A stretch of 56,919 bases of DNA, filler included, from Dimargaris cristalligena (taxonomy: Eukaryota), in NCBI GenBank assembly GCA_003614675.1. It is 4 parts of 4 records of this genome, joined end to end, with 100 filler letters (N's around TTAATTAATTAA, not from the genome) between each part and the next. Parts side by side here need not be neighbours in the genome. Positions count along the whole stretch, not along the records: positions 28,582 to 42,698 come from ML002961.1; 3 more parts are not named here. One strand, written 5' to 3'. The translations under genes were made by a program, and so were the position numbers. This document shows, one piece after another, positions 1-56,919 of this stretch. The notes beneath the pieces were generated by a model. That model saw nothing but the letters and a program-made list of their open reading frames with translations, ran no database searches and had not been told where the DNA came from. How positions within the stretch are numbered: position 1 is the stretch's first letter; every line of letters begins with the position of its first letter.

Positions 1-228
1 CCTTTCCCTTTTATTATCTATCTTTTCAAATAAAGTTCAGTTTTCAAGGATTTGAGTTCAGTTCTTTACACTATTACTAATAAAAATAGAGTAAAAATGA
101 CTATACTCATCAGGGGCAGGGGCTGGGGTAAGGGCTCATTCACTCATCAGGGGCATACTTCTGATAAGTGGGAAAAATAGATAAAAAATAAAAATAGGTA
201 AAAATGTGGAAGTTCACTACACTGGTAC

Positions 229-3165
229 CTATATCTCTCCCTCCTTCTTGATCCCCCATAAAGGAGGTGGGTACCAGCTTATCACTGATTTAAGGTAGTT
301 AAGTACCTTCTATCAGCTATATCCTATGCATTATAAAACCTGGGATGCAGTTTGCAATTTTATCTGGCTGGACCAGTGCATAATATCCTTCAATTTAAAG
401 GATAGTTATATGGTGATTAGCATTTACTGGAATTTTCAAAGGTTTTTCTAAACTCAGTTACTTGGGAAATTTTACCAATTCAGTACTCTTCACTTTAGTT
501 AGAGATTATTTCCCTATTTTTTCTGTGCAACAATGAAAATATTAATTTTTACCCTTTACTCATGGAAGCTGAATTATTTACCTTATCTGGATAATTATTT
601 AGTCCTCTGCTCTAATTTGCCTACCAAAATGTACTTAAAATCCCTCTAGGTACAGGGTATAATCAGTTCTTTGGGACTTTATCCCCATCTGACTAAGTAT
701 TAATGGAAACTAGTACTAGTGATAAATCATCTTGGTCTTATATTGGATATCTCCAGCCTGCAGTTCCTTCTAATAAATAAGTTCCATTGAAAATTAGCCT
801 CTCAGATCCTCTATCTACTGAGGAAGGTCACTCAGAAAAAACAGATGGTAAAAGCCCAGTGCTTAGCCTCCCTAGCTGGGTTATTTTAATCAGCCTACCT
901 AGTCTTCCCTGTAGTTTACATGTATCTCTGATCCCTGTATCTATACCTTGTAACTAAGAAAAATTGGGATGCCCCCATAAAACTCACCAATGCTGCCTGT
1001 CAAGATCTCAAGCACCTATTTTGCACCCTCTCAGATACCATACTAAGCCATCTGATCCTGTCCCCAGGGCTTTGTATGGACCTATGATTCCAACCTCGGG
1101 TATAGGGTGTGGACACCTACTTAGTCCTAACTCTATATTCCCACATTAGAGCTTATAGTTGTCAAAAATGTGTTGTAAAGGAACCTACTGAATATAATCT
1201 ACCACTAAATAAAACTGTGGATGGATACTACCTGTGTAGTGGCAGCAATAAATGGGTATGGGTCTCAGAGTCACCAATTAAACAAAATCATTCAGTGGAT
1301 TTGGGAATTAGTAGTAAGAAATAAGATCATCATATTTGGGGATACAAACCACCTGGTGGGGATACTGACTACTGAGGCTGATTTCCTATCATGAATACAA
1401 CAACACAAAGATTAGAAGCTGGATCAGGGATTATTTGTACCTCTCAGTCACTTATATAGGCCTTATACCATTGACTGGTTTGCCAGTCCCTGGAATGCCC
1501 AGTTACTGTACTTTTGCACCCTGCAGGCCCATCCAAGGGTTGCACTGATGAATGCCTTCTATCAGGACTGATCAAAGGAGAGTAGTGAGTTCAATCCCCC
1601 ATTTGGTATCATTGGCCAGGTCCTAGTGAAAATAATCCAGGAACAAGTTTGGGGGATGCTATGTCTGCCTCTTTGGAGAGGCCTGCCCTGGTGGCTGATG
1701 CCTATCTCCCATACTCAGCAGATTATTGAGCTGCCCACCCATGGATAATAGGCAATACCTCCAGCTGGATCCTCCCAACTAATGCCAGCACCCTTCCTAA
1801 ATTGGTAGTAGAAAATGGTTGTGGCTCATTTTTAAACACTCTCAACTACAGGGAGTTATTCTACCCTCATTGTGGGTCACTGGTTACAGTAATTGGCCCC
1901 AGACTTAAAAGAAAATACTATTGCAAAAACAATATTGTCAAATAGTCTCTCCCAATCCACCTGGAGGACGTATAAGAGCCATCACCATCAATATCTGTAG
2001 GTTTGTAGTTCTACTGGAGTTTTGGCACATCCTGTTTCAAGTGTGACCCTAATTGCCTATATTACTCATCTATATACTGCAAGGGCGAACCCCTGTTCAT
2101 TACCAGGAAAATTAATGTTGCTGACAAAATTTGACAAGATTACATTTGGCCAGGTACAGTACTTGGAGGAGGCGGCCTCTCAATTTTGAAAGGGTCATGT
2201 GGTGGCCTACTACCGCGACTTCCCTGAAGCCAAGGACCCTCAGGGTGCCTGTCTGATTCTGATGCAACTATATAGGAACCTCTATACCCCCGGGTGGGTA
2301 CCAAATCCAACACAGCTTAAGGGAGCCACCCTATTTATCCTGGGAATTATCTTTGGTCTAAACACCAGCTCATTAGTGGCATTAAGGTCTCAGGACATGA
2401 CCCTTCGGGACTACTCTTTGTCCATTTTCATCATTGGCAAAAAACGGAAAGCATATTTGGAGGGTGTCCATCAGGTGGCAAGTCCGATTTGCCAGTGATT
2501 TAGGGTAACACTCTAGAGTTATCTCACTTTAGTTAAGACAGGCGGCTTCTGGAAGACTTATAAGACATATCTGGCTGCCTGGGTTACTCGGAGCATCCAG
2601 ACACTTTTGGAATCCTTTGGACACCATGGCACTATCATATCAGGATATTTGTCTCATAGCTTAAGGAAGACCATGGTTGCTGGTATGCTTGCTGCAAAGG
2701 TGGACCCATTAAGTGTATTGGACTGGGGATGCTAAGATGCCTTGGAGATTATGCGGGCATGCTGCCGAGTATCTCTACCTTATCAGATTGATTCACGTCT
2801 TGTTTTTTCCTTCATCATTTAAAATCCGAAGTCCTTTAGTTTACACAGTTTTATATATTTATATTAGTCTTAAATAGCCTTAGGACAACTCCGGTGTATT
2901 GGAGTTGTTATTTTTTCGAGTGGTAGGGTTATTGGGAATAGGCATCTATTAACGAAAATTTGTTTCTGTATCTTTCTCCTTTTATTCCTTCCTACCAGCC
3001 AACCCTAGTGGTTTATTCTATTTTTCCAGTCAAAATTTTATCTGTGTCGTGGTCTTTTCACATGTGCACGACGACTTTTCGGTTATTTGCAGACCGTGGA
3101 CTTGTCCATTTAGTGTAATAAGTAGCACTAATAAAATCACAAACGTTAACGGCATCTATTAACGA
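229..3165 (+). mobile_element. Degenerate DIRS-type (tyrosine-recombinase) retrotransposon relic: RT - RNase H - Dam-like methyltransferase - YR
   Basis: Broken frames carry DIRS motifs in the expected order. RT: YISPSFLIPHKGGGYQLITDLR (~230-295), FNLKDSY, and YLDN (584-595, a decayed YLDD). RNase H: CVVAAINGYGS and HLVGILTTEADFLS (~1230-1392). MT domain: IDWFASPWNAQL (1470) and FNPPFGIIGQVLVKIIQEQ..LPLWRGLPWW (1590-1695). YR: ORF 2199-2498 and HSLRK (2655-2669)..DWG. Many stops and frameshifts; ends are approximate. Confidence 0.85.
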
Positions 3166-3367
3166 TAATATAATGAGGGCTAACTTGTGACCCGTGCCAA
3201 ATTAGGCCTCTAAACTTCCAGACCCAGCCATTGGTTATGAACACCAATGCCCTGTAAGGCAATGTTCGCAAATTCCCTTCTCCATTCTATTCGCTATGCG
3301 CATTTCTGGCGCATCCTCTTATCCCCTCATCCTATTACTCTTTCGCCAATTTACTTTCATTAGGTGC

Positions 3368-5868
<2,501 letters not shown>

Positions 5869-5907
5869 ATCCGCCCTAATCGAATTAATGACCATTTCGG
5901 CAAATCT

Positions 5908-6168
5908 CTCTAAAAGCCAGTCGAATCTTGGTGAAATGCTAGAATCTGAAACATTAGTTTTCTCTCTCTCATTCTAACGGTCCCTCTCGCAATTACTACC
6001 ATCAGAATCAGGAGATCCGGCCCTGAGATGCTCGCCCAGCCTTTCCATTACCGACGAAATTGGCTAGTCGCCCAGGGACATCCAAGCACCTTTCAAGAGC
6101 TGGACTGAAACTACCCCCCCCCCTTGAAATCCGTACTGATACACCATACCATTGCTTAAAAAGTCGGC
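5908..6168 (+). repeat. Direct repeat copy 1 (261 bp)
   Basis: Identical to 6518-6779 except poly-C length (C10 vs C11). Confidence 0.95.
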
Positions 6169-6517
6169 ATGACAATGTTATTTTGTTAGTCGAGCACCTG
6201 CCTGGCTTCCTATTACCGCTAAACACGAAGCGGCTGGTGTTAGTCTTGGGCAATGCATGGTCCAACATGAATACACGATGGGTTACCGCATTCCCAATCC
6301 CCCCTCACCCTTTCTAAGATTTTTATATATACATATTTATAAATATATGTATTTTTGAGACATCAATGTCGCCTCTAATTTGGCTTAATATCAACTGGCC
6401 AAATGCATACCGCTTCACTCACTTTAACTATAACCAGCTGCTTCACACCAGGGTGATGGAATTTTGGTCATGCGCTTCATCTGCCACTACAGCTGTGTCG
6501 GTAATTTTAGACCTACA

Positions 6518-6779
6518 CTCTAAAAGCCAGTCGAATCTTGGTGAAATGCTAGAATCTGAAACATTAGTTTTCTCTCTCTCATTCTAACGGTCCCTCTCGC
6601 AATTACTACCATCAGAATCAGGAGATCCGGCCCTGAGATGCTCGCCCAGCCTTTCCATTACCGACGAAATTGGCTAGTCGCCCAGGGACATCCAAGCACC
6701 TTTCAAGAGCTGGACTGAAACTACCCCCCCCCCCTTGAAATCCGTACTGATACACCATACCATTGCTTAAAAAGTCGGC
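6518..6779 (+). repeat. Direct repeat copy 2 (262 bp)
   Basis: Identical to 5908-6168 except one extra C; the unique spacer between copies is 349 bp. Confidence 0.95.
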
Positions 6780-8975
6780 TCCGTACAGCGTAAAAAGTTG
6801 AAACTGTAAATGGCCTGACGGGGACATAGATTGTCCATCCATTTCGCCCACGCCATCATAACGGGCCTAGCCACATTAACCGTAATAGGACTCTAACACA
6901 GTGTGGGTTGCTGTCCATCACTTAGCGGACTTCAACATCGACTCCCACTTTTCAATTGACCCGTTCGGTTTATTAATCAACCGACCGTTGGCAATGGTAC
7001 TACTAATCGGTTGGCCCTCGAATGGTGCCTACTGACTTGTAAAAACCATAATCAACCACTGAATTCAAATTCTATGAAATGATAATTCTTGCATCATTTA
7101 TAATTTGTGTATAGTTCGATGCGCTAATTGTCGACTCTACCCAGAGTACCCTATAAAGCATAACAGTACCACCTCTCCAGTGGCGGATTCATTTGTTTCA
7201 GATTATATACACAATGAACAACATAAACAGTAATAGACGTATATTATTTTTGGGAGAAGCCGGGGAGTCCCTTCCGCATCCCTATTGTCCAGTCGTATGG
7301 ACATGAGCCCCTGGCCCAACCACAAGTCATTAATGACGGTGGGCTTATTAATAACTCCCTGTGGCTCATTCTGCAAATAAACACTGACCGATAATTTCGG
7401 ATCATCCCAATGTACGATGGAGAGGCCCGGTCCGGTTCATAATACGCCAAAACGCTTGATTTGGTTACATTATTAGATAATAAATCTATGATGTTTATAA
7501 GTGGCTAGGATGTCACATCAAGTCAGTGTCGTTTACATTAAGCCCTATTAAGATATACATCGACAGTCGCAGAAAGTGTAGCCGATTAGAACGTGACCCC
7601 TCGCAGGTCGAAAAGGCATGTTTATTTGGGCACCCCGTTCATATTTGGCAGGAATATGCTTAGCCATCGAAAGGACTAGGCAGTATACCACGAATTTTTC
7701 AATGCTTGATCCCGTGCATTCAGCCATATAATAGGTTTAAAGATCTTTTATACGCCATGTTTTCCTTTAGTTAGATTAAACGAATCTGTTCTTTTTTTTA
7801 AAAAAAATGATCCTGATAAGCCGCCCGTGAATTTCCGCCATTGTACTGACCAGGTATCCCAGCTTTTTTTAAAAAAATAAAAGAATCAGTGGTCGAAAGA
7901 TCTGACGGCGTTGATCCGATAGAATGGATGTTGACACCCCATCTCAACCTGTCTACCACCCCCTCTTTCCCACCTCACTGGCCATGTATTGCCATTGGTA
8001 AACTTCAAGAAGATATATTTGTGTATATTGTCGCATATTCTAAATTATATACCGAGCCAGTCTATGGGGAGGAAGGAGGAGGATGATGTACAAAAGGTTA
8101 TTCACTACCCAAGTCGATTCCAATCGTCAGGGCCTGCCAATAGGCGAGGGTTTTGGGATTTCCCACCAGCACAGACATTCCAGAAACATTAATGGTTTAA
8201 CAGACGCTCATTCGAAGAACCCACATAGGGGAATAAGGACATTCGGTAACGTTTGCGGTTTCTTTGTACATTTCACTTGGCGAATCCGTCACCAATCCTA
8301 GTGAAAATGATAGTGTGCTATCCTTAATAAGGTAATTAAAGGGGCAGATGCTAAGTCCTTGGCGACGGGGATTGGTTAGACTACCTTACATGTTAACACC
8401 CCGTGTCCACACGTCTGTGGTGGTGGGTGTTTTGATGCGGGTGTGTGTAGAGTGGAATGCGTTATTGTGTATGTGTGGGTGTGGATGTGTATGGATGGAT
8501 ACGGTGATGGGCTCACCCCTACTGTAAGAATGGTCGCGCCACTCAGAGTGTCTATAAATGTCACAAATCTCCCACTCAAGAAATCGGGATTAGCTGATTC
8601 GTGTTGGTCATTCGTTCGTATCCCTTTTCCCTCGTCAAGTATGGGAGTGTCTGTGTGTATACAAAGTTTCAGAACGCCAGTAATTAGCCATGGTGGAAAA
8701 GACAAAGAAGTGGGGACCCACCAACGCCAATGGTCGGTGACTGACTTTTTCGTCCTTCCGTAAAAATGGGGTAGGCACGATTGGTGGAGGGGAATAAGGA
8801 AGTAAAACAGGGGTGAAATACTATGTTTTCCGAGGTTTCTGGATTCTAATCTAACCAATCGAATAGTGCAGATATCTCGCTTAGACCAGGCCATGTAACA
8901 TTAGGCTCATAACAGGGGGCCAAAAGTACTTGGAAAAAAATCTGACCACCCCTGAGCAAGAGGCATAATTGCCGC

Positions 8976-8999
8976 CATCGAGAATATATATTCTCGATG
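8976..8999. repeat. Perfect 24-bp palindrome CATCGAGAATAT|ATATTCTCGATG
   Basis: Read directly; 12-bp arms with no spacer. Confidence 0.9.
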
Positions 9000-11900
9000 A
9001 AGAATCGGTGGCCATTGTGCTAATGCTTGTCGGTATGGCTGGGTGACATCGGCAAAAAGTCGATTAGACCAATATTCTGGGAGGGCTTACAGGGATCCGC
9101 TTTAACACGGGTTAATTCCGGAAGGGATAGTGGATTGGGTTCAAAGAGTCGGTTTACATAAAATGCTTAAAAGACCCAGGAATTCCCAATATATTGTTAC
9201 TAGGCACATACAAGGTAGTAGTAGGGGGAACCCCCCTCTTCAACAATAGATTCGACCCGAAACAAAAAAAAATGGCATCCAAAGCGCGAGTATTATTAAT
9301 GGCAGATATATTCAAACACCACTTAGGAAGTATTCGATGACTATAGGTACCTGCCACCTAGTCAAATCCATGGATATTGTCAAGACATTTCAAGCATTTA
9401 CGATATTGTGAAAGTTATTGGCCAGGAATCCGACTTCAGGAAATCGTACTTATTATATCGGATAGAGGATGGTGTGGCAGGACCAACTGTACGGGATAGA
9501 ATAAGAATCATTTGAAAGATCTGGGGCCCTTTTGGGGTGGAATATCTTTGCTGACGACCTGCGTGTGAAGCCAAGGGTATCACGAGTAGGCCAATCCTGC
9601 TAATGCAGTGGGAAGATAGGGGGGCTGACTTTGGCATAATGCCTATATCCTGGTATCATTGGCTTAACAAAATTTAGCCGCCCAGGAGCCTCTTTCAATG
9701 GCTAGGTGGTGAATACCTTCGATAAATGAGCCGCGGAATACAGCCAGAGTTACGATTGAATGGCCGACCGATGGGCAGGTCCTTCGCGCTGATTGACTAG
9801 AGAAGTTCCAGCAAAATTAGAAATACGCCACTACGGTGGGTATGATCCACTGGCGGTATGGTTGAGTCAGATGGTCCGGTCCAGTCGAGTGGTATTACCT
9901 TCAGAAATGCCCTTGCCTCTTCATTAACCTAACTCCCAATCCCGTGAACCAATCTAAAGAGGACTTTAAACCTTGGCCTATTGGGTTGAGGTGAGGCCGA
10001 GATCTCAAATTTACTCCCTATTCAGAGATACGCGTAATCCCATTTGTCCATAATTACTAACCTATTCAAACTTTTTGGCTGAAGAGAATATCCTCAATCC
10101 GAATCAAAACAAAAATCTTACAATCAATGGATCCGCGCTAACTGACTGCCATACCAATGTATCGCCCTATAGGGGGCTAATAATGGATGGCGTCCATGGG
10201 TAGCAGTTGGTTTTGAGGTAACAGGCATACATTGCGCCTGAGAGATACATCTTGAATAACTTTAAAAGCCTTCTGGGCCGCGGGTCCATTTCACTCTATT
10301 TTGACTTGGAAGAATGCCAATAAGCGGCGTGAGCCGCTTCGCTTTACAGTGTCTAATTTAAAACAACAACATCGACTTACACTACTTACTACACTAAGGG
10401 GATGGCGAGACACACTGGTTAGTGGGGACTAATAATGCAAGCCTTCGGCTGTAGGGTGGTCAGCAAAAGCTTAATTCAGGTCTACTATTATTGACATCAA
10501 AATAAGTTCCAATGTCCATCACCAAGTCACCATTAGCAACCATCATAATCACTTGTATGTGTTGCCCCGTGTCGGGAGGCGAATTCGTTATATTAATTGA
10601 ACAGTACATTAGAACGACCGGTGGGCATTATTCTCAAGGGTCATTATTTTTGAATAGGTCGCTCCAACAGGTGCTGGGAACCGATGGATTAGAGGTATAA
10701 TCCAACAAAGAGGAGGATTGCCACTAACCAACAGTCCTACAAACAGATACAAGACCTATCAATTATGGCCACCAAGACCCAGGGGTGCCTTACCGTCTCT
10801 CACTCTAGGGTATAGGGCTGGCAACTTAAAATGTGCCGATCCTTTGATTTTATACCACCCAGATTGGGGACAATTCCTCATCGAGGGGGCTTTTTGCAGT
10901 ACGAACCGGATTCCAGGCTTCATTAGCATTACCGCAAGGGCATCTGCCTTTGAAGTTTGCGAAACGACTCCCTATTAATACGCCAGGGTAATGCAGGGGT
11001 TATCGCCCCAATTAAATAGGTCCCCAATGAAGGGCTTGTTCACTCTTCGAATATATATATTAAAAACGATATCAAGTCGGACCTATAAGCATCGGGTGGC
11101 ACACTCTTAATATTGGGACGCTGGGCTGATAGTCAATAATGGAAGTGGCTAGCCGTGACGAAGCCAGCGTTCCGTATGTAGCCCACATCGTGTCGCGACT
11201 AGCCAAAGCCCTACTCATTAGCGCCAATAATAGTTTATATCAATAGCCATAAAATGAAAACATCGGTAAACCAGATAATACATTAAGTAGCCAACTACTG
11301 GTATTAACTAGCGTAGAGCGTTTTCCCCATTTGGTATCACAATGGGCATATATTATTAATGCCTGATCCTAAAACTGACGGTCAGCGTTGCTCAATATTT
11401 CCCAAAACGGATGAGTAAACTCCGAGAACCGTGAGTAAAAATTGTAGTGCCTGTGTAGGCTATTCAGAGTCGGTCCGATGTTCTTCCTAGTGATAGGAAT
11501 CGGTCACATTTCGGGAAACTCCTCAAAAGACAAGAACTTGCCGGTATTGGGCCTTTATTTCCCTTTTCTATTTCCAGCAAAGCGGAATGGAAAATGAAGT
11601 GTCGCAGATGTTGTCCACCGGAAGTTCAGAATATCTTCGAGACTACTCCGACTTTGTCGATTTACGGCTTAGCGTATATTGGCATTTGAGAGGATGCGAA
11701 TGGAAAGTAAGTTGTATATTTATTTTGTGAGCGTCCAACCTAGGTATAGGGTATGGCATTATTTCCAAGGAGCATACTCGTTTGGTTGATAATCTAATTA
11801 GTGCATGATCTTAGGGTGAAGTAACGACACATAGTGTGGCCGGGCTCGATTAATGGGATGCGGTTAGGCTGGTGGGCTAGGATTGGTGGAAGCCTATTTA

Positions 11901-14154
11901 ACCTTTCGCTTAGATAACATAGGGCCCCGGGGCCTTGAAATCAGGTTGTGCCCGATGAACTGGCCATCGACAAACCAGTAGGAAATGGCCGATCACAAGT
12001 TCATGGCATGGTCATTCATCTTACTTCATACCAAGTAGAGCCATGGGAAATGGCTTTGGCGAAGCCAAACAGTAAATCCCCCCACTCCCGTTCTTCCATT
12101 CTGGCCCGCTTTTTCTTGAGCGCCCCCGCCTATGTTTTGGGGCAGAACTAGGCCAAATTTCCAAAAAAAAAAATATGCGCGGTAATAGTAAGCTTTCAAG
12201 AGAACGGATGTGGATTCGGTGAAGGTAAAACCCGACTTAGTTCATAAGTAGAGTTGTTCACATTGAACTAACGCAAGTTAAAGTAATGCCAAACGTAAAA
12301 AAGAAATTGGGAAGAGGCCAGATGAAATCTGGTTAGCGGTATTTTTTTTAAGAAAAAACAAATAAACGCATATAATACGATAAACTTATAGTACTTACTT
12401 TCTTGATGTAACTCCTCCCACTTTCGACGGTGGCGGATCTCCAAACCCCTGGAGGGCGACGCAAGCAAACATCAATGTTTTACGCTGATTGTAGGCGGGC
12501 TTTGACTCTAATGTTGAAGCTTAGTACGACGCCTCAAGCACCGCTCCACGGTTTAACAGACGACGAGTGGTACTATTCATGGAAATTGGGAAGCAGGTAT
12601 CGACCCTCACATAATATATCTAGAAATGAATAGTGCCGAACAGAAAGAACAAAGACCGAGGCGGGCAAATGATGACACAAAGTTTATATACCTGACTGAG
12701 CTATCGACTGCGGGTTTGCTTGTTGGGATACCACGTGGTCTTGATTGACGTTGTGGCTGTATGCGTTATGCGTGCATACACACAGAAGCCCCCGAACAAT
12801 CCATACGCGGCTGCGGCTCGACGTAGTCCCTGTTCATTAATGCCATCCTGGGGCCCATTAGAAATAATATATTGGGGGGGGGATACTGTACGTGGCTGTC
12901 GTTGCAGGAATGGTCGCCTTGGACGCGAGAGTAGTAATAGTATAGGAGGTAGCATACGGGCAGGGGGTCCGACCGAATCAGATGTGGGGTTTGCATGGTT
13001 CGGCTTGTTGACGCAAATGTAGCAGATTGACGTGCTGGTATCGTAACTCCGTCCAAATGACCCAATCCACTGTTAGGATATCACAGGGGCTATGTTTGCT
13101 TATTCGACAGGTTTTTTTATAAGCGGGGTGACTGAAAATTGGCGTTGGCTGTCAGCATCTCCGTCTGGATGTACAAGGTACGTCGGCGAAAGCATCGCCC
13201 TATGTAACAGAGTAAAGCAGTCCTTCGCCCCGGACTTGGCTGTTGTAGCCGATTACTACTATCAGGCACGGCTTTGATGCTTGGCTTGTCCTATGGACGC
13301 CCTCTCTGTTTCTCTTGATTATGCCGTCAACGAACCCCGACGGTGGGACTGGACCACGTGATCTATACCGCCCTCTCTGTCTTTGCCGCTCTTTCTTTAA
13401 GGAGAGGGGGGCCTTGGATTGAGCTGCAGCGCGGCATTCAACTGAAGAGGGAAGCAACGCATACAGCTGATGAAACATCTAATAGCCAGGGTTTATGCAC
13501 TCCATTGCAGCTCCAGCGCTGGGAATTCGGGGCTGCAAGTATCAGGTCTATGCCGCATAACTAACCAGGCCAGCAGGCCGAGATTACCAACGCCTTAATC
13601 GTTTTGCCACAGCCTGGCCCCTCTATTTTACACGGCCCCTTTGTCAAATAGAAGACCAAGTAGCATGCTACAAGGGCGTTCTGGGCCTTAATTGATTCAC
13701 TCCGCCTTAAAAACTCGAGATACATTAGCTGAGAAAATATACTAGTTTCCCTACTGGACCTGAAACAATACCAGGACCAGCACCTGGACAATAAGCGAGA
13801 ACCAACGCGGTCCCCCTGGTCGGTCGACGGGGGCGCCTCGATTTCGGAAAGCTGGCCCATTCTCCCAAGACTGATTACTTGTGTACTCCTCGATAAACAT
13901 ATCAGCACGGCGGGATTTGTTCGGGGTTTCCACACACCCCGTTCCTAATCCAGTCGCCCCGGCCGACTGTATGGCCGAGGCAGCATAGCCGTCAATAGGC
14001 GGGCTAGGGCTGTGATTGTAACCACCAGATGGACTATAAAGAACCTAAATCAAGCACCGGAAATGGTCCTTGGCAGCTGCCCTTTCTTCCTCCCCCACCG
14101 TCCCTTCTTTAACGTATACACTTGGGCTAATCACCGGTAGTGTGCTCCAGGAGT

Positions 14155-14180
14155 TCTCTCTCTCTCTCTCTCTCTCTCTC
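14155..14180. repeat. (TC)13 microsatellite near contig end
   Basis: Read directly. Confidence 0.9.
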
Positions 14181-14216
14181 TTGATACAAATTGAACCCCC
14201 CCCGTGGGAGAGATGT

Positions 14217-14316
14217 NNNNNNNNNNNNNNNNNNNNNNNNNNNNNNNNNNNNNNNNNNNNTTAATTAATTAANNNNNNNNNNNNNNNNNNNNNNNNNNNN
14301 NNNNNNNNNNNNNNNN
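14217..14316. other. Artificial contig linker (N44-TTAATTAATTAA-N44)
   Basis: 100-nt spacer with stop codons in all frames; the same linker occurs at three places. Confidence 0.98.
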
Positions 14317-14364
14317 GTATCCTCCATAGGCTCCCGTTGCAGCATTTACTGCCGAAGCCGTTAG

Positions 14365-15783
14365 GGCAAGGTATACGAGTTTAATGAAGCGGACCAGAGT
14401 TGCGGTCTGGCCACTATAGACCACTGGCTCGACGTGGTGGGTCACGGACGTGCCAATGTATCCCCCGACAAAATCCCGTGGGATGCCATCAAGACCCTGC
14501 TTACCCAGTCTGTGTACGGTGGTCGAATTGATAACGACTTTGATAAACAGCTTCTCGAATCCTTTGTCGAGTCACTCTTCAAGGCCCAGAGTTTCGACCT
14601 GGACTTCGCCCTAGTCCAGGACTCCGACTCGGCTGACGTGGCGATCCCCGAAGGCACCAAACCCGAGCATTTCCTGGCCTGGGTTCAGCAATTACCGGAA
14701 CGGGAGCCCCCCACTTGGTTGGGTCTACCTAGTAACGCCGAGAAACTGCTGCTGATCGCTAAGGGCCATAGTCTGATGGGTAAGGTACGTAGGATGAAGA
14801 GTCTCACCGACGACGAAGAGGCGGTGTATACCCCCGGAGAGTCTGATGGAGGTGCTTCCGTCGACCCGAGTGCCGCTACGGCGTCCACCGATTCCGCGGG
14901 CGCCGCGACTCAGCCGGCCTGGATGCGTACGATTGCTAGCCTCACTGCCACCTGGCTTGATGTACTACCCGCGTCCGTTACCACCATGGTTAAGGACGTG
15001 GAACGGATGAAGAGTCCCCTGTTCCGGGTGTTTGCCCGTGAAAACCAAGTGGGCCGTTCGCTGCTCAATACCGTACGCCGCGACATGCAGGACCTGGTCC
15101 AGGTCTGTGCTGGAACCCTGAAACAAACCAACCACCTGCGATCCCTGTTGGACGACTTCAACAAGGGCACGATCCCGACCCATTGGCAGCGCTACAAGGT
15201 CCCGCAGACGTTCACCATGACCCAGTGGTTGGGCGACTTCCAGCAACGACTGACCCAGCTGGGCACCATTGCCCAGTGTGTCACGGCAGGCGGTGAACTC
15301 GACCGCCTGGCCATATGGTTCGGTGGTTTGTTCTACCCAGAGGCGTTTATTACCGCCACCCGCCAGGCTGTAGCCCAACGCATGGGCTGGTCCTTGGAAC
15401 AGCTCCAAATGGTACTCGAACTGGGCCAGGGCTCGGTGCCGGGCAATGATATGGATGTGGACGGAGGCGCACCGGCCGAAGCAGACCTGGCGGCCTTCCG
15501 GGTCACTGGCCTGCGTATCGAAGGTGGTCATTTGGCCAAGGGCGGTAATTTAGAGCTCAGCCCCTCTGCCTCCAAACTACCCGTATCCCAAATTCGCTGG
15601 CTCAACAAATCTGACCCGGCTACCGCTGCTTTGGTCGATCCTAACCAACCAGGACGTGCTACCCTCCCTGTGTATCTCAATGCCGACCGACGTGAGCTAC
15701 TCTTCTCTATTCCCGTACAGGTGCATGCCCAGGATACATTGAAAATGTCCCAGCGGGCTGTTGCTGTGGTGGCGGGCGTGTAA
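14365..15783 (+). CDS. DYN1: Cytoplasmic dynein heavy chain, C-terminal part (AAA6 lid + C-terminal domain), 5'-truncated by the contig edge
   Basis: KVYEFNEAD..IDHWLD..GRANVSPDKIPWDAIKTLLTQSVYGGRIDNDFD, PTWLGLPSNAEKLLL, SPLFRVFARE, WFGGLFYPEAFITATRQAVAQ and LPVYLNADR match the DYNC1H1/NudA C-terminus. Confidence 0.95.
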   Translation, partial: GKVYEFNEADQSCGLATIDHWLDVVGHGRANVSPDKIPWDAIKTLLTQSVYGGRIDNDFDKQLLESFVESLFKAQSFDLDFALVQDSDSADVAIPEGTKPEHFLAWVQQLPEREPPTWLGLPSNAEKLLLIAKGHSLMGKVRRMKSLTDDEEAVYTPGESDGGASVDPSAATASTDSAGAATQPAWMRTIASLTATWLDVLPASVTTMVKDVERMKSPLFRVFARENQVGRSLLNTVRRDMQDLVQVCAGTLKQTNHLRSLLDDFNKGTIPTHWQRYKVPQTFTMTQWLGDFQQRLTQLGTIAQCVTAGGELDRLAIWFGGLFYPEAFITATRQAVAQRMGWSLEQLQMVLELGQGSVPGNDMDVDGGAPAEADLAAFRVTGLRIEGGHLAKGGNLELSPSASKLPVSQIRWLNKSDPATAALVDPNQPGRATLPVYLNADRRELLFSIPVQVHAQDTLKMSQRAVAVVAGV

Positions 15784-16447
15784 TGCGCCAGGGTCGTGGC
15801 AAGACCAACCCTTAATTATTTTTTATTACCCAGTACCATTCTCTCCATTTATATCCCCCCCCATTTTCTCCACCCGATTCTCCGGGTAAGGCCTTTAGGA
15901 TAACTAGGGGTATCAAGCCCGATCCTTTAGTGTTTTTATCCAATTACAATTACAAATATTACTATTGATATCCTATTATATATATAGCAATCCCCTTCAT
16001 ACCATCAGAATAAACATAATCTTCTGAAACATACTAAAGTAGTTACGTGATACTGACTACGGTTCGCCCACCCAGGTGAAAGCCCGTCAATATTAATTAC
16101 GCCAATATAGCCTCCAACTCAGCCCACATAACCTATCTCTAATAAATTGTTGCCTAGCCTCCAATAGATGAAAAGATGATGTATTGTAAAACTTTGGGTG
16201 GAATGTCCTTGATCCAAAGGAAGCGGAGATAGTCCACCAGTATCGCTAATAGTAAAATATCCAATAAAGACCCTCTTCTTTGGCATTAACAGTGGTTGAC
16301 AGCACGATAGAAATCAGCTGGTTGGAGTGGTATGAGGGGGGTTTTGTTTTTTTCATTGATAGAAAATTAAAAACCATATATGAAATGAAGAAAAAATATA
16401 TAGATAAGGCACAAGGCAACCGATCAAAAGACCGAGTTAGACCTAAT

Positions 16448-18037
16448 TTAGGCAAACAGACGCTTCTCGTATTGGAACAACGAGTGAACGCCTCCCTCCA
16501 ACTGGGCAGCGGGACTGCGCTTTTCGAAGCGCACGGAACCCTGGTTGACGCCTTCGTGCAGTTTCTGAACGGACAGGACACCCATATCCTGGAGCGAGTG
16601 CTGGAGACCCAGGTGCAGGTAGGGCAGGAACTTGCGGATGGAGCCCTTATCGAGGACGGCGCCGGTGACGCCCTGGGCGACCTTGATGGTATCGGATTCG
16701 GAGTAGTAGCGGGCCTTGGAGCCGGAATCCCCGGCCTTGGTGTTCTGTTCCATGGCGTCGATGGAGCCCATGCCGCGGTACTTCTTGAGGCGCTTGCCTT
16801 CGTGGTAGAAGTAGGCCCCGGGGGATTCGGTGGTTCCGGCGAGAAGACTGCCCATCATGACGGCGCTAGCGCCGAGGGAAAGGGCCTTGGCGATGTGACC
16901 CACGTTGGAGATACCCCCGTCAGCAATAACGGGTACGCCGAAACGGGCGGCGAATTCGGCTACTTGGTAGACGGCGGTACCCTGGGGGCGGCCGACGGCC
17001 ATGACCTCCTGGGTGATGCAGATACTACCGCTACCCATACCGACCCGCACACCGTCAGCTCCGGCCTCGATCAGCGAGGCGGCCTGTTCACGGGTCACCA
17101 CATTACCGGCGATGACCTGCAGACGGTCGTCAGGGTAGGTGGCCTTAATGAACCGGATCATCTCCAGTTGGAAGACGGAGTCGCCCTGGGAGGAGTCCAG
17201 AATGACCACGTCGAGGCCGGCCTGGACCAGTTTGGCCAGACGGTCCTTGTCGTCGGGGCGGGTACCGACGGCGGCGGCGCACAGCAGTTGCTTGGAGACC
17301 ACGGACTTGGAGGCCAACGGGTAAGACTGGTTCTTGAGCAAATCGGAGCGGGCGAGTAGGGAGACCAAGTTACCCTGGGCATCCACGATGGGTAGCTTGC
17401 CCTTCTTGCTGGCGCGCAGAATCTGGTTGGCCTCTTCGAGGGTCACGCCGGCCTTGGCGGTGACCAGGTCAGTGGTCATGACCTGCTCCAGAGGCAGAGA
17501 GTCGTCCTCGAGGAACTGGATGTCCCGAGCGGTGACAATACCCAGGAGTCGTCCGTGCAATTTCCCGGTATCGGTGATGGGGATACCGCAAAAGCCGAAT
17601 TCGGCCTTGATGTCCTTGACGTCAGCCACACGGTGTTGAGGGGTCAGCACCACGGGTTCGGGGATAAAGCCGTTTTCGAACATCTTCACCTTGCGCACCA
17701 TTTCGGCCTGTTCCTCGGCCGTGCAGTTGTTGTGCACCACGCCGATACCACCCAACAGAGCCATGGCGATGGCCATGTCGGACTCGGTGACGGTGTCCAT
17801 GGGACTGGACATGAAGGGGGTCTTGAGAGTGATGCGCTTGGTAATGGGAGTGTCCAGCTGGACCTGGCCGGCCGGGAAACTAATGTGGCCGGGCAGGATC
17901 AAAAAGTCGCTGTAGGTGAGACCCCCGAACTGGGCGGTTTGCATGAGTTCCGCGGCCGACACACCATCCAGGCGGTCGTACTTGCTAAGTTCGGCCTTGG
18001 CGGTGGTGAAGTCGAGGACGGGCGGACAGTTGGCCAT
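16448..18037 (-). CDS. IMPDH: Inosine-5'-monophosphate dehydrogenase (intronless, with CBS pair)
   Basis: 529-aa ORF with [27 protein letters not shown], catalytic [23 protein letters not shown] and VAQGV. Confidence 0.97.
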
Positions 18038-20734
18038 GGTGGTTTGTTTGTTTAAAGTGGTGGCGGGGTGAAGAGGAGGAGGGGCTTACACACTTGGGTG
18101 GGGAGGGTACTTACTAATCGATAGAAAAAGATCCAACCAGAATAACAAGCGCCAGTCACTCTGGCCAGGGTAATATAGTCGGCGGGGGGTGGTGGTACTC
18201 GCCCACGGGCCTTGTGTGTGTGGCTCTATAGGAGATTTTTTTTCCCTAGCCCCATTATTATACCACCACAGTATTAAGCACGGCCAATAGGCATATATAT
18301 CCCCCTGAATAACTCCATACTAAAGCCTGGGGGAGGACAGTGCTGCTCCTCTCTCCTCCACCTTACGCCCGCTCTCTAAGACTGCGAAAAAAATAGAAGA
18401 AAAAACCGCCCCTGTCGTATAATATTTATTTCCCATTAGCCAGTCACACCCATTCATTCCCCAAGTGGCCTATTTATACGGCATTAGCCAAAAATATTAA
18501 AGCCCCCCCTTTCACCCTATATACGTCACGTGCAATACTTGACTTGACTACTAGTTAGTTGACTTGGCCCTTCTCTTCCCTAGAACCAATGACTCCTGAT
18601 TGTAGTGGGGACGGTAATGAGTAGTCTCAGCGACCGTTACCTATATCATATCCATCGCCAATAGCTTAGTGATCACTTTCCCAGCTATTCAATCCACATA
18701 CTTAAAAGGTGCAAATTGAATCATGCGATCCGTAAGCAACTCGAAATACCACTAAAACCAAGGAATGAAGGAGAGGGGAGGGAAGGGGGCAATCTTGACC
18801 TGCCGAAATGGCCCTCAAAATACAATTGAATACACACACATATATATATATTACATATGCCCGTCGCAGTCCCTACAACCAGCTCTCCTACTGTGATATA
18901 TAATATAAAGCACCATTTCCCCATACTGTAAACTACCTTTCGCATTGCATAATCTCTATACATCTACCTGTTTACTGCTCATTTTATTATACATGCACTC
19001 TAATGAGATTTAGCCCGACCTCAACGAACCATTAATTTGATATCATCACCATGCAGGCTGCCAGTCATCTTGGCGTACTTTGGGCCATGCCTGTGGCTAG
19101 TATTTTCTTGTTTTCGACTGCTTTAGCACTGTCACGCGAGGCCCACCAACTGGCCGATGGTGCAGGACAATGCCTACAGGCTGCCGAGAATATCCCCCTA
19201 TCCATATATTTCGTTCGTCGTCACCAAGATTTCAGATATAAAATGTGATATGAATAAGGGCTTTCCACGAATGAATAGGCCTAGTATGGGATGTTGCCTC
19301 CTTTAAATTTGCGGCTTCGGAGGTGTAAAGTCCTGTTTGAAGCCAAATGAACTGGCCTTTGTATAACCCATTAAATTGCATGACAGTCCCTGCTCTATAG
19401 GTCTATTGTGTACCTACAATCAAAACCATCCTATTAAACCCCACTTTACATTTACTATCGAGGTCCACTCAGATACTCGACCCTCGTTATATAATTACTT
19501 CAGACCCGACTTCAAACGTCACTATTATTAGAAACATCGTACCATGGCTGTTATCTTTAGCGCTTTTTTTGGCTCACTATAGTTTATATCTCTACCAAAA
19601 TATCCCAAAATGATGACATTATATATGATAGGAGCACCCTGGGGTGACTTCATCTAATCACATGGCAACATTCACCAAGATCTGTGTTATGGATAATGCC
19701 AGATAAATATATCAATAAAACAGCTGACATCGATTGTATGACTGTAGCCCAGCCAATACCGATGAATATTCCTCTAAATGTATAATGTGCTTGTTGGGAA
19801 AATAGTACTACGCCACATGCTCTCACTTAGGAGGCCGAAGTATTAGGGTAGAATAAAATATTTGTTTATGAGTATAGAAATTGAATACGTCTTGGAAACA
19901 ACTGCACATAGCTGCCTTGGAATATGTAATATAGCACGGGTATAGTACATAGATTATCAGGTAACGTGAGCCTCTAGAACAACTACATTCGAAAGCCTGC
20001 CATACATCACCATGAGGGCTTATCGCCAAGCAGCACTCCTACTAACATAACTGTACCAAATACCTCGATTCCTAGATTTACCTGCGGCGTTCTAGCTAGG
20101 CTTCTATAAATATTTGCCATGGTACCTGTTCATTATACATGGTCATACTACTTTTTTAAGCAATTTTCTATGTTTTAAATATGTGCAGGTACCTTGAGTA
20201 CTTTCCCCCATCTTAACTGCTAAAAAAAACTCTGGTTCTGGGTGTATTCGCCTGGTTTCTTCCTCTGCCATATGAGAATCTCCCATATCTTCATCTTCAA
20301 GTATAATAATAGAACCGTCCCCTATACAAAGGCATGGTGACTCTGACGCCCTCTATTACTAATACCATTTAGGAGTGAACCGGACAAAAATAATGGTACA
20401 TTATATCATCATTCCTGTCTACAATTCATCATGTATGGCGTGCCTATGTATACTGAACTACCCATACGAAAAGGCCAATGGAAATCGACTTCACCCCCTT
20501 CACGCCTCTTTTTCCCCGCCATATTCTTGTAATAAAATCAACTAATTTTGTTAAGTATATCAGATATTCTTATATGCCTTGGTAGACTTAAAGCTATTAA
20601 ACATTTGATATGCCTCTTCCCAAATATGCCTATTATTCCACATTCAAAATGTACGGTGGCCCAACTATGGTGCTCGGTTCTGGCATATTACTGCAAATTC
20701 CTTCAAGTTTCCCTTGGGAACAACTCGTCAGTCA

Positions 20735-20878
20735 ATATGGGTGAAATTCAAACCAGCTGTATAAAGTTTTACATGGTTTGTGTATGGGAGAGTATGTGGG
20801 AGTAACCATTTTAACCAGTAATTTTGCCCCCATCTAATGGATTTTTCGTTATACAGCCTGTATGAACTTCTCTCGTAT
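20735..20878 (+). repeat. Dispersed ~140-bp inverted-repeat (MITE-like) element, copy A
   Basis: ATATGGGTGAAATTCAAACCAGCTGTATAA...AACCAGTA...ATGGATTTTTCGTTATACAGCCTGTATGAACTTCTC; shared with copies B-D. Confidence 0.85.
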
Positions 20879-22413
20879 TCAGCAATGGTCAAGGAAATCA
20901 AACTGTCTATTCCATAACAGTATATCATTTCTAGTATATCAAGAGCAGTGGAAATGTGAATATATGGATTTTACGGATGCTATTAAAGTGTTGCTTCATA
21001 CAGTTTAGTTTCAGCTGCTTATTAAACGTCCTTTTAAAATGAACCAGCAACCCCAAATTGCCAGCACAATAAGTCTTGCTGGGGGGGGCATGTTGGTGGT
21101 GATATTCGCCTTGCCCCTTTAGCCATTAGATTCGACTCTTCTGTTGGCAAGAATCCCGCCAAATATTCTGATTTACGGGGGGGAGGGGTATTTGTGATCA
21201 TGCCTCTCGAAGTAGCCTGTGGTGGAAGTTATCCAATAAAAAACTGGCAAGTAATCTGCATAATGCGCGAGTAATATGGGGAGAGATTCGCCAAGAAAAC
21301 AGAAGAGCTCTTTTTGTTAGTTTTATGGGTATAGCCTGACCAATCGGGGTTGGGGAGCGGGGGGCAAAGGATGAAGGATAAAGGCGGGGTAGTATGCGTT
21401 GGTGGTGGTGGAAGGATACCTTCGTTGAGATGCTTTACCAACCAGCCCACTCCCCGAATTACTTGGTGAATAATAGGAGGTAGTCCATCACTTCCCGCTA
21501 CTCCTTGGTTCTCCTCCTCTCCCCCAGAATCCTCTACCGCTGCCAGTTTGCCCGTGACCGGCCAACCTTTGCGGCTCTGGGTGGGCCGGTTTAGACGGGT
21601 GTGTGACATTGTCTAGGGGCATTCCAGTTCCGCTTTCGGATAGTATACTGACCTATTAGTCAGCCAAAGGCTGGGATACAATCTGGACTGTATCAGAACA
21701 TCGATTTGGCAGCCGTTAAACAGTGGCAGCAGCCATTTGCACCGCAGTCGTTACTTGGGGTATACCTTAGGACCGGCAGCCCAAGATGGATTGCCAAAGT
21801 CCGAATGCACCTTCTTCCTACCGACAATTACACAGTACTCTAAGTTGCCGTCGATGCGACTGTGGCATGTGTAAAATGTCGCGGCCATGTCATTTTTCAT
21901 GGGCCGCCAATGAACCCACCTGATACTTGCCAATATAGGAGAACGTAGCCACTGGATACTGTGGTAGACCTGGTTCCAATCAATGGGATTATCGACGCAA
22001 ATTAAACTTAGCATAGAATCCGGAAACGCTAATCCCAGAGACCACTGATATAAGGGTTGGTGTATACTGCGATTATTTTCGTCGGTGCTGGGACAGAAGC
22101 TGTTAGTCAGTATGAAAGGGCACAGTTACTGTGGACCGTTCTTTCCCGCAACCCTCACCAATGTACCCCCCCTGGCCCTGGCTTACGCTATTTTTAACGT
22201 GGCAGGCTCCAATAGGCGCTTCAGGCCCTTCGGTTGGACTGCGGAGGATCAGCCACGAGCTGGCTTGGCTTATGCAATCTACTTAAAAAAAGAGAGATGG
22301 GTTCTATTTTTTCCGTTTCTTGGAATAGCGGGGCGACGTAAATCGCGTTCTGGTCAATAGGAGCCAGGCGACCCAAGGATGCGTTATTTTACAATACGCT
22401 AACTAAGTGGAAG

Positions 22414-22557
22414 AAATGAGTGAAGTTCAGCTTGGTTGTATAAGGGTTTAACCAATATGTGTATGGGAAAATCGGTGGGATGTTTATTTTCAACCAGTAG
22501 TATTTGCCTTATCCAATGGATTTTTCGTTATACAACCTTGTTGAACTACTCCCAAAT
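22414..22557 (+). repeat. MITE-like element, copy B
   Basis: ATGAGTGAAGTTCAGCTTGGTTGTATAA...AACCAGTA...ATCCAATGGATTTTTCGTTATACAACCTTGTTGAACTACTCCCA. Confidence 0.8.
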
Positions 22558-24120
22558 CGTTCGAACGGGGAGGGACGCCGGGCGGAAGAGACGAAGGGAG
22601 ACGGGGTAATCCCCTGGAGCGAACGCCAAGATTTTAACACTGACGAATCCGGCTAAGGCGGAGCTTAACCCTAATGAAAGGTAGATTCGGCCTATGGGAT
22701 TGCCTCGCTTGGCTCCTTCACTCTTTTATCTGCTGGACTTGGTAAAGGGGTGCGCTTGGGAGCCTTGTTGATCTGATTTAATATGGGTTATCAGGTCGTT
22801 TGTATCGGCATTTTCGCATTCTGTAGTTTAGTGTGGGCCGGGAGTGCCTCTCTGTCGGAGGGTGGGGTAGTTCGCGGGCTGCGGACACGTCACCCAGGAC
22901 CAACGCGGTGTTCGCTGAATATAATCCCACTAGGGTACGTGTACTCAAAGCGCGGGGCATGGCTGGACGAGTTACCGACAGGAATTAATTGCTTTGGACC
23001 CTGCGACATATTCAATAGGAATAATAGGCACGCCTCCCTCTCTCTATTTCTCTTGGACGTACGAATCTGCCGCCGCTGGCTTCCCTATCGTCACGTAACC
23101 CAGAGAGCCCTAGCCACACATTCATTCGTGTCGGGCATCGAAGGCTATGATTGGATGGATGGCCGTCGATTATGGGAAGAGTCCCGTTGGTTGCGGCTTC
23201 CCCTATTTTCCACCTATGACAAGTGTATTAATCAGCCCATAAAGAACCCCCTATTGTGCAAGTGCGATATGGTCAGGTTACCAGCCCGCCATCTACATTC
23301 GTTTGCCTTACATTACGTGTTTTCTAGAATCTACGGATAAAGAAGGAGGGCCAGAGAGATAAGATATTAATACTATGGTACAATATACGTAATGTATACA
23401 ACAACCTCCTCTCCTCTGATGCTACAGTGCTTTTTATTCCTAGCAAAACTAGGCATGGATGAATGAAAATGGATCACCCCCCCACGTCTCGATTTTCATT
23501 TTAAAAGCCCTATAAAATTTCCGCTGCCCTACACTATTTATATCACAGGTCCCTGAATCCCGCCGCTGTTCGTTTCTTCCTCTTATAATCTTTTATTTAA
23601 ATTGGCTTATGTACACATACAATATATATATATTCATATTTAGAATAGTCACCGGTCGGTGCCTCGCGTGATTATTTTCCCCGCAACGTAGAAATATCCC
23701 TTGCCACTTAGTTCCCGGTAACTTACATGAATGTCTCCTCCTCCTCCTAAAAGAACCCTGATTAAATTGACGCCAAGAGTGACGTGGCGGCCCCCTCCCC
23801 TATCCCTCACCCATTGCATTTTTTCTATTTGACAGGTGCAAGGAAGGCCCGGCATTTCTTTAACCAACTTTTTAGAACCTTTTTAAACTATTGCCTCATT
23901 CTTCTGCCTGATTGCTCTCATTCCTTCTGCTTCTTTTGACTGTTCCATAACCTACGCCATAATCCCCCATTATTGCATTGCCACGTTTACGCTCGTTTAT
24001 CCCCCCATTTAGTTATTGAGGCACTTTCTTCATTTATTACCCTCTGTGAGTGTTACCAAATTAAGTGTTTTTTTTCGCATTATCTGTTTCACGCCCTCCC
24101 CACAACACACACATACCTTC

Positions 24121-27000
24121 ATGGCCCCGGACTCGAGTGTTCCGAGTAGTAGTCCCCTTATGACCGAGGGGTCTCCGGACCCCACTTCCCCTGACAACCG
24201 CGCTAAACAAGCCTGCGATTTCTGTCGCAGCCGTAAAATTAAATGCGACCGGGTCCGGCCCATGTGCTCGAGTTGTCGACCCCGTAACCGCAACTGTGTA
24301 TATACCCCCACCCCGGCTAAACAACGCCGGTCGCATAAGGATATGCCCCGGTCGCCCGTCCGACTCTTAGCCATTAAACCATGCCCACCCCCCTGTCTGC
24401 CCGTGGTTGCCCCTAATTTGCCCATGGTACCCACCACCAGTGCCTACGCCCCGCCTTCGCCAGGCTCCACTGAGGCCCAGCTAGCCTCTCCGCCACAACT
24501 CCCCCGGGAGTCTGAGCCATTCTCTTCCCCATTGATTGCTCAGGCCTGCTTATCTTCCCCCCTGCCTATCCAGGAATGGTCCCAGGCGTTTGCCGCCGCC
24601 ACCGACGGCACCGCCCTGTCCCGCCGGGCTAGTCCAACGGTAGCCCCCTTGTCTTCACCGGTCTTGTCCCGGTCCCCTTCGCTAAGTGCCCCCATTGATG
24701 TCGAGACGGAGGTAGCCCTGCGAGACGTCCTCTTGGAACGGATTGATCACCTCGAGACCCTCATGCGGACCATGTCCCCCTGGTACGCTGCGGATATGGC
24801 GTCTAGCGATGATGTTGCCGATAATCTGCGGGACTTCCGGGGAGGGGATTTACTCTCCAGTACCCGCGACATTGAAAAATTCTTCGGCATCCAACCCACG
24901 TCCGATGAAAGGACCCCCCGTGCACCCCTTCCTACTGTTGCTGCTTCCTCGCACCTGAAGGCCGTGGAGAACATGGTCTTAGATCATACGGCGGTTCTAG
25001 AGCATATCCAAGCCGTTTTGAGTCCAAAAGTGGGGGAGCTACTTAGTCCCAGTTCATCAATCCCTAGTTCGAATCCCGCCAGTCTTGACCACGACCCTAC
25101 TACGCTCGCGTCTACCGATATGGATGTAGATGTAGATGAAGTAATGGGCGATCCGTCCAGCGATGACGCGGCCCCCGCCAACCAGCTAGCACCGGCCGAA
25201 AGACGCCCTAACCGACCAACGGGTACCGGTCGTATTCTACCCTGGACTCCGGCCCGTTTCCAACGATACCTGGAACACTCGAACTCCAACGTGAATGACG
25301 ACCCCGTCCTGTATCTCTTCGCCAAACTAGGTCATGCCTTTTGGACCAACGAGCTACGGATCTCCTACGAATCCGTCTTTGGGGCAAAGAAACAGCCCAT
25401 ACCGCGCAGCTTATACGTCCCGGACGACCTTTTGTTCCATTCCAATGTCCTGGACCATCTCCTGTTTCTCTTTTGCCGTATTATTTACCCCGTGGGGCCC
25501 CAACTTCATTTTAACCGCTTTATGTTAAGGCGGGCGAAGGGCATTTCCAGCGATGCCGTCCAGCTCGCTATCCCCATGGTTATGGCGCCCATATCCAACC
25601 ACACGGTTTTTCAAAATGTCCCTCCCCATCTCGCCGGCCGGGTCTACTACCACCACTTACGTCCCATGATCCCCGACCTCATTGAGAGTAGTGACCTGGA
25701 CTCGGGCGTCATTTTCATGGTCCTGGGTGAGTATGAGATGGGCCGGGGAAATACCGAGTCCAGTTTCTCCATGATATCCTTGGCCATACGTAAGTTCCAG
25801 TCCCTGCGCATCCATATTATGGACCATCCCCACCCGGCCCCCAAATTTGATCCCCACGACGGCTATCCCGATATGGCCTCCCTGACCGACCCGTTATTAC
25901 GCGAAAACTACCGCAACCTGTGGTGGGGCATCTTCGGCCAGGATGTGATCAGCTCGCTCCTGTTCGGACAGCTCCCTAGCGTGGATATCAATAATATCTG
26001 TATCAATCTACCGGCCCACCCCATCGTGTTTGGCCAACTCTGCCTGGGCAATCTCAGCGACCCCCGGTCGCCGTTTTACCAGGATTCGGCCTACCCCGCG
26101 TTCCTCACGCGACCCATGAGTCGGTACCATACGGAACGAACCTTTGTCGATTTACGCGTCATCAGTCACCGGGTGGCCCAGCTGCGCTATTATAAGGCCA
26201 GTGATCCACTGATGTGGTTCCGGGAGCGTCCCCATATTAACCAGCAACTGGAGAGCTGGTTCCTGGATTGTCAGGACGAACTCAACCCCCAGTGCCGTAT
26301 GAGCCTTCTTAACGTGTCCCCCAAGATTTACCGCGAGTACCTTATCTTCTGCCTCCATGTACGGATCACTTACTTCATGACCGTCATCTTCCTGAATTAC
26401 ACCGGGGATATGAATCCGTGGCCCTTTACGCCCGCTGCCCCTCCCTCCGCCCCGGGCGAGTCGAAACCACCATCAGCCGGGGACAGCACCAGGGATCACC
26501 ATCCCGCCCCCGCCGACGGATCGTTCGACCCGGCTAGTTTAACGAAGGAAACGGGACAGGCCGACTCCGATAGTAATAGTAGTAGCAATAGCAATAGCAG
26601 TCGTACTCACGAAGATCACCACAACCAGCAGCAGCAACAGCCCCTTACTCAGCTAGACCCGGACGGGTCCATTGAGCGGGATTGTCAAGAACGGTGTTGG
26701 AAGGCGGTTCAGGAACTCCGCCGGGTGATTGAACAGTCCATGTCGGTTCCCAATTTCTTCCAAAATACCCTTTTTTTAGGGGCCTTCTACGCCGCTGCCG
26801 TGGTCTGCATCGAAACCATCCAGCGCTCGGACGACCGGGAACGGATCGAATGGGCGCAGCAATTCGTCGAAGAAATCATCAGTTTCCTATCGCAGTTTGG
26901 TCAGCTTTGGGTCACCAATCTAAAAGCCGTCCAAACGATCAAACAATTGCGCGAATCGTCCGCTGACTCGTCCAAGCCCCTTACCCTGGCCTTTAACTGA
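24121..27000 (+). CDS. Zn(II)2Cys6 fungal transcription factor with fungal-TF middle homology region (intronless, ~959 aa)
   Basis: ACDFCRSRKIKCDRVRPMCSSCRPRNRNCVY; coiled coil LLERIDHLETLM; RENYRNLWWGIFGQD..SLLFG. The first ATG is at 24121 (the ORF-track start is TTG). Confidence 0.92.
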   Translation: MAPDSSVPSSSPLMTEGSPDPTSPDNRAKQACDFCRSRKIKCDRVRPMCSSCRPRNRNCVYTPTPAKQRRSHKDMPRSPVRLLAIKPCPPPCLPVVAPNLPMVPTTSAYAPPSPGSTEAQLASPPQLPRESEPFSSPLIAQACLSSPLPIQEWSQAFAAATDGTALSRRASPTVAPLSSPVLSRSPSLSAPIDVETEVALRDVLLERIDHLETLMRTMSPWYAADMASSDDVADNLRDFRGGDLLSSTRDIEKFFGIQPTSDERTPRAPLPTVAASSHLKAVENMVLDHTAVLEHIQAVLSPKVGELLSPSSSIPSSNPASLDHDPTTLASTDMDVDVDEVMGDPSSDDAAPANQLAPAERRPNRPTGTGRILPWTPARFQRYLEHSNSNVNDDPVLYLFAKLGHAFWTNELRISYESVFGAKKQPIPRSLYVPDDLLFHSNVLDHLLFLFCRIIYPVGPQLHFNRFMLRRAKGISSDAVQLAIPMVMAPISNHTVFQNVPPHLAGRVYYHHLRPMIPDLIESSDLDSGVIFMVLGEYEMGRGNTESSFSMISLAIRKFQSLRIHIMDHPHPAPKFDPHDGYPDMASLTDPLLRENYRNLWWGIFGQDVISSLLFGQLPSVDINNICINLPAHPIVFGQLCLGNLSDPRSPFYQDSAYPAFLTRPMSRYHTERTFVDLRVISHRVAQLRYYKASDPLMWFRERPHINQQLESWFLDCQDELNPQCRMSLLNVSPKIYREYLIFCLHVRITYFMTVIFLNYTGDMNPWPFTPAAPPSAPGESKPPSAGDSTRDHHPAPADGSFDPASLTKETGQADSDSNSSSNSNSSRTHEDHHNQQQQQPLTQLDPDGSIERDCQERCWKAVQELRRVIEQSMSVPNFFQNTLFLGAFYAAAVVCIETIQRSDDRERIEWAQQFVEEIISFLSQFGQLWVTNLKAVQTIKQLRESSADSSKPLTLAFN

Positions 27001-28099
27001 TTCCTGGGGGGGATATGCCCTAATTTTTTATTTATTTACTGAACTTCGGCGGTGAGGCCTGGGACATGCTCTCTCCCTCCCCCTTTTTTGCTTCGTCAAT
27101 TACCGCCGTCGGTCCATGTCCATCACCACATATGGACATTGGCCTATTCACTACCCAATTGTTACCGATACGTTTTGAACGGGCTATTTATTAACTAGGG
27201 GCGGAGGAAAAGTAAAGAAGCGATTTTTCGTTGCTTTTTTGTTTTATTTTGTTTTTTGGTGTATAACAATGCCCTCCCCCCTTTTTTTATCCGATTTATA
27301 TACCGCCCACTTGTACATTTAACACCTCCTTTGTCCAAAATGTGCCCCATGTCAATTATTTGGAATGCATTTGTTTCTTCTGCATCGCGTCAACTCGAAG
27401 AAATTAAATATATCTATATTTCTAATTCACATTGGGTTGCTGTAGTCGGATTGGATACCCTCACCCTCTATAAATAATGGGCAGAGACACCACAGGATAC
27501 TGAAGATAGCCCCCTCTATCCTGGGACCAGATGTAATAATATCTTTGGCCGTATTTATGAAATCATTGTTCTGTGTAGGAAGGGCAATAACCTGTGAATG
27601 GCCTCTGGATACTTCGGAGTATTTTTCGATTCAGAGATTTATGTAGACGACATGGAAAAAGTCAAGATGCGTAAAGCACTGCTTACCCCAACTGTAACTA
27701 TATAGCGGGAATAAATGTAGCGGTTTCCCAAAAGACATTAAGGGTAAACGCGTAGTAATGTTGAATTTATTAGTGGCATCAGGCCCCTAATACAGCGTAT
27801 AGCTAGTGTTGGTGTCAAAGAAATAATGATATAAAATTATATAGCCTAGCTCCCTTCCTTCATTTCAGCCCATACCAAATCTGACATGGCGCATGCACTT
27901 TATAACAAGCGCTCCCTCCCATCACTTTCCCTCTTTCCGGTATTCTTTCTCCGCACTCCGCAAGGTTATTGATTAAATTAAAATGGGTCAAAAAGGAGGC
28001 AGCCATGTAAAACGACGTAAATAAAGGGGTTTCCTAACAATTGGATAATGTGGTATTCCCCACTGGCTTTGTCATTTTAGGCTACAGTGGCGGAATCTG

Positions 28100-28414
28100 T
28101 TAGCCTGCAAATGTAATGCCTCGCCCCGGGGATCCGGGAGGAGTGACGATTTGCCTGCCGGGTTGAGAAGACCCAGGGCGAGACACGGAAGTTGGCCCAG
28201 ACCTTCGTAAATTTGGGGATTCAGGCCGAGAAGGGGACGGTGATGGCGACATCTCTTGCGGGGATACTGATCGATTACGACTGGAGCGAAACATACTGCG
28301 AATTGTGGGTAACGTCGTAAGGGGATCAATGATTGTTATTAATATTTGAAATGTAAATAAGAAGTCGTGGCTACTTGCTGCTTCACCCTCGATGACTTCT
28401 TCAATACACAACGA
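28100..28414 (-). CDS. Probable 3' exons (28414-28379, 28295-28100) of a gene truncated by the linker; Ser/Pro-rich tail
   Basis: TAG and CAG acceptors and a GCAAGT donor give in-frame RCVLKKSSRVKHMFRSSRNRSVSPQEMSPSPSPSRPESP...stop. Identity unknown; loosely like a CTP:phosphocholine cytidylyltransferase SP-rich tail. Confidence 0.35.
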   Translation of the reverse strand, partial: SLCIEEVIEGEAASSHDFLFTFQILITIIDPLTTLPTIRSMFRSSRNRSVSPQEMSPSPSPSRPESPNLRRSGPTSVSRPGSSQPGRQIVTPPGSPGRGITFAG

Positions 28415-28481
28415 CTATAAGGGTTTTTATTTTATAAATGCTTAAGGACCAAAATGAATAATATATGCTGCTAGGGTTTTT

Positions 28482-28581
28482 NNNNNNNNNNNNNNNNNNN
28501 NNNNNNNNNNNNNNNNNNNNNNNNNTTAATTAATTAANNNNNNNNNNNNNNNNNNNNNNNNNNNNNNNNNNNNNNNNNNNN
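28482..28581. other. Artificial contig linker
   Basis: Same N44-TTAATTAATTAA-N44 spacer. Confidence 0.98.
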
Positions 28582-29701
28582 CGTTACACCGTTCACCCAC
28601 ATTGATGAAATTGGACGATTCGTCGTAGATGAGGGGTTCCAAACCCGATAGCAGCAGTTTCGAGTCCCCGAGCGATGGGGGTGGGATGCGAGGCGCATAG
28701 TTCCGACAGGCATCGGCAATGGCTTTAATGTGAGCGGGCGTGGTACCGCAGCAGCCCCCGATAATATTGACCAGACCGTCCCGGGCGAATTCCGCCACCT
28801 GAACGGCCATCTGGGCCGGGGATTCGTCGTATTCGCCAAAGGTATTGGGCAGACCGGCGTTGGGGTAGCAAATCACGTAATCCGACGTGAAATTAGCGAT
28901 ATTCTGCACGAAGGGGCGCATCTGAGAGGCCCCCAGCGCGCAGTTAAGCCCAATGGCCGCGGGTTTGGTATGGGACAGGGAAATAATGAAGGCCTCGCCC
29001 GTTTGACCCGACAGGGTCCGCCCACTCTGGTCCACGATGGTACCCGAGATAAAGATCGGGACCCGGGGGTAGGTGCCGTTTTCGAACAGAGTTTCAATGG
29101 CGAAGAGCGCGGCCTTGGCATTGAGGGTATCAAAAATGGTCTCGACCAGGATGATATCGGCGCCCCCGTCGAGCAAACCCCGCACCTGTTCGGTGTAGGC
29201 GATGACCAGTTCGTCAAAAGTCACGTTACGGAAGGCCGGGTTTTCCACCGATGGTGAAATGGAACAGGTCCGGTTCGTCGGACCCAGGGCTCCGCACACG
29301 TACCGCGGCCGGTCGGGGGTTTCCGCAGTCACATCCTCACACGCCCGCTTGGCCAGCTGGGCGGCCACTTTGTTGAGCTCGTAGGCCAGGTCCTCCATGG
29401 CGTAGTCGGCCTGGGCGATGGAGGTGGACGAAAAGGTGTTGGTTTCGATCAGATCCGCGCCCGCCCGGAGGTAATTCAGGTGGATCTGGTAAATGGCCTC
29501 GGGCTGGGTCAGGACCAGCAGGTCATTGTTGCCCTTGACGTCCTTGGGGTGGTCTTTGAACCGGTCGGAACGGAACTGGGCTTCGCTGAGGCGCAAATCC
29601 TGGATCTGGGTGCCCATGGCCCCGTCCAGGAAGAGAATGCGCTTCGGGAGAGCTTCGGCCAGGTAGGCGGTCGCAGAAGGGCGAACGGTAGGGGCAGCCA
29701 T
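28582..29701 (-). CDS. metH: Cobalamin-dependent methionine synthase (MetH/MTR): homocysteine-binding domain and start of pterin domain; 3'-truncated by the contig edge
   Basis: [68 protein letters not shown], Zn ligands GLNCALG and [20 protein letters not shown] at 29701. Confidence 0.96.
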
Positions 29702-30037
29702 GGTTCCCAAAATGCGGTGGGTATTTGACGGGGGAATGGAGTAGATATAGTTATTTTTTTGTTCTAAAAAAAGACAAGTGAGAAGCACAAGAGTGCGAAG
29801 GTGTGTTGTCGGGAAATAAAAGAAGTTGGGTATAATGAGCCGGAGTTTATATTCGAGTGGCAAAGGCAAATGGTATAGGAATGGGCTTCGGTGGCCATAT
29901 AAACAAGTCCAGCCTAATGTCACTTCGTATTAATCCCATCGGTGATTTGATGAGCTGATTTATATCACTTCCCAGGATCCCCGTGCTCTTTAGCTGGGAG
30001 ATTATAGGCTCCTGCACTATCCTGCTGATATTAGCGA

Positions 30038-30046
30038 ATGACTCAT
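30038..30046. promoter_or_regulatory. Perfect Gcn4/CpcA (AP-1) consensus ATGACTCAT ~340 bp upstream of MetH
   Basis: Exact 9-mer in the MetH upstream region; function is inferred only. Confidence 0.4.
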
Positions 30047-30805
30047 GATTTACTGCGCCTTTCTAGTTGGAGAATGGGTCGCAGCCCATGCCTTAGTTCT
30101 AGAGCAGGTCAATATTTGTCCACCTGTAGCTAACTGGTAAAAAGATCGACTCTCTGACTTTTGGTATATCGGATATATTCTTAGCTTGGCTATTATCTAA
30201 TTCAATGGTCAACCACCTTAAATATGAAGGATTTCGTCAAATACAGCCAGGTAGATAAGCGTCAAATTGGAGACCATTATCCATGGAGCCTGGATGGGCA
30301 GTGGCTTTCTACAAATATTGCAGCGATTTCTCCTGCATAAATATGCTCGCTTGATTGCTATGACCTACCTCAACCATCTAAAACATAACCAATTACAATT
30401 CAACTTGCACTATTGGGGTATGTTATTATGTGACCTGTATCCAGGCGCGTGGAATGGGGGGGGGGGTTTGAGAGCTATACTGATCAGCCGACTTGTACGG
30501 ATTAGTTATAGACTGGAATGGAACACATAACATTTCATTGGCATTTACTAGCTCGACTAACCACCACTTCTAGGATCTGTCCATTATACTCGGAACTCTT
30601 CAATACTTAATCGCCACAGGTCGTGGTCGCATAGGATTGTGGTCAAATTTAGGTGATTTACTAAAAACCATATTGGTAAAATTTCATACTAAAATAAAAT
30701 GTGTTTGGGCTTTTGGCCACACTAAGCCATCTAAGGCTTAAGTCGCACGGCAAAATGAAGTGCAAAAAAATAATAATATACAAGGTGGCAATGTTGTGTT
30801 ACACA

Positions 30806-33800
30806 TCAGTAAAAAAATTGAACCGACGCACCAATCTGAAGAGCGTGTGGAAATCGCGACCGGCTAGCTACGTGGCGAAGGTGTTGGCCGAAATTTACTT
30901 TTCCCTAAGAGTCAATAATCATGGAAATTTGGTTCACATCCAATCGAGGTTAATTTTTGCGAGTCTCTAGGTCTGGTACGGGCTGGGTTGCTAGTATTTT
31001 AAATGCCCCACATCGCCCGGCTGCCATGCCCCAATCATAACCATATATATAGGAAAACAGCGCAGGATTCTGGCAACACCCATTACGTTTCTGGTCCAGT
31101 ATTACTTACCTGATCGTTCCGATGCACCGATAGCGTCGAAAAGGGTTCTTTGGAGATCTGGCCCGTCTCCTGGTCAATGCAAATCATCTGGCACCGTTTG
31201 CATGGTTTAACAGTCTAGTCCCGGTGGAATTTAGGATAGTTTAAGGTTAGTACTTCGAAGGAGTTCTAGCAGTCCAGTGGGCGAGTCCTTGAAACCGACG
31301 GTGCTATAAGAATCATTATTCGTGATCCAGAGGAGGTATAACGGTAACTTACTTCATAATATTGTCCACCGATCATCACTGCCTTCCAGCCATCTTCTGC
31401 AAATGGTACCAAATCCGATTCGCTCCCAATCACTATATTGGCACGAAACCTGGGAAGATAAGTGCAGGAGGATTCTTCTGGCCTAGACTTCGGCTCGATG
31501 TCTAGGGCCTCATCCGATCGCTGGCGTACCCAGCGGCCCAGCTCGGCGGCACTGTTTTCCGAAACCAACAAGTAGGAAGACTCGTTGGCGAATGACCGAC
31601 CTGGTTGGCGGTGTGGGGTTGAGTATGGGTCGGTACTTCCCACTAAACTATCCGGTATATCTGTCGGCGAGGGATATCCGTTGGTATCCGGTTGAAGGGG
31701 TGATAATTGGCGTACAAGGTAGCAAGGAAATCCCATTACCGAAGAAAACCAGTCATTGATTCGCTCAGAGAGATACCGTATAGAATGGGTCTGGTCCCCA
31801 CACACTCGACAGTCGGCGACCTCAGATGCAGATTTGTGGTCACTTAGGCCAATTCTTAAATCGGGGTGGTCTTGCGTATTGAAGCGTAACGAGTAATATA
31901 TGCATTTAGATAAAATAGGCAGGGTAAATAAACTTAAGGGCGTCCTAGTAGTTAAGTACGACGGGCGATGGTGCTAGGTGTTTCTTCCTTGGGTAGCAGC
32001 TATATTACGGCTAGTACAAGCGAAGTAACCAAGTTAATTCTTATTATCAATCTTAACTTTACCTGGTGCAGAAACCTTCAGGGTTTGGGTGTGAGTGTCA
32101 ACCACTGGCCGGACCAAACACATCCTAGGGTATCTATGGGAAACATGGAAAGCGACGGTACAGCAAGCGGAGAAGGGTATATGATTAAAATATAAAGTCA
32201 TAAGCGTGTCCAGGTGGGCGGACATATTATAAGTATGGGAATGGCACATACATGTCCCAGCAAATAAGGGAAGTGGGTTGATACCCCCGTCCAATTTTAC
32301 TATGGATGGCACGGGGTAATTTAACTGGTTCCACCGTCAGCGAGATGGTGGATTATCATACCTTTTTTGCCCGATTGCTCGGTGAGTTCGCGCATCGATC
32401 ACTGACCAAGCTCGATCATACATCAGCCCATGTTCGGTTACGGGCCAGGATTTATCGGGGTGGATTGACATGCCATGACAGGATTTTATAGGGACTGATT
32501 AGAATCAGCAACCACCAAGGAGAACCCGATTATATATATAAGGTAAGATCCAGAAGCAGGTTAATAGGTTAATCGTGTAATTCCTCATTACGTATAGAGT
32601 TGGTTACAGACACTGTACTTTGTCATCGTTATAATTTTAACCCTTACAAATTGCTAAACCACGGAGCCGAATATCCGCAGTGGCGGGGTTGATTGTCGGC
32701 TTTGCTATCAGATTTTGGGAGCTCTGAGTCAGATCGATGCTCGATTCTAAAAACTGGGTGGCGAGGAATCGAATCCACCGGTCCACATCTTCAAAGCGGC
32801 TGGATGCCCCAAAAGAAATTCGGACCGAGCCCGTGGGCTGATTATCCACCAAGTCATGGTCATCCCAACACACATGTCCACGCTAAATAAATGGTATATA
32901 TACAGGAGTCCACCAAGTAAGAATTGTATCAGTTAGAATGCCATTAATGGGGAGTAACGATTGAGAATATAGTTAACTGTTGGGATACAGGGCTTCTTAA
33001 CCAACCTATTGTTCCTATTCCCTTTCCTTTTAAAATACCAGTTAGGTTACCTCTAAGTTGCTTTTGATTTGACCGGGCGTTAGCTGAAGCCAATGTTCCT
33101 GGGCCCCTGGGTTACACGCCCCACCTGTTCGAATGGCCAGTCGGTATAAAGTAGCCAGTTGGGCCACTTCGGCATAGCCGATCCAGTTCCCGTCGCCACG
33201 GCGCAAGTTGAAGTTTAAGATGGGGCCCTGGTGGGCCAGCCATAGAGTTATTAATCCGGCGGGATCTCCTAGGTTAGGTTGGGTGGCTAGTTGAACCAGG
33301 GCCGGGTCCAGGTACCATGTGCACAGGGGTTGGCCCGTAGGATGCACCAGTTCCTGGGCCATTCGGCGGAGCGAGTAGATGCTTAGGGCGGCTGTGTGGA
33401 AGGCCAACCGGGGCGCGGGACTAAACAGCATCTGCCAGCGATTCATGGCATGCTGTAGGGCAATAATGTCCCCGTAGTTGACGGTACCATCCTCGAACTT
33501 ATCGCTGAGCTGAGACCGGTAGCGCTGCCAGGGTTCACTGGCTATCGCTGCTGTTACAGTTCCTCCACCAAAGTAGCTCTTTTGGAAGTAGGGGGCTAAG
33601 CGATTATGTACGATCAGGGCCCCCAGGCCGGTGGGGAAACCGAATACCTTGTAAAAAGATAGGGCGACCATATCAACGGAATTTTCGTCGCTGTTGAGGT
33701 TAAGTGTGGACGTGGTGAGGTAAGAGGCGGCGTCTAGCAAGACCCACCAGGGACCCTTGGGGAGATATTGTAGGGCCCTCCTACATGGCTTGGTCGAAGC

Positions 33801-34805
33801 CCGTTGCTTGATCTGTGTAGACCAGCTTAGTGGAAAACGTGCCCCACTATAGTTACACTGGGCCGGGTAGGCGAATAGATGAAAGGGGTTGTTGGTTGGA
33901 ATGTCACTGTTATCATCCGGATCAATGGTGGATGTGGCCATCATTTTCTGAGAGAGGGCTGTAGGATTCCCTAAACATGCATCGACTTGATTGGTCGACA
34001 GGCACTTGGTATGGGCGCCAGCCTTTAAAGCCAGCTCTCTAACCCCAAGTAGTGAAGTATGGGCCATATCGTGGTACCAAAAATGACTGCCATCGCTATT
34101 CGATGGGGTTGGGCCCGTAACGACGTCATTTAGGCCCCTAGCAGCCGACTTCTGCCAGGGGAAGCATTCCCCCGCCAACTTAAGGGCCGCCGTCGCATTG
34201 GCCGTGAAAATTACCGAGTAGGTCCGTTCGGTGGTACCCAGCCAGGCCAGCACGGCTGTTCGAACTGCTTGGACCCGGTCGGCGGTGGCTAATGAAACTC
34301 GGCTCTGGGAGTGGGGATTACCGAATAGACTCTGGCACATGGTTTCGCTGAACTCGCGAATGGCCGTCTGGCTGGGGACTGTGGCCCCGGCATGGTCAAG
34401 GTAAACGTCGGGGCCTGTACCAAGAGGAGCAAAGAGGGAGGGGGGTATTGAAGGCAGTTATTCATAGTCCACTACTAGTTAGCAATAGGCACTCTCGCAT
34501 TGCGCCAGGGTAAGGGGGAATAGAAGGATATTGTCGGGGCCAGCCTACGAATACCATTTACTGTACTCGGAATGGGTCAGGCAGTGACAGTCAGGGGCCG
34601 GGACTAGCCCTGGGGGCCTGCCTTTGGGGCTTAGGCCTCTAAACCAAAAAGCAGGCCTAGGTCGTCAACAATGGACCAGCCTGTGCATGACGAACTTGCC
34701 TAGGGTTTGGCTGAATTCTGCTTGGGCAATGGTGTCTATGTCGGGGTTGTAGAACTCGGCCCATTGGTCTAGAAACGCCTCTTTGGCGTCCACGGGGGAG
34801 GTCAT
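30806..34805 (-). CDS. hxB: Molybdenum cofactor sulfurase (HxB/ABA3/MOCOS; NifS-like + MOSC domains); exons 34805-34700, 34414-33051, 32882-32648, 32494-32362, 32133-32063, 31870-31353, 31214-31110, 30904-30806
   Basis: VYLDHAGAT, FTANATAALKL, LLDAAS, PLP lysine in SFYKVFGFPTGLGAL, RTGGACNPG, GHVCWDD..TGSVRISFG, FPIKSC, DRAWSV, FANES, RFRANIV, CKRCQMICIDQETG. Phases are consistent; intron 1 has a GC donor. Confidence 0.92.
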
Positions 34806-35042
34806 CGTTCAAGGGAGGAGTTGGTGTATAAATAGGGGGGATATGAATGGTTGACAGTAATGAGCCGGGTTGCGAATGAGGGAAATGGGCTTGAGTAAGG
34901 AAAGGTATTCAGGACTAGACTAGCTGTGCGATACTGAGAGGGGGAGTCTACTATTTGAGTCGACCCGACCCAACATCGCTGCCGCATGATGATTATTGAG
35001 CAGTCCTCTAATATAATAGTCAGTCAGTGGTCCTTGTGATCA

Positions 35043-35174
35043 ATATGGGTGAAATTCAAACCAGCTGTATAAGGTTTTACATAATACATGTATGTGAGAA
35101 TACCTGTTAACCAGTAATATTGGCCTCATCCAATGGATTTTTCGTTATACAGCCTGAATGAACTTCTCCCATAT
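35043..35174 (+). repeat. MITE-like element, copy C (in the hxB/GlyRS divergent promoter)
   Basis: ATATGGGTGAAATTCAAACCAGCTGTATAA...TTATACAGCCTGAATGAACTTCTCCCATAT; ~30-bp imperfect terminal inverted repeats. Confidence 0.85.
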
Positions 35175-35483
35175 CATAAAAGACTGGTTCCAAGGAGAGG
35201 GGTGACTTTATCAGTAGCATCGTCTCTAATTAAGTCCCCCTCGCTTCTAGCAGGTACAACCACTAAGGGTGCGCGGGTTCTACACTCCTTACTGTCCAAC
35301 CCAACTGCGGAATCCCTTGGCCTTGAATGAGCCCACCCGTTTCCCCTCCCCCAGCGGCCTCTACTCCACCCTTATTATATTATATTTTATTTCTATACAC
35401 ATACCTTTATATAATATTTATTTACCTAAACCGGGGTTATTTGTTGTCCAAGACTAGTTAGTCATTCGGGTTCACTAAGTGCC

Positions 35484-37202
35484 ATGAAGGTTCTCCTCGA
35501 GCTATGTAAGCGCCGGGGCTTCCTCTTCCCCTCAGCTGAGATCCACGGAGGGCTACGGGGTGCTTACGATTACGGTCCACTGGGGGTCGAACTCAAGCGG
35601 AATATCCTTTCAAGCTGGTACCGCGATCTCGTGTACGGCCGGGACGACGTGGTGGGTACCGACACGGGCATTCTTACCCCCGCCCCGGTGTTCCAGGCCT
35701 CCGGCCATTTGAGCAACTTCACCGACGACTTGGTCGATTGTTTGCTCACCCGGGAACGGTTCCGCCCCGATAAAGCGCCGCCCCTACGCTTAGAAGCCCG
35801 AACACCGGCGTCATCGACGGTTCTGCCACTTGTATCACCGGACCGTCCAACCGCGAAGTTATGGGAGGAGGCCATAACGACCCGGCTGGCTCCCGGAGCC
35901 AAGGTAACCCGGCAGGGCAATGCGGTGTTCCTGTACCCTTTAAACCCCGAGGTGGCCGGGTCGGTATCCCCCGCGAGTGATACCGCCGTGGATCTCCTCC
36001 TCGAACCCGCTGAAAGTGGCCAGGCCCCCGTGCCCATCTCTTACCACGGCTATGCCGAACCCCATTCCAACTCCCCCTTTTTAACCGCTCCCCGGGCCTT
36101 TAATTTGATGCTGAAGTCCTTTGTTGACCCCATCGATCCCATCGAAACCGTGATCCAGGAGACCCTCGCTCAGTCCCGCCGGGCATCCACTAGCTCGACC
36201 ACTGATTACCGTCAGGCAGTAGATGCGGCCATTGGTGGCTCTACAGTATTTCTCCGGCCCGAAACGGCCCAGGGGGTCTTTATGAATTACCAACACATTC
36301 AGCGCACCACGGGCCTTCAGCCTCCGTTTGGAATTGCGCAAGTCGGTAAGGCTTTCCGAAACGAATTACGCGTAGAACACGCCATTTTCCGAACCCTCGA
36401 ATTTGAGCAACTCGAGTTGGAGTATTTTGTGCCTCCTACTAATAGTACCGAGTGGTTCAGCTACTGGCGCCAACAGCGTCTGCGATGGTGGCTGGCTTAC
36501 GCCCGCCAGGCCGACCGGTTCCGGCTGCGGGACTACGAGAAGTCCGAGCTCGCCCACTACGCGTCGGGGTGCACCGACGTAGAGTTCCAATTCCCCTGGG
36601 GCTGGGACGAACTGGAAGGTGTGGCCCACCGCGGAGATTTTGATTTACGGCAGCACTTCCCGACCGCCCCCGGTAAAGCCAGCGCCGCGTTCCCCCATTG
36701 CATCGAATCATCGGCGGGTCTGAACAGGGCCCTTCTGGCCTTATTGGTGGATGCCCTGGACGTGGTTCCCCTGGCGGATGGATCCGACCCATCCTCCCCC
36801 GCCACCGCTCCCCGTGGTGGTAATAGCGCGTCGACCAGCGCTAACCGAAATATTCTCCGCCTGCACCCCCACTTGGCCCCGTACAAGGCCGCCATCATGC
36901 CCCTAGTTGCCAAACCCGAATTATTGGGCGCGGCCCAGGAATTGCAGCGCGCCTTCCGTAAGCGACGGATCCCCGTTCGCCTGGAGCCCCAGAGCCTGAA
37001 GATCGGCAAGCGTTACTACCGGCACGACGAAATTGGGACTCCCTGGTGCATTACGGTGGACTATGATACTCTGAGTGATCGTACGGTCACTATTCGGGAC
37101 CGTGATACCACAGAGCAAACCCGGGTCCGACTCGAGGATGTCCCACACATAATTCAGGAAAATTTGGCCCAGTCACCATTTACATTCACTGACATGTCCT
37201 AA
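35484..37202 (+). CDS. Bacterial-type homodimeric (alpha2, GlyQS-like) glycyl-tRNA synthetase with POLG2-like features; intronless, 572 aa
   Basis: LCKRRGFLFPSAEIHGG..YDYGPLGVELKRN, ASGHL..FTD.LVDC, PRAFNLM, LRPETAQG, PFGIAQVGKAFRNE, FRTLEFEQLELEYF, ELAHY, FPWGWDELEGVAHRGDFDL, IESSAGLNR, LRLHPHLAPYKAA, IGKRYYRHDEIGTPWCITVD, RDRDT. Confidence 0.9.
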   Translation: MKVLLELCKRRGFLFPSAEIHGGLRGAYDYGPLGVELKRNILSSWYRDLVYGRDDVVGTDTGILTPAPVFQASGHLSNFTDDLVDCLLTRERFRPDKAPPLRLEARTPASSTVLPLVSPDRPTAKLWEEAITTRLAPGAKVTRQGNAVFLYPLNPEVAGSVSPASDTAVDLLLEPAESGQAPVPISYHGYAEPHSNSPFLTAPRAFNLMLKSFVDPIDPIETVIQETLAQSRRASTSSTTDYRQAVDAAIGGSTVFLRPETAQGVFMNYQHIQRTTGLQPPFGIAQVGKAFRNELRVEHAIFRTLEFEQLELEYFVPPTNSTEWFSYWRQQRLRWWLAYARQADRFRLRDYEKSELAHYASGCTDVEFQFPWGWDELEGVAHRGDFDLRQHFPTAPGKASAAFPHCIESSAGLNRALLALLVDALDVVPLADGSDPSSPATAPRGGNSASTSANRNILRLHPHLAPYKAAIMPLVAKPELLGAAQELQRAFRKRRIPVRLEPQSLKIGKRYYRHDEIGTPWCITVDYDTLSDRTVTIRDRDTTEQTRVRLEDVPHIIQENLAQSPFTFTDMS

Positions 37203-37542
37203 GAATACCTTTGTGGGTTACGAGGCCGTGGCCTTCCTTTAGAATAATTCCGGGGAGGTCAGTCGTCGCCTTTATATAGGAAAACGACAATGGCTTTTCC
37301 CGACCTATAATGTATATAACCCTACACTAGACATACTGGTCAATAAATCGACGGCGACTTGTGGAATCATAGATCGCGTTCCGCTCTCTTAGTCGTATGT
37401 GAGTGAGACACAAAGATAGGATATGCTTTATTTGCTGACGCGCACTATTGACTACTACATTGTGCCAATGGTAGGTTGAATTAGGTGTTCCTTCCGTTGA
37501 TCTGCCTTCTTAATATACATTGGGTGGATTGTTGGTATTGTT

Positions 37543-38703
37543 CTAGACACTACCTTTGGGGATCTGTCCGATTTTATTTAATTTCGTGTCCAAAAACTTG
37601 TATTTGGGCAAGGCCTAGGGGGTACACAACAAGATGGCATGATGAATTGCGAGGGTATGTACAGGTAGTTAGTTAATCCACGAAGCTAAGTAGGTTCGGA
37701 AAGTTTCGCATCGCAGTTGGTAATATATATTAGATGCGGGGCTTTCACAGCCCGTAACATTAGAAACTTACAATAGCCCACACTTTTCCGAAAAGCAGAC
37801 CCATGGGGAGAGGTCCGTATAGTCGGGAGTCGATCGAATAGCCCATATTGTCCCCCTGAATCCAGATATGACCCGGGGGTACCTAAATCAAACAATATAG
37901 AGGAGTTATATGTGCGTATTAATATGCGCAACACATTTAGGGAACTACTGCTATATTACAGCGCGATCGAATCACCGGCATTGGAATGTTATATGATTTG
38001 TGAGCCCAACAATGTTACATAGTCTTCCTACCTCGATCGTGGGGCTGTCCGATTTGCGGGGATCGTGGATTATTCGGTCACCGGGCTAATCATTAAGTAG
38101 ATATGGCAGGGATACCTTATTGATAAGATGAGTTACGGGTATCAAAGGGGCGACAGTTCAAAGGTTCGGTCAAGACTAATGTGAGTATAGACATGTTCCC
38201 TTAAAATCACAAAGGCAAAATGGGTATAACTTACCATGCCCAGTAGTCGCTTACAAATCAAGCGATTAGGATCGCTCGGGCTAACACACAGAACTACATC
38301 GCCGGGTTTCAGCCACCCCATTCGATGGCTGATTCGGTCGTAAGCGAGCCAGTCCCCTTGGACATGCAGGGTGGGTAGCATAGACGGGCCGTCGGACTAA
38401 GCGATAGGGATGAGTATATTAGAATCAATTATATGAAACCAGCCAGTGCGGTGGAGTTAGAGTACAATCTCACCGGCCAATATTGGGGTGCGTGCGTAAG
38501 CTTCAGCAAGGGAACCCTGGGTCGTTCGCCAGGAGTAGAGTGTCAAAAGTCGAGACGGTCCCGTTACTTACCTGGGAGATACTACCGACGTTATCTTTAA
38601 AAACCGAGTAAAGTAGATACCCTTGGGCTGTGGTAAATGTGACTGCCTGGACGAAATGGCCGGACCGATTCCACCAGGCTTTGAGATTTGCGGTAAAGGA
38701 CAT
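37543..38703 (-). CDS. IMP1: Mitochondrial inner membrane protease subunit 1 (S26); exons 38703-38572, 38396-38235, 38085-38032, 37882-37772, 37614-37543
   Basis: Catalytic Ser in GPSMLPTL, Lys in ICKRLLGMPGD, and VPPGHIWIQGDN...SIDSRLYGPLP; GT-AG introns in phase. Confidence 0.88.
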
Positions 38704-39049
38704 GTCGTTCGAATGCGCGCGTCCCTGATGGCAAGGCGGTAGAGGAGCAAGTAAGACCTTATAAGCAAACCTTAACAAAAAAGGTAGTCGGACCAAGTTG
38801 GATTCCGAGCAATGGAGATTTGGAGGATCATAGGGGTAAAGTGCTAGAGAGTGGGGCAGTTTTCAGCCGCATCCCACTTACACCCACATCCCCGGCCTTG
38901 GTGGTTTCTGGTGTAACTCTTTCAGCCTGACCTCTTAGGTCCGACTTCGCATTGCCTTTGAATGATTTCTTCAGCTTGACCACTAAGCGCAATATTATTT
39001 ACCCAACCATTGTCAGGCCTATTGACGATAGCCGCGAACTGTATTGGCC

Positions 39050-40741
39050 ATGTACCCCAGCGAAGTGGAGTTTTTACGACAGTGGCCAAAGGCCCTTGGC
39101 TTTATTCAGCAGGACCAAGTACATGCCTTGCAATCCCTTGCCAGTCAACTCGGAGCTAATTTAAACGGTAAGGGAGAGGGCGGCGACTTGGAAGTATACT
39201 ACTAACACTCCCCTTCAAGGTATTCCAGTTGGGGGGATATCATTTCCCTTGAATGTGGACCACCATTCCTCATACTCAGCAGTATTCAGCGATATCCAAT
39301 AATGTAATTGACTATTCGGCAATGGTATGTAGCCTTCGTCGTACACCAAGATAAGCACGGGGATACCTTGGCCCACTTTGCGGCCCGCCACCACGCTCTC
39401 GGCTGCCTCCACTGGCTAGTGGATGAGGCGGGGGCTGACCCAAATATTATTAACCAGCATGGTAAGTGCCTTTTTCTCAGATATCTCACCCTGAGCTCGT
39501 TATAGTGTAGCCTCACAAACGAACGATATATATCCTTCTCTGCCATGTGTGCTGTCGTGTTTGGTTATTAAGTACTCCTTATGTTCTGGGCTGCTATTCA
39601 CTGGGCCCCCGTTGACTTCGATAGGTCGCTCAATTCTACATGAGGCTGTAGATGATCTACCCTGCCTCGAGTACCTTCTCCAATTCAGTAAGAGGGAGAG
39701 TGGCCAGCGGGTATATATCGACATTAACCATGCCAAGCGAGGCGGCTGGACAGTTCTACACACAGCCGCCTTGAAGGGCAACGCCTCGCTAGTTTCCCTT
39801 TTACTTGATCATGGTGCGGAACCCCGCCTTCGCAATAAAGATGGCTACACACCAGTCCATCTGGCCAGTCAGTATAACCAACTGACTGCCCTTCAACTCA
39901 TGGTGAGGGCCCAACCTAGCTCGGCCCTTTTGGCCACACGAAACGGACGTTTACCAATTCATCTGGCTGCCCGGCAGGGCGGTCGAGAGGTGGTCCTTTG
40001 GTTCCTCGAGGCCGCTAGCGAGAACCGTCATCGGGACCACCCTACTGCAGGCGGGGTCAGTGATTCAGCTGGCGGGTGGTCAGTCCCGGCTATGTTAGAG
40101 GCGGAGGATAGTGCAGGGGCTGATGTGCTCCAAGACGCTGTCGTAAGTGGGTCGGTCCCTTTACTCAGTGCACTTCTCCACCCGGAGACAACATCCCCCT
40201 GGCGAGACTTCCTACTAGCCTCCCATCGGCTCACCCGGCCCGAACACTCTACTGGCAAGACCATTCTCCACCTGGCCTGTATGGCTAACCACTTGCTAGT
40301 CCTGGAATATCTTTACCAACATGATATGGTGGGTGACCCAAATGTGCGCGACACCTGGGATGGCTGGTCCCCACTGATGTACTCGGCCCGGTATGGGGAT
40401 GTTAATATCATTGATTTTTTAATACGCCGGTGCCAGGCTAACAAACAACTTACCGACCGGCATGGGCGAACGGCTCTTGATATTGGTAAGTTATTTGCCA
40501 TATTAATATATATTCGACCTTATTTTGTATTTACATTATGAAGCTCCTGGTCATTTGCACGCGAGAATGGGGTTTAGCAGGTATATTGGTAAAATATGGT
40601 ACCCTAATGGGTTGGTGAGTTATAAAACATTAACCCTTCTATATTTTTTTTTTAAAAAATCCAATATCGCTCTGTGGTCTACTATTAGCGCTCATGTGGA
40701 AGCGACCACCAGCCGTCATGGATCTGCTAGGGCCACCCTGA
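39050..40741 (+). CDS. Ankyrin-repeat protein, ANKRD16-like; exons 39050-39167, 39333-39461, 39625-40485, 40689-40741
   Basis: Consecutive ankyrin repeats GDTLAHFAARH, GRSILHEAV, GWTVLHTAA, RNKDGYTPVHLA, GRLPIHLAA, AEDSAGADVLQDAV, GKTILHLAC, GWSPLMYSA, GRTALDIA. The first exon and intron 1 acceptor are less certain. Confidence 0.8.
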
Positions 40742-41014
40742 TACAAATATTCAAACCACTCGATTTCTATATTACCGTATCAGATAATACATTTCATAGC
40801 ATTTATGGAAAACCAACCAAACTCTATCACTAAAAATACACTACAATTATAATTTCCGTAATTATTGGAGTAATTTGACGGTCGTTTTATTAGCTGGACT
40901 GCTGGTTACGATGAGCGCGACTTGTAAACGAGTTGTCGTAAACGTAAATTACTTGGAGATGTCCTACAAATGAATCATTCCAAACGGCAGTATAAGTTAC
41001 CGTTTCACAAATCA

Positions 41015-42134
41015 CTACATTCCGATGTGTATTTTCCTATGTTCTGTGAGATTATTAGATTGTGCGAATGATGCAGGGTAAATAGTACATGTATAAGGCT
41101 TCTCCCCAGTATGCAATCGCATATGCCTCGTGAGACTACCGGACTGTGAAAATGAGTTTGGGCAGATTGGGCAGATATAAGGCTTCTCCCCGGTGTGAGT
41201 TCGTAAATGTGCTGAGAGATGACTGGATTGTAAAAACGACTTCGGGCAATATATGCAGGTAAAGGTCCTCGTCCCGACATGGGCTCGCAAATGTGCCGAG
41301 GGCTTACTGTGCTGTAAAAATAATTTGGGGCAGTTTTCGCAGTTTAAATGTTTCTCCCTGGTGTGTTGGCATATGTTTCTTGAGATTACGAGCGTTGGAA
41401 AGTGATTTTTTGCAAACGTCACGTATATGGGTCTTCGCTTTTGGCCGTGATCCTAAATCGGACTTGATTCGCTTCTGGTCCGACATTGATCGTCCGGCTT
41501 GATCACTGACGGACAGTTTCCGCCTGTTGGGCAATGCCGTGTTTATTTTAGAATGAATGGGCCTCACAGGTATACGTCGGTTGTGACGACGAGTGTCGGG
41601 ATCTAATTCCACTACCTGCCTTACCTGCCGCTGGAGGGGACTGCCTCCGGATGCCAATGTATTTGTAACGGCGGGATCCCAGTCCATAATGGACGGATCA
41701 CCAAGTACTACCGGCTCTAAAAAAGCACGGTCACTCCCACTGCTAGCGTCAGTTGTACCTAATACGCCACCCTCAGCATAGGGAAAGGATCTCGCCGACA
41801 CGAGTTGGTTGCTGAGGTAGTCAGAGCCAAAGTATTTTTCTGACTGGTGGAGTCCTGTGTCATCGGTATTACTCATGGTCGCTTCGAGCTGTTTAATGAA
41901 TTGACCCAATCCGTCCCTATCTAACAGACTTATACGGTCAAATATCAAGGATAGCAGTGGGTTTGTGGAGCGGGGCACTGCGAATGTCCTAGTGACTGCA
42001 GCACTGATACCCAACTGAGAACTATGGGTATAGGAAAACGGGTCGGCTGGGTCAAGTTCGGGATTGTTTGCTTCAGAACCACAAATCATGGACAGTACTG
42101 CCAGAACAACGCTGGATACTTTGAACACACGCAT
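41015..42134 (-). pseudogene. Signal peptide + basic NLS-like segment + five C2H2 zinc fingers (two degenerate); frameshift at ~41361-41366
   Basis: ORF from ATG 42134 (MRVFKVSSVVLAVLSMICGSEA) runs to a degenerate finger RDVC..HMPTH. The finger array continues in another frame (41015-41422) with TGEKPY linkers. Restoring one AC unit in AACACACC joins the two frames. Confidence 0.75.
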
Positions 42135-42698
42135 TTTTGGACAGCTGTTCAAGAATAATTTAAAGTGAAAGATAAAAGAAAGTGGGTTAAGACAAAGACA
42201 AGAAAAAATGACTGTAATGGTTCAACCATTTACCTCTGAAGATATATTTTGCATACAAAATGGATAGTATAGTGAATAACGTACTTTTGACCATGTTCAA
42301 TTTCAAGTATGTGAGAAGAGGGGACATACCATATCGGTAAATACTGGGGTTAGCAAATATATATATATTGCCTGAATGTGTCTATAGATGATGGCGACGA
42401 TGTTTGCAAACAAAGAGTGCTTCCAAGTCTCATAGGGGTGTCCTATGCACCTTAAAGTGTGCGTATGACTAGTATCTGGGAGTATACCATTGTTACACCA
42501 TGTCGCCCGAGTTAACCACTCTTAGTCCGTCAAGAGTCTCGGGGGTAGGCTTCTAACAGTAGGCGGGGCGTTGGACATGGCCAAGCGGGCTACTAGTGTT
42601 AGGGGGGGTGACAAGACTAACCGAATAAAGCAAGCGTAAGTTGTAGGTGAGGTCCGTGCACTAGATGCACACTTACTGGTCAGTACTAGGGGGTGATT

Positions 42699-42798
42699 NN
42701 NNNNNNNNNNNNNNNNNNNNNNNNNNNNNNNNNNNNNNNNNNTTAATTAATTAANNNNNNNNNNNNNNNNNNNNNNNNNNNNNNNNNNNNNNNNNNNN
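42699..42798. other. Artificial contig linker
   Basis: Same spacer. Confidence 0.98.
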
Positions 42799-44032
42799 CA
42801 ACACTTTATGACCTCATAGTCTAGAAAACATCGCCTCCTCTCACGGTTTCAGCGATAACGGCTATTTCTAGGCAACGAGTTCAATGTTGACGCCCGTTTC
42901 GGATTAAAAGAAATATATATAGTAATGATCCGGTCTTGATAAAACCAATAAAGAAATTGATAAAAATAAGCTTCCCTCAATCCTGCACTATGCAGCAGTA
43001 CACACCCACCTATCTTAAGGACGGGGGTATACCTACAACTCTACCTTACTTATATTATAATAAAAGTCAGTTTCAATGGTCGAAATGGTAATTGCGGTAT
43101 CTATTCTATCGTTGTGCATGGTATGATAAAGATAGGAAGTAATATAATTACAGTAATATCTTATAGAAACTAGATATAATATAACCATACAAGTAGTGCT
43201 ATTGGCACTACTGACCTATGCTATTAGCAGGCTCCACAATAGTATTAAATTACCCATATCGGATGATCATAATAATGTTACAAAGCCACCAAAGTATACC
43301 CAAATCATGGTCACCGGGAAATCAGCGTAGCAAAAATAAACAATTGAAATAATAGATATGCTAATAACGATCCCATTCGCACTGAATAAGGTTCCACCGC
43401 TGTTCCCTAAGTAGGGCATTCTCGACTAAATAGAGTACCCGATGGCATCTATCCATTCACCACTTGAATCATCTACCCTAATTTTTCGATTCACATAAAC
43501 CTAATTACCCATCAACTAACTCCCGAAATGCATCATGATCAAGCCCTATGTTGCCTACAGTGTAATTACGCATTTAGTTCAGTGACACGGTTAATTTTTT
43601 GGATAGACTAGGAACGGTACGGCGTGTATAGACAATACTGTAAGAGTAAAAGCGGGGGGGGGGAGGGAAGAAGCTACCAGTCATATAATAGTAATGAAAC
43701 GAAAACGAGAGTGGGGGCGGAGAGCGAAAGTAATGAAGAAACGAAAAAACTGACATTTAAAGGAATATATAAAGGAAAATATACGAACATAGGTGGAGCA
43801 AACAATGGGAGGAGGGGATTAAAGTGAGGGAGTAAAACTCCACCATACCCCCCAGGGGATTAGTGTCCAAAAGCCCCCGGAAGAGACGATGGTCAGTGGT
43901 CTCATTCGAATGCCTTGGGTATCTACCGCCCACTGGGTGTCCTTACGCCCCTATCCATCGTAAAAGAGAAGGGGGTTTAATGTGTATGGGTGTGCGTGTG
44001 AGTATTTATGTAAATATTGGAATGGGGGAAAT

Positions 44033-45754
44033 CTACATCATCATGGTTTCAACACCACCGGCCTCCTGCTGCTCCTTAGCGAACAGCTCGAAGTACTGGT
44101 AAATGATGGTCACGGCCAACAGGATACCGGTACCGGACCCGATGGCGCCCATCATATCAGCGGAGACGGACAGGGCACCAATGACCAGACCACCGACGGT
44201 GGCAGCGGTCGGGATGATGCGCTTGAGTTCCTTGTACATGGAGGTATCACGGTAACCGGCAATAACGGTCTGGTGGGAACGGAGTTCTTTGGCCACGTCA
44301 CGGGGAGACGAACCGGATACTTCGATCCAGGTCCGGGAGAACACGGCGCAGATGGTGAGCATAAAGGCCACGTACAGGACGAAGTGAATCGGGTCTTTAA
44401 GGGCTTCGAAAATGCTGTGGGGTGGGGTCATGAAATAGGCAAGACCGCTGGTGGCGTAGAACTGGCTGGAGCCTTCATGAGGTTCCCAGACACCGAAGAG
44501 GCGGACCAGGAAGTTTTCGGGGAAGCGGGTGTAGAGCATCTGGGAGATGAAGAACACGTTAGAAGTCAGGGCGGACTGCAGCATGATGGGCATGTTGGAG
44601 GTGTAGAACAGCTTGATGGGGTAGACGGCACGGTGACCACGGAAGCGGTTGGACTTGATGGGGATCTCCACACGGAAACCCTGGAGGTAGATAACCACGG
44701 CGAAGATGAGCACGGTAGCCATGAGGTTGGTGATGTTGGGTAGGTTGGAGCGGTAGAAGGCCTCCTTGAGGGCCCGGGCCTTATCCTTGCGCACGAAGAG
44801 AAGGTGGAACAAACTGATGATGGCGCCTTCAAACTCGGGACCACGGCCGGTGTTGATGGTGGTGGGGCTCAATGCTTGCCAGATGATAGTCTCACAGATG
44901 TTGGTGGCAATGAACAGGTTGATACCGGAACCCAGACCATAACCCTTTTGCAGGAGTTCGTCGAGGAGGATCACAATCATACCGGCCACGAAGAGCTGGA
45001 TAATCAACAACAGACAGATACCAGCACCGAGCTGCTTGGGATCACCGTAAAGACCGGTCATCACGGACACGGTACCTTGGCCGAATGTGATGAGCATGGC
45101 GAACAATTTTTGGGCGCCGCTGAACAGGGCACGGTCCTCGCGGACACTGTAATCGACATCAATTATATTGGCGCCCGCCAGGAGCTGCATAATCATTCCG
45201 GACGTGATAATGGGGGTGATACCCAGTTCCATCAGTGTACCACGGTTGGAAGCCAGAATCACACGCATCCAGTAAAGCGGGTCAGACGAGTCAGTGGACA
45301 CAATACCGTACAGAGGCACCTGCGAGCACACTAAGAAAATGAACAGAGTGATGGCGGTCCAGAGCATCTGTTGGCGGAAAGGCACTTTACGGTCAGGCGA
45401 GGCGATCTCGGGGATCACGGCCATAAAAGGCCGGATCAGATGAAGGAAACGGACTGGGGAGGGGGTCAATGCGTGATGTTAGAATAAAGGGCAATGGATG
45501 AGTTTCAAGCGGTTGGGGTCAAGCGGGGAGTTACGGGTCGTTGTCCACAGAGGGACATATCGGTGGTCCAAACCCAGATGATGGGCCCTTCGGGGCGCCC
45601 TCGCCGCCTGGGTTTGGCCAGCGCGTGGACACCGGCCCCGCGACACGACCGAAGCCCAGATGATGGGTTCAGGTCGCGTTCGGAGACCATTAGCCCCGGA
45701 CGTGATATCGCTGGATGACAAGGGCGGAGTAGCAGAGGTATACTTACATCCCAT
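44033..45754 (-). CDS. SEC61: Sec61 translocon alpha subunit; exons 45754-45748 (ATGGGAT) and 45453-44033
   Basis: Spliced start [69 protein letters not shown]. Confidence 0.96.
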
Positions 45755-46663
45755 GTCTTTAGACAATCAGGGCTATGGCGGACAATGAAAGTAGATCCCA
45801 AATGGAAAATGAAGTGAAATACAAGTAAAAACAAAAGTGGGTTAAACAAAAAAGAAGCGAGTAGCAAGGTCTAGCTTAGCGAACGGGCAGCATAAAACCA
45901 GAGGGGTACGCGAGAGAGTGTCTCTGTATGCGCCCCCTCCTCCCTTAACTAACTAGGTAGGCTCTGGTGGGTTAACGGGAGGGAATACTAAATATCAGCC
46001 AATCAATGATTGCCAGTGCGGGGACTAGTAAGCCCTGCGAAATACCCCGCCCCAGTATGGGCCAGTAGTAGTCATCCACAAGAGGGGGCCCCTCTCGCTG
46101 GACTGTTAGGGACCTCCCTCTACTTTCGCCCACGTTCTATTTGGCCCGGCGTCTGGGCAGGCTCCACGTCAACCCCGGCTGCTGGCTGACAAAACGTCGT
46201 AAATAGCTCGCTTATTTTCCCAAAGCCCAGTTATTGGAGAGTGAGCAAGGGACAGTAGTTCACAATCACCCAGTTATCATTCAGCCGAGTGCACACTTGG
46301 GGAGGGGATGTCTCCACCATGCAAGGCTACCTAAGTCGCATCGCCGACCCCCGCCCACTACTTCTGTTGCCCCTTTCGGCATTCAAAGGGTTATATACAA
46401 AATTACATGATTCGACCTTGCTGACACTCTATCCACTGTGGGTTTATTGAGTGATTATATAAATAACGTAGAAAATGGCAGGGTGATGAGCTATGGGCTC
46501 TAGCGCCCAGCCCCGCGCACGTATGTCTTATGGGTACTACAGCCTCTCCGAAAACCTTGGAGGTATTTCATATATTCAACAGCATTTAACGGGAGGAAGG
46601 GGGGGGTGTAGACCATAGAATTGGCGGGGCAGTTTAACCAGACTGGCAATTGAGATTCGGTAT

Positions 46664-48156
46664 CTAGGCCCGCTTGGCGCTCAGCTCTGTATGGGGGAAG
46701 ATTCGTCAAAATGCAAAATGTAATGGACTTTAGCATCTAGCACAACCTAGATGGGTAGCGCCGCACAATGGCAGGCACCATAGATACTCCACGACCCGCC
46801 ACAAACTACTACAGCATGTTTCGCAGCAATAACATTAATAAGATTAAGGGGGAAGGTACTTACGCTCAACTTCGCTGATGCACTGTTCCAAGATTTGGTT
46901 TTGCTAAAAGGCGTAAGAGAGATAGATAGTCGAAGCCGCATACATAAAACGGGGTTAGTTAAACAAAGCGAGCCATGACGAGATATATGCATAAACCCAA
47001 AGCTGAGGCCACTCTCCTCCTCTTCCTCCTTCAATATAACTATCGAAAAAAAAGCGCATATAGCAGAGTCCCCCCGCTACTTACCACCTCGGGCTTCATC
47101 AACTCCTGGCGGGACTGCTCAATAACGGAAGTGGCCAGTTCGCGCTGCTCGCGCTCACGGAGGTTGGCCTCGTGGCGCACCCACGAGTCGAGCACGCTCT
47201 TGGCCTCGGCGGAGAAGGCCACGCGCTGCTTCAGCTCGAAGATCTGGGCCTCCATCTGGGCCATATCCTTGGACATTTGGAACATGTCCTTGGTGACCTG
47301 GACGATGTCCTTGAGTTCGGCCACCTGGTCGATACGGCTCTGGACGGCCGCCCGGTGCTCCTTACGGGCATCGTTGAAGATATTGACCATGTTTTGGATG
47401 TAACCCTGGGCGAACTCGTTGTAGGGCTCCCGACCGATCTTGTAGAGCACGGACAGCAGACCCACGGTGGCGATGAGGGCCACGGTCTCTTCGTTGATCA
47501 CGTAGATCTCCTTGGACACCAGGAAGGCGGCTGCGCTGGCCCCCACGGTCAGGATACCGGTCTTGCTCAAGAGGGAATTGCCGGGGAGGGCATCGATGAT
47601 GCTGTTGGCCTTCTTCTCAGGCTCCTCGACCTTGACGGCGTTCTGGTTCGAAGCCGACGAGGAGAAGGTGCTGGTGGTTGGGTAAGGGCAGGTAGGAGGT
47701 ACATTATGGTTTGATATGGTTTGGTGTTGGAGGGTTAGACAAGTGGGCCATTAATGAGAGCGTATGATAAGAGACACCTAGGGCTCTGGCGAGGGTGTGT
47801 AAGCACTATGAATGTACACTGAGCTTGATGGATGTTGTTTGCTATAGGGAGATCCTACACCAGGCCGACCTTTGGAAAGAAAAGGCCACGGTACTTACCG
47901 GGCGGCGAGAGCCACACGGGGGGTGGAGGTGGCCAGAGGGCGGATAGAGCCTATAGATACGGTATCAGGGAGTAATGCAGAAAATAATTTTGGGTGAGCG
48001 AAAGCGTTAGAGATCAGGCAACTGCTGCTGCTACACTGTCCATCCGTGTACTCTCTCGGGCCTTGGGGTAAAGGAGAGGGTAGATGGAGCTGGGCTTGGG
48101 TGGATCCGAAGAGCATGCTTACCGGCGAGGCGTTGGGTAGCGAGCTTATGGGCCAT
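46664..48156 (-). CDS. ATP4: Mitochondrial ATP synthase subunit b (4); exons 48156-48123, 47950-47899, 47670-47085, 46903-46864, 46686-46664
   Basis: Arg/Ala-rich presequence, KANSIIDALPGNSLLSKTG, SKEIYVINEET, EAKSVLDSWVRHEANLREREQ, QILEQCISEVE. Confidence 0.92.
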
Positions 48157-49637
48157 GGTAAAGGTATAAAGGGACGGGGGAGTGAAAGTGAAAATCAGTA
48201 GGAATGGGGAGCAAAGTAAGATCGACGAAACTAAGAAGAACCAGACGCTGGATTCAAGCAACGGGGTAGGAAGTACGATTAGAATAGAAGCTTCTACTAT
48301 GCTGTGCTGTGGAATCTCTCTTTCAGCTTGTGCTCTTCGTTGGTGGTGAAATCAAGACTTCTTTAGGCCTCGTTGGTGGTTGGAGAGATAACTCTAGTTG
48401 GGTTATCTAGGCCATCCTTCCAATTCTACTGAGCCCAACTCCCTAAGGAAGCACAGCAGGACCTCTCCATACTTACTACACACACCCCATTTGCACTACG
48501 TGTATGCCCTTGAGTATAGGGGAGAATAATATGCCTAGCAAGTCCTTTTGTGGGTTGGGGCGGTGGTACTTTATTTGGTTGAGTCAAACACCCATCCATT
48601 CACCAGCCACCTTAACTGATTGGCCCAAACTACCCACCGGCACATGGTAGCGAATTGGGTACTAATCACATCTATATAGGCCATTGATTTACTCCAGCCG
48701 GCGGCTCTTTATGCGCCTTAAGGATGAGTGGGGTTGGTCCTTGGGGACCAAACCGGGGCAATGTCCCGTCTAAAACGGTTAGGCAGGGCCCTTTGCATTA
48801 GCCACGGTCCATCAGCACTATTGAAGCGAAATCCCAGCATTTCTAAGAGGAAGTGGCCCATGAAAAACTATAGTTAACACCCCTTCCTGTTTCGGGTCAA
48901 CCTAGTCAGTAAATGAAATACACCTGGCAAGACCAATTGAAAAGGATACATAACCCCCTGTTAATTAGTCCTAACTGACAATATAAGCACTGGTTTATTC
49001 ATTTATATCCGCGCATCCGTATGAGCCATTCATTGCCTTCAGACACGGTCAGATATATGTTGTATTATAAGGTAGTAGTCGACCCTTTATTCGAACCGAC
49101 CAGCCGTTCCGAGGAGCCCCGTTTCTCAAAGCGCCTACTGCACTAGCCTCATCCACTTACCTCTTTGTTTACTATTTACTGATGAGAGAAACGGCTTTTA
49201 ATAGTTGTTGGAGTGGCTTAGGATCAGCCTAGGACTCCTCTCAACAGCCCTTTACTGCAAACTTCAAACCAGAGTGATATCGATTGCATGGGCGATATCC
49301 CCATCTCTTGTGGTCCACTATTCCACTAAAATACCCAATTGTAGACTGATGAGCAGTGTGACTGAGATTAAACTCCGACCCATGGGTGATTGAAACGTGC
49401 CTACCCTGGTTTGGTTCTCACTGGTTTGGCCCATCGTTTATTTACTTTTTTCTTGCCCTCGCCCAAACTGTTCAGCCTATGGGAATTGCCCGCACCTGCC
49501 CTCCACCGCCTTCCAGGGTTTCATGTAACCTTATTCCCCTACCCTTCCTTACGACTATCCAGCCATTGTTCGTCATACATACATATATACTCACCATCTC
49601 ATTATACCGTTTTTATTATCGAGTACAAAGTCCGACC

Positions 49638-50910
49638 ATGCTTCACAAGCAGACCACCGATGAGTCGGGTCAGCGGACACGCTCCGGTCGACTCAAGAAC
49701 AAATCCCTGTTTGACGTTTCGCCCAATAAGTCGCTCATGTGGGATCTAAACAGCCTGGCCCAGGACTCGGCTGCGCAGACCTACCCCAGTACCGATTCCG
49801 GTCTAGACATGGATGTATCCTCTTCCGAGGGGGAGGGCGACGGCCAGGACTACCCTGTATATAGCCCAGGCTCCGAAGACGCCGAGTTACTAGATAACGG
49901 GGACCACCACCCAAGGTCGCCACCCTATTCAACCGGCCCAGACGATAGCGACCCCCTTTCCCCGGAGCTGGGTGGACAACGGTCGCCCAGTTTCGCCGAG
50001 GCAATGGGGGACAACGACATGGATATGGTGGTGGACGGGGCCCACGCCGTGAGCGAAGAGGACGATGCTTTACTTCAGGAACTCGAAACCATTCGGCGTA
50101 TCAATAAGAGCCTGGAAACGATCAGCGCCTGTCTATCGGGCATTACGAATAACGTCCGGTCGTTTCATCAAACCATCTCCCAAACGAAAGAGTTGGTGGG
50201 CACCTGGGGCGATATATTCTCCGAGACCCATCGGGTCCAGTCGCTTCTCATGGACCCAAATTGGCAGGGGGCCACTTATGTAAGTTTCCGACTATATCGA
50301 CTGGCTCAATTTTTACTATACCACCACCACCCTCACCTCTTCTGTTGCGAATATACGGAGGCTGTCGTATACTTCCTATATCCTTGGCAACTAATCCAAC
50401 CTTGATTCTTTTCATTCACCCCTCGGCTACGCTCGAAATGAACCCTTTTTAATGCCTTCGACAGGACCTGGAAACTTTGGAACAGATTCGGCTAGATGAA
50501 GAGCAGCGTCGGATCGAGGCTGAAGAGGAGGCCCACCGTGTCGCTGAAGCAGCCCGAGAGGAAGCCCGGCGATTAGCCGAAGCCCAAGCGCAGGCGGCCC
50601 GGGCTCAGGCCGCGGAGTCCACATTAGATACCACCACCAAATCCATTCGCCCCCGAAGTAAGTCCATATTTCCTCTTACTACACATTTAGTGCATACTCC
50701 TACAAACCAGAGTTCAATGATACGCTACCCCAACGAGTATGTTGATTGGGAAAGGGTGATCCTGTTCCTGTAATCTTTCTAATCCAAGCTGCTCTGATTG
50801 ATACTGCATCCATCCCAATTCTAGATTTGGCGAAACCCCCAGGTATTTCGTCCCTAAGGAGGCCAATGCCTGTCAAGAGACCGACCGCTAGACCCCGGTT
50901 ACCGCGGTAA
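49638..50910 (+). CDS. DUO1: DASH/Dam1 complex subunit Duo1; exons 49638-50279, 50465-50657, 50825-50910
   Basis: ALLQELETIRRINKSLE..QTKELVGTWGDIFSETHRVQSLLMDPNWQGATYD fits the Duo1 signature (W..I.S.T....LL.P.W.GA..D), followed by a coiled coil and a basic tail. Confidence 0.8.
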
Positions 50911-51145
50911 TACTCTGCTTGATCAGCAGGTTTATCCTACAGTATTGATATATATTTATTGGTTAATATATAATAACAACCAGCCAATTTAGTTCACAAG
51001 TATCTTTGATCTACTGTAGATTGAGTTCATTTCCTCCCAATAAGTTGTACAATAATTGAAGCAGGTTCTAATTTTTTGAACGCTTTTGCTCGGCAAGACA
51101 GTGCTGGATAGGTAACCCAAGATTAGGCGGTCCTGCCATTAGGGC

Positions 51146-51574
51146 TTACTGTTTGGTAGGGGAGGGGGTTCGGACTATATAATAATTGTCATATCGCTGT
51201 TGACTGCAGTAGAGAATAGCTTCGGCGGATACAGTTTCTATACCAATGGCGGTGGTGGAGTTACTGACAGTTTCTGGCAAGGGATAGTCATACACGGAGG
51301 GGAGAGTGAGCGACACCAGTGGCTCCACATTAGTTAAGTCCAGCTCTTTGACGTGCGACACGAAATGGTTCAAATCGTTGATATCTTTGATTAGGGTCGA
51401 GGCTTCGGCGGTCGTATCGGGGGCTAAATTAGCTAGTCGGTGCAGACGGGTCAGATCGGCCACCTGTAAGGCACCCGGTCCTTGGCTGGTCTCTGCTGGG
51501 GTGGTTGGATCGGGTAAGAGGGCCGAGACGGACCAGGCTGGCTTGGTAAGTAATGTGCGTCGGGCCAGGTACAT
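51146..51574 (-). CDS. Mitochondrial Glu-tRNA(Gln) amidotransferase small subunit (GatC/GatF-like)
   Basis: KPAWSVSALLP, LTRLHRLANL, LIKDINDLNHFVSHVKELDLTNVEPLVSL and C-terminal NYYIV fit fungal GatC/F; the start could instead be 51640. Confidence 0.7.
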   Translation of the reverse strand: MYLARRTLLTKPAWSVSALLPDPTTPAETSQGPGALQVADLTRLHRLANLAPDTTAEASTLIKDINDLNHFVSHVKELDLTNVEPLVSLTLPSVYDYPLPETVSNSTTAIGIETVSAEAILYCSQQRYDNYYIVRTPSPTKQ

Positions 51575-52243
51575 TGGTGACTTATTTCTTCTACTTTTAA
51601 GGCGGGTGTTGAAATGTGCGGACCTGAATCGAAAACGCATAATTGCCAATTGCTTAGTGAGTTATATAATAGTGAAACAAAATATTCGTCGAACTAAGGA
51701 GTTGAAAGTCAAGTAGATGGCTGGTTGGTGGCGATACCGAGCCCTTTCTCATTGAACTGGGTCTATTAATTAGAGTCGATCGGGGCTAATAGGCTCATGT
51801 CGAAGATTTGCCACTTGCTTCATAGCCTGTGTTGCTATTTGCTCCATGCGCAGTTCTTTATTGCTGGACCCAATGGGCTAGCGTATGGAGAAGGCTCTAA
51901 GCCCCCGTTGACGATTGAAACGCAATTGGCTAGCGCTTAAACTAAACATCGCTGTTGAGGGTGTGTTTGTTCACTGGACTTGGCGGTATAGACGGTATTA
52001 TTTTACTACCGCGGGCCCTAGGTCAGCGTCATTGATAAGCACCCCTCATATGCATATTGCTGGGGCGATTTCTATAGGCCTATGTCATTCTATAACCTTG
52101 CCACGTCTCTGACTTATCCACCACCTGTTGTTCCAATAACCTAGGCATTGGTGGAACCTCATCCTCTTTTCCGTCTCCCTCATTTTCCTCGTTCTTTTGC
52201 CAATACCATCTTCTATCCCTCCCCCCCTATTCAGTTCCCGCAA

Positions 52244-54914
52244 ATGGCCATGCTGACTCTGCGCGTGGACCGAACTCCGAACAGCAGCTTGGCTTTGACC
52301 AACCTGCTGGTCATCAACGCCTACAACCTCCCGCCCAACGTCCGCCACGTCATTATCAACGATTTCTACGTCTTCACCGTCTACCCCACCGCCGAGTTTG
52401 ACCGTGCCCTGCTCGGTACTAGCAAAGTGCACCGCCAATGGGCCCGCCTGTCCCTCAACCAAGAAGTCTACGTCGAGCCCTTCCTCTTCGGTTCCCGCGG
52501 CGATACGCTCTTCTACATTGGGGCCATGGACATAGAAGTCAAGTTCCTGGCCCGGGCCACCGAGAGCCGGGAGGAATACGATGCCGATGAAATGAGTATC
52601 CTGTTCAAGTCACTCTACAACGACCAGATTTTCTCGCTCGGTCAGCCCATGGTCTTTGAATTCCACGGCGTTAACCTCGAGCTCAATATCGTCCGTATGA
52701 CGGTGTTGGACGTCAATGAGCTCCGTAACCCCAAAGATCTCCCCCGCCTCGTCCAGGAGCGGCAGCAGCAGGGCCACTCCGACCGGACCCTGGGACCCCT
52801 TAGTCGCTACCGTGGCCCCCGGGGGGAGCCCTTGGTTTGCGGGTTGCTGTTCGGTGAAACCCAGCTGCAGTTCGCCAAGGCCCCTGACTCCAATATCCGG
52901 CTCAAGGGTGCCGCGCGGTCGTCCGCCGCCCGTAACATCATCAAACCCGAATTCAAGTTCGAGGACATGGGCATCGGTGGCCTGGACACCGAATTTAGCG
53001 CCATTTTCCGACGGGCCTTCGCGTCCCGCATTTTCCCGCCCGCCCAGGCGAAAAAATTGGGTATTCACCACGTCAAGGGGATGCTCCTCTACGGGCCCCC
53101 CGGTACGGGTAAAACGCTGATTGCCCGACAAATCGGTAAAATGCTTAATGCCCGTGAGCCCATCGTGGTCAATGGTCCCGAAATACTCAACAAATTCGTG
53201 GGTCAGTCCGAAGAAAATATTCGCAAATTGTTTGCCGAAGCCGAGAAGGAATACAAGGCCAAGGGGGAGGACAGTTCCCTCCATATTATCATATTCGATG
53301 AACTGGACGCCATTTGCCGTCAACGTGGCGCTAAAAGTGATAGCACCGGAGTGGGCGATTCGGTGGTGAATCAGCTGCTCGCGAAACTGGACGGTGTGGA
53401 CCAGCTGAATAACATTCTCGTCATTGGTATGACGAACCGTAAGGAACTGATCGATGAGGCGTTGCTCCGACCCGGTCGTTTGGAGGTGCATGTGGAAATT
53501 GGCCTCCCCGATGAACATGGTCGTCTCCAGATTCTCAAGATTCACACGGCTCAGGTAAGTCCTAGCTTTTTGGTCCACTGCGTTTTTCTTTATATAATTA
53601 TCCCCCGCTCCACTGGAGAATATACTATGAAGAAATTGAAGAGATTCTTAGCAGGAGTCGTGTTGGTAGTTTTAGTTTCACTACATTCTCAAATGACGGC
53701 CCACGATGATCTATTTCTAACCTCGTAATTCCGATTTGCCTTTCCCTGTATTCATTGAACTGGCGGATCTATTCGACTTTCATCCAGATGCGTGCGAACG
53801 ATGTTTTGGGTTCCGACGTGAATCTGAAGGAGCTGGCTATGATGACCAAGAATTTCAGCGGTGCTGAAATCAATGGGTTAGTTCGCAGTGCCTCTTCCTT
53901 CTCGCTCAACCGCCACGTCAAAGTGGGAAGTATGGACGTAACGGCTGCCGATGTGGCCGATATGAAGGTGACCCAGGATGACTTCGTCCAGGCCCTGGGT
54001 GAGGTTAAACCGGCCTTTGGTGTATCCGAAGACGAGCTGCAACTGTGCCACCAAAATGGCATTATCCATTTCAATGCCGGCATCGAACGGATCCTGACCG
54101 ACGGCCGTCTACTAATTGGGCAGGTACAAAAGAGTACCCGTACGCCGCTCGTCAGCGTTCTCCTCCACGGTCCCGCTGGCAGCGGCAAGACCGCCCTGGC
54201 CGCTACTTTGGGTATGGAAAGCGAGTTCCCGTTCATTAAGCTCATCTCCCCGGAATCCATGGTGGGCTACTCCGAACCGGCCAAAATTGGCGCCATCAAC
54301 AAGGTGTTCACCGACGCCTATAAATCCCCGCTTAGCGTCATTATCGTCGACGACATTGAACGGCTCCTCGATTGGGTGCCCATTGGGCCGCGTTTCTCCA
54401 ACGGCATTCTTCAGGCACTGATGGTGTTGCTCAAGAAACCCCCGCCGCCCGGCCGGCGTCTACTCATTTTGGCCACGACGAACCAGAAGGCGGTGCTAGG
54501 GGAAATGGGCATGCTGGATATTTTTAATTCAGAAATCCGCATACCCACAATTCGCGACTTGTCGTCCGTTGAAGTGGTGCTTAAGGTAAGTTGTCCGATG
54601 GTTCGATTAATATTATCTTCAACTGCCTACTTATTTATTACGGGCTGGTTTCATCTCAATGATAACACTAACGGCTTTCTTGATATCATATACCCATCAC
54701 CACTGCAATTCCCCCCCTACTGTGTCTCTAACCATAGGAGCTGGAGGTCTTTTCACCAGAGGAGCGTCACTTTGTTATTAATCGCTTGCACACCGACGGG
54801 ATTGAGCAACACCTCTCACTGGGTATCAAGAAACTGATCATGATTATTGAAATGGCCCGCCAGGACCCTACATCCAAATTGGAGAAATTCATGACCAGTT
54901 TGAACTTGGACTAA
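52244..54914 (+). CDS. SEC18: Vesicle-fusing ATPase NSF/Sec18; exons 52244-53554, 53788-54585, 54738-54914 (a short upstream exon is possible)
   Basis: FEDMGIGGLDTEFSAIFRRAFASRIFPP, GPPGTGKT, IIIFDELDAIC, D2 GPAGSGKT, IGPRFSN, LGIKKL. Confidence 0.95.
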
Positions 54915-55312
54915 TTAAGAGTGTTGTTTTTTATCTCTCTCTTGATCCCCAAGTGAATACTTGCAATGAATAAATAAATAATATGATGGCAGTGTACCGG
55001 ACCTGAATTCCTGGCTTGCGAATTATGTAGTTTTTCATCTTTGGGCACATTATTTTCCAATTAAATATGCCGAGAAAACTACTTCAAGTATGACTGAACA
55101 AGGAGTTGGTGGATGCAGGGACTACCAAATGGATTAGAATGGGGCAGTAATATAATCTCGGCAGTATTACACATTGTGAATACTATTGGACAATAGGTAG
55201 TCCAGATTTTGGAAGGCGTGGGTTTAAGGGGGGCGAACCAGGTAGTATATAGAATGCAAATATTTGCCCCCAAAGGCCCCGTACATTAAATTTACATAGA
55301 CAGTCAAGTTGT

Positions 55313-55450
55313 ATATGGGAGATTTTCAATTAGGCTGTATAACGAAATAACCATCCGATTAGGCAACAATTACAAATTGAAAGCGAATATTCCACTTACT
55401 TTCTCACATCATTTGCGACCTAGTACAGCTATGTCGAATTTCACCCACAG
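55313..55450 (-). repeat. MITE-like element, copy D (diverged, inverted)
   Basis: The reverse complement reads TGTGGGTGAAATTCGACATAGCTGTAC...GATGGTTATTTCGTTATACAGCCTAATTGAAAATCTCCCATAT. Confidence 0.75.
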
Positions 55451-56919
55451 TCTAAATGACTGACTGGTGCTTAATCATATGTCCCGTTAGCACTCGGAGG
55501 CCCAGGAGGTAGGCGAAGCAATGTCAAAAAATAGGGGGGATGTTACTATTATAATTGATATAGCTGCCAAAATAAAACTGCGGTTCAGCAACGGGAGTGA
55601 TAATCGGAAGGGTCATGACAACAATAGTATAGCGCGAAGACTAGTCCAGGATGTCAAGGTATTATTCAACCCATGAAAGCGTGATCCAGCTACTGGGCCA
55701 TGCACCATTCAGTTTGGCCATACCTTGCCCCAACTGGCACGGGAGCCAAAATCCAAAAAATAAATTAATAATGCTACCTTAATTTATATAATCCATCACA
55801 ATTGCACTAGGGCAATTATCAGCAATTTCCGGCCCATTTACAGTTATATAATACATCACTGAATGCCGAAAGGCTTCACCTTTCTGATTAGGAGCACGGC
55901 TTTGGGCATTGTCCAAAATATAGTTAAACTGCGACCATTTGATCAGCAGCCCAGCTAGTCGAGCGAAGTACAACTAGATCCATCACCGTTACATTGTATT
56001 GACTGGCAAGGATCCACCACCCCAAAATAAGGCATGCAGCCATTTCCACCACATGGTCGAATGGTCTTTATCGGGATAATTATCTAAGTGTAAAAACATA
56101 CCCGGTATTGTAGGGTGCTTTAATGAATTATTATTCACAAATAGGCACAATGTATTAATACTTCAGCCCAAATCCCCTACTTATGGAGCCCAATCGTGAG
56201 ATAAACCCACAGCTGGGATTTTTTGGCTGACAATCCTTTATACAACAATTCCTAATTATACACCAGTGCCTAGTTTTAATGCTGAATGACTTATGGCTAG
56301 CTTCCATGTTGTAATATGAATTGTCAACAAAGGGAATAGGTGGGCATGAATACAACCCCTCGTTCCATTGCTAATACCCATTAGAAACTAGGTCATTGTG
56401 TCCCCATATAAGTCTATGGAATAGAACTAGAATCATACTTTATTTTGATGGGAGTAGTGGGGCCGCCCTATCCAGCACTTGATTAATAAAACCTTAGCTC
56501 AAGTTCTGTATAAAAAGCAGACCAAAGTCCTGCCCAAATATACACTCATCATTTTTAATCACCCGGATGTTCCAATGTGAATGCATTAATCAACTACTCA
56601 CAACACCTTTAAACACTTCCCCTAATCTTATTACACTTTTTTTTTACTCTTCCGTCCCTATCAAATGGCCGCATTAGGGCCCTTCATCCCCAACCGAGTG
56701 ATCCATCCAACAATATACAGGTTGCTCCCTGCAGTAATGCAAGAAACAAAATCCTATATTCACCCCCAAGGGGGTGTTATGGGTAGTTCCACCTTTGTCT
56801 TGGGGAGGGATTACCCAACTACAGAACGGGACAAGCCCCTGTCTGATGCAGATAGGGGCTTGCTGATTGTACCAGCCACTGAATAATCCAAACGAAGGTG
56901 GTGCCTGCCAATGAGCAGG

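Follow-up and report, generated by a model that had tools for sequence, protein, structure and literature searches.

An intronless open reading frame (ORF) of Dimargaris cristalligena is confirmed by sequence comparison as encoding a bacterial α2 class II glycyl-tRNA synthetase (GlyRS) of the homodimeric subtype with intact catalytic motifs. The ORF occupies positions 35484–37202 on the + strand of the window (the whole 56 919-nucleotide stretch of DNA that was analysed) and runs from a single ATG to a stop codon, coding for 572 amino acids with no internal stops. Translation confirmed its extent and its lack of introns as given in the initial annotation, all of whose quoted window motifs are present; the segment at 36423–36503 that it singled out corresponds to residues 314–340. 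In itself the gene is unremarkable: its family is already annotated as 'glycyl-tRNA synthetase' in the databases for many early-diverging fungi. It is the position of this family that matters: it is an opisthokont-wide bacterial-type GlyRS, apparently still catalytic, whose holozoan members give the best matches to POLG2, the accessory subunit of the animal mitochondrial DNA polymerase gamma. The account that we judge likely to hold as a whole combines an intact, active α2 GlyRS, a single gain before the animal–fungal split, a likely mitochondrial role and a cousin relationship to POLG2.

The complete ORF was assigned using family models, PDB matches and end-to-end alignment with homologues. 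The protein scores 446.7 bits against NCBIfam NF003211 (glycine--tRNA ligase; cut-off 312) and 384.1 bits against TIGR00389 (glyS_dimeric; cut-off 243.3), and residues 468–560 match the Pfam family HGTP_anticodon (PF03129) with 75 bits. Against PDB chains it scores 338 bits with Mycobacterium GlyRS (8t5n), 294 with Thermus GlyRS (1ati), about 190 with human GARS and about 100 with POLG2. The eukaryotic/archaeal GARS1/Grs1 enzymes share the reaction and the broad family with the window protein (TIGR00389 takes in both), but the window protein lies inside the bacterial-type clade (338 bits for the bacterial type versus 190 for human GARS). Membership of GARS1/Grs1 is ruled out, with human GARS placed beneath five bacterial chains in the PDB search and with a bacterial sister group to the clade that contains the window protein. 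The initial annotation was thus right to call the protein a bacterial-type α2 GlyRS and not a GARS, but the name GlyQS that it used is wrong and belongs to an unrelated α2β2 enzyme, which also charges tRNA-Gly but differs in architecture. GlyQ and GlyS are Pfam families of their own, and Pfam reports tRNA-synt_2b and HGTP_anticodon alone in the window protein (E up to 0.1), which excludes GlyQS membership. Compared with the bacterial α2 enzymes (PRK04173/TIGR00389; 8t5n/8sld, 1ati), the window protein has the same fold, domain order, catalytic motifs and HGTP domain; it differs in being eukaryotic and nuclear-encoded, in its longer insertion domain and in a helix-loop-helix (HLH) insert of ∼28 residues before motif 2, a region that the Thermus and Mycobacterium alignments skip. 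Bacterial and eukaryotic GlyRSs also differ in their preference for the tRNA-Gly discriminator base (N73).

The AF2 model of the window protein has a pLDDT of 78.3, and Foldseek with this model places Mycobacterium and Thermus GlyRS at the top (E 3e-43, TMt 0.80), with POLG2 appearing from rank 23. The N-terminal catalytic part (residues 1–98; 35484–35777, + strand, as for all features below) contains YDYGPLGVELK and SGH and aligns with residues 25–118 of Mycobacterium GlyRS (104.5 bits). It carries no N-terminal extension, and most of the displayed fungal homologues begin at the same point. The insertion domain that follows (residues 99–215; 35778–36128) is modelled with pLDDT mostly 85–97 and consists mainly of β-strands (112–117, 141–150, 169–173 and 183–187) with one helix (121–135). 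It exceeds the bacterial length, and NSPFL...FNLM at its end leads back to the core; the median distance from SGH to RPETAQ is 182 in Holomycota, 140 in the sister bacteria described below and 123 in other sequences. The HLH insert (residues 216–252; 36129–36239), with AF2 helices at 219–233 and 239–251, is located immediately N-terminal of the RPETAQG strand. The motif-2 region (residues 253–316; 36240–36431) was delimited from alignments and contains RPETAQG (258–264), FRNE (291–294) and EFEQLELE (306–313), residues that are invariant in 17/17 fungal sequences and conserved across 80 bacterial GlyRSs. The core continues (residues 317–403; 36432–36692) with the W..W...RL.WW helix (318–339 in the AF2 model) and FPWGWDELEG. 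A five-residue insert around FPWG is found in Actinomycetota-type sequences only and does not discriminate among the clades of interest. Motif 3 (residues 404–424; 36693–36755), PHCIESSAGLNR..., includes Glu408, Ser410, Gly412 and Arg415, all invariant in the fungal alignment. A low-complexity linker of low confidence (residues 425–453; 36756–36842; pLDDT below 50 at 437–452) connects to the C-terminal anticodon-binding domain (residues 454–563; 36843–37172), which contains the PF03129 match and has pLDDT above 90. The class II motifs RPETAQG, FRNE, EFEQ.E.E and IE.S.G..R, which, after the Thermus structure papers, we take to form the glycine/ATP site, are all present in the ORF and invariant in 17 fungal homologues. 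In addition, of the 110 columns in which 80 bacterial GlyRSs show conservation of at least 95%, the window protein retains 95, so that the catalytic motifs are intact, as first proposed, and the protein is very likely to be an active GlyRS.

The window GlyRS is a member of a eukaryotic clade and, on its sequence relationships, no peculiarity of D. cristalligena. The best match is the homologue of D. xerosporica (62% identity, 99% query coverage). A search beyond the Dikarya, which the initial annotation had called for, returned relatives in early fungi, Fonticula, Ichthyosporea, Capsaspora and the sponge Sycon. The clade comprises Dimargaris, Dispira, Mucorales, Mortierellomycotina, Basidiobolus, Entomophthorales, Zoopagales, Blastocladiomycota, Conidiobolus, Catenaria, Fonticula, Amoebidium, Creolimax, Chromosphaera, Capsaspora and Sphaeroforma, with Sycon placed less securely. 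Its sister group consists of Candidatus Uabimicrobium sp., U. amorphum, Planctomycetota MAGs and one Bdellovibrionota MAG. In the careful IQ-TREE analysis (LG+C20+F+G4; 48 rows × 545 columns, Sycon left out and POLG2 not among the rows), the split between bacteria and eukaryotes has support of 100/98, the fungi 98/94, the Fonticula group with fungi 91/94 and the window with Dimargaris 100/98; Holozoa monophyly receives 29/0, compared with 73.9 in another tree that includes Sycon. A quick tree (72 rows, no POLG2) gave 99 for the eukaryotes and 100 for the eukaryotes with nine sister bacteria. Because the gene is present in both Holomycota and Holozoa, in one clade that is sister to bacteria, a single acquisition before animals and fungi diverged would account for it, and we consider such a gain of the bacterial-type GlyRS highly probable; the early gain already suggested for this gene fits the split at 100/98. 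The donor would have been a bacterial relative of Candidatus Uabimicrobium and its kin, and the gene would then have been inherited vertically and retained in non-Dikarya fungi, Fonticula, Ichthyosporea, Filasterea and probably one calcareous sponge. The GlyRSs of the Uabimicrobium group are 42% identical to the window protein and share the HLH insert, FPWGW.ELEG, LHP.LAPYK and RDRDTT. They are 520–567 amino acids long with a shorter insertion domain, and, at least in the Uabimicrobium protein (P0103), a C-P-x-C-G motif stands at the position of Y-A-E-P-H-S-N-S in the window protein.

By analogy with the family, the catalytic domain would activate glycine using ATP and then load tRNA-Gly, whose anticodon would be read by the C-terminal HGTP domain. 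The proposed role is charging of mitochondrial tRNA-Gly alongside a canonical cytosolic GARS, a role to which we give somewhat better than even chances. The enzyme could instead be a second cytosolic or a specialized GlyRS (a stress isoform or one with a non-translational role), with an isoform of canonical GARS serving the mitochondria as in yeast and humans. This reading, which we regard as unlikely, draws on the missing N-terminal extension: in the window protein and most fungal homologues, only a few residues separate the N-terminus from the conserved core, and there is no presequence. Against it, the holozoan members Capsaspora (87 amino acids) and Creolimax (63 amino acids) carry long basic N-terminal extensions, and a relative of Fonticula (P0122) has one of ∼30 amino acids. 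Moreover, POLG2, the sole known derivative of such proteins, is mitochondrial, and retention of the gene in several fungal phyla with 95/110 conserved columns argues for a non-redundant translational job.

The HLH insert is specific to the sister bacteria and the opisthokont clade. The linker before RPETAQ measures 42–45 residues in 12/12 sister bacteria and ∼45 in Holomycota, compared with 10–19 in 131 of 145 other sequences; the helix-loop-helix fold is that predicted by the model. POLG2 alignments reach back to residues 151–155 only with insert-bearing profiles, and to residue 181 with profiles that lack the insert. The alignment start at 151–155 overlaps the human HLH-3β region Arg147–Gly179, which corresponds to human deletion I4. 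The clade insert is therefore a candidate counterpart of the POLG2 HLH, and POLG2 probably shares the insert.

Animal POLG2 probably descends from the opisthokont GlyRS clade, although the trees of the clade contain no POLG2 row. The best POLG2 scores are 196 bits for a holozoan profile (six sequences, without Sycon), 170 for a fungal profile (17 sequences), 153.5 for the sister bacteria (six sequences) and 117 for other bacteria (six sequences). On genuine GlyRS chains the ranking is mostly reversed: in the same order, the profiles score 510, 527, 552 and 768 bits on Mycobacterium GlyRS and 255, 328, 263 and 351 on human GARS. The holozoan profile is thus the best for POLG2, the worst for Mycobacterium GlyRS, Thermus GlyRS and human GARS, and the second worst for Nanoarchaeum GlyRS. 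With single queries, the ratio of POLG2 to Mycobacterium GlyRS bits is 0.28 for Uabimicrobium, 0.30 for the window protein, 0.36 for Capsaspora and 0.45 for Sycon. Two residues that are present in POLG2 mark the clade: the Trp of FPWG (44/45 members versus 12/186 other sequences) and the His of LHP (44/45 versus 65/186). POLG2 and the window protein agree in overall fold (Foldseek TMt 0.76–0.80, E about 1e-27) and in the residues that mark the clade, and POLG2 probably has the HLH insert as well. Unlike the window protein, it has lost the motif 2 and motif 3 chemistry, with RKLRENL replacing RPETAQ and no FRNE in the human protein; it also appears to lack the large insertion domain, as judged by how few residues separate its N-terminal part from the HLH. 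For the POLG2 clusters of the Atlas the scores are 0.86 and 0.88, and we treat these as leads only.

The window protein itself is not POLG2, as all synthetase motifs are kept and none is degenerate, nor is it closer to POLG2 than to a working GlyRS (∼100 bits versus 338 for Mycobacterium GlyRS). The view that it is an intermediate between the two has to be abandoned: it keeps 95/110 bacterial columns, and its POLG2 score is below that of a planctomycete GlyRS (∼100 versus ∼135). The POLG2-like segments on which that view was built are real in so far as four of the five quoted POLG2 strings (the W..W...RL.WW helix, LKLHP.LAPIK, RSRDTT and ELLHMYP) occur in the human POLG2 alignment. Of the five segments, the four compared (all but the ELLHMYP/DLRQHFP pair) are also found in sister-bacterial GlyRS, and these segments are thus inherited features of the clade and no special likeness of Dimargaris. 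Most likely, animal POLG2 stems from the holozoan branch and has lost catalysis, which would make the fungal gene its still-working cousin and not an intermediate form.

The opisthokont clade and POLG2 might alternatively stem from two independent gains, either from one bacterial lineage or from two related ones, leaving the window gene and POLG2 without a common eukaryotic ancestor. The trees, which contain no POLG2, leave room for two such transfers, as does an AU test that lets Sycon group with the sister bacteria (p 0.21). The planctomycete GlyRS scores as high on POLG2 (∼135 bits) as Sycon (131 bits), and some POLG2 states, such as W-L-D before the WW helix, are nearer to the sister-bacteria consensus than to the fungal or holozoan one. 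Published work also treats POLG2 as acquired in metazoans. On the other hand, the holozoan profile exceeds the sister-bacteria profile by 43 bits on POLG2 even without Sycon, while it scores lower on human GARS and on the GlyRSs of Mycobacterium and Thermus, and higher only on Nanoarchaeum GlyRS. The gene was already present in Capsaspora and Ichthyosporea, the closest unicellular kin of animals found here, and that the same rare clade of bacteria donated the gene twice is the less economical assumption. We therefore consider two separate transfers improbable and retain descent of POLG2 from the holozoan branch.

The protein that does look like an intermediate is that of Sycon and not the window protein. 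The Sycon branch is very long (1.9), and the AU test with Sycon held with nine sister bacteria gave a ΔlnL of 8.9, which is no rejection. Of the Sycon residues, 34 are found in no more than two of 231 other sequences, and human POLG2 has six of these 34 in a by-eye comparison; the rare states in common include Thr to Leu in RPETAQ (1/231) and Ile to Met in DEIG (0/231). The chance probability of this sharing is about 0.006–0.12, depending on what match rate per site is assumed, so that by this by-eye reading the count is only marginally above chance. A database search with the Sycon protein (P0148) returned only bacterial and fungal GlyRSs among the best 120 matches, and a search with Sycon residues 95–262 alone returned only Sycon itself (one of 229 candidates).

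Oliveira (2015) used Thermus GlyRS as an outgroup and cites Wolf & Koonin (2001), the title of which names the Thermus–Deinococcus group as the source; the present trees place the donor lineage of the opisthokont clade near Uabimicrobium rather than Thermus. A 2025 preprint describes Polg2 as missing from fungi and choanoflagellates and GARS1 as its nearest non-metazoan relatives, and a survey of animal mitochondrial aminoacyl-tRNA synthetases lists GlyRS with the synthetases of a single surviving lineage. A literature search whose scope excluded most subscription journals found nothing connecting POLG2 with the fungal or holozoan bacterial-type GlyRS; one published 'bacterial-like GlyRS' concerns the α2β2 enzyme. 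Were the POLG2 link confirmed by a tree, the origin of POLG2 would shift to before the animals, living active relatives would be available for testing the change from synthetase to polymerase subunit, and the view of the HLH-3β dimerization domain as a vertebrate novelty would need re-examination. More speculatively, the GlyRS of non-Dikarya fungi and unicellular holozoans might both charge mitochondrial tRNA-Gly and bind Mip1/POLG to aid its loading or processivity, perhaps via the HLH insert, with animals retaining only the polymerase role after mitochondrial charging had passed to GARS1. We think such a dual role doubtful; were it true, the vertebrate HLH-3β dimerization element would have been inherited from the bacterial donor and would be no vertebrate invention.

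The genomic setting of the ORF is fungal, with flanking ORFs that encode Zn_clus and Fungal_trans domains, a SecY/Sec61 plug, ankyrin repeats and Aminotran_5. Contigs of 7206 and 7974 bases from two studies join the ORF to downstream eukaryotic sequence up to position 39500; the latter, from a second independent study, spans 35377–39500 with two differences from the window. Contamination with bacterial DNA or a chimeric insert in the assembly, as might be suggested by the lack of introns, by bacteria being the nearest relatives outside the eukaryotes and by short-read contigs that stop at a high-copy repeat (∼35040–35180) just upstream of the ORF, is contradicted by these spanning contigs, by the fungal neighbours and by the ∼100 fungal proteins that are the closest relatives, in a gene tree that matches fungal relationships, and can be dismissed, as the initial annotation had argued from the neighbouring genes. 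Upstream of the ATG, 18 in-frame codons are open and contain no acidic residues.

The open reading frame at 35484–37202 (+) runs uninterrupted from its ATG over 572 codons to a stop codon, and its translation contains every motif listed for it in the initial annotation, with the W-rich helix encoded at 36423–36503 corresponding to residues 314–340. The protein scores 446.7 against NF003211, the curated NCBI glycine–tRNA ligase model (cut-off 312), and 384.1 against the curated NCBI model TIGR00389 ('glyS_dimeric'; cut-off 243.3), and carries an HGTP anticodon-binding domain (Pfam) at residues 468–560. Among solved structures in the PDB it matches Mycobacterium GlyRS with 338 bits, Thermus GlyRS with 294 bits, Nanoarchaeum GlyRS with 221 bits, human GARS (the canonical eukaryotic enzyme) with about 190 bits and POLG2, the accessory subunit of animal mtDNA polymerase γ, with about 100 bits. 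The AlphaFold2 model (17 homologues as input) has a mean pLDDT of 78.3, and a Foldseek search with this model placed the Mycobacterium and Thermus enzymes on top (E 3e-43, TMt 0.80); POLG2 chains begin at rank 23. The ORF is genuine and typical of its family, the opisthokont bacterial-type GlyRS, which is annotated but little discussed. 'GlyQS', the name used in the title of the initial annotation, is wrong for this protein.

The ORF is a gene of the fungus. The flanking frames encode a Zn2Cys6 cluster with a fungal transcription-factor domain, Sec61 alpha, ankyrin repeats and a class-V aminotransferase domain, and the ORF stretch is present in five public DNA runs from two studies. In the independent study, a 7974-base contig spans 35377–39500 with two differences and a 16814-base contig spans 32500–35069. 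A very high-copy dispersed repeat lies at ~35040–35180, immediately 5' of the ORF. Contig depth sums to about 3e4–2e5 over the repeat, against 13–200 on either side of it, short contigs are stacked there by the hundred, and the short-read contigs of both studies are broken only at this point. An N run (read as X) at ~28526–28570, at the end of a minus-strand ORF with a methionine synthase/homocysteine S-methyltransferase-like translation (named by eye), was taken as a masked or unresolved stretch in the window; these positions fall within the 100 filler letters between ML002960.1 (14,317–28,481) and ML002961.1 (from 28,582).

Catalytic integrity was assessed at 110 columns that are at least 95% conserved across 80 named bacterial GlyRS sequences. 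The window protein keeps 95 of them; the counts are 97 for both Rhizopus and Fonticula, 100 for Capsaspora, 92 for Amoebidium and 79 for Sycon. Residues R258–G264, F291–E294, E306–E311, E408, S410, G412 and R415, which we take from Thermus structure work to line the glycine/ATP site, are invariant in all 17 fungal sequences. Because the conserved columns are kept and the motif residues are invariant, the window protein is read as a probable working synthetase. The enzyme may act in mitochondria. Basic N-terminal extensions are present in Capsaspora (87 residues), Creolimax (63) and the Fonticula relative P0122 (about 30), while the window protein and most fungal homologues start within a few residues of the conserved core. 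The position of the first Met of the Dimargaris homologue is a Leu codon in the window, and the 18 in-frame codons 5' of the ATG (35430–35483) form an open stretch with many Ser, Leu, Arg and His codons and none for an acidic residue. A non-AUG start upstream of the ATG, which would yield a short presequence, is possible.

The bacterial-type GlyRS is not peculiar to D. cristalligena. The top database match, from Dimargaris xerosporica, covers 99% of the query at 62% identity; next come a partial match from Dispira parvispora (61%) and ~100 further proteins, 43–53% identical, from Mucorales, Mortierellomycotina, Endogonales, Basidiobolus, Entomophthorales, Zoopagales, Ramicandelaber and Blastocladiomycota. 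Bacteria enter with Candidatus Uabimicrobium (42%), near rank 102 of the best 120 matches; no Dikarya or Chytridiomycota occur among these 120, which already include bacterial matches at 42%. A profile of 17 fungal sequences gave 15764 matches among 1.84 billion representatives; 30 ids from the best 150 of these, or related to them, were looked up by exact sequence. The named eukaryotes are Conidiobolus, Catenaria, Fonticula alba, the ichthyosporeans Amoebidium, Creolimax, Sphaeroforma and Chromosphaera, the filasterean Capsaspora, the calcareous sponge Sycon ciliatum and Plasmodium, the last being placed elsewhere in the tree. The sister bacteria that carry names are Ca. Uabimicrobium sp., U. 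amorphum, two Planctomycetota MAGs and one Bdellovibrionota MAG. In the gene model of the Chromosphaera perkinsii protein (P0130; 1473 aa), a Peptidase_M3 domain (364–851, 301 bits), from the family that includes mitochondrial intermediate peptidase, is N-terminal to the GlyRS part (about 851–1471); the fusion may be real or may represent two adjacent genes merged.

The trees consist of GlyRS rows. FastTree (232 rows) recovered a 34-row eukaryotic group (support 96) as sister (100) to 12 bacterial rows. A quick IQ-TREE search (72 rows × 507 columns, site-heterogeneous model) grouped the eukaryotes (26 rows) with support of 99, the eukaryotes and nine sister bacteria with 100 and the Fonticula group and fungi with 98. 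The careful search (48 rows × 545 columns), from which Sycon and 23 outgroup rows were omitted to save computing time and to keep out the longest branch, separated bacteria from eukaryotes (100/98) and recovered fungi (98/94), the Fonticula group with fungi (91/94) and the window protein with Dimargaris (100/98). Branching inside the eukaryotic clade follows accepted relationships, with Fonticula beside the fungi and Mucoromycota nested among Zoopagomycota-grade lineages, as predicted by vertical descent from one acquisition before the animal–fungal split. Branches are long for Capsaspora, Chromosphaera and P0131 and longest for Sycon (1.9). Support for holozoan monophyly is low (73.9 when Sycon is included; 29/0 when it is left out), and an AU test did not reject Sycon held with the sister bacteria (ΔlnL 8.9, p 0.21).

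The link to POLG2 was tested indirectly. Four group profiles were scored against the PDB (figures in bits). The holozoan profile (six sequences, Sycon excluded) gave 196 for human POLG2, 510 for Mycobacterium-type GlyRS, 454 for Thermus GlyRS and 255 for human GARS; the corresponding values were 170, 527, 477 and 328 for fungi (17 sequences), 153.5, 552, 476 and 263 for sister bacteria (six sequences) and 117, 768, 593 and 351 for six other bacteria (Mycobacterium, Lysinibacillus, Bacteroides, Pirellula, a verrucomicrobium and a Dehalococcoidia). The holozoan profile is the best of the four on POLG2, the poorest on Mycobacterium GlyRS, Thermus GlyRS and human GARS and the second-poorest on Nanoarchaeum GlyRS; the scores of the remote controls (human GARS and Nanoarchaeum GlyRS) show no matching rise, so breadth of the profile is not by itself enough to account for the POLG2 score. 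Single-sequence ratios of POLG2 to Mycobacterium GlyRS bits point in the same direction (0.28 for Uabimicrobium, 0.30 for the window protein, 0.36 for Capsaspora and 0.45 for Sycon). The window protein, proposed initially as a GlyQS–POLG2 intermediate, is instead a conserved enzyme that scores fewer bits against POLG2 than the Uabimicrobium enzyme does. Of the five segments cited as POLG2-like, the four compared with the Uabimicrobium GlyRS (all but ELLHMYP/DLRQHFP) also occur in it and are therefore ancestral states of the clade formed by the opisthokont enzymes and their sister bacteria.

Human POLG2, aligned to Sycon, has the W of FPWG (44/45 clade members versus 12/186 others) and the H of LHP (44/45 versus 65/186), and in POLG2 the helix that follows motif 2 has the WW...A form. 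The stretch from FNLMF to RPETAQ comprises 42–45 residues in all 12 sister bacteria, a median of 45 in 27 Holomycota rows and 43–48 in the three measurable holozoan rows, versus 10–19 residues in 131 of 145 other sequences. It forms a helix–loop–helix in the AlphaFold2 model of the window protein (helices 219–233 and 239–251). The POLG2 alignment (full-length human numbering, chain 5c51_B) starts at 181 with a profile lacking this insert and at 151 and 155 with the sister-bacteria and holozoan profiles, respectively. Oliveira et al. (2015; PMC4419789) report that the R147–G179 deletion in human POLG2 takes out most of the HLH-3β dimerisation domain, which they describe as a vertebrate novelty of unknown origin. 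From these alignment starts and the position of R147–G179, the POLG2 helix–loop–helix is therefore co-located and aligned with the insert of the clade.

The Sycon protein (P0148; 543 aa), labelled 'glycine--tRNA ligase-like' and carried on a 34-Mb contig, keeps the GlyRS architecture and has lost several invariant residues. No close relative was found in the database with the full length or residues 95–262 as query. It may be a sponge POLG2 orthologue or a decaying second GlyRS. Within residues 239–536, 34 states occur in at most two of 231 other sequences, and six of the 34 are identical in human POLG2 (read by eye), including T to L in RPETAQ (1/231), I to M in DEIG (0/231) and D to S in R-D-R (2/231). 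About two of 34 would be expected by chance (binomial probability 0.006 to 0.12, with the per-site match rate set at 5 to 10%). The sharing is suggestive, not strong.

Both origins put forward in the initial annotation were weighed. Judged from these sequence comparisons, descent of POLG2 from a pre-opisthokont acquisition is favoured, because the gene occurs in unicellular holozoans and because the holozoan profile outscores that of the sister bacteria on POLG2; a separate transfer from that bacterial group into animals is the less likely reading. What gives the ORF its value is that it opens the way to a testable revision of the origin of POLG2. According to a 2025 preprint (10.1101/2025.09.02.673565), Polg2 arose in Metazoa, is absent from fungi and choanoflagellates and has GARS1 as its closest relative outside Metazoa. 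The outgroup of Oliveira et al. (2015) is Thermus GlyRS, and for a Thermus–Deinococcus origin they cite Wolf & Koonin (2001). Pett & Lavrov (2015; PMC4558845), whose taxon set includes Capsaspora, Creolimax and Sphaeroforma, list GlyRS among synthetases with one of two lineages lost early. In the literature that was covered, no paper was found that ties POLG2 to the fungal or holozoan bacterial-type GlyRS.

A separate group of long GlyRS-like proteins (P0179, P0146, P0190 and P0195; 525–637 aa) sits in the tree a long way from the opisthokont clade. The linker before RPETAQ is also long in P0146, P0195 and P0190 (38–72 residues) and comprises 37 residues in P0179, which comes from a eukaryotic transcriptome set and groups near the other three. 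These proteins may represent other eukaryotic acquisitions.

Follow-up and report, generated by a model that had tools for sequence, protein, structure and literature searches.

A conserved helix-loop-helix insert in a bacterial-type glycyl-tRNA synthetase of Dimargaris cristalligena and its possible relation to POLG2

A glycyl-tRNA synthetase gene among fungal neighbours

The window analysed here is a stretch of 56,919 nucleotides from the genome of Dimargaris cristalligena. It contains an intronless gene for a glycyl-tRNA synthetase (GlyRS), P0001, whose features are listed below by position in the window.

35484..37202, + strand: alpha2-type GlyRS P0001, of the hairpin-bearing subfamily; intronless ORF of 572 aa
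35775..36083, + strand: expanded insertion domain, residues about 98-200, after motif 1 and ahead of the FNLM hairpin
36093..36122, + strand: beta-hairpin 204-213 with FNLMLKS, upstream anchor of the insert; strands 204-207 and 210-213 in the model
36141..36182, + strand: insert helix 1, residues 220-233, after the nearly invariant D218-P219 (AlphaFold2 model)
36183..36197, + strand: loop rich in Ser/Thr, residues 234-238; its length differs from one relative to another, and its columns are mostly gaps in alignment A2
36198..36233, + strand: insert helix 2, residues 239-250 (model; pLDDT 92 for 241-250)
36249..36275, + strand: FLRPETAQG (256-264), first strand of class II motif 2, with L257-Q263 invariant
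36354..36365, + strand: FRNE (291-294), retained motif 2 catalytic residues; F291, R292, N293 and E294 invariant in alignment A1
36885..37163, + strand: HGTP-type anticodon-binding domain, residues 468-560 (Pfam PF03129, E 5e-21)

P0001 scores 446.7 bits against NCBIfam PRK04173 (cut-off 312) and 384.1 bits against TIGR00389 (cut-off 243.3). Its top PDB sequence match is the Mycobacterium GlyRS 8t5n (E 7e-100), and its model compares with Mycobacterium GlyRS at a Foldseek TM (by target) of 0.85-0.90. Bacterial alpha2 GlyRS of known structure (Mycobacterium 8t5n, 8sld and 8u2q; Thermus thermophilus 1ati and 1b76) share with P0001 the family, the fold, motifs 2 and 3 and the HGTP domain; for this set the E-values are 7e-100 and 1.5e-86, and TM by target is 0.81-0.90. 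P0001 keeps class II motif 2 (LRPETAQG ... FRNE) as well as IESSAGLNR in the motif 3 region. Residues L257-Q263, F291-E294, E408, G412 and R415 are invariant in alignment A1 (49 relatives), and all of them remain so in alignment A4 (11 sequences, holozoans included) apart from F291, which is nearly invariant. By all of the criteria examined, namely family cut-offs, catalytic motifs, HGTP domain and fold, P0001 is an alpha2 (class IIa) GlyRS, and it probably charges tRNA-Gly.

Mycobacterium and Thermus GlyRS lack the enlarged insertion domain formed by residues 98-200 of P0001, which phmmer leaves almost unaligned to the Mycobacterium enzyme. The domain can be aligned only with hairpin-type relatives (alignment A1) and is modelled by AlphaFold2 as a helix (121-135) and several strands with pLDDT of 86-98.

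The neighbours of the GlyRS gene are fungal and encode a Zn2Cys6 factor, a dynein heavy chain, Sec61, DASH Duo1 and IMPDH. No gene for a Pol gamma partner lies within the window. The ORF begins two residues into the GlyRS profile, and an in-frame stop is found 19 codons 5' of the start, with no start codon in between. Taken from the ORF start, the upstream reading and the alignment, a mitochondrial presequence is absent from P0001 and its fungal relatives.

A helix-loop-helix insert before motif 2

The insert, at positions 36138-36239 of the + strand (ORF codons 219-252), reads PIETVIQETLAQSRRASTSSTTDYRQAVDAAIGG. The original prediction had placed a helix-loop-helix here, with about 45 residues between FNLMLKS and FLRPETAQG. 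This description holds well: 44 residues separate FNLMLKS (206-212) from LRPETAQG (257-264), as against 13 in ordinary bacterial GlyRS, and helices at 220-233 and 239-250 are confidently modelled. The AlphaFold2 model of the whole protein, built from a 49-sequence alignment, has a mean pLDDT of 89.8 and a pTM of 0.84. Across residues 211-250 the pLDDT by block is 87, 94, 86 and 92, with the second and third values covering helix 1 (221-230 and 231-240). Disorder of the insert, which would have refuted the prediction, is not what the model indicates, the insert being folded at block pLDDT values of 86-94.

Three strands flank the insert in the model (204-207, 210-213 and 254-257). In the beta-hairpin with FNLMLKS, alignment A1 shows no variation at R204 and F206 and hardly any at N207 and L208. 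D218, ahead of helix 1, is invariant in A4. Helix 1 has hydrophobic columns at i, i+3, i+4 and i+7; helix 2 has a conserved arginine, R243, and hydrophobic positions at i, i+4 and i+8. Both helices display an i, i+3/4, i+7 periodicity of column-mean hydrophobicity, and their conserved hydrophobic faces are broad. The module comprising residues 196-262 superposes on the model of a Myxococcota GlyRS cluster with a TM of 0.79 over 65 residues. An AlphaFold2 model of the isolated 69-residue module from a 5-sequence alignment was unusable (pLDDT 62, pTM 0.29, strands turned into helices). As modelled within the whole protein, the insert is a folded helix-loop-helix hairpin set between the FNLM beta-hairpin and the first strand of motif 2.

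Among GlyRS of known structure, those of Mycobacterium and Thermus have about 13 residues where P0001 has 44, and the HMMER alignment splits at this point. Of the solved enzymes, just one, from Nanoarchaeum equitans (PDB 5z5e; Fujisawa et al. 2019), has a comparably long insert here. Profile A2, a hairpin-only profile of 30 sequences, aligns over its entire length with residues 156-211 of this chain (E 1e-4); no other PDB entry is matched so completely, other GlyRS being matched by their flanks. Overall, 5z5e is more distant from P0001, at 220.7 bits versus 338.3 for Mycobacterium and a TM by target of 0.75.

Distribution and inheritance of the insert

The spacer between the two anchors measures 37-56 residues in 115 of the 121 P0001 relatives, the query counted in. 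Three of the other six have 29-31 residues and are low-complexity variants, one lacks the anchors, and two have 11-15 residues, probably because their gene models treat the region as an intron. Both anchors were found in 79 of the best 80 GTDB bacterial loci, with spacers of 13-16 residues in 75 and of 39-42 residues in four. A further 144 new representatives at 50% identity comprise 104 with both anchors and 40 with an anchor missing; the anchored sequences divide into 79 with 8-15 residues, seven with 19-21 and 18 with 26-88. These counts agree with the bacterial baseline of 10-15 residues that had been assumed at the outset. Low-complexity inserts occupy the same site in eight of the representatives. 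When the search was made from the Amoebidium protein, all 114 new matches had at least 39 residues, and 111 of them had 39-42.

A hairpin-bearing subfamily is defined here by 37-56 residues from FNLMxKx to LRPETAQG, an initial D-P and a pair of amphipathic helices. P0001 belongs to it by its 44 residues, its helices at 220-233 and 239-250 and alignment A2. Mapping of the insert across homologues, which had been proposed as a check, gives a large bacterial subfamily and an opisthokont clade. The insert is common to hundreds of bacterial GlyRS from Planctomycetota, Marinimicrobia, Myxococcota and others. Its fungal carriers are Dimargaris, Mucoromycota, Mortierellomycota, Zoopagomycota and Blastocladiomycota, and further eukaryotic carriers are Fonticula, Amoebidium, Creolimax, Capsaspora, Catenaria, Pigoraptor and Chromosphaera. 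The best 120 matches to the Amoebidium protein are all bacterial or unnamed and thus include no named animal or choanoflagellate carrier, which does not imply absence from those groups. The insert is a conserved module that defines a subfamily; it is neither a chance feature nor private to P0001. The suggestion of a synapomorphy shared by P0001 and POLG2 finds no support in that form: being widespread in bacteria, such a character could tie POLG2 only to the hairpin-bearing subfamily as a whole.

Two trees of GlyRS rows, with POLG2 in neither, bear on how the insert was inherited. The first places all 40 insert-bearing rows on one side of a branch with an SH-aLRT of 100. The second was a quick search on 47 hand-picked rows with the hairpin columns dropped; it sets off the hairpin side by a branch with an SH-aLRT of 96 and supports a eukaryote clade of 22 rows (94), a bacterial hairpin clade (97) and a Fungi clade that includes P0001 (98). 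One protein, P0187, carries an insert yet groups with insert-less GlyRS in this tree. Since the branching of the eukaryotic clade roughly follows the opisthokont species tree, the P0001 gene is old and vertically inherited in opisthokonts, not a recent transfer.

A more trivial reading would be an artefact: contamination with bacterial DNA, a transfer of very recent date, or an in-frame intron mistaken for coding sequence. P0001 is a bacterial-type protein with prokaryotic relatives of up to 42% identity, and introns are to be expected in eukaryotic DNA such as this window. However, fungal genes lie on both sides, the closest relatives are fungal with 62% identity to Dimargaris, the eukaryotic clade tracks the species tree, and the insert is also conserved in the proteins of bacteria, whose genes lack spliceosomal introns. 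On these four grounds such an artefact was rejected as extremely improbable. That P0001 is a catalytically intact GlyRS with a conserved, folded hairpin and an old, vertical descent within opisthokonts can be regarded as nearly certain.

Possible relation to the polymerase gamma accessory subunit

Where POLG2, which serves the mitochondrial DNA polymerase of animals as accessory subunit, came from has been an open question since it was recognized as a GlyRS relative. Oliveira et al. 2015 (PMC4419789) and a 2025 preprint report POLG2 from Metazoa only. The preprint has Polg2 arising in Metazoa with GARS1 as the nearest relative outside. A bacterial transfer into animals was reportedly proposed by Wolf and Koonin 2001. 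PMC4419789 delimits the HLH-3beta domain of human POLG2 as H133-R182 (50 residues) and the dimer-breaking deletion dI4 as R147-G179. It describes HLH-3beta in all vertebrates and in neither Drosophila nor Ciona, judges the residues that align with it in Trichoplax and in sea urchin to be non-homologous, and regards the POLG2 hairpin as a vertebrate novelty.

POLG2 (1g5h, 2g4c, 5c51 and others) and P0001 share the class IIa synthetase fold, and both have a helical hairpin of similar length directly before the motif-2 arginine together with three short strands. HMMER aligns L257 of P0001 to residue 181 of the 485-residue human POLG2 chain, and R258 to human R182, at the base of the POLG2 four-helix bundle. 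The FNLM-to-LR length is 48-53 residues in hairpin-type GlyRS versus the 50 of the human HLH-3beta domain. The insert is thus located, as originally proposed, at the site of the POLG2 helix-loop-helix and is comparable to it in length. Against POLG2 as a whole, the P0001 model has a Foldseek TM by target of 0.76-0.81 (E about 1e-27), although these scores are global and do not compare the hairpins singly. The possibility that P0001 is itself POLG2 was rejected, as it is far closer to GlyRS (338.3 bits, versus 100.1 to human POLG2), has intact catalytic motifs and, unlike POLG2, has no presequence. The synthetase active site of POLG2, for its part, is reportedly degenerate.

The hairpins themselves show no significant sequence similarity. 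Hairpin-bearing queries do reach into the human POLG2 hairpin, starting at residue 171 for L007, 155 for Amoebidium and 153 for profile A1, so that the farthest alignments extend 26-28 residues into it; with insert-less GlyRS queries the alignment begins at 181. The structure 3ikl_A, with 32 fewer residues before the LR motif, aligned only from that motif onward. The difference between the scores of wild-type human POLG2 and 3ikl_A is just 0.2 bits for P0001, 2.7 for L007, 2.0 for Amoebidium, 1.1 for Capsaspora and 4.6 for profile A1. The hairpin-type GlyRS of the holozoan Amoebidium gave the highest POLG2 scores of six single queries (mouse 150.8, human 145.1 and 3ikl_A 143.1 bits), while the two types of GlyRS overlap in such scores, with Capsaspora at 112.0/106.4, P0001 at 100.1/95.1 and the insert-less Planctomycetota protein L061 at 106.8/106.2. 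Searched against PDB sequences, profile A2 did not match POLG2 at E<=10, and the 59-residue hairpin region of P0001 alone matched nothing at that threshold. Sequence similarity between the GlyRS and POLG2 hairpins is negligible. Two Atlas searches provide leads only: when GlyRS families were skipped, the named clusters nearest the Amoebidium protein were chordate POLG2 (score 0.85), and for the hairpin part of P0001 they were GlyRS fragments. The proposed kinship of the two inserts is partly supported, by site, length and the alignments that enter the POLG2 hairpin; the hairpin scores, the failure of profile A2 to find POLG2 and the vertebrate novelty reported in PMC4419789 speak against it.

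An inherited GlyRS hairpin module, with the POLG2 hairpin as its homologue, is taken here as the best explanation, and as a complete statement it is evenly poised between right and wrong. The GARS1 placement of the preprint, the other inserts at the site, the overlap of the two GlyRS types in POLG2 scores and the lack of a presequence in the fungal proteins also count against it. The hairpin would project from the catalytic core, adjoining the motif-2 arginine, and would most readily pair with its symmetry mate to form an extra dimer contact, as in vertebrate POLG2. This contact role is drawn by analogy and is offered tentatively. The POLG2 hairpin would most likely be the same module, retained when a resident opisthokont GlyRS became the polymerase gamma accessory subunit. 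POLG2 would then be a redeployed, vertically inherited hairpin-type enzyme rather than a Thermus-Deinococcus-like transfer, its nearest outside relative would not be GARS1, and the GlyRS helix-loop-helix would have become the four-helix-bundle dimerisation element. This account of POLG2 is credible, if slightly more likely to be wrong than right.

Alternatively, the GlyRS hairpin and the vertebrate HLH-3beta may have been gained separately, at one surface loop ahead of motif 2 that tolerates insertions. Whether or not POLG2 descends from a hairpin-type GlyRS, its hairpin would then be new in vertebrates. Convergence of this kind would suit the restriction of HLH-3beta to vertebrates in Oliveira et al. 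2015 (PMC4419789), the small contribution of the hairpin in bits and the lack of a POLG2 match to profile A2. The loop is also an insertion hot spot, as seen from 5z5e, the eight low-complexity representatives and P0187 on the insert-less side. Harder to reconcile with it are the close agreement in site, length and secondary structure, including the three flanking strands, and the presence of hairpin-type GlyRS in the nearest unicellular relatives of animals. The residues that PMC4419789 notes here for Trichoplax and for sea urchin would fit retention and divergence, with loss in fast-evolving arthropods and tunicates. Convergence is a serious possibility, though a somewhat improbable one.

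As to function, the hairpin may instead be a tRNA-contact or domain-bracing element that packs on insertion domain 98-200 or touches the acceptor arm of tRNA-Gly, its likeness to the POLG2 bundle being superficial. The hairpin co-occurs with that subfamily-specific domain, its high confidence in a monomer model suggests support from the protein's own body, and motif 1 already provides class II synthetases with a dimer interface. The broad, conserved hydrophobic faces of the helices nevertheless also fit pairing between subunits, and a bracing or tRNA role is considered unlikely.

Should redeployment of an opisthokont GlyRS be correct, P0001 would offer a living picture of the state that preceded DNA polymerase binding. 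A vertically inherited opisthokont GlyRS with a hairpin at the POLG2 site is a concrete candidate ancestor, and since enzymes of this type are also present in the unicellular organisms most closely related to animals, the origin of POLG2 becomes testable by tree and structural comparison. A literature search, with most subscription journals outside its reach, found neither the subfamily nor its spread among opisthokonts described, and no connection with POLG2. Even without that link, the keeping of a second, bacterial-type GlyRS without a presequence by early-diverging fungi is unexplained. In early-diverging fungi, Fonticula, ichthyosporeans and filastereans, the hairpin-type enzyme is predicted to have remained a functional synthetase. 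The Creolimax and Capsaspora homologues have 60-90 additional N-terminal residues relative to the fungal proteins, and these extensions are presequence-like.

The insert and the enzyme that carries it

The ORF at 35484-37202 encodes an alpha2 glycyl-tRNA synthetase (GlyRS; the protein is here called P0001). Its product scores 446.7 bits against NCBIfam PRK04173 (cut-off 312) and 384.1 bits against TIGR00389 (cut-off 243.3), and it contains an HGTP anticodon-binding domain (Pfam, E 5e-21). Motif 2, comprising LRPETAQG and FRNE, shows no variation across 49 relatives, and neither does the motif 3 region. A PDB sequence search placed Mycobacterium GlyRS first among solved relatives (E 7e-100) and Thermus GlyRS among the best (E 1.5e-86), with human and mouse POLG2 well behind (E about 1e-27). 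Among the matches listed, a Dimargaris xerosporica protein is the nearest (62% identity). The gene sits in fungal nuclear DNA that also encodes a Zn2Cys6 factor, the tail of a dynein heavy chain, Sec61, IMP dehydrogenase, DASH Duo1 and CDC48-like ATPases; no tRNA genes were found in the window. Long ORFs are otherwise few, as expected of intron-containing eukaryotic DNA.

Features of the window
35484-37202, + strand: alpha2 glycyl-tRNA synthetase ORF, uninterrupted, 572 codons
36657-36692: poorly modelled region of P0001, residues about 392-403
36771-36839: poorly modelled region of P0001, residues about 430-452
14434-15783: neighbouring ORF or exon, dynein heavy-chain C-terminus
16448-18037: the same, IMP dehydrogenase
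24016-27000: the same, fungal Zn2Cys6 transcription factor
28526-29923: the same, homocysteine S-methyltransferase
33042-34340: the same, class V aminotransferase
39549-40541: the same, ankyrin-repeat protein
44033-45469: the same, Sec61 alpha
49386-50405: the same, DASH subunit Duo1
52148-54837: the same, two-AAA CDC48-like ATPase

The original prediction placed a helix-loop-helix insertion at 36138-36239, which corresponds to codons 219-252 of this ORF, and the peptide it quoted is identical to their translation. FNLMLKS and LRPETAQG are separated by 44 residues in P0001 versus 13 in ordinary bacterial GlyRS. Among the best 80 GTDB bacterial loci, one lacked an anchor; the spacing was 13-16 residues in 75 of the other 79 and 39-42 in four. 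For 104 anchored representatives drawn from 144 new ones, it was 8-15 residues in 79, 19-21 in seven and 26-88 in 18. An AlphaFold2 model built from a 49-sequence alignment (mean pLDDT 89.8, pTM 0.84) resolves the insert as a helix (220-233), a loop (234-238) and a second helix (239-250) with block pLDDT of 86-94, so that the predicted helices are upheld and the disorder that would have spoken against them is not seen. A two-stranded hairpin (204-207 and 210-213) precedes the insert, the motif-2 strand (254-257) follows it, and both helices bear conserved hydrophobic stripes. Given the spacing counts, the confident model and these stripes, the insert is real and conserved and, as modelled, folded.

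Model confidence falls elsewhere, with block pLDDT of 66 at 391-400, 62 at 431-440 and 47 at 441-450 (below 50 at 443-448). Regions 392-403 and 430-452 are those originally compared with the POLG2 DNA-binding loops. The loop after H391 is about 20-25 residues shorter than in other fungal relatives, and one low-complexity stretch, DGSDPSSPATAPRGGNSASTSA, is particular to P0001. Pfam 38.1 includes GlyRS_ins_1 (PF28494, GlyRS insertion domain 1), which surfaced through an Atlas query with residues 196-262 and was not reported for P0001 in a Pfam scan at E<=0.1.

Distribution and inheritance of the hairpin

With high confidence, the segment is the hairpin that defines this GlyRS subfamily, and the enzyme is a working synthetase passed down vertically in opisthokonts. 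It is not private to the window gene. Of 121 proteins, P0001 included, 115 have a spacer of 37-56 residues, three of zoopagalean type have low-complexity spacers of 29-31 residues, two gene models from Mucorales have 11-15 and one lacks anchors. The two short models are P0081 (Rhizopus microsporus ATCC 52813, spacer 11) and P0084 (Mucor lusitanicus, spacer 15); other Rhizopus and Mucorales models retain the hairpin, and the gene predictor probably spliced the region out as an intron. The insert is present in the nearest bacterial relatives, which come from Planctomycetota, Candidatus Uabimicrobium, an Acidobacteriota MAG, Myxococcota/Deltaproteobacteria and Bdellovibrionota MAGs, and Marinimicrobia. 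Among the matches listed as new in a search with the Amoebidium protein, all 114 have at least 39 residues and 111 have 39-42. Cluster look-up added Fonticula alba, Amoebidium parasiticum, Creolimax fragrantissima, Capsaspora owczarzaki, Catenaria, Pigoraptor chileana and Chromosphaera perkinsii, and those of them that were aligned all keep both hairpin and catalytic motifs.

The trees come from quick searches, with SH-aLRT as the sole measure of support. The first (61 rows, insert columns kept in) put all 40 insert-bearing rows to the same side of a branch whose support was 100. The second, under LG+C20, omitted the hairpin columns and took 47 hand-picked rows from a pool of about 400 proteins and 80 loci; it gave support of 96 for the hairpin side, 97 for the bacterial hairpin clade and 94 for a eukaryote clade of 22 rows. 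Within that clade ichthyosporeans come first, followed by Capsaspora plus Pigoraptor and after these by the Fonticula group plus Fungi (92; Fungi alone 98). Since this order approximates the species tree of opisthokonts, the pattern suggests vertical descent from an early opisthokont rather than recent acquisition of the gene. Under LG+G4 the eukaryote backbone was not resolved, and the insert-bearing P0187 falls among insert-less GlyRS in both that tree and the LG+C20 tree.

Creolimax and Capsaspora orthologues have 60-90 extra, presequence-like N-terminal residues. The fungal hairpin-type enzymes lack an N-terminal presequence; for P0001, the frame ahead of the ATG is closed by a stop 19 codons away, and the interval contains no start codon (35427-35486). 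In Chromosphaera perkinsii P0140 (1473 aa) the hairpin-type GlyRS is confined to residues 854-1472, which reflects either a fusion or the merging of gene models. Several bacterial hairpin-type GlyRS carry two CxxC-like Cys pairs around the insertion domain (alignment A1 of 49 relatives, P0001 86-90 and 190-197), suggesting a zinc site; the pairs are lost in all fungal and some bacterial members.

Relation to the POLG2 hairpin

We hold with moderate confidence, close to an even chance, that the POLG2 hairpin and this insert are one module. In favor is the residence of a hairpin-carrying, bacterial-type GlyRS in the lineage leading to animals, together with agreement of site, length and flanking strands. 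HMMER aligned L257 of P0001 to residue 181 of the 485-residue human POLG2 chain, so R258 corresponds to POLG2 R182. Oliveira et al. 2015 (PMC4419789) delimit the human HLH-3beta domain as H133-R182, 50 residues with three short strands, and describe the deletion dI4 (R147-G179) as dimer-breaking. By comparison, F206-R258 of P0001 spans 53 residues and also has three strands. Only hairpin-bearing queries gave alignments that enter the POLG2 hairpin, starting at human residue 171 (L007, a planctomycete GlyRS), 155 (Amoebidium) or 153 (profile A1); those from two insert-less GlyRS begin at 181. Chain 3ikl_A, which its coordinates lead us to take for the dI4 variant, has 32 fewer residues ahead of the LR motif and the same spacing beyond it, and queries meet it only from that motif onward. 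Amoebidium gave the best POLG2 score of six single queries (150.8 bits mouse, 145.1 human) and still reaches 143.1 on 3ikl_A, where the hairpin is missing.

Against a common module, the hairpin adds only 0.2-4.6 bits (wild-type POLG2 minus 3ikl_A). Capsaspora (112.0/106.4) and P0001 (100.1/95.1) do no better than the insert-less planctomycete L061 (106.8/106.2); a Bacillota GlyRS scores 58.8. The hairpin-only profile A2 (30 sequences) found Nanoarchaeum GlyRS 5z5e and not POLG2 among PDB sequences. The loop ahead of motif 2 is a hot spot for insertions and hosts unrelated ones in other GlyRS. Low-complexity inserts of 26-88 residues (poly-Ser, poly-Gln or Gly/Ala-rich) occupy it in P0149, P0170, P0173, P0174, P0179, P0188, P0197 and P0203, at least one carrier being from a eukaryotic transcriptome set. 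Oliveira et al. 2015 (PMC4419789) argue for an early-vertebrate insertion of HLH-3beta: the domain is absent in Drosophila and Ciona, and homology models led them to regard the Trichoplax and sea urchin residues that align there as non-homologous. A 2025 preprint has Polg2 arising in Metazoa, absent from Fungi and Choanoflagellata, with GARS1 as its nearest outside relative.

By analogy, the GlyRS hairpin may provide an extra dimer contact; tRNA contact or domain bracing is a live rival for its role. We found no description of the subfamily, its opisthokont distribution or the POLG2 link in full-text literature drawn mostly from outside subscription journals. PDB 5c53 chain B ('Pol gamma B', 903 residues) gave about twice the POLG2 score and twice the matched stretches, and looks like two POLG2 copies within one sequence record.

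Follow-up and report, generated by a model that had tools for sequence, protein, structure and literature searches.

Secreted zinc-finger effectors and the Dimargaris gene

Secreted nuclear effectors that combine a signal peptide, a nuclear localization signal (NLS) and a C2H2 domain are an experimentally demonstrated class, represented in the portions of the reports drawn on here by MoHTR1, MoHTR2 and MoHTR3 of Magnaporthe (PMC7672089, PMC10189765). The M. oryzae effectors MoHTR1 and MoHTR2 are reported there to reach rice nuclei (PMC7672089), and MoHTR3 is described as having its signal peptide at the N-terminus, its NLS in the middle and its C2H2 domain at the C-terminus (PMC10189765). A literature search on secreted zinc-finger effectors in Dimargaris, the Zoopagomycota or mycoparasites found no paper; the nearest match was a review of plant-pathogen effectors. 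An effector of Colletotrichum graminicola reportedly localizes to the host nucleus and has DNA-binding properties; it would be alike in concept, in that a fungus exports a protein that acts on the DNA of its host. Generic Krüppel-type C2H2 factors are, to our knowledge, nuclear and have no export leader.

The layout claimed in an earlier note, a leader followed by basic clusters and C2H2 fingers, is present on the minus strand of the window (the whole 56,919-nucleotide stretch of Dimargaris cristalligena DNA that was analyzed), with the features placed as in the table below. The order of the parts, with the NLS-like motif behind the leader and the C2H2 fingers at the C-terminus, is that described for MoHTR1-3 in the same portions of those reports, and other shared features are a lineage-restricted distribution and a producer that is a parasite and feeds on living host cells across a closely apposed interface. 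The attribution of the gene to a parasitic fungus stands insofar as the Dimargaritales are given, in the part of the source concerned, as haustorial mycoparasites of Mucorales and Ascomycota (PMC3734964), but the hosts are other fungi. Several features differ between the two systems, as far as the same portions of the MoHTR reports describe them: MoHTR1 and MoHTR2 are likened by their authors to the single-finger factor GAGA, whereas the Krüppel-type array of the window gene comprises five units; MoHTR3 is called small, whereas the window gene has a conserved N-terminal region of ~210 aa; the MoHTR host is a plant, whereas that of the window gene would be another fungus; and secretion, translocation and DNA binding have been demonstrated for the MoHTRs, whereas for the window gene they are proposed. 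The likeness is one of layout, and in sequence the part expected to be common is only the generic C2H2 domain.

Table. Features of the zinc-finger gene, in positions of the window
Feature	Position	Strand	Remarks
Whole gene	41015..42134	minus	single 373-codon ORF in the run X5 allele; split into two frames in the window
Frame A	42134..41304	minus	276 aa; start MRVFK
Frame B	41359..41018	minus	fingers 2-5; stop TAG 41015-41017
Signal-peptide-like N-terminus	42069..42134	minus	aa 1-22; n-region MRVFK (+2), 15-aa uncharged stretch, c-region with small residues at -3/-1
Best-conserved family motif	41874..41960	minus	aa 59-87; consensus PPLS..D...Q.D.DGLGQFI.QLE.TM
Conserved DWDPAV motif	41667..41684	minus	aa 151-156; family alignment
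Basic cluster 1	41574..41591	minus	aa 182-187
Basic clusters 2 and 3	41463..41528	minus	aa 203-207 and 220-224; bipartite-NLS-like
Finger 1, degenerate	41361..41426	minus	Arg (CGT) at first Cys position; Leu for consensus Phe
(GT)3 run, plus-strand reading	41361-41366		finger 1-2 linker; extra GT in run X5
Finger 2	41279..41341	minus	all four zinc ligands; Pro (CCC) at conserved Leu in recognition helix
Finger 3, canonical C2H2	41195..41257	minus	Pfam and matches to solved structures
Finger 4, canonical C2H2	41111..41173	minus	TGEKPY linker on each side
Finger 5, degenerate	41027..41089	minus	Tyr (TAC) at second Cys position

The reading that we put forward, tentatively, is that of a secreted C2H2 protein with an action in the nuclei of the mycoparasite's host. 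The pre-protein would open with an ER signal peptide that is cleaved off, continue through ~200 disordered aa in which a few short motifs are conserved, and carry a bipartite-like basic motif for nuclear import ahead of a Krüppel-type C2H2 array. The leader would route the growing chain to the secretory pathway and be removed after about Ala22, and the mature protein would exit the parasite at the haustorium and enter the host (Mucorales) hypha; import into host nuclei would follow from the basic motif, and binding of DNA by fingers 3 and 4, with weaker help from their degenerate neighbors, would alter host transcription. This proposed route from export to the host nucleus is the way in which the Magnaporthe MoHTR effectors work, and, the layout being already known in MoHTR1-3, the Dimargaris family by analogy adds a putative member group to that class. 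A more specific proposal, of a private Dimargaris family of secreted multi-finger C2H2 factors that are sent through haustoria to fungal host nuclei independently of the MoHTRs and are turned on and off in frame by slippage, is rather doubtful. If the leader works, DNA-binding nuclear effectors would reach beyond the ascomycete pathogens of plants to a haustorial mycoparasite of an early-diverging lineage, with a fungus as its host; if it does not, the gene would be a lineage-specific transcription factor of the ordinary kind in which a frameshift has arisen recently. The gene is a concrete candidate for experimental tests of secretion, localization and DNA binding.

The leader-like N-terminus and its family

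The N-terminus has the n/h/c features of a signal peptide that had been ascribed to it, with an uncharged run of 15 residues (aa 6-20) and small residues at -3 and -1 ahead of aa 23; by our own heuristics the (-3,-1) sites of the window leader lie at 19/20/22. The best 10-aa Kyte-Doolittle mean of the leader is 3.01, and over 19 aa the maximum reaches 1.73 at the N-terminus, vs 0.67 in frame A beyond its first 30 aa and 0.34 for frame B, so that no 19-aa window outside the leader exceeds 0.67 and none qualifies as a membrane span by hydropathy. AlphaFold2 predicts aa 3-19 of frame A as a helix, with low confidence. Hydrophobic leaders having a (-3,-1) site were found at 5/5 family N-termini (the window copy and the relatives P0002, P0004, P0006 and P0008, four of the five beginning MRVFK) vs 0/10 control ORFs at their N-termini, calls that come from n/h/c heuristics of our own, with ten rough ORFs of one window as controls. 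At this scale of comparison the leader exceeds chance expectation. In the Sec61 control ORF a 15-aa run occurs at 20-34 and is its first membrane segment. Frame A contains no N-x-S/T sequon against 1.8 expected, a difference that is not significant.

The classic membrane-span threshold in 19-aa hydropathy is ~1.6, and since the 1.73 of the N-terminus lies close to it, the segment could conceivably be a signal anchor. By inspection, the C-terminus (...HRKIHIGM) lacks both an HDEL/KDEL-type end and a hydrophobic tail. The criteria applied to the M. oryzae set, in the part of the report that describes them, were the absence of a membrane span, of an ER-retention signal and of a GPI signal (PMC7672089), and by inspection only the window gene likewise has none of the three. 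A mitochondrial presequence was set aside because the segment has no more than two basic residues and its hydrophobic stretch is uninterrupted. A membrane-tethered transcription factor was rejected also: the sole hydrophobic stretch, of 15 uncharged residues, stands at the very start of the protein, preceded by a charge of +2 and followed by acidic residues, and by the positive-inside rule a tethered protein would thus have its fingers in the lumen and not in the cytosol.

The search for relatives of the N-terminal region among 1.84 billion representative sequences (HMMER) gave eight matches at E<=1e-3, seven of which are relatives; the eighth, P0007 (598 aa, repetitive, E=3.1e-4), was dropped as spurious. 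One of the seven is the locus itself in its public model, and the three that are named, this model and two paralogues, are all from D. cristalligena. When frame A by itself was run in a word-indexed homologue search, 0 matches came out of 1750 candidates, a sensitivity limit exposed by the full HMMER scan. Searches of metagenome loci gave 89 pattern matches for frame A and 73 for P0003 with no relative in either, and tblastn detected no paralogue inside the window. Relatives with the same N-terminal region and leader exist, which supports the earlier note in part. All seven relatives are fragments of 89-211 aa (the two paralogue models having 129 and 211 aa), with no full-length intact paralogue among them, and the four that extend at least to the basic region all terminate short of finger 1 or immediately behind it; the truncations may stem from genuine breaks, from introns, from the ends of contigs or from faulty gene models. 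As judged from these sequences this is a small family, detected only in Dimargaris, and the fast birth and death suggested for it is plausible.

These observations bear most directly on the possibility that the gene encodes an ordinary endogenous nuclear C2H2 transcription factor, in which the hydrophobic N-terminus is not an export signal but a protein-interaction helix, or is placed internally by a different true start (an upstream exon or a longer start). An activation-type disordered region, an NLS and C-terminal fingers are the standard layout of a transcription factor, the fingers are of generic Krüppel type with ZNF568 as the best solved match (E=9e-65), and the neighbors in the window are housekeeping genes by Pfam (IMPDH, Sec61, class II tRNA synthetase, ATP synthase b and Duo1). 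The public models of P0006 and P0008 moreover begin 21 codons upstream of MRVFK, an extension by which the leader would be buried, with the MRVFK Met still present. However, in the window copy the stretch from the upstream stop (42222-42224) to the start at 42134 contains no in-frame ATG, and P0002 also starts at MRVFK; the complete n/h/c leader is kept in every family N-terminus although the sequences concerned are only 31-37% identical overall; and the N-terminal region has no detected relatives beyond the seven sequences in the 1.84 billion representatives. On balance we regard an ordinary nuclear factor as unlikely, though as the most serious competitor of a secreted protein acting in host nuclei.

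Disordered region, basic clusters and fingers

Between the leader and the fingers lie ~210 aa of predicted disorder, and the AlphaFold2 model of frame A (8-row alignment; mean pLDDT 40.5) has no usable fold, consistent with this. The earlier description of a ~200-aa acidic and Ser-rich region needs tempering, as the acidity of aa 24-200 is only mild: D+E number 21 vs 16 K+R, with 33 S+T, of 177 residues. The best-conserved family motif is predicted to be helical (helices 59-69 and 73-88) at a pLDDT of only ~50. Cysteines occur within aa 1-246 only at aa 18 and 241. The three basic clusters noted before were recovered, and the gap between clusters 2 and 3, from last to first basic residue, is 14 residues, the same as in P0008. 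Ordinary nuclear transcription factors, too, normally have such features as disordered N-terminal regions confined to one lineage, acidic stretches and NLS motifs.

The fingers number five as claimed, but TGEKPY is found in only two of the four inter-finger linkers, and the full set of zinc ligands (C-x2-C ... H-x3-H) is found in fingers 2, 3 and 4 only, not in all five; canonical fingers are 3 and 4 only. Frame B scores above the Pfam curated cut-offs for C2H2 zinc fingers, with zf-H2C2_2 (PF13465) at E=3.7e-24 and 84 bits vs a cut-off of 40 in three stretches, and zf-C2H2 (PF00096) at E=1.1e-11 and 44.9 bits vs 25.2 in two stretches. Finger 1 reaches 18.1 bits, below the same zf-C2H2 cut-off, over model positions 5-23 only; in the paralogue P0008 the corresponding finger is intact. 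In finger 2 the proline occupies a position at which Leu is the usual residue of the C2H2 helix consensus. Matches to solved structures other than ZNF568 were Aart, PRDM9, CTCF and Zif268. Fingers 3 and 4 and their TGEKPY linkers resemble those of Krüppel-type factors such as ZNF568, PRDM9, CTCF and Zif268/EGR1, and the mode of DNA binding is presumably the same; unlike these factors, the window gene has three of five fingers off consensus and a leader-like N-terminus. A single-sequence AlphaFold2 model of fingers 2-5 (pLDDT 33.1) is uninformative on which fingers fold. A protein search with fingers 2-5 gave 3984 matches, and among the 120 listed all are long multi-finger proteins and the named ones are all animal; this search says nothing on fungal relatives or full-length paralogues. 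A transposon-borne zinc finger was rejected, as other contigs of the sequencing runs share only finger and linker pieces of 21-53 bases.

The degenerate fingers might point to a protein that has a real leader and is secretory but is not a DNA-binding effector of host nuclei. It might act outside the cell or in the cell wall, or be a pro-protein processed at its dibasic sites, and its fingers might be vestigial or serve protein contacts. RR/KR dibasic sites at aa 182, 186, 204 and 221 lie just ahead of the fingers, three of which are off consensus, and the frameshifted allele described below retains the leader and N-terminal region and loses the fingers. A language-model search with aa 1-234 gave, in nine of its ten best rows, named neuropeptide or prohormone precursors or sperm-surface proteins, the first row being an unnamed hypothetical protein; the best score of 0.86 is below the level of 0.9 taken as meaningful, so these neighbors are a lead only. 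Neuropeptide and prohormone precursors and sperm-surface proteins are secreted. However, fingers 3 and 4 and the TGEKPY linkers next to them are canonical in every respect and give strong scores; the basic motif, its spacing conserved, immediately precedes the fingers in the manner of nuclear proteins; and the mature N-terminal region has neither Cys nor a fold typical of extracellular proteins. A secretory protein without a role in host nuclei is improbable.

A dinucleotide indel in the finger 1-2 linker

The window copy differs from the allele of run X5, which comes from an independent study, by the loss of 2 bp in a GT/AC dinucleotide run. In X5 a GT is inserted behind 41360 at a depth of ~190, and the result is one uninterrupted ORF over the length of the gene; an intact gene with both leader and fingers is therefore found as an allele of the same locus. 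The window and runs X1, X3 and X4 lack the extra GT. None of the five runs listed for the locus is recorded as RNA, which speaks neither for nor against expression. The contigs of these three runs equal the window sequence without gaps, at a depth of only 6-10, and may be the window's own source data. An assembly error behind the frameshift was rejected on the strength of these gap-free matches, and an error common to the window-side data set is unlikely. In a 1.5-kb stretch the two data sets differ by the indel and two substitutions only, both outside the coding sequence. The frame change is thus a 2-base difference in a repeat run and not an old lesion. Loss of the GT/AC unit ends the protein after finger 1, as a 276-aa product without a working finger. 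If the intact and frameshifted states do arise by dinucleotide slippage, they would amount to an on/off polymorphism as seen in genes under host-driven selection.

The copy had been described as decaying, and the frameshift is real but limited to the isolate or data set of the window. The substitutions C>R and C>Y are likewise real but, with no other difference in the coding sequence between the data sets, are common to both and not specific to the window. Since three of five fingers are off consensus and the frame is shifted in one data set, the window copy may be under relaxed constraint or already functionless. A stronger form of this argument, in which the gene is dying, without present function in either isolate and the relic of a family being lost, has in our estimation a poor chance of being correct. 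The frameshift in the window, X1, X3 and X4 is in its favor, as are the off-consensus codons of three fingers (CGT, CCC and TAC), each one base from the consensus codon and common to both data sets, and the occurrence of the relatives solely as short fragments, together with a public model of the locus that is an 89-aa partial protein. But the X5 frame is open over 373 codons and even the window copy keeps frames of 276 and 114 codons open, so that any loss of constraint would be recent; the two data sets are nearly identical over the 1.5 kb as given above; and the family motifs are kept at the protein level.

The public model, named Dimargaris cristalligena, contains neither leader nor fingers, and from this 89-aa model and the 129- and 211-aa paralogue models the family can hardly be recognized in public annotation. 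The intact and frameshifted alleles form a natural pair that makes a direct comparison possible.

Leader-like N-terminus, predicted disorder and finger array

The minus-strand gene singled out in the earlier note (Table) encodes a leader-like N-terminus, a region predicted to be disordered, basic clusters and five C2H2-type fingers, and the observation made there was confirmed with small corrections. Directly after MRVFK, frame A (leader to finger 1) has a 15-residue uncharged stretch at aa 6-20, then a short polar part whose -3 and -1 positions ahead of aa 23 carry small residues, so that the n/h/c-type, signal-peptide-like start stands as described. The 19-aa hydropathy of this N-terminus (1.73) lies near the classic membrane-span threshold of ~1.6, yet only 15 residues are uncharged, which favors a cleaved leader over a membrane anchor. 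No hydrophobic segment was found in the protein beyond the leader, nor at its C-terminus an ER-retention-type motif or hydrophobic tail. A ~210-aa region does separate leader and fingers, but its acidity had been overstated: aa 24-200 are only mildly acidic (D+E 21, K+R 16 and S+T 33 of 177). Frame A has no match in Pfam, and AlphaFold2 with the family alignment (mean pLDDT 40.5) gives a leader helix at aa 3-19 and otherwise only a few short helical pieces.

Five C2H2-type units follow the basic clusters as claimed, but TGEKPY occurs in only two linkers (fingers 3-4 and 4-5), and finger 2, whose Pro occupies the consensus Leu position of the finger helix, is off consensus as well. Finger 1 falls below the Pfam cut-off (18.1 vs 25.2 bits). 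In each of three of the five fingers a single base separates the sequence from a consensus codon, in keeping with relaxed constraint. The array itself is recognized by zf-H2C2_2 (E=3.7e-24) and zf-C2H2 (E=1.1e-11, two independent stretches), and among solved proteins it is best matched by generic Krüppel-type factors such as ZNF568 (E=9e-65), PRDM9, CTCF and Zif268.

Table. Features of the gene and its family
Feature	Position	Strand	Remark
Gene	42134 to 41015	minus	
Frame A	42134..41304	minus	276 aa, opens with MRVFK
Region used in searches	41433-42134	minus	aa 1-234
Basic clusters	aa 182-187, 203-207, 220-224		
RR/KR sites	aa 182, 186, 204, 221		
Finger 1	41361..41426	minus	Arg (CGT) at first Cys position
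Finger 2			four ligands complete; Pro (CCC) within helix
Fingers 3 and 4			canonical C2H2
Finger 5			Tyr (TAC) at second Cys position
(GT)3 run	41361-41366	plus	site of extra GT in X5
X5 difference	40985		C>T, outside CDS
X5 difference	behind 41360		GT inserted
X5 difference	42336		G>A, outside CDS
Conserved family piece			PPLS..D...Q.D.DGLGQFI.QLE.TM, helix-prone
Conserved family piece			DYL.NQLV
Conserved family piece			DWDPAV
Conserved family piece			N-[KR]-[KR]-K-L..SD, basic

An intact and a broken allele

Within the window the leader and fingers 2-5 lie in different frames, the shift sitting in the finger 1-2 linker, and in the window's isolate the protein stops after finger 1. Five DNA runs under one organism label contain the gene stretch, and four were compared with the window. 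Contigs from X1, X3 and X4 (one study, two samples, which may be the window's own source data) equal the window, gap-free at depth 6-10. The X5 contig, from another study at depth ~190, covers all 1501 bases with three differences. Its extra GT unit restores a single 373-codon ORF from the leader through finger 5; an intact leader-plus-fingers allele therefore exists. Loss of one repeat unit through slippage in the window copy is favored; an error common to the window's data set is the less likely explanation. Because no further X5 difference is listed, the Arg of finger 1, the Pro of finger 2 and the Tyr of finger 5 are common to both alleles. The proposal that this copy is decaying thus holds for the frameshift in the window and in X1, X3 and X4 but not in X5, and both alleles carry the C>R and C>Y changes. 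This natural pair of intact and broken alleles is open to direct comparison. Finger and linker DNA at 41058-41387 also recurs, in 21-53-base pieces ~83-95% alike, in several other contigs from these runs, so the genome has more Krüppel-type finger genes.

The N-terminal family and its start

A word-indexed search with frame A gave no match, and a full HMMER scan with aa 1-234 against 1.84 billion representatives gave eight at E<=1e-3. P0007, a repetitive 598-aa protein (E=3.1e-4), was excluded. The seven relatives retained are P0001, the public model of the gene's own locus (97% identity across the matched stretch, 94% in the alignment), and P0002-P0006 and P0008, whose alignment identities to the window are 31-38%. 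The distribution is narrow, all three named proteins (P0001, P0006 and P0008) being from Dimargaris cristalligena; P0002 and P0006, near-identical across their first 103 residues, could be the same gene taken from two assemblies. A second basic cluster lies 14 residues beyond the basic motif in the window copy and in P0008, where the next element, the first finger, is intact (zf-C2H2 22.7 bits over the full model length).

Five of the eight alignment rows extend to the N-terminus, and by hydropathy, charge and (-3,-1) heuristics each of them has a hydrophobic leader and a (-3,-1) site (best 10-aa hydropathy 3.01, 2.01, 2.74, 2.70 and 2.73). Four start with MRVFK and have an n-region charge of +2, against 0 in P0004; P0006 and P0008 have Ala-x-Ala ahead of an acidic mature end, and the P0002 leader is weakest, a Gln cutting its uncharged run to 6 residues. 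None of 10 control ORFs of the window, each translated from its first Met, showed a leader-type N-terminus, although this rough set ignores introns and true starts; the first membrane segment of the Sec61 control lies at 20-34.

The architecture, as read from these sequences, is conserved. Relatives sharing the N-terminal region had been expected to pair leader and fingers: the leader is in every N-terminus reached, but no relative, all being fragments of 89-211 aa, has the full array. This may reflect contig ends, gene-model errors, introns or real breaks. P0001 (89 aa, 'partial') is a mis-spliced gene model that omits 13 ORF residues, ends in another frame and has neither leader nor fingers; the paralogue models P0006 and P0008 are of 129 and 211 aa. 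Since the public models are partial or short, the family architecture is invisible in present annotation.

Upstream of MRVFK, frame A is open only as far as a stop at 42222-42224, and this interval contains no in-frame ATG. The 21 codons at 42135-42197 (minus) resemble in frame the extensions of P0006 and P0008, and the tblastn match of P0008 to the window starts at 42197. Possible explanations are a 5' leader or start context that has been conserved (CCAAAAATG) and the loss of an upstream start. N runs of 44 bases occur in three pairs, with 12 bases between the members of a pair, at 14217-14316, 28482-28581 and 42699-42798, about 1/4, 1/2 and 3/4 of the window, a regular spacing more suggestive of masking than of natural scaffold gaps; the third pair lies ~565 bases upstream of the gene start, leaving part of the promoter region unreadable.

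Candidate functions and fungal context

The best reading of these sequences, held tentatively, is a host-nuclear, DNA-binding pre-protein with a secretory leader. The leader would direct it to the secretory pathway, with exit of the mature protein at the haustorium; the basic motif would carry it into host nuclei, and DNA would be bound mainly through fingers 3-4. The data show the sequence features, how they are conserved, the family's narrow distribution and the difference between alleles, whereas all these cell-biological steps we infer. The main alternative, though rather unlikely, is an ordinary nuclear factor with an N-terminus that does not serve in export: public models P0006 and P0008 begin 21 codons upstream of MRVFK, a start that would place the leader inside the protein, but in the window the corresponding stretch lacks an ATG. 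It is improbable that the product is a secretory protein serving some other role, perhaps with cleavage at the RR/KR sites just ahead of the fingers. In a language-model search with aa 1-234, nine of the ten rows shown bear neuropeptide- or prohormone-precursor or sperm-surface names, which we take to be secreted proteins, the top row being a hypothetical protein without a name; with a best score of 0.86, under the tool's 0.9 mark, these neighbors are a lead only, which with the RR/KR sites suggests dibasic processing in the secretory pathway, an event that would release the finger domain. That the gene is already functionless, which overlaps the other alternatives and draws on the single-base departures of three fingers, has similarly poor odds.

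The host-nuclear reading has counterparts in Magnaporthe oryzae, where 20 of 1895 curated secreted proteins are reported to have a DNA-binding domain, half of the 20 being C2H2, and where MoHTR1 and MoHTR2 are secreted and arrive in rice nuclei (PMC7672089); MoHTR3 is described with an N-terminal signal peptide, a middle NLS and a C-terminal C2H2 domain (PMC10189765). The Dimargaris gene matches them in the order of its putative parts. Unlike the MoHTRs, its family has a five-unit Krüppel-type array, a conserved ~210-aa N-terminal region and a fungal host. That it works like them we infer by analogy only; the effector interpretation, for which they are a precedent, is plausible. Secreted zinc-finger effectors of Dimargaris, Zoopagomycota or mycoparasites were the subject of no paper found in a literature search, and PMC9866270 uses neither 'zinc finger' nor 'signal peptide'. 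The family supplies a concrete candidate effector that would act from one fungus on the nuclei of another.

That the producer is a parasitic fungus was borne out by the family names and by the description of Dimargaritales as haustorial mycoparasites of Mucorales and Ascomycota (PMC3734964), the host thus being another fungus; their genome size is put at an estimated ~20-30 Mb (PMC9866270). The long ORFs in the window encode fungal housekeeping proteins: dynein heavy chain, IMPDH, a Zn2Cys6 factor, homocysteine methyltransferase, a class II tRNA synthetase, ankyrin repeats, Sec61 alpha, ATP synthase b, DASH Duo1 and AAA ATPases. Two plus-strand ORFs in different frames overlap by 19 bases, 52145-53728 (CDC48_N/CDC48_2 and AAA) and 53710-54837 (AAA_lid_3 and AAA); together they look like one two-ring AAA ATPase, suggesting an intron or frame change at ~53710-53728.
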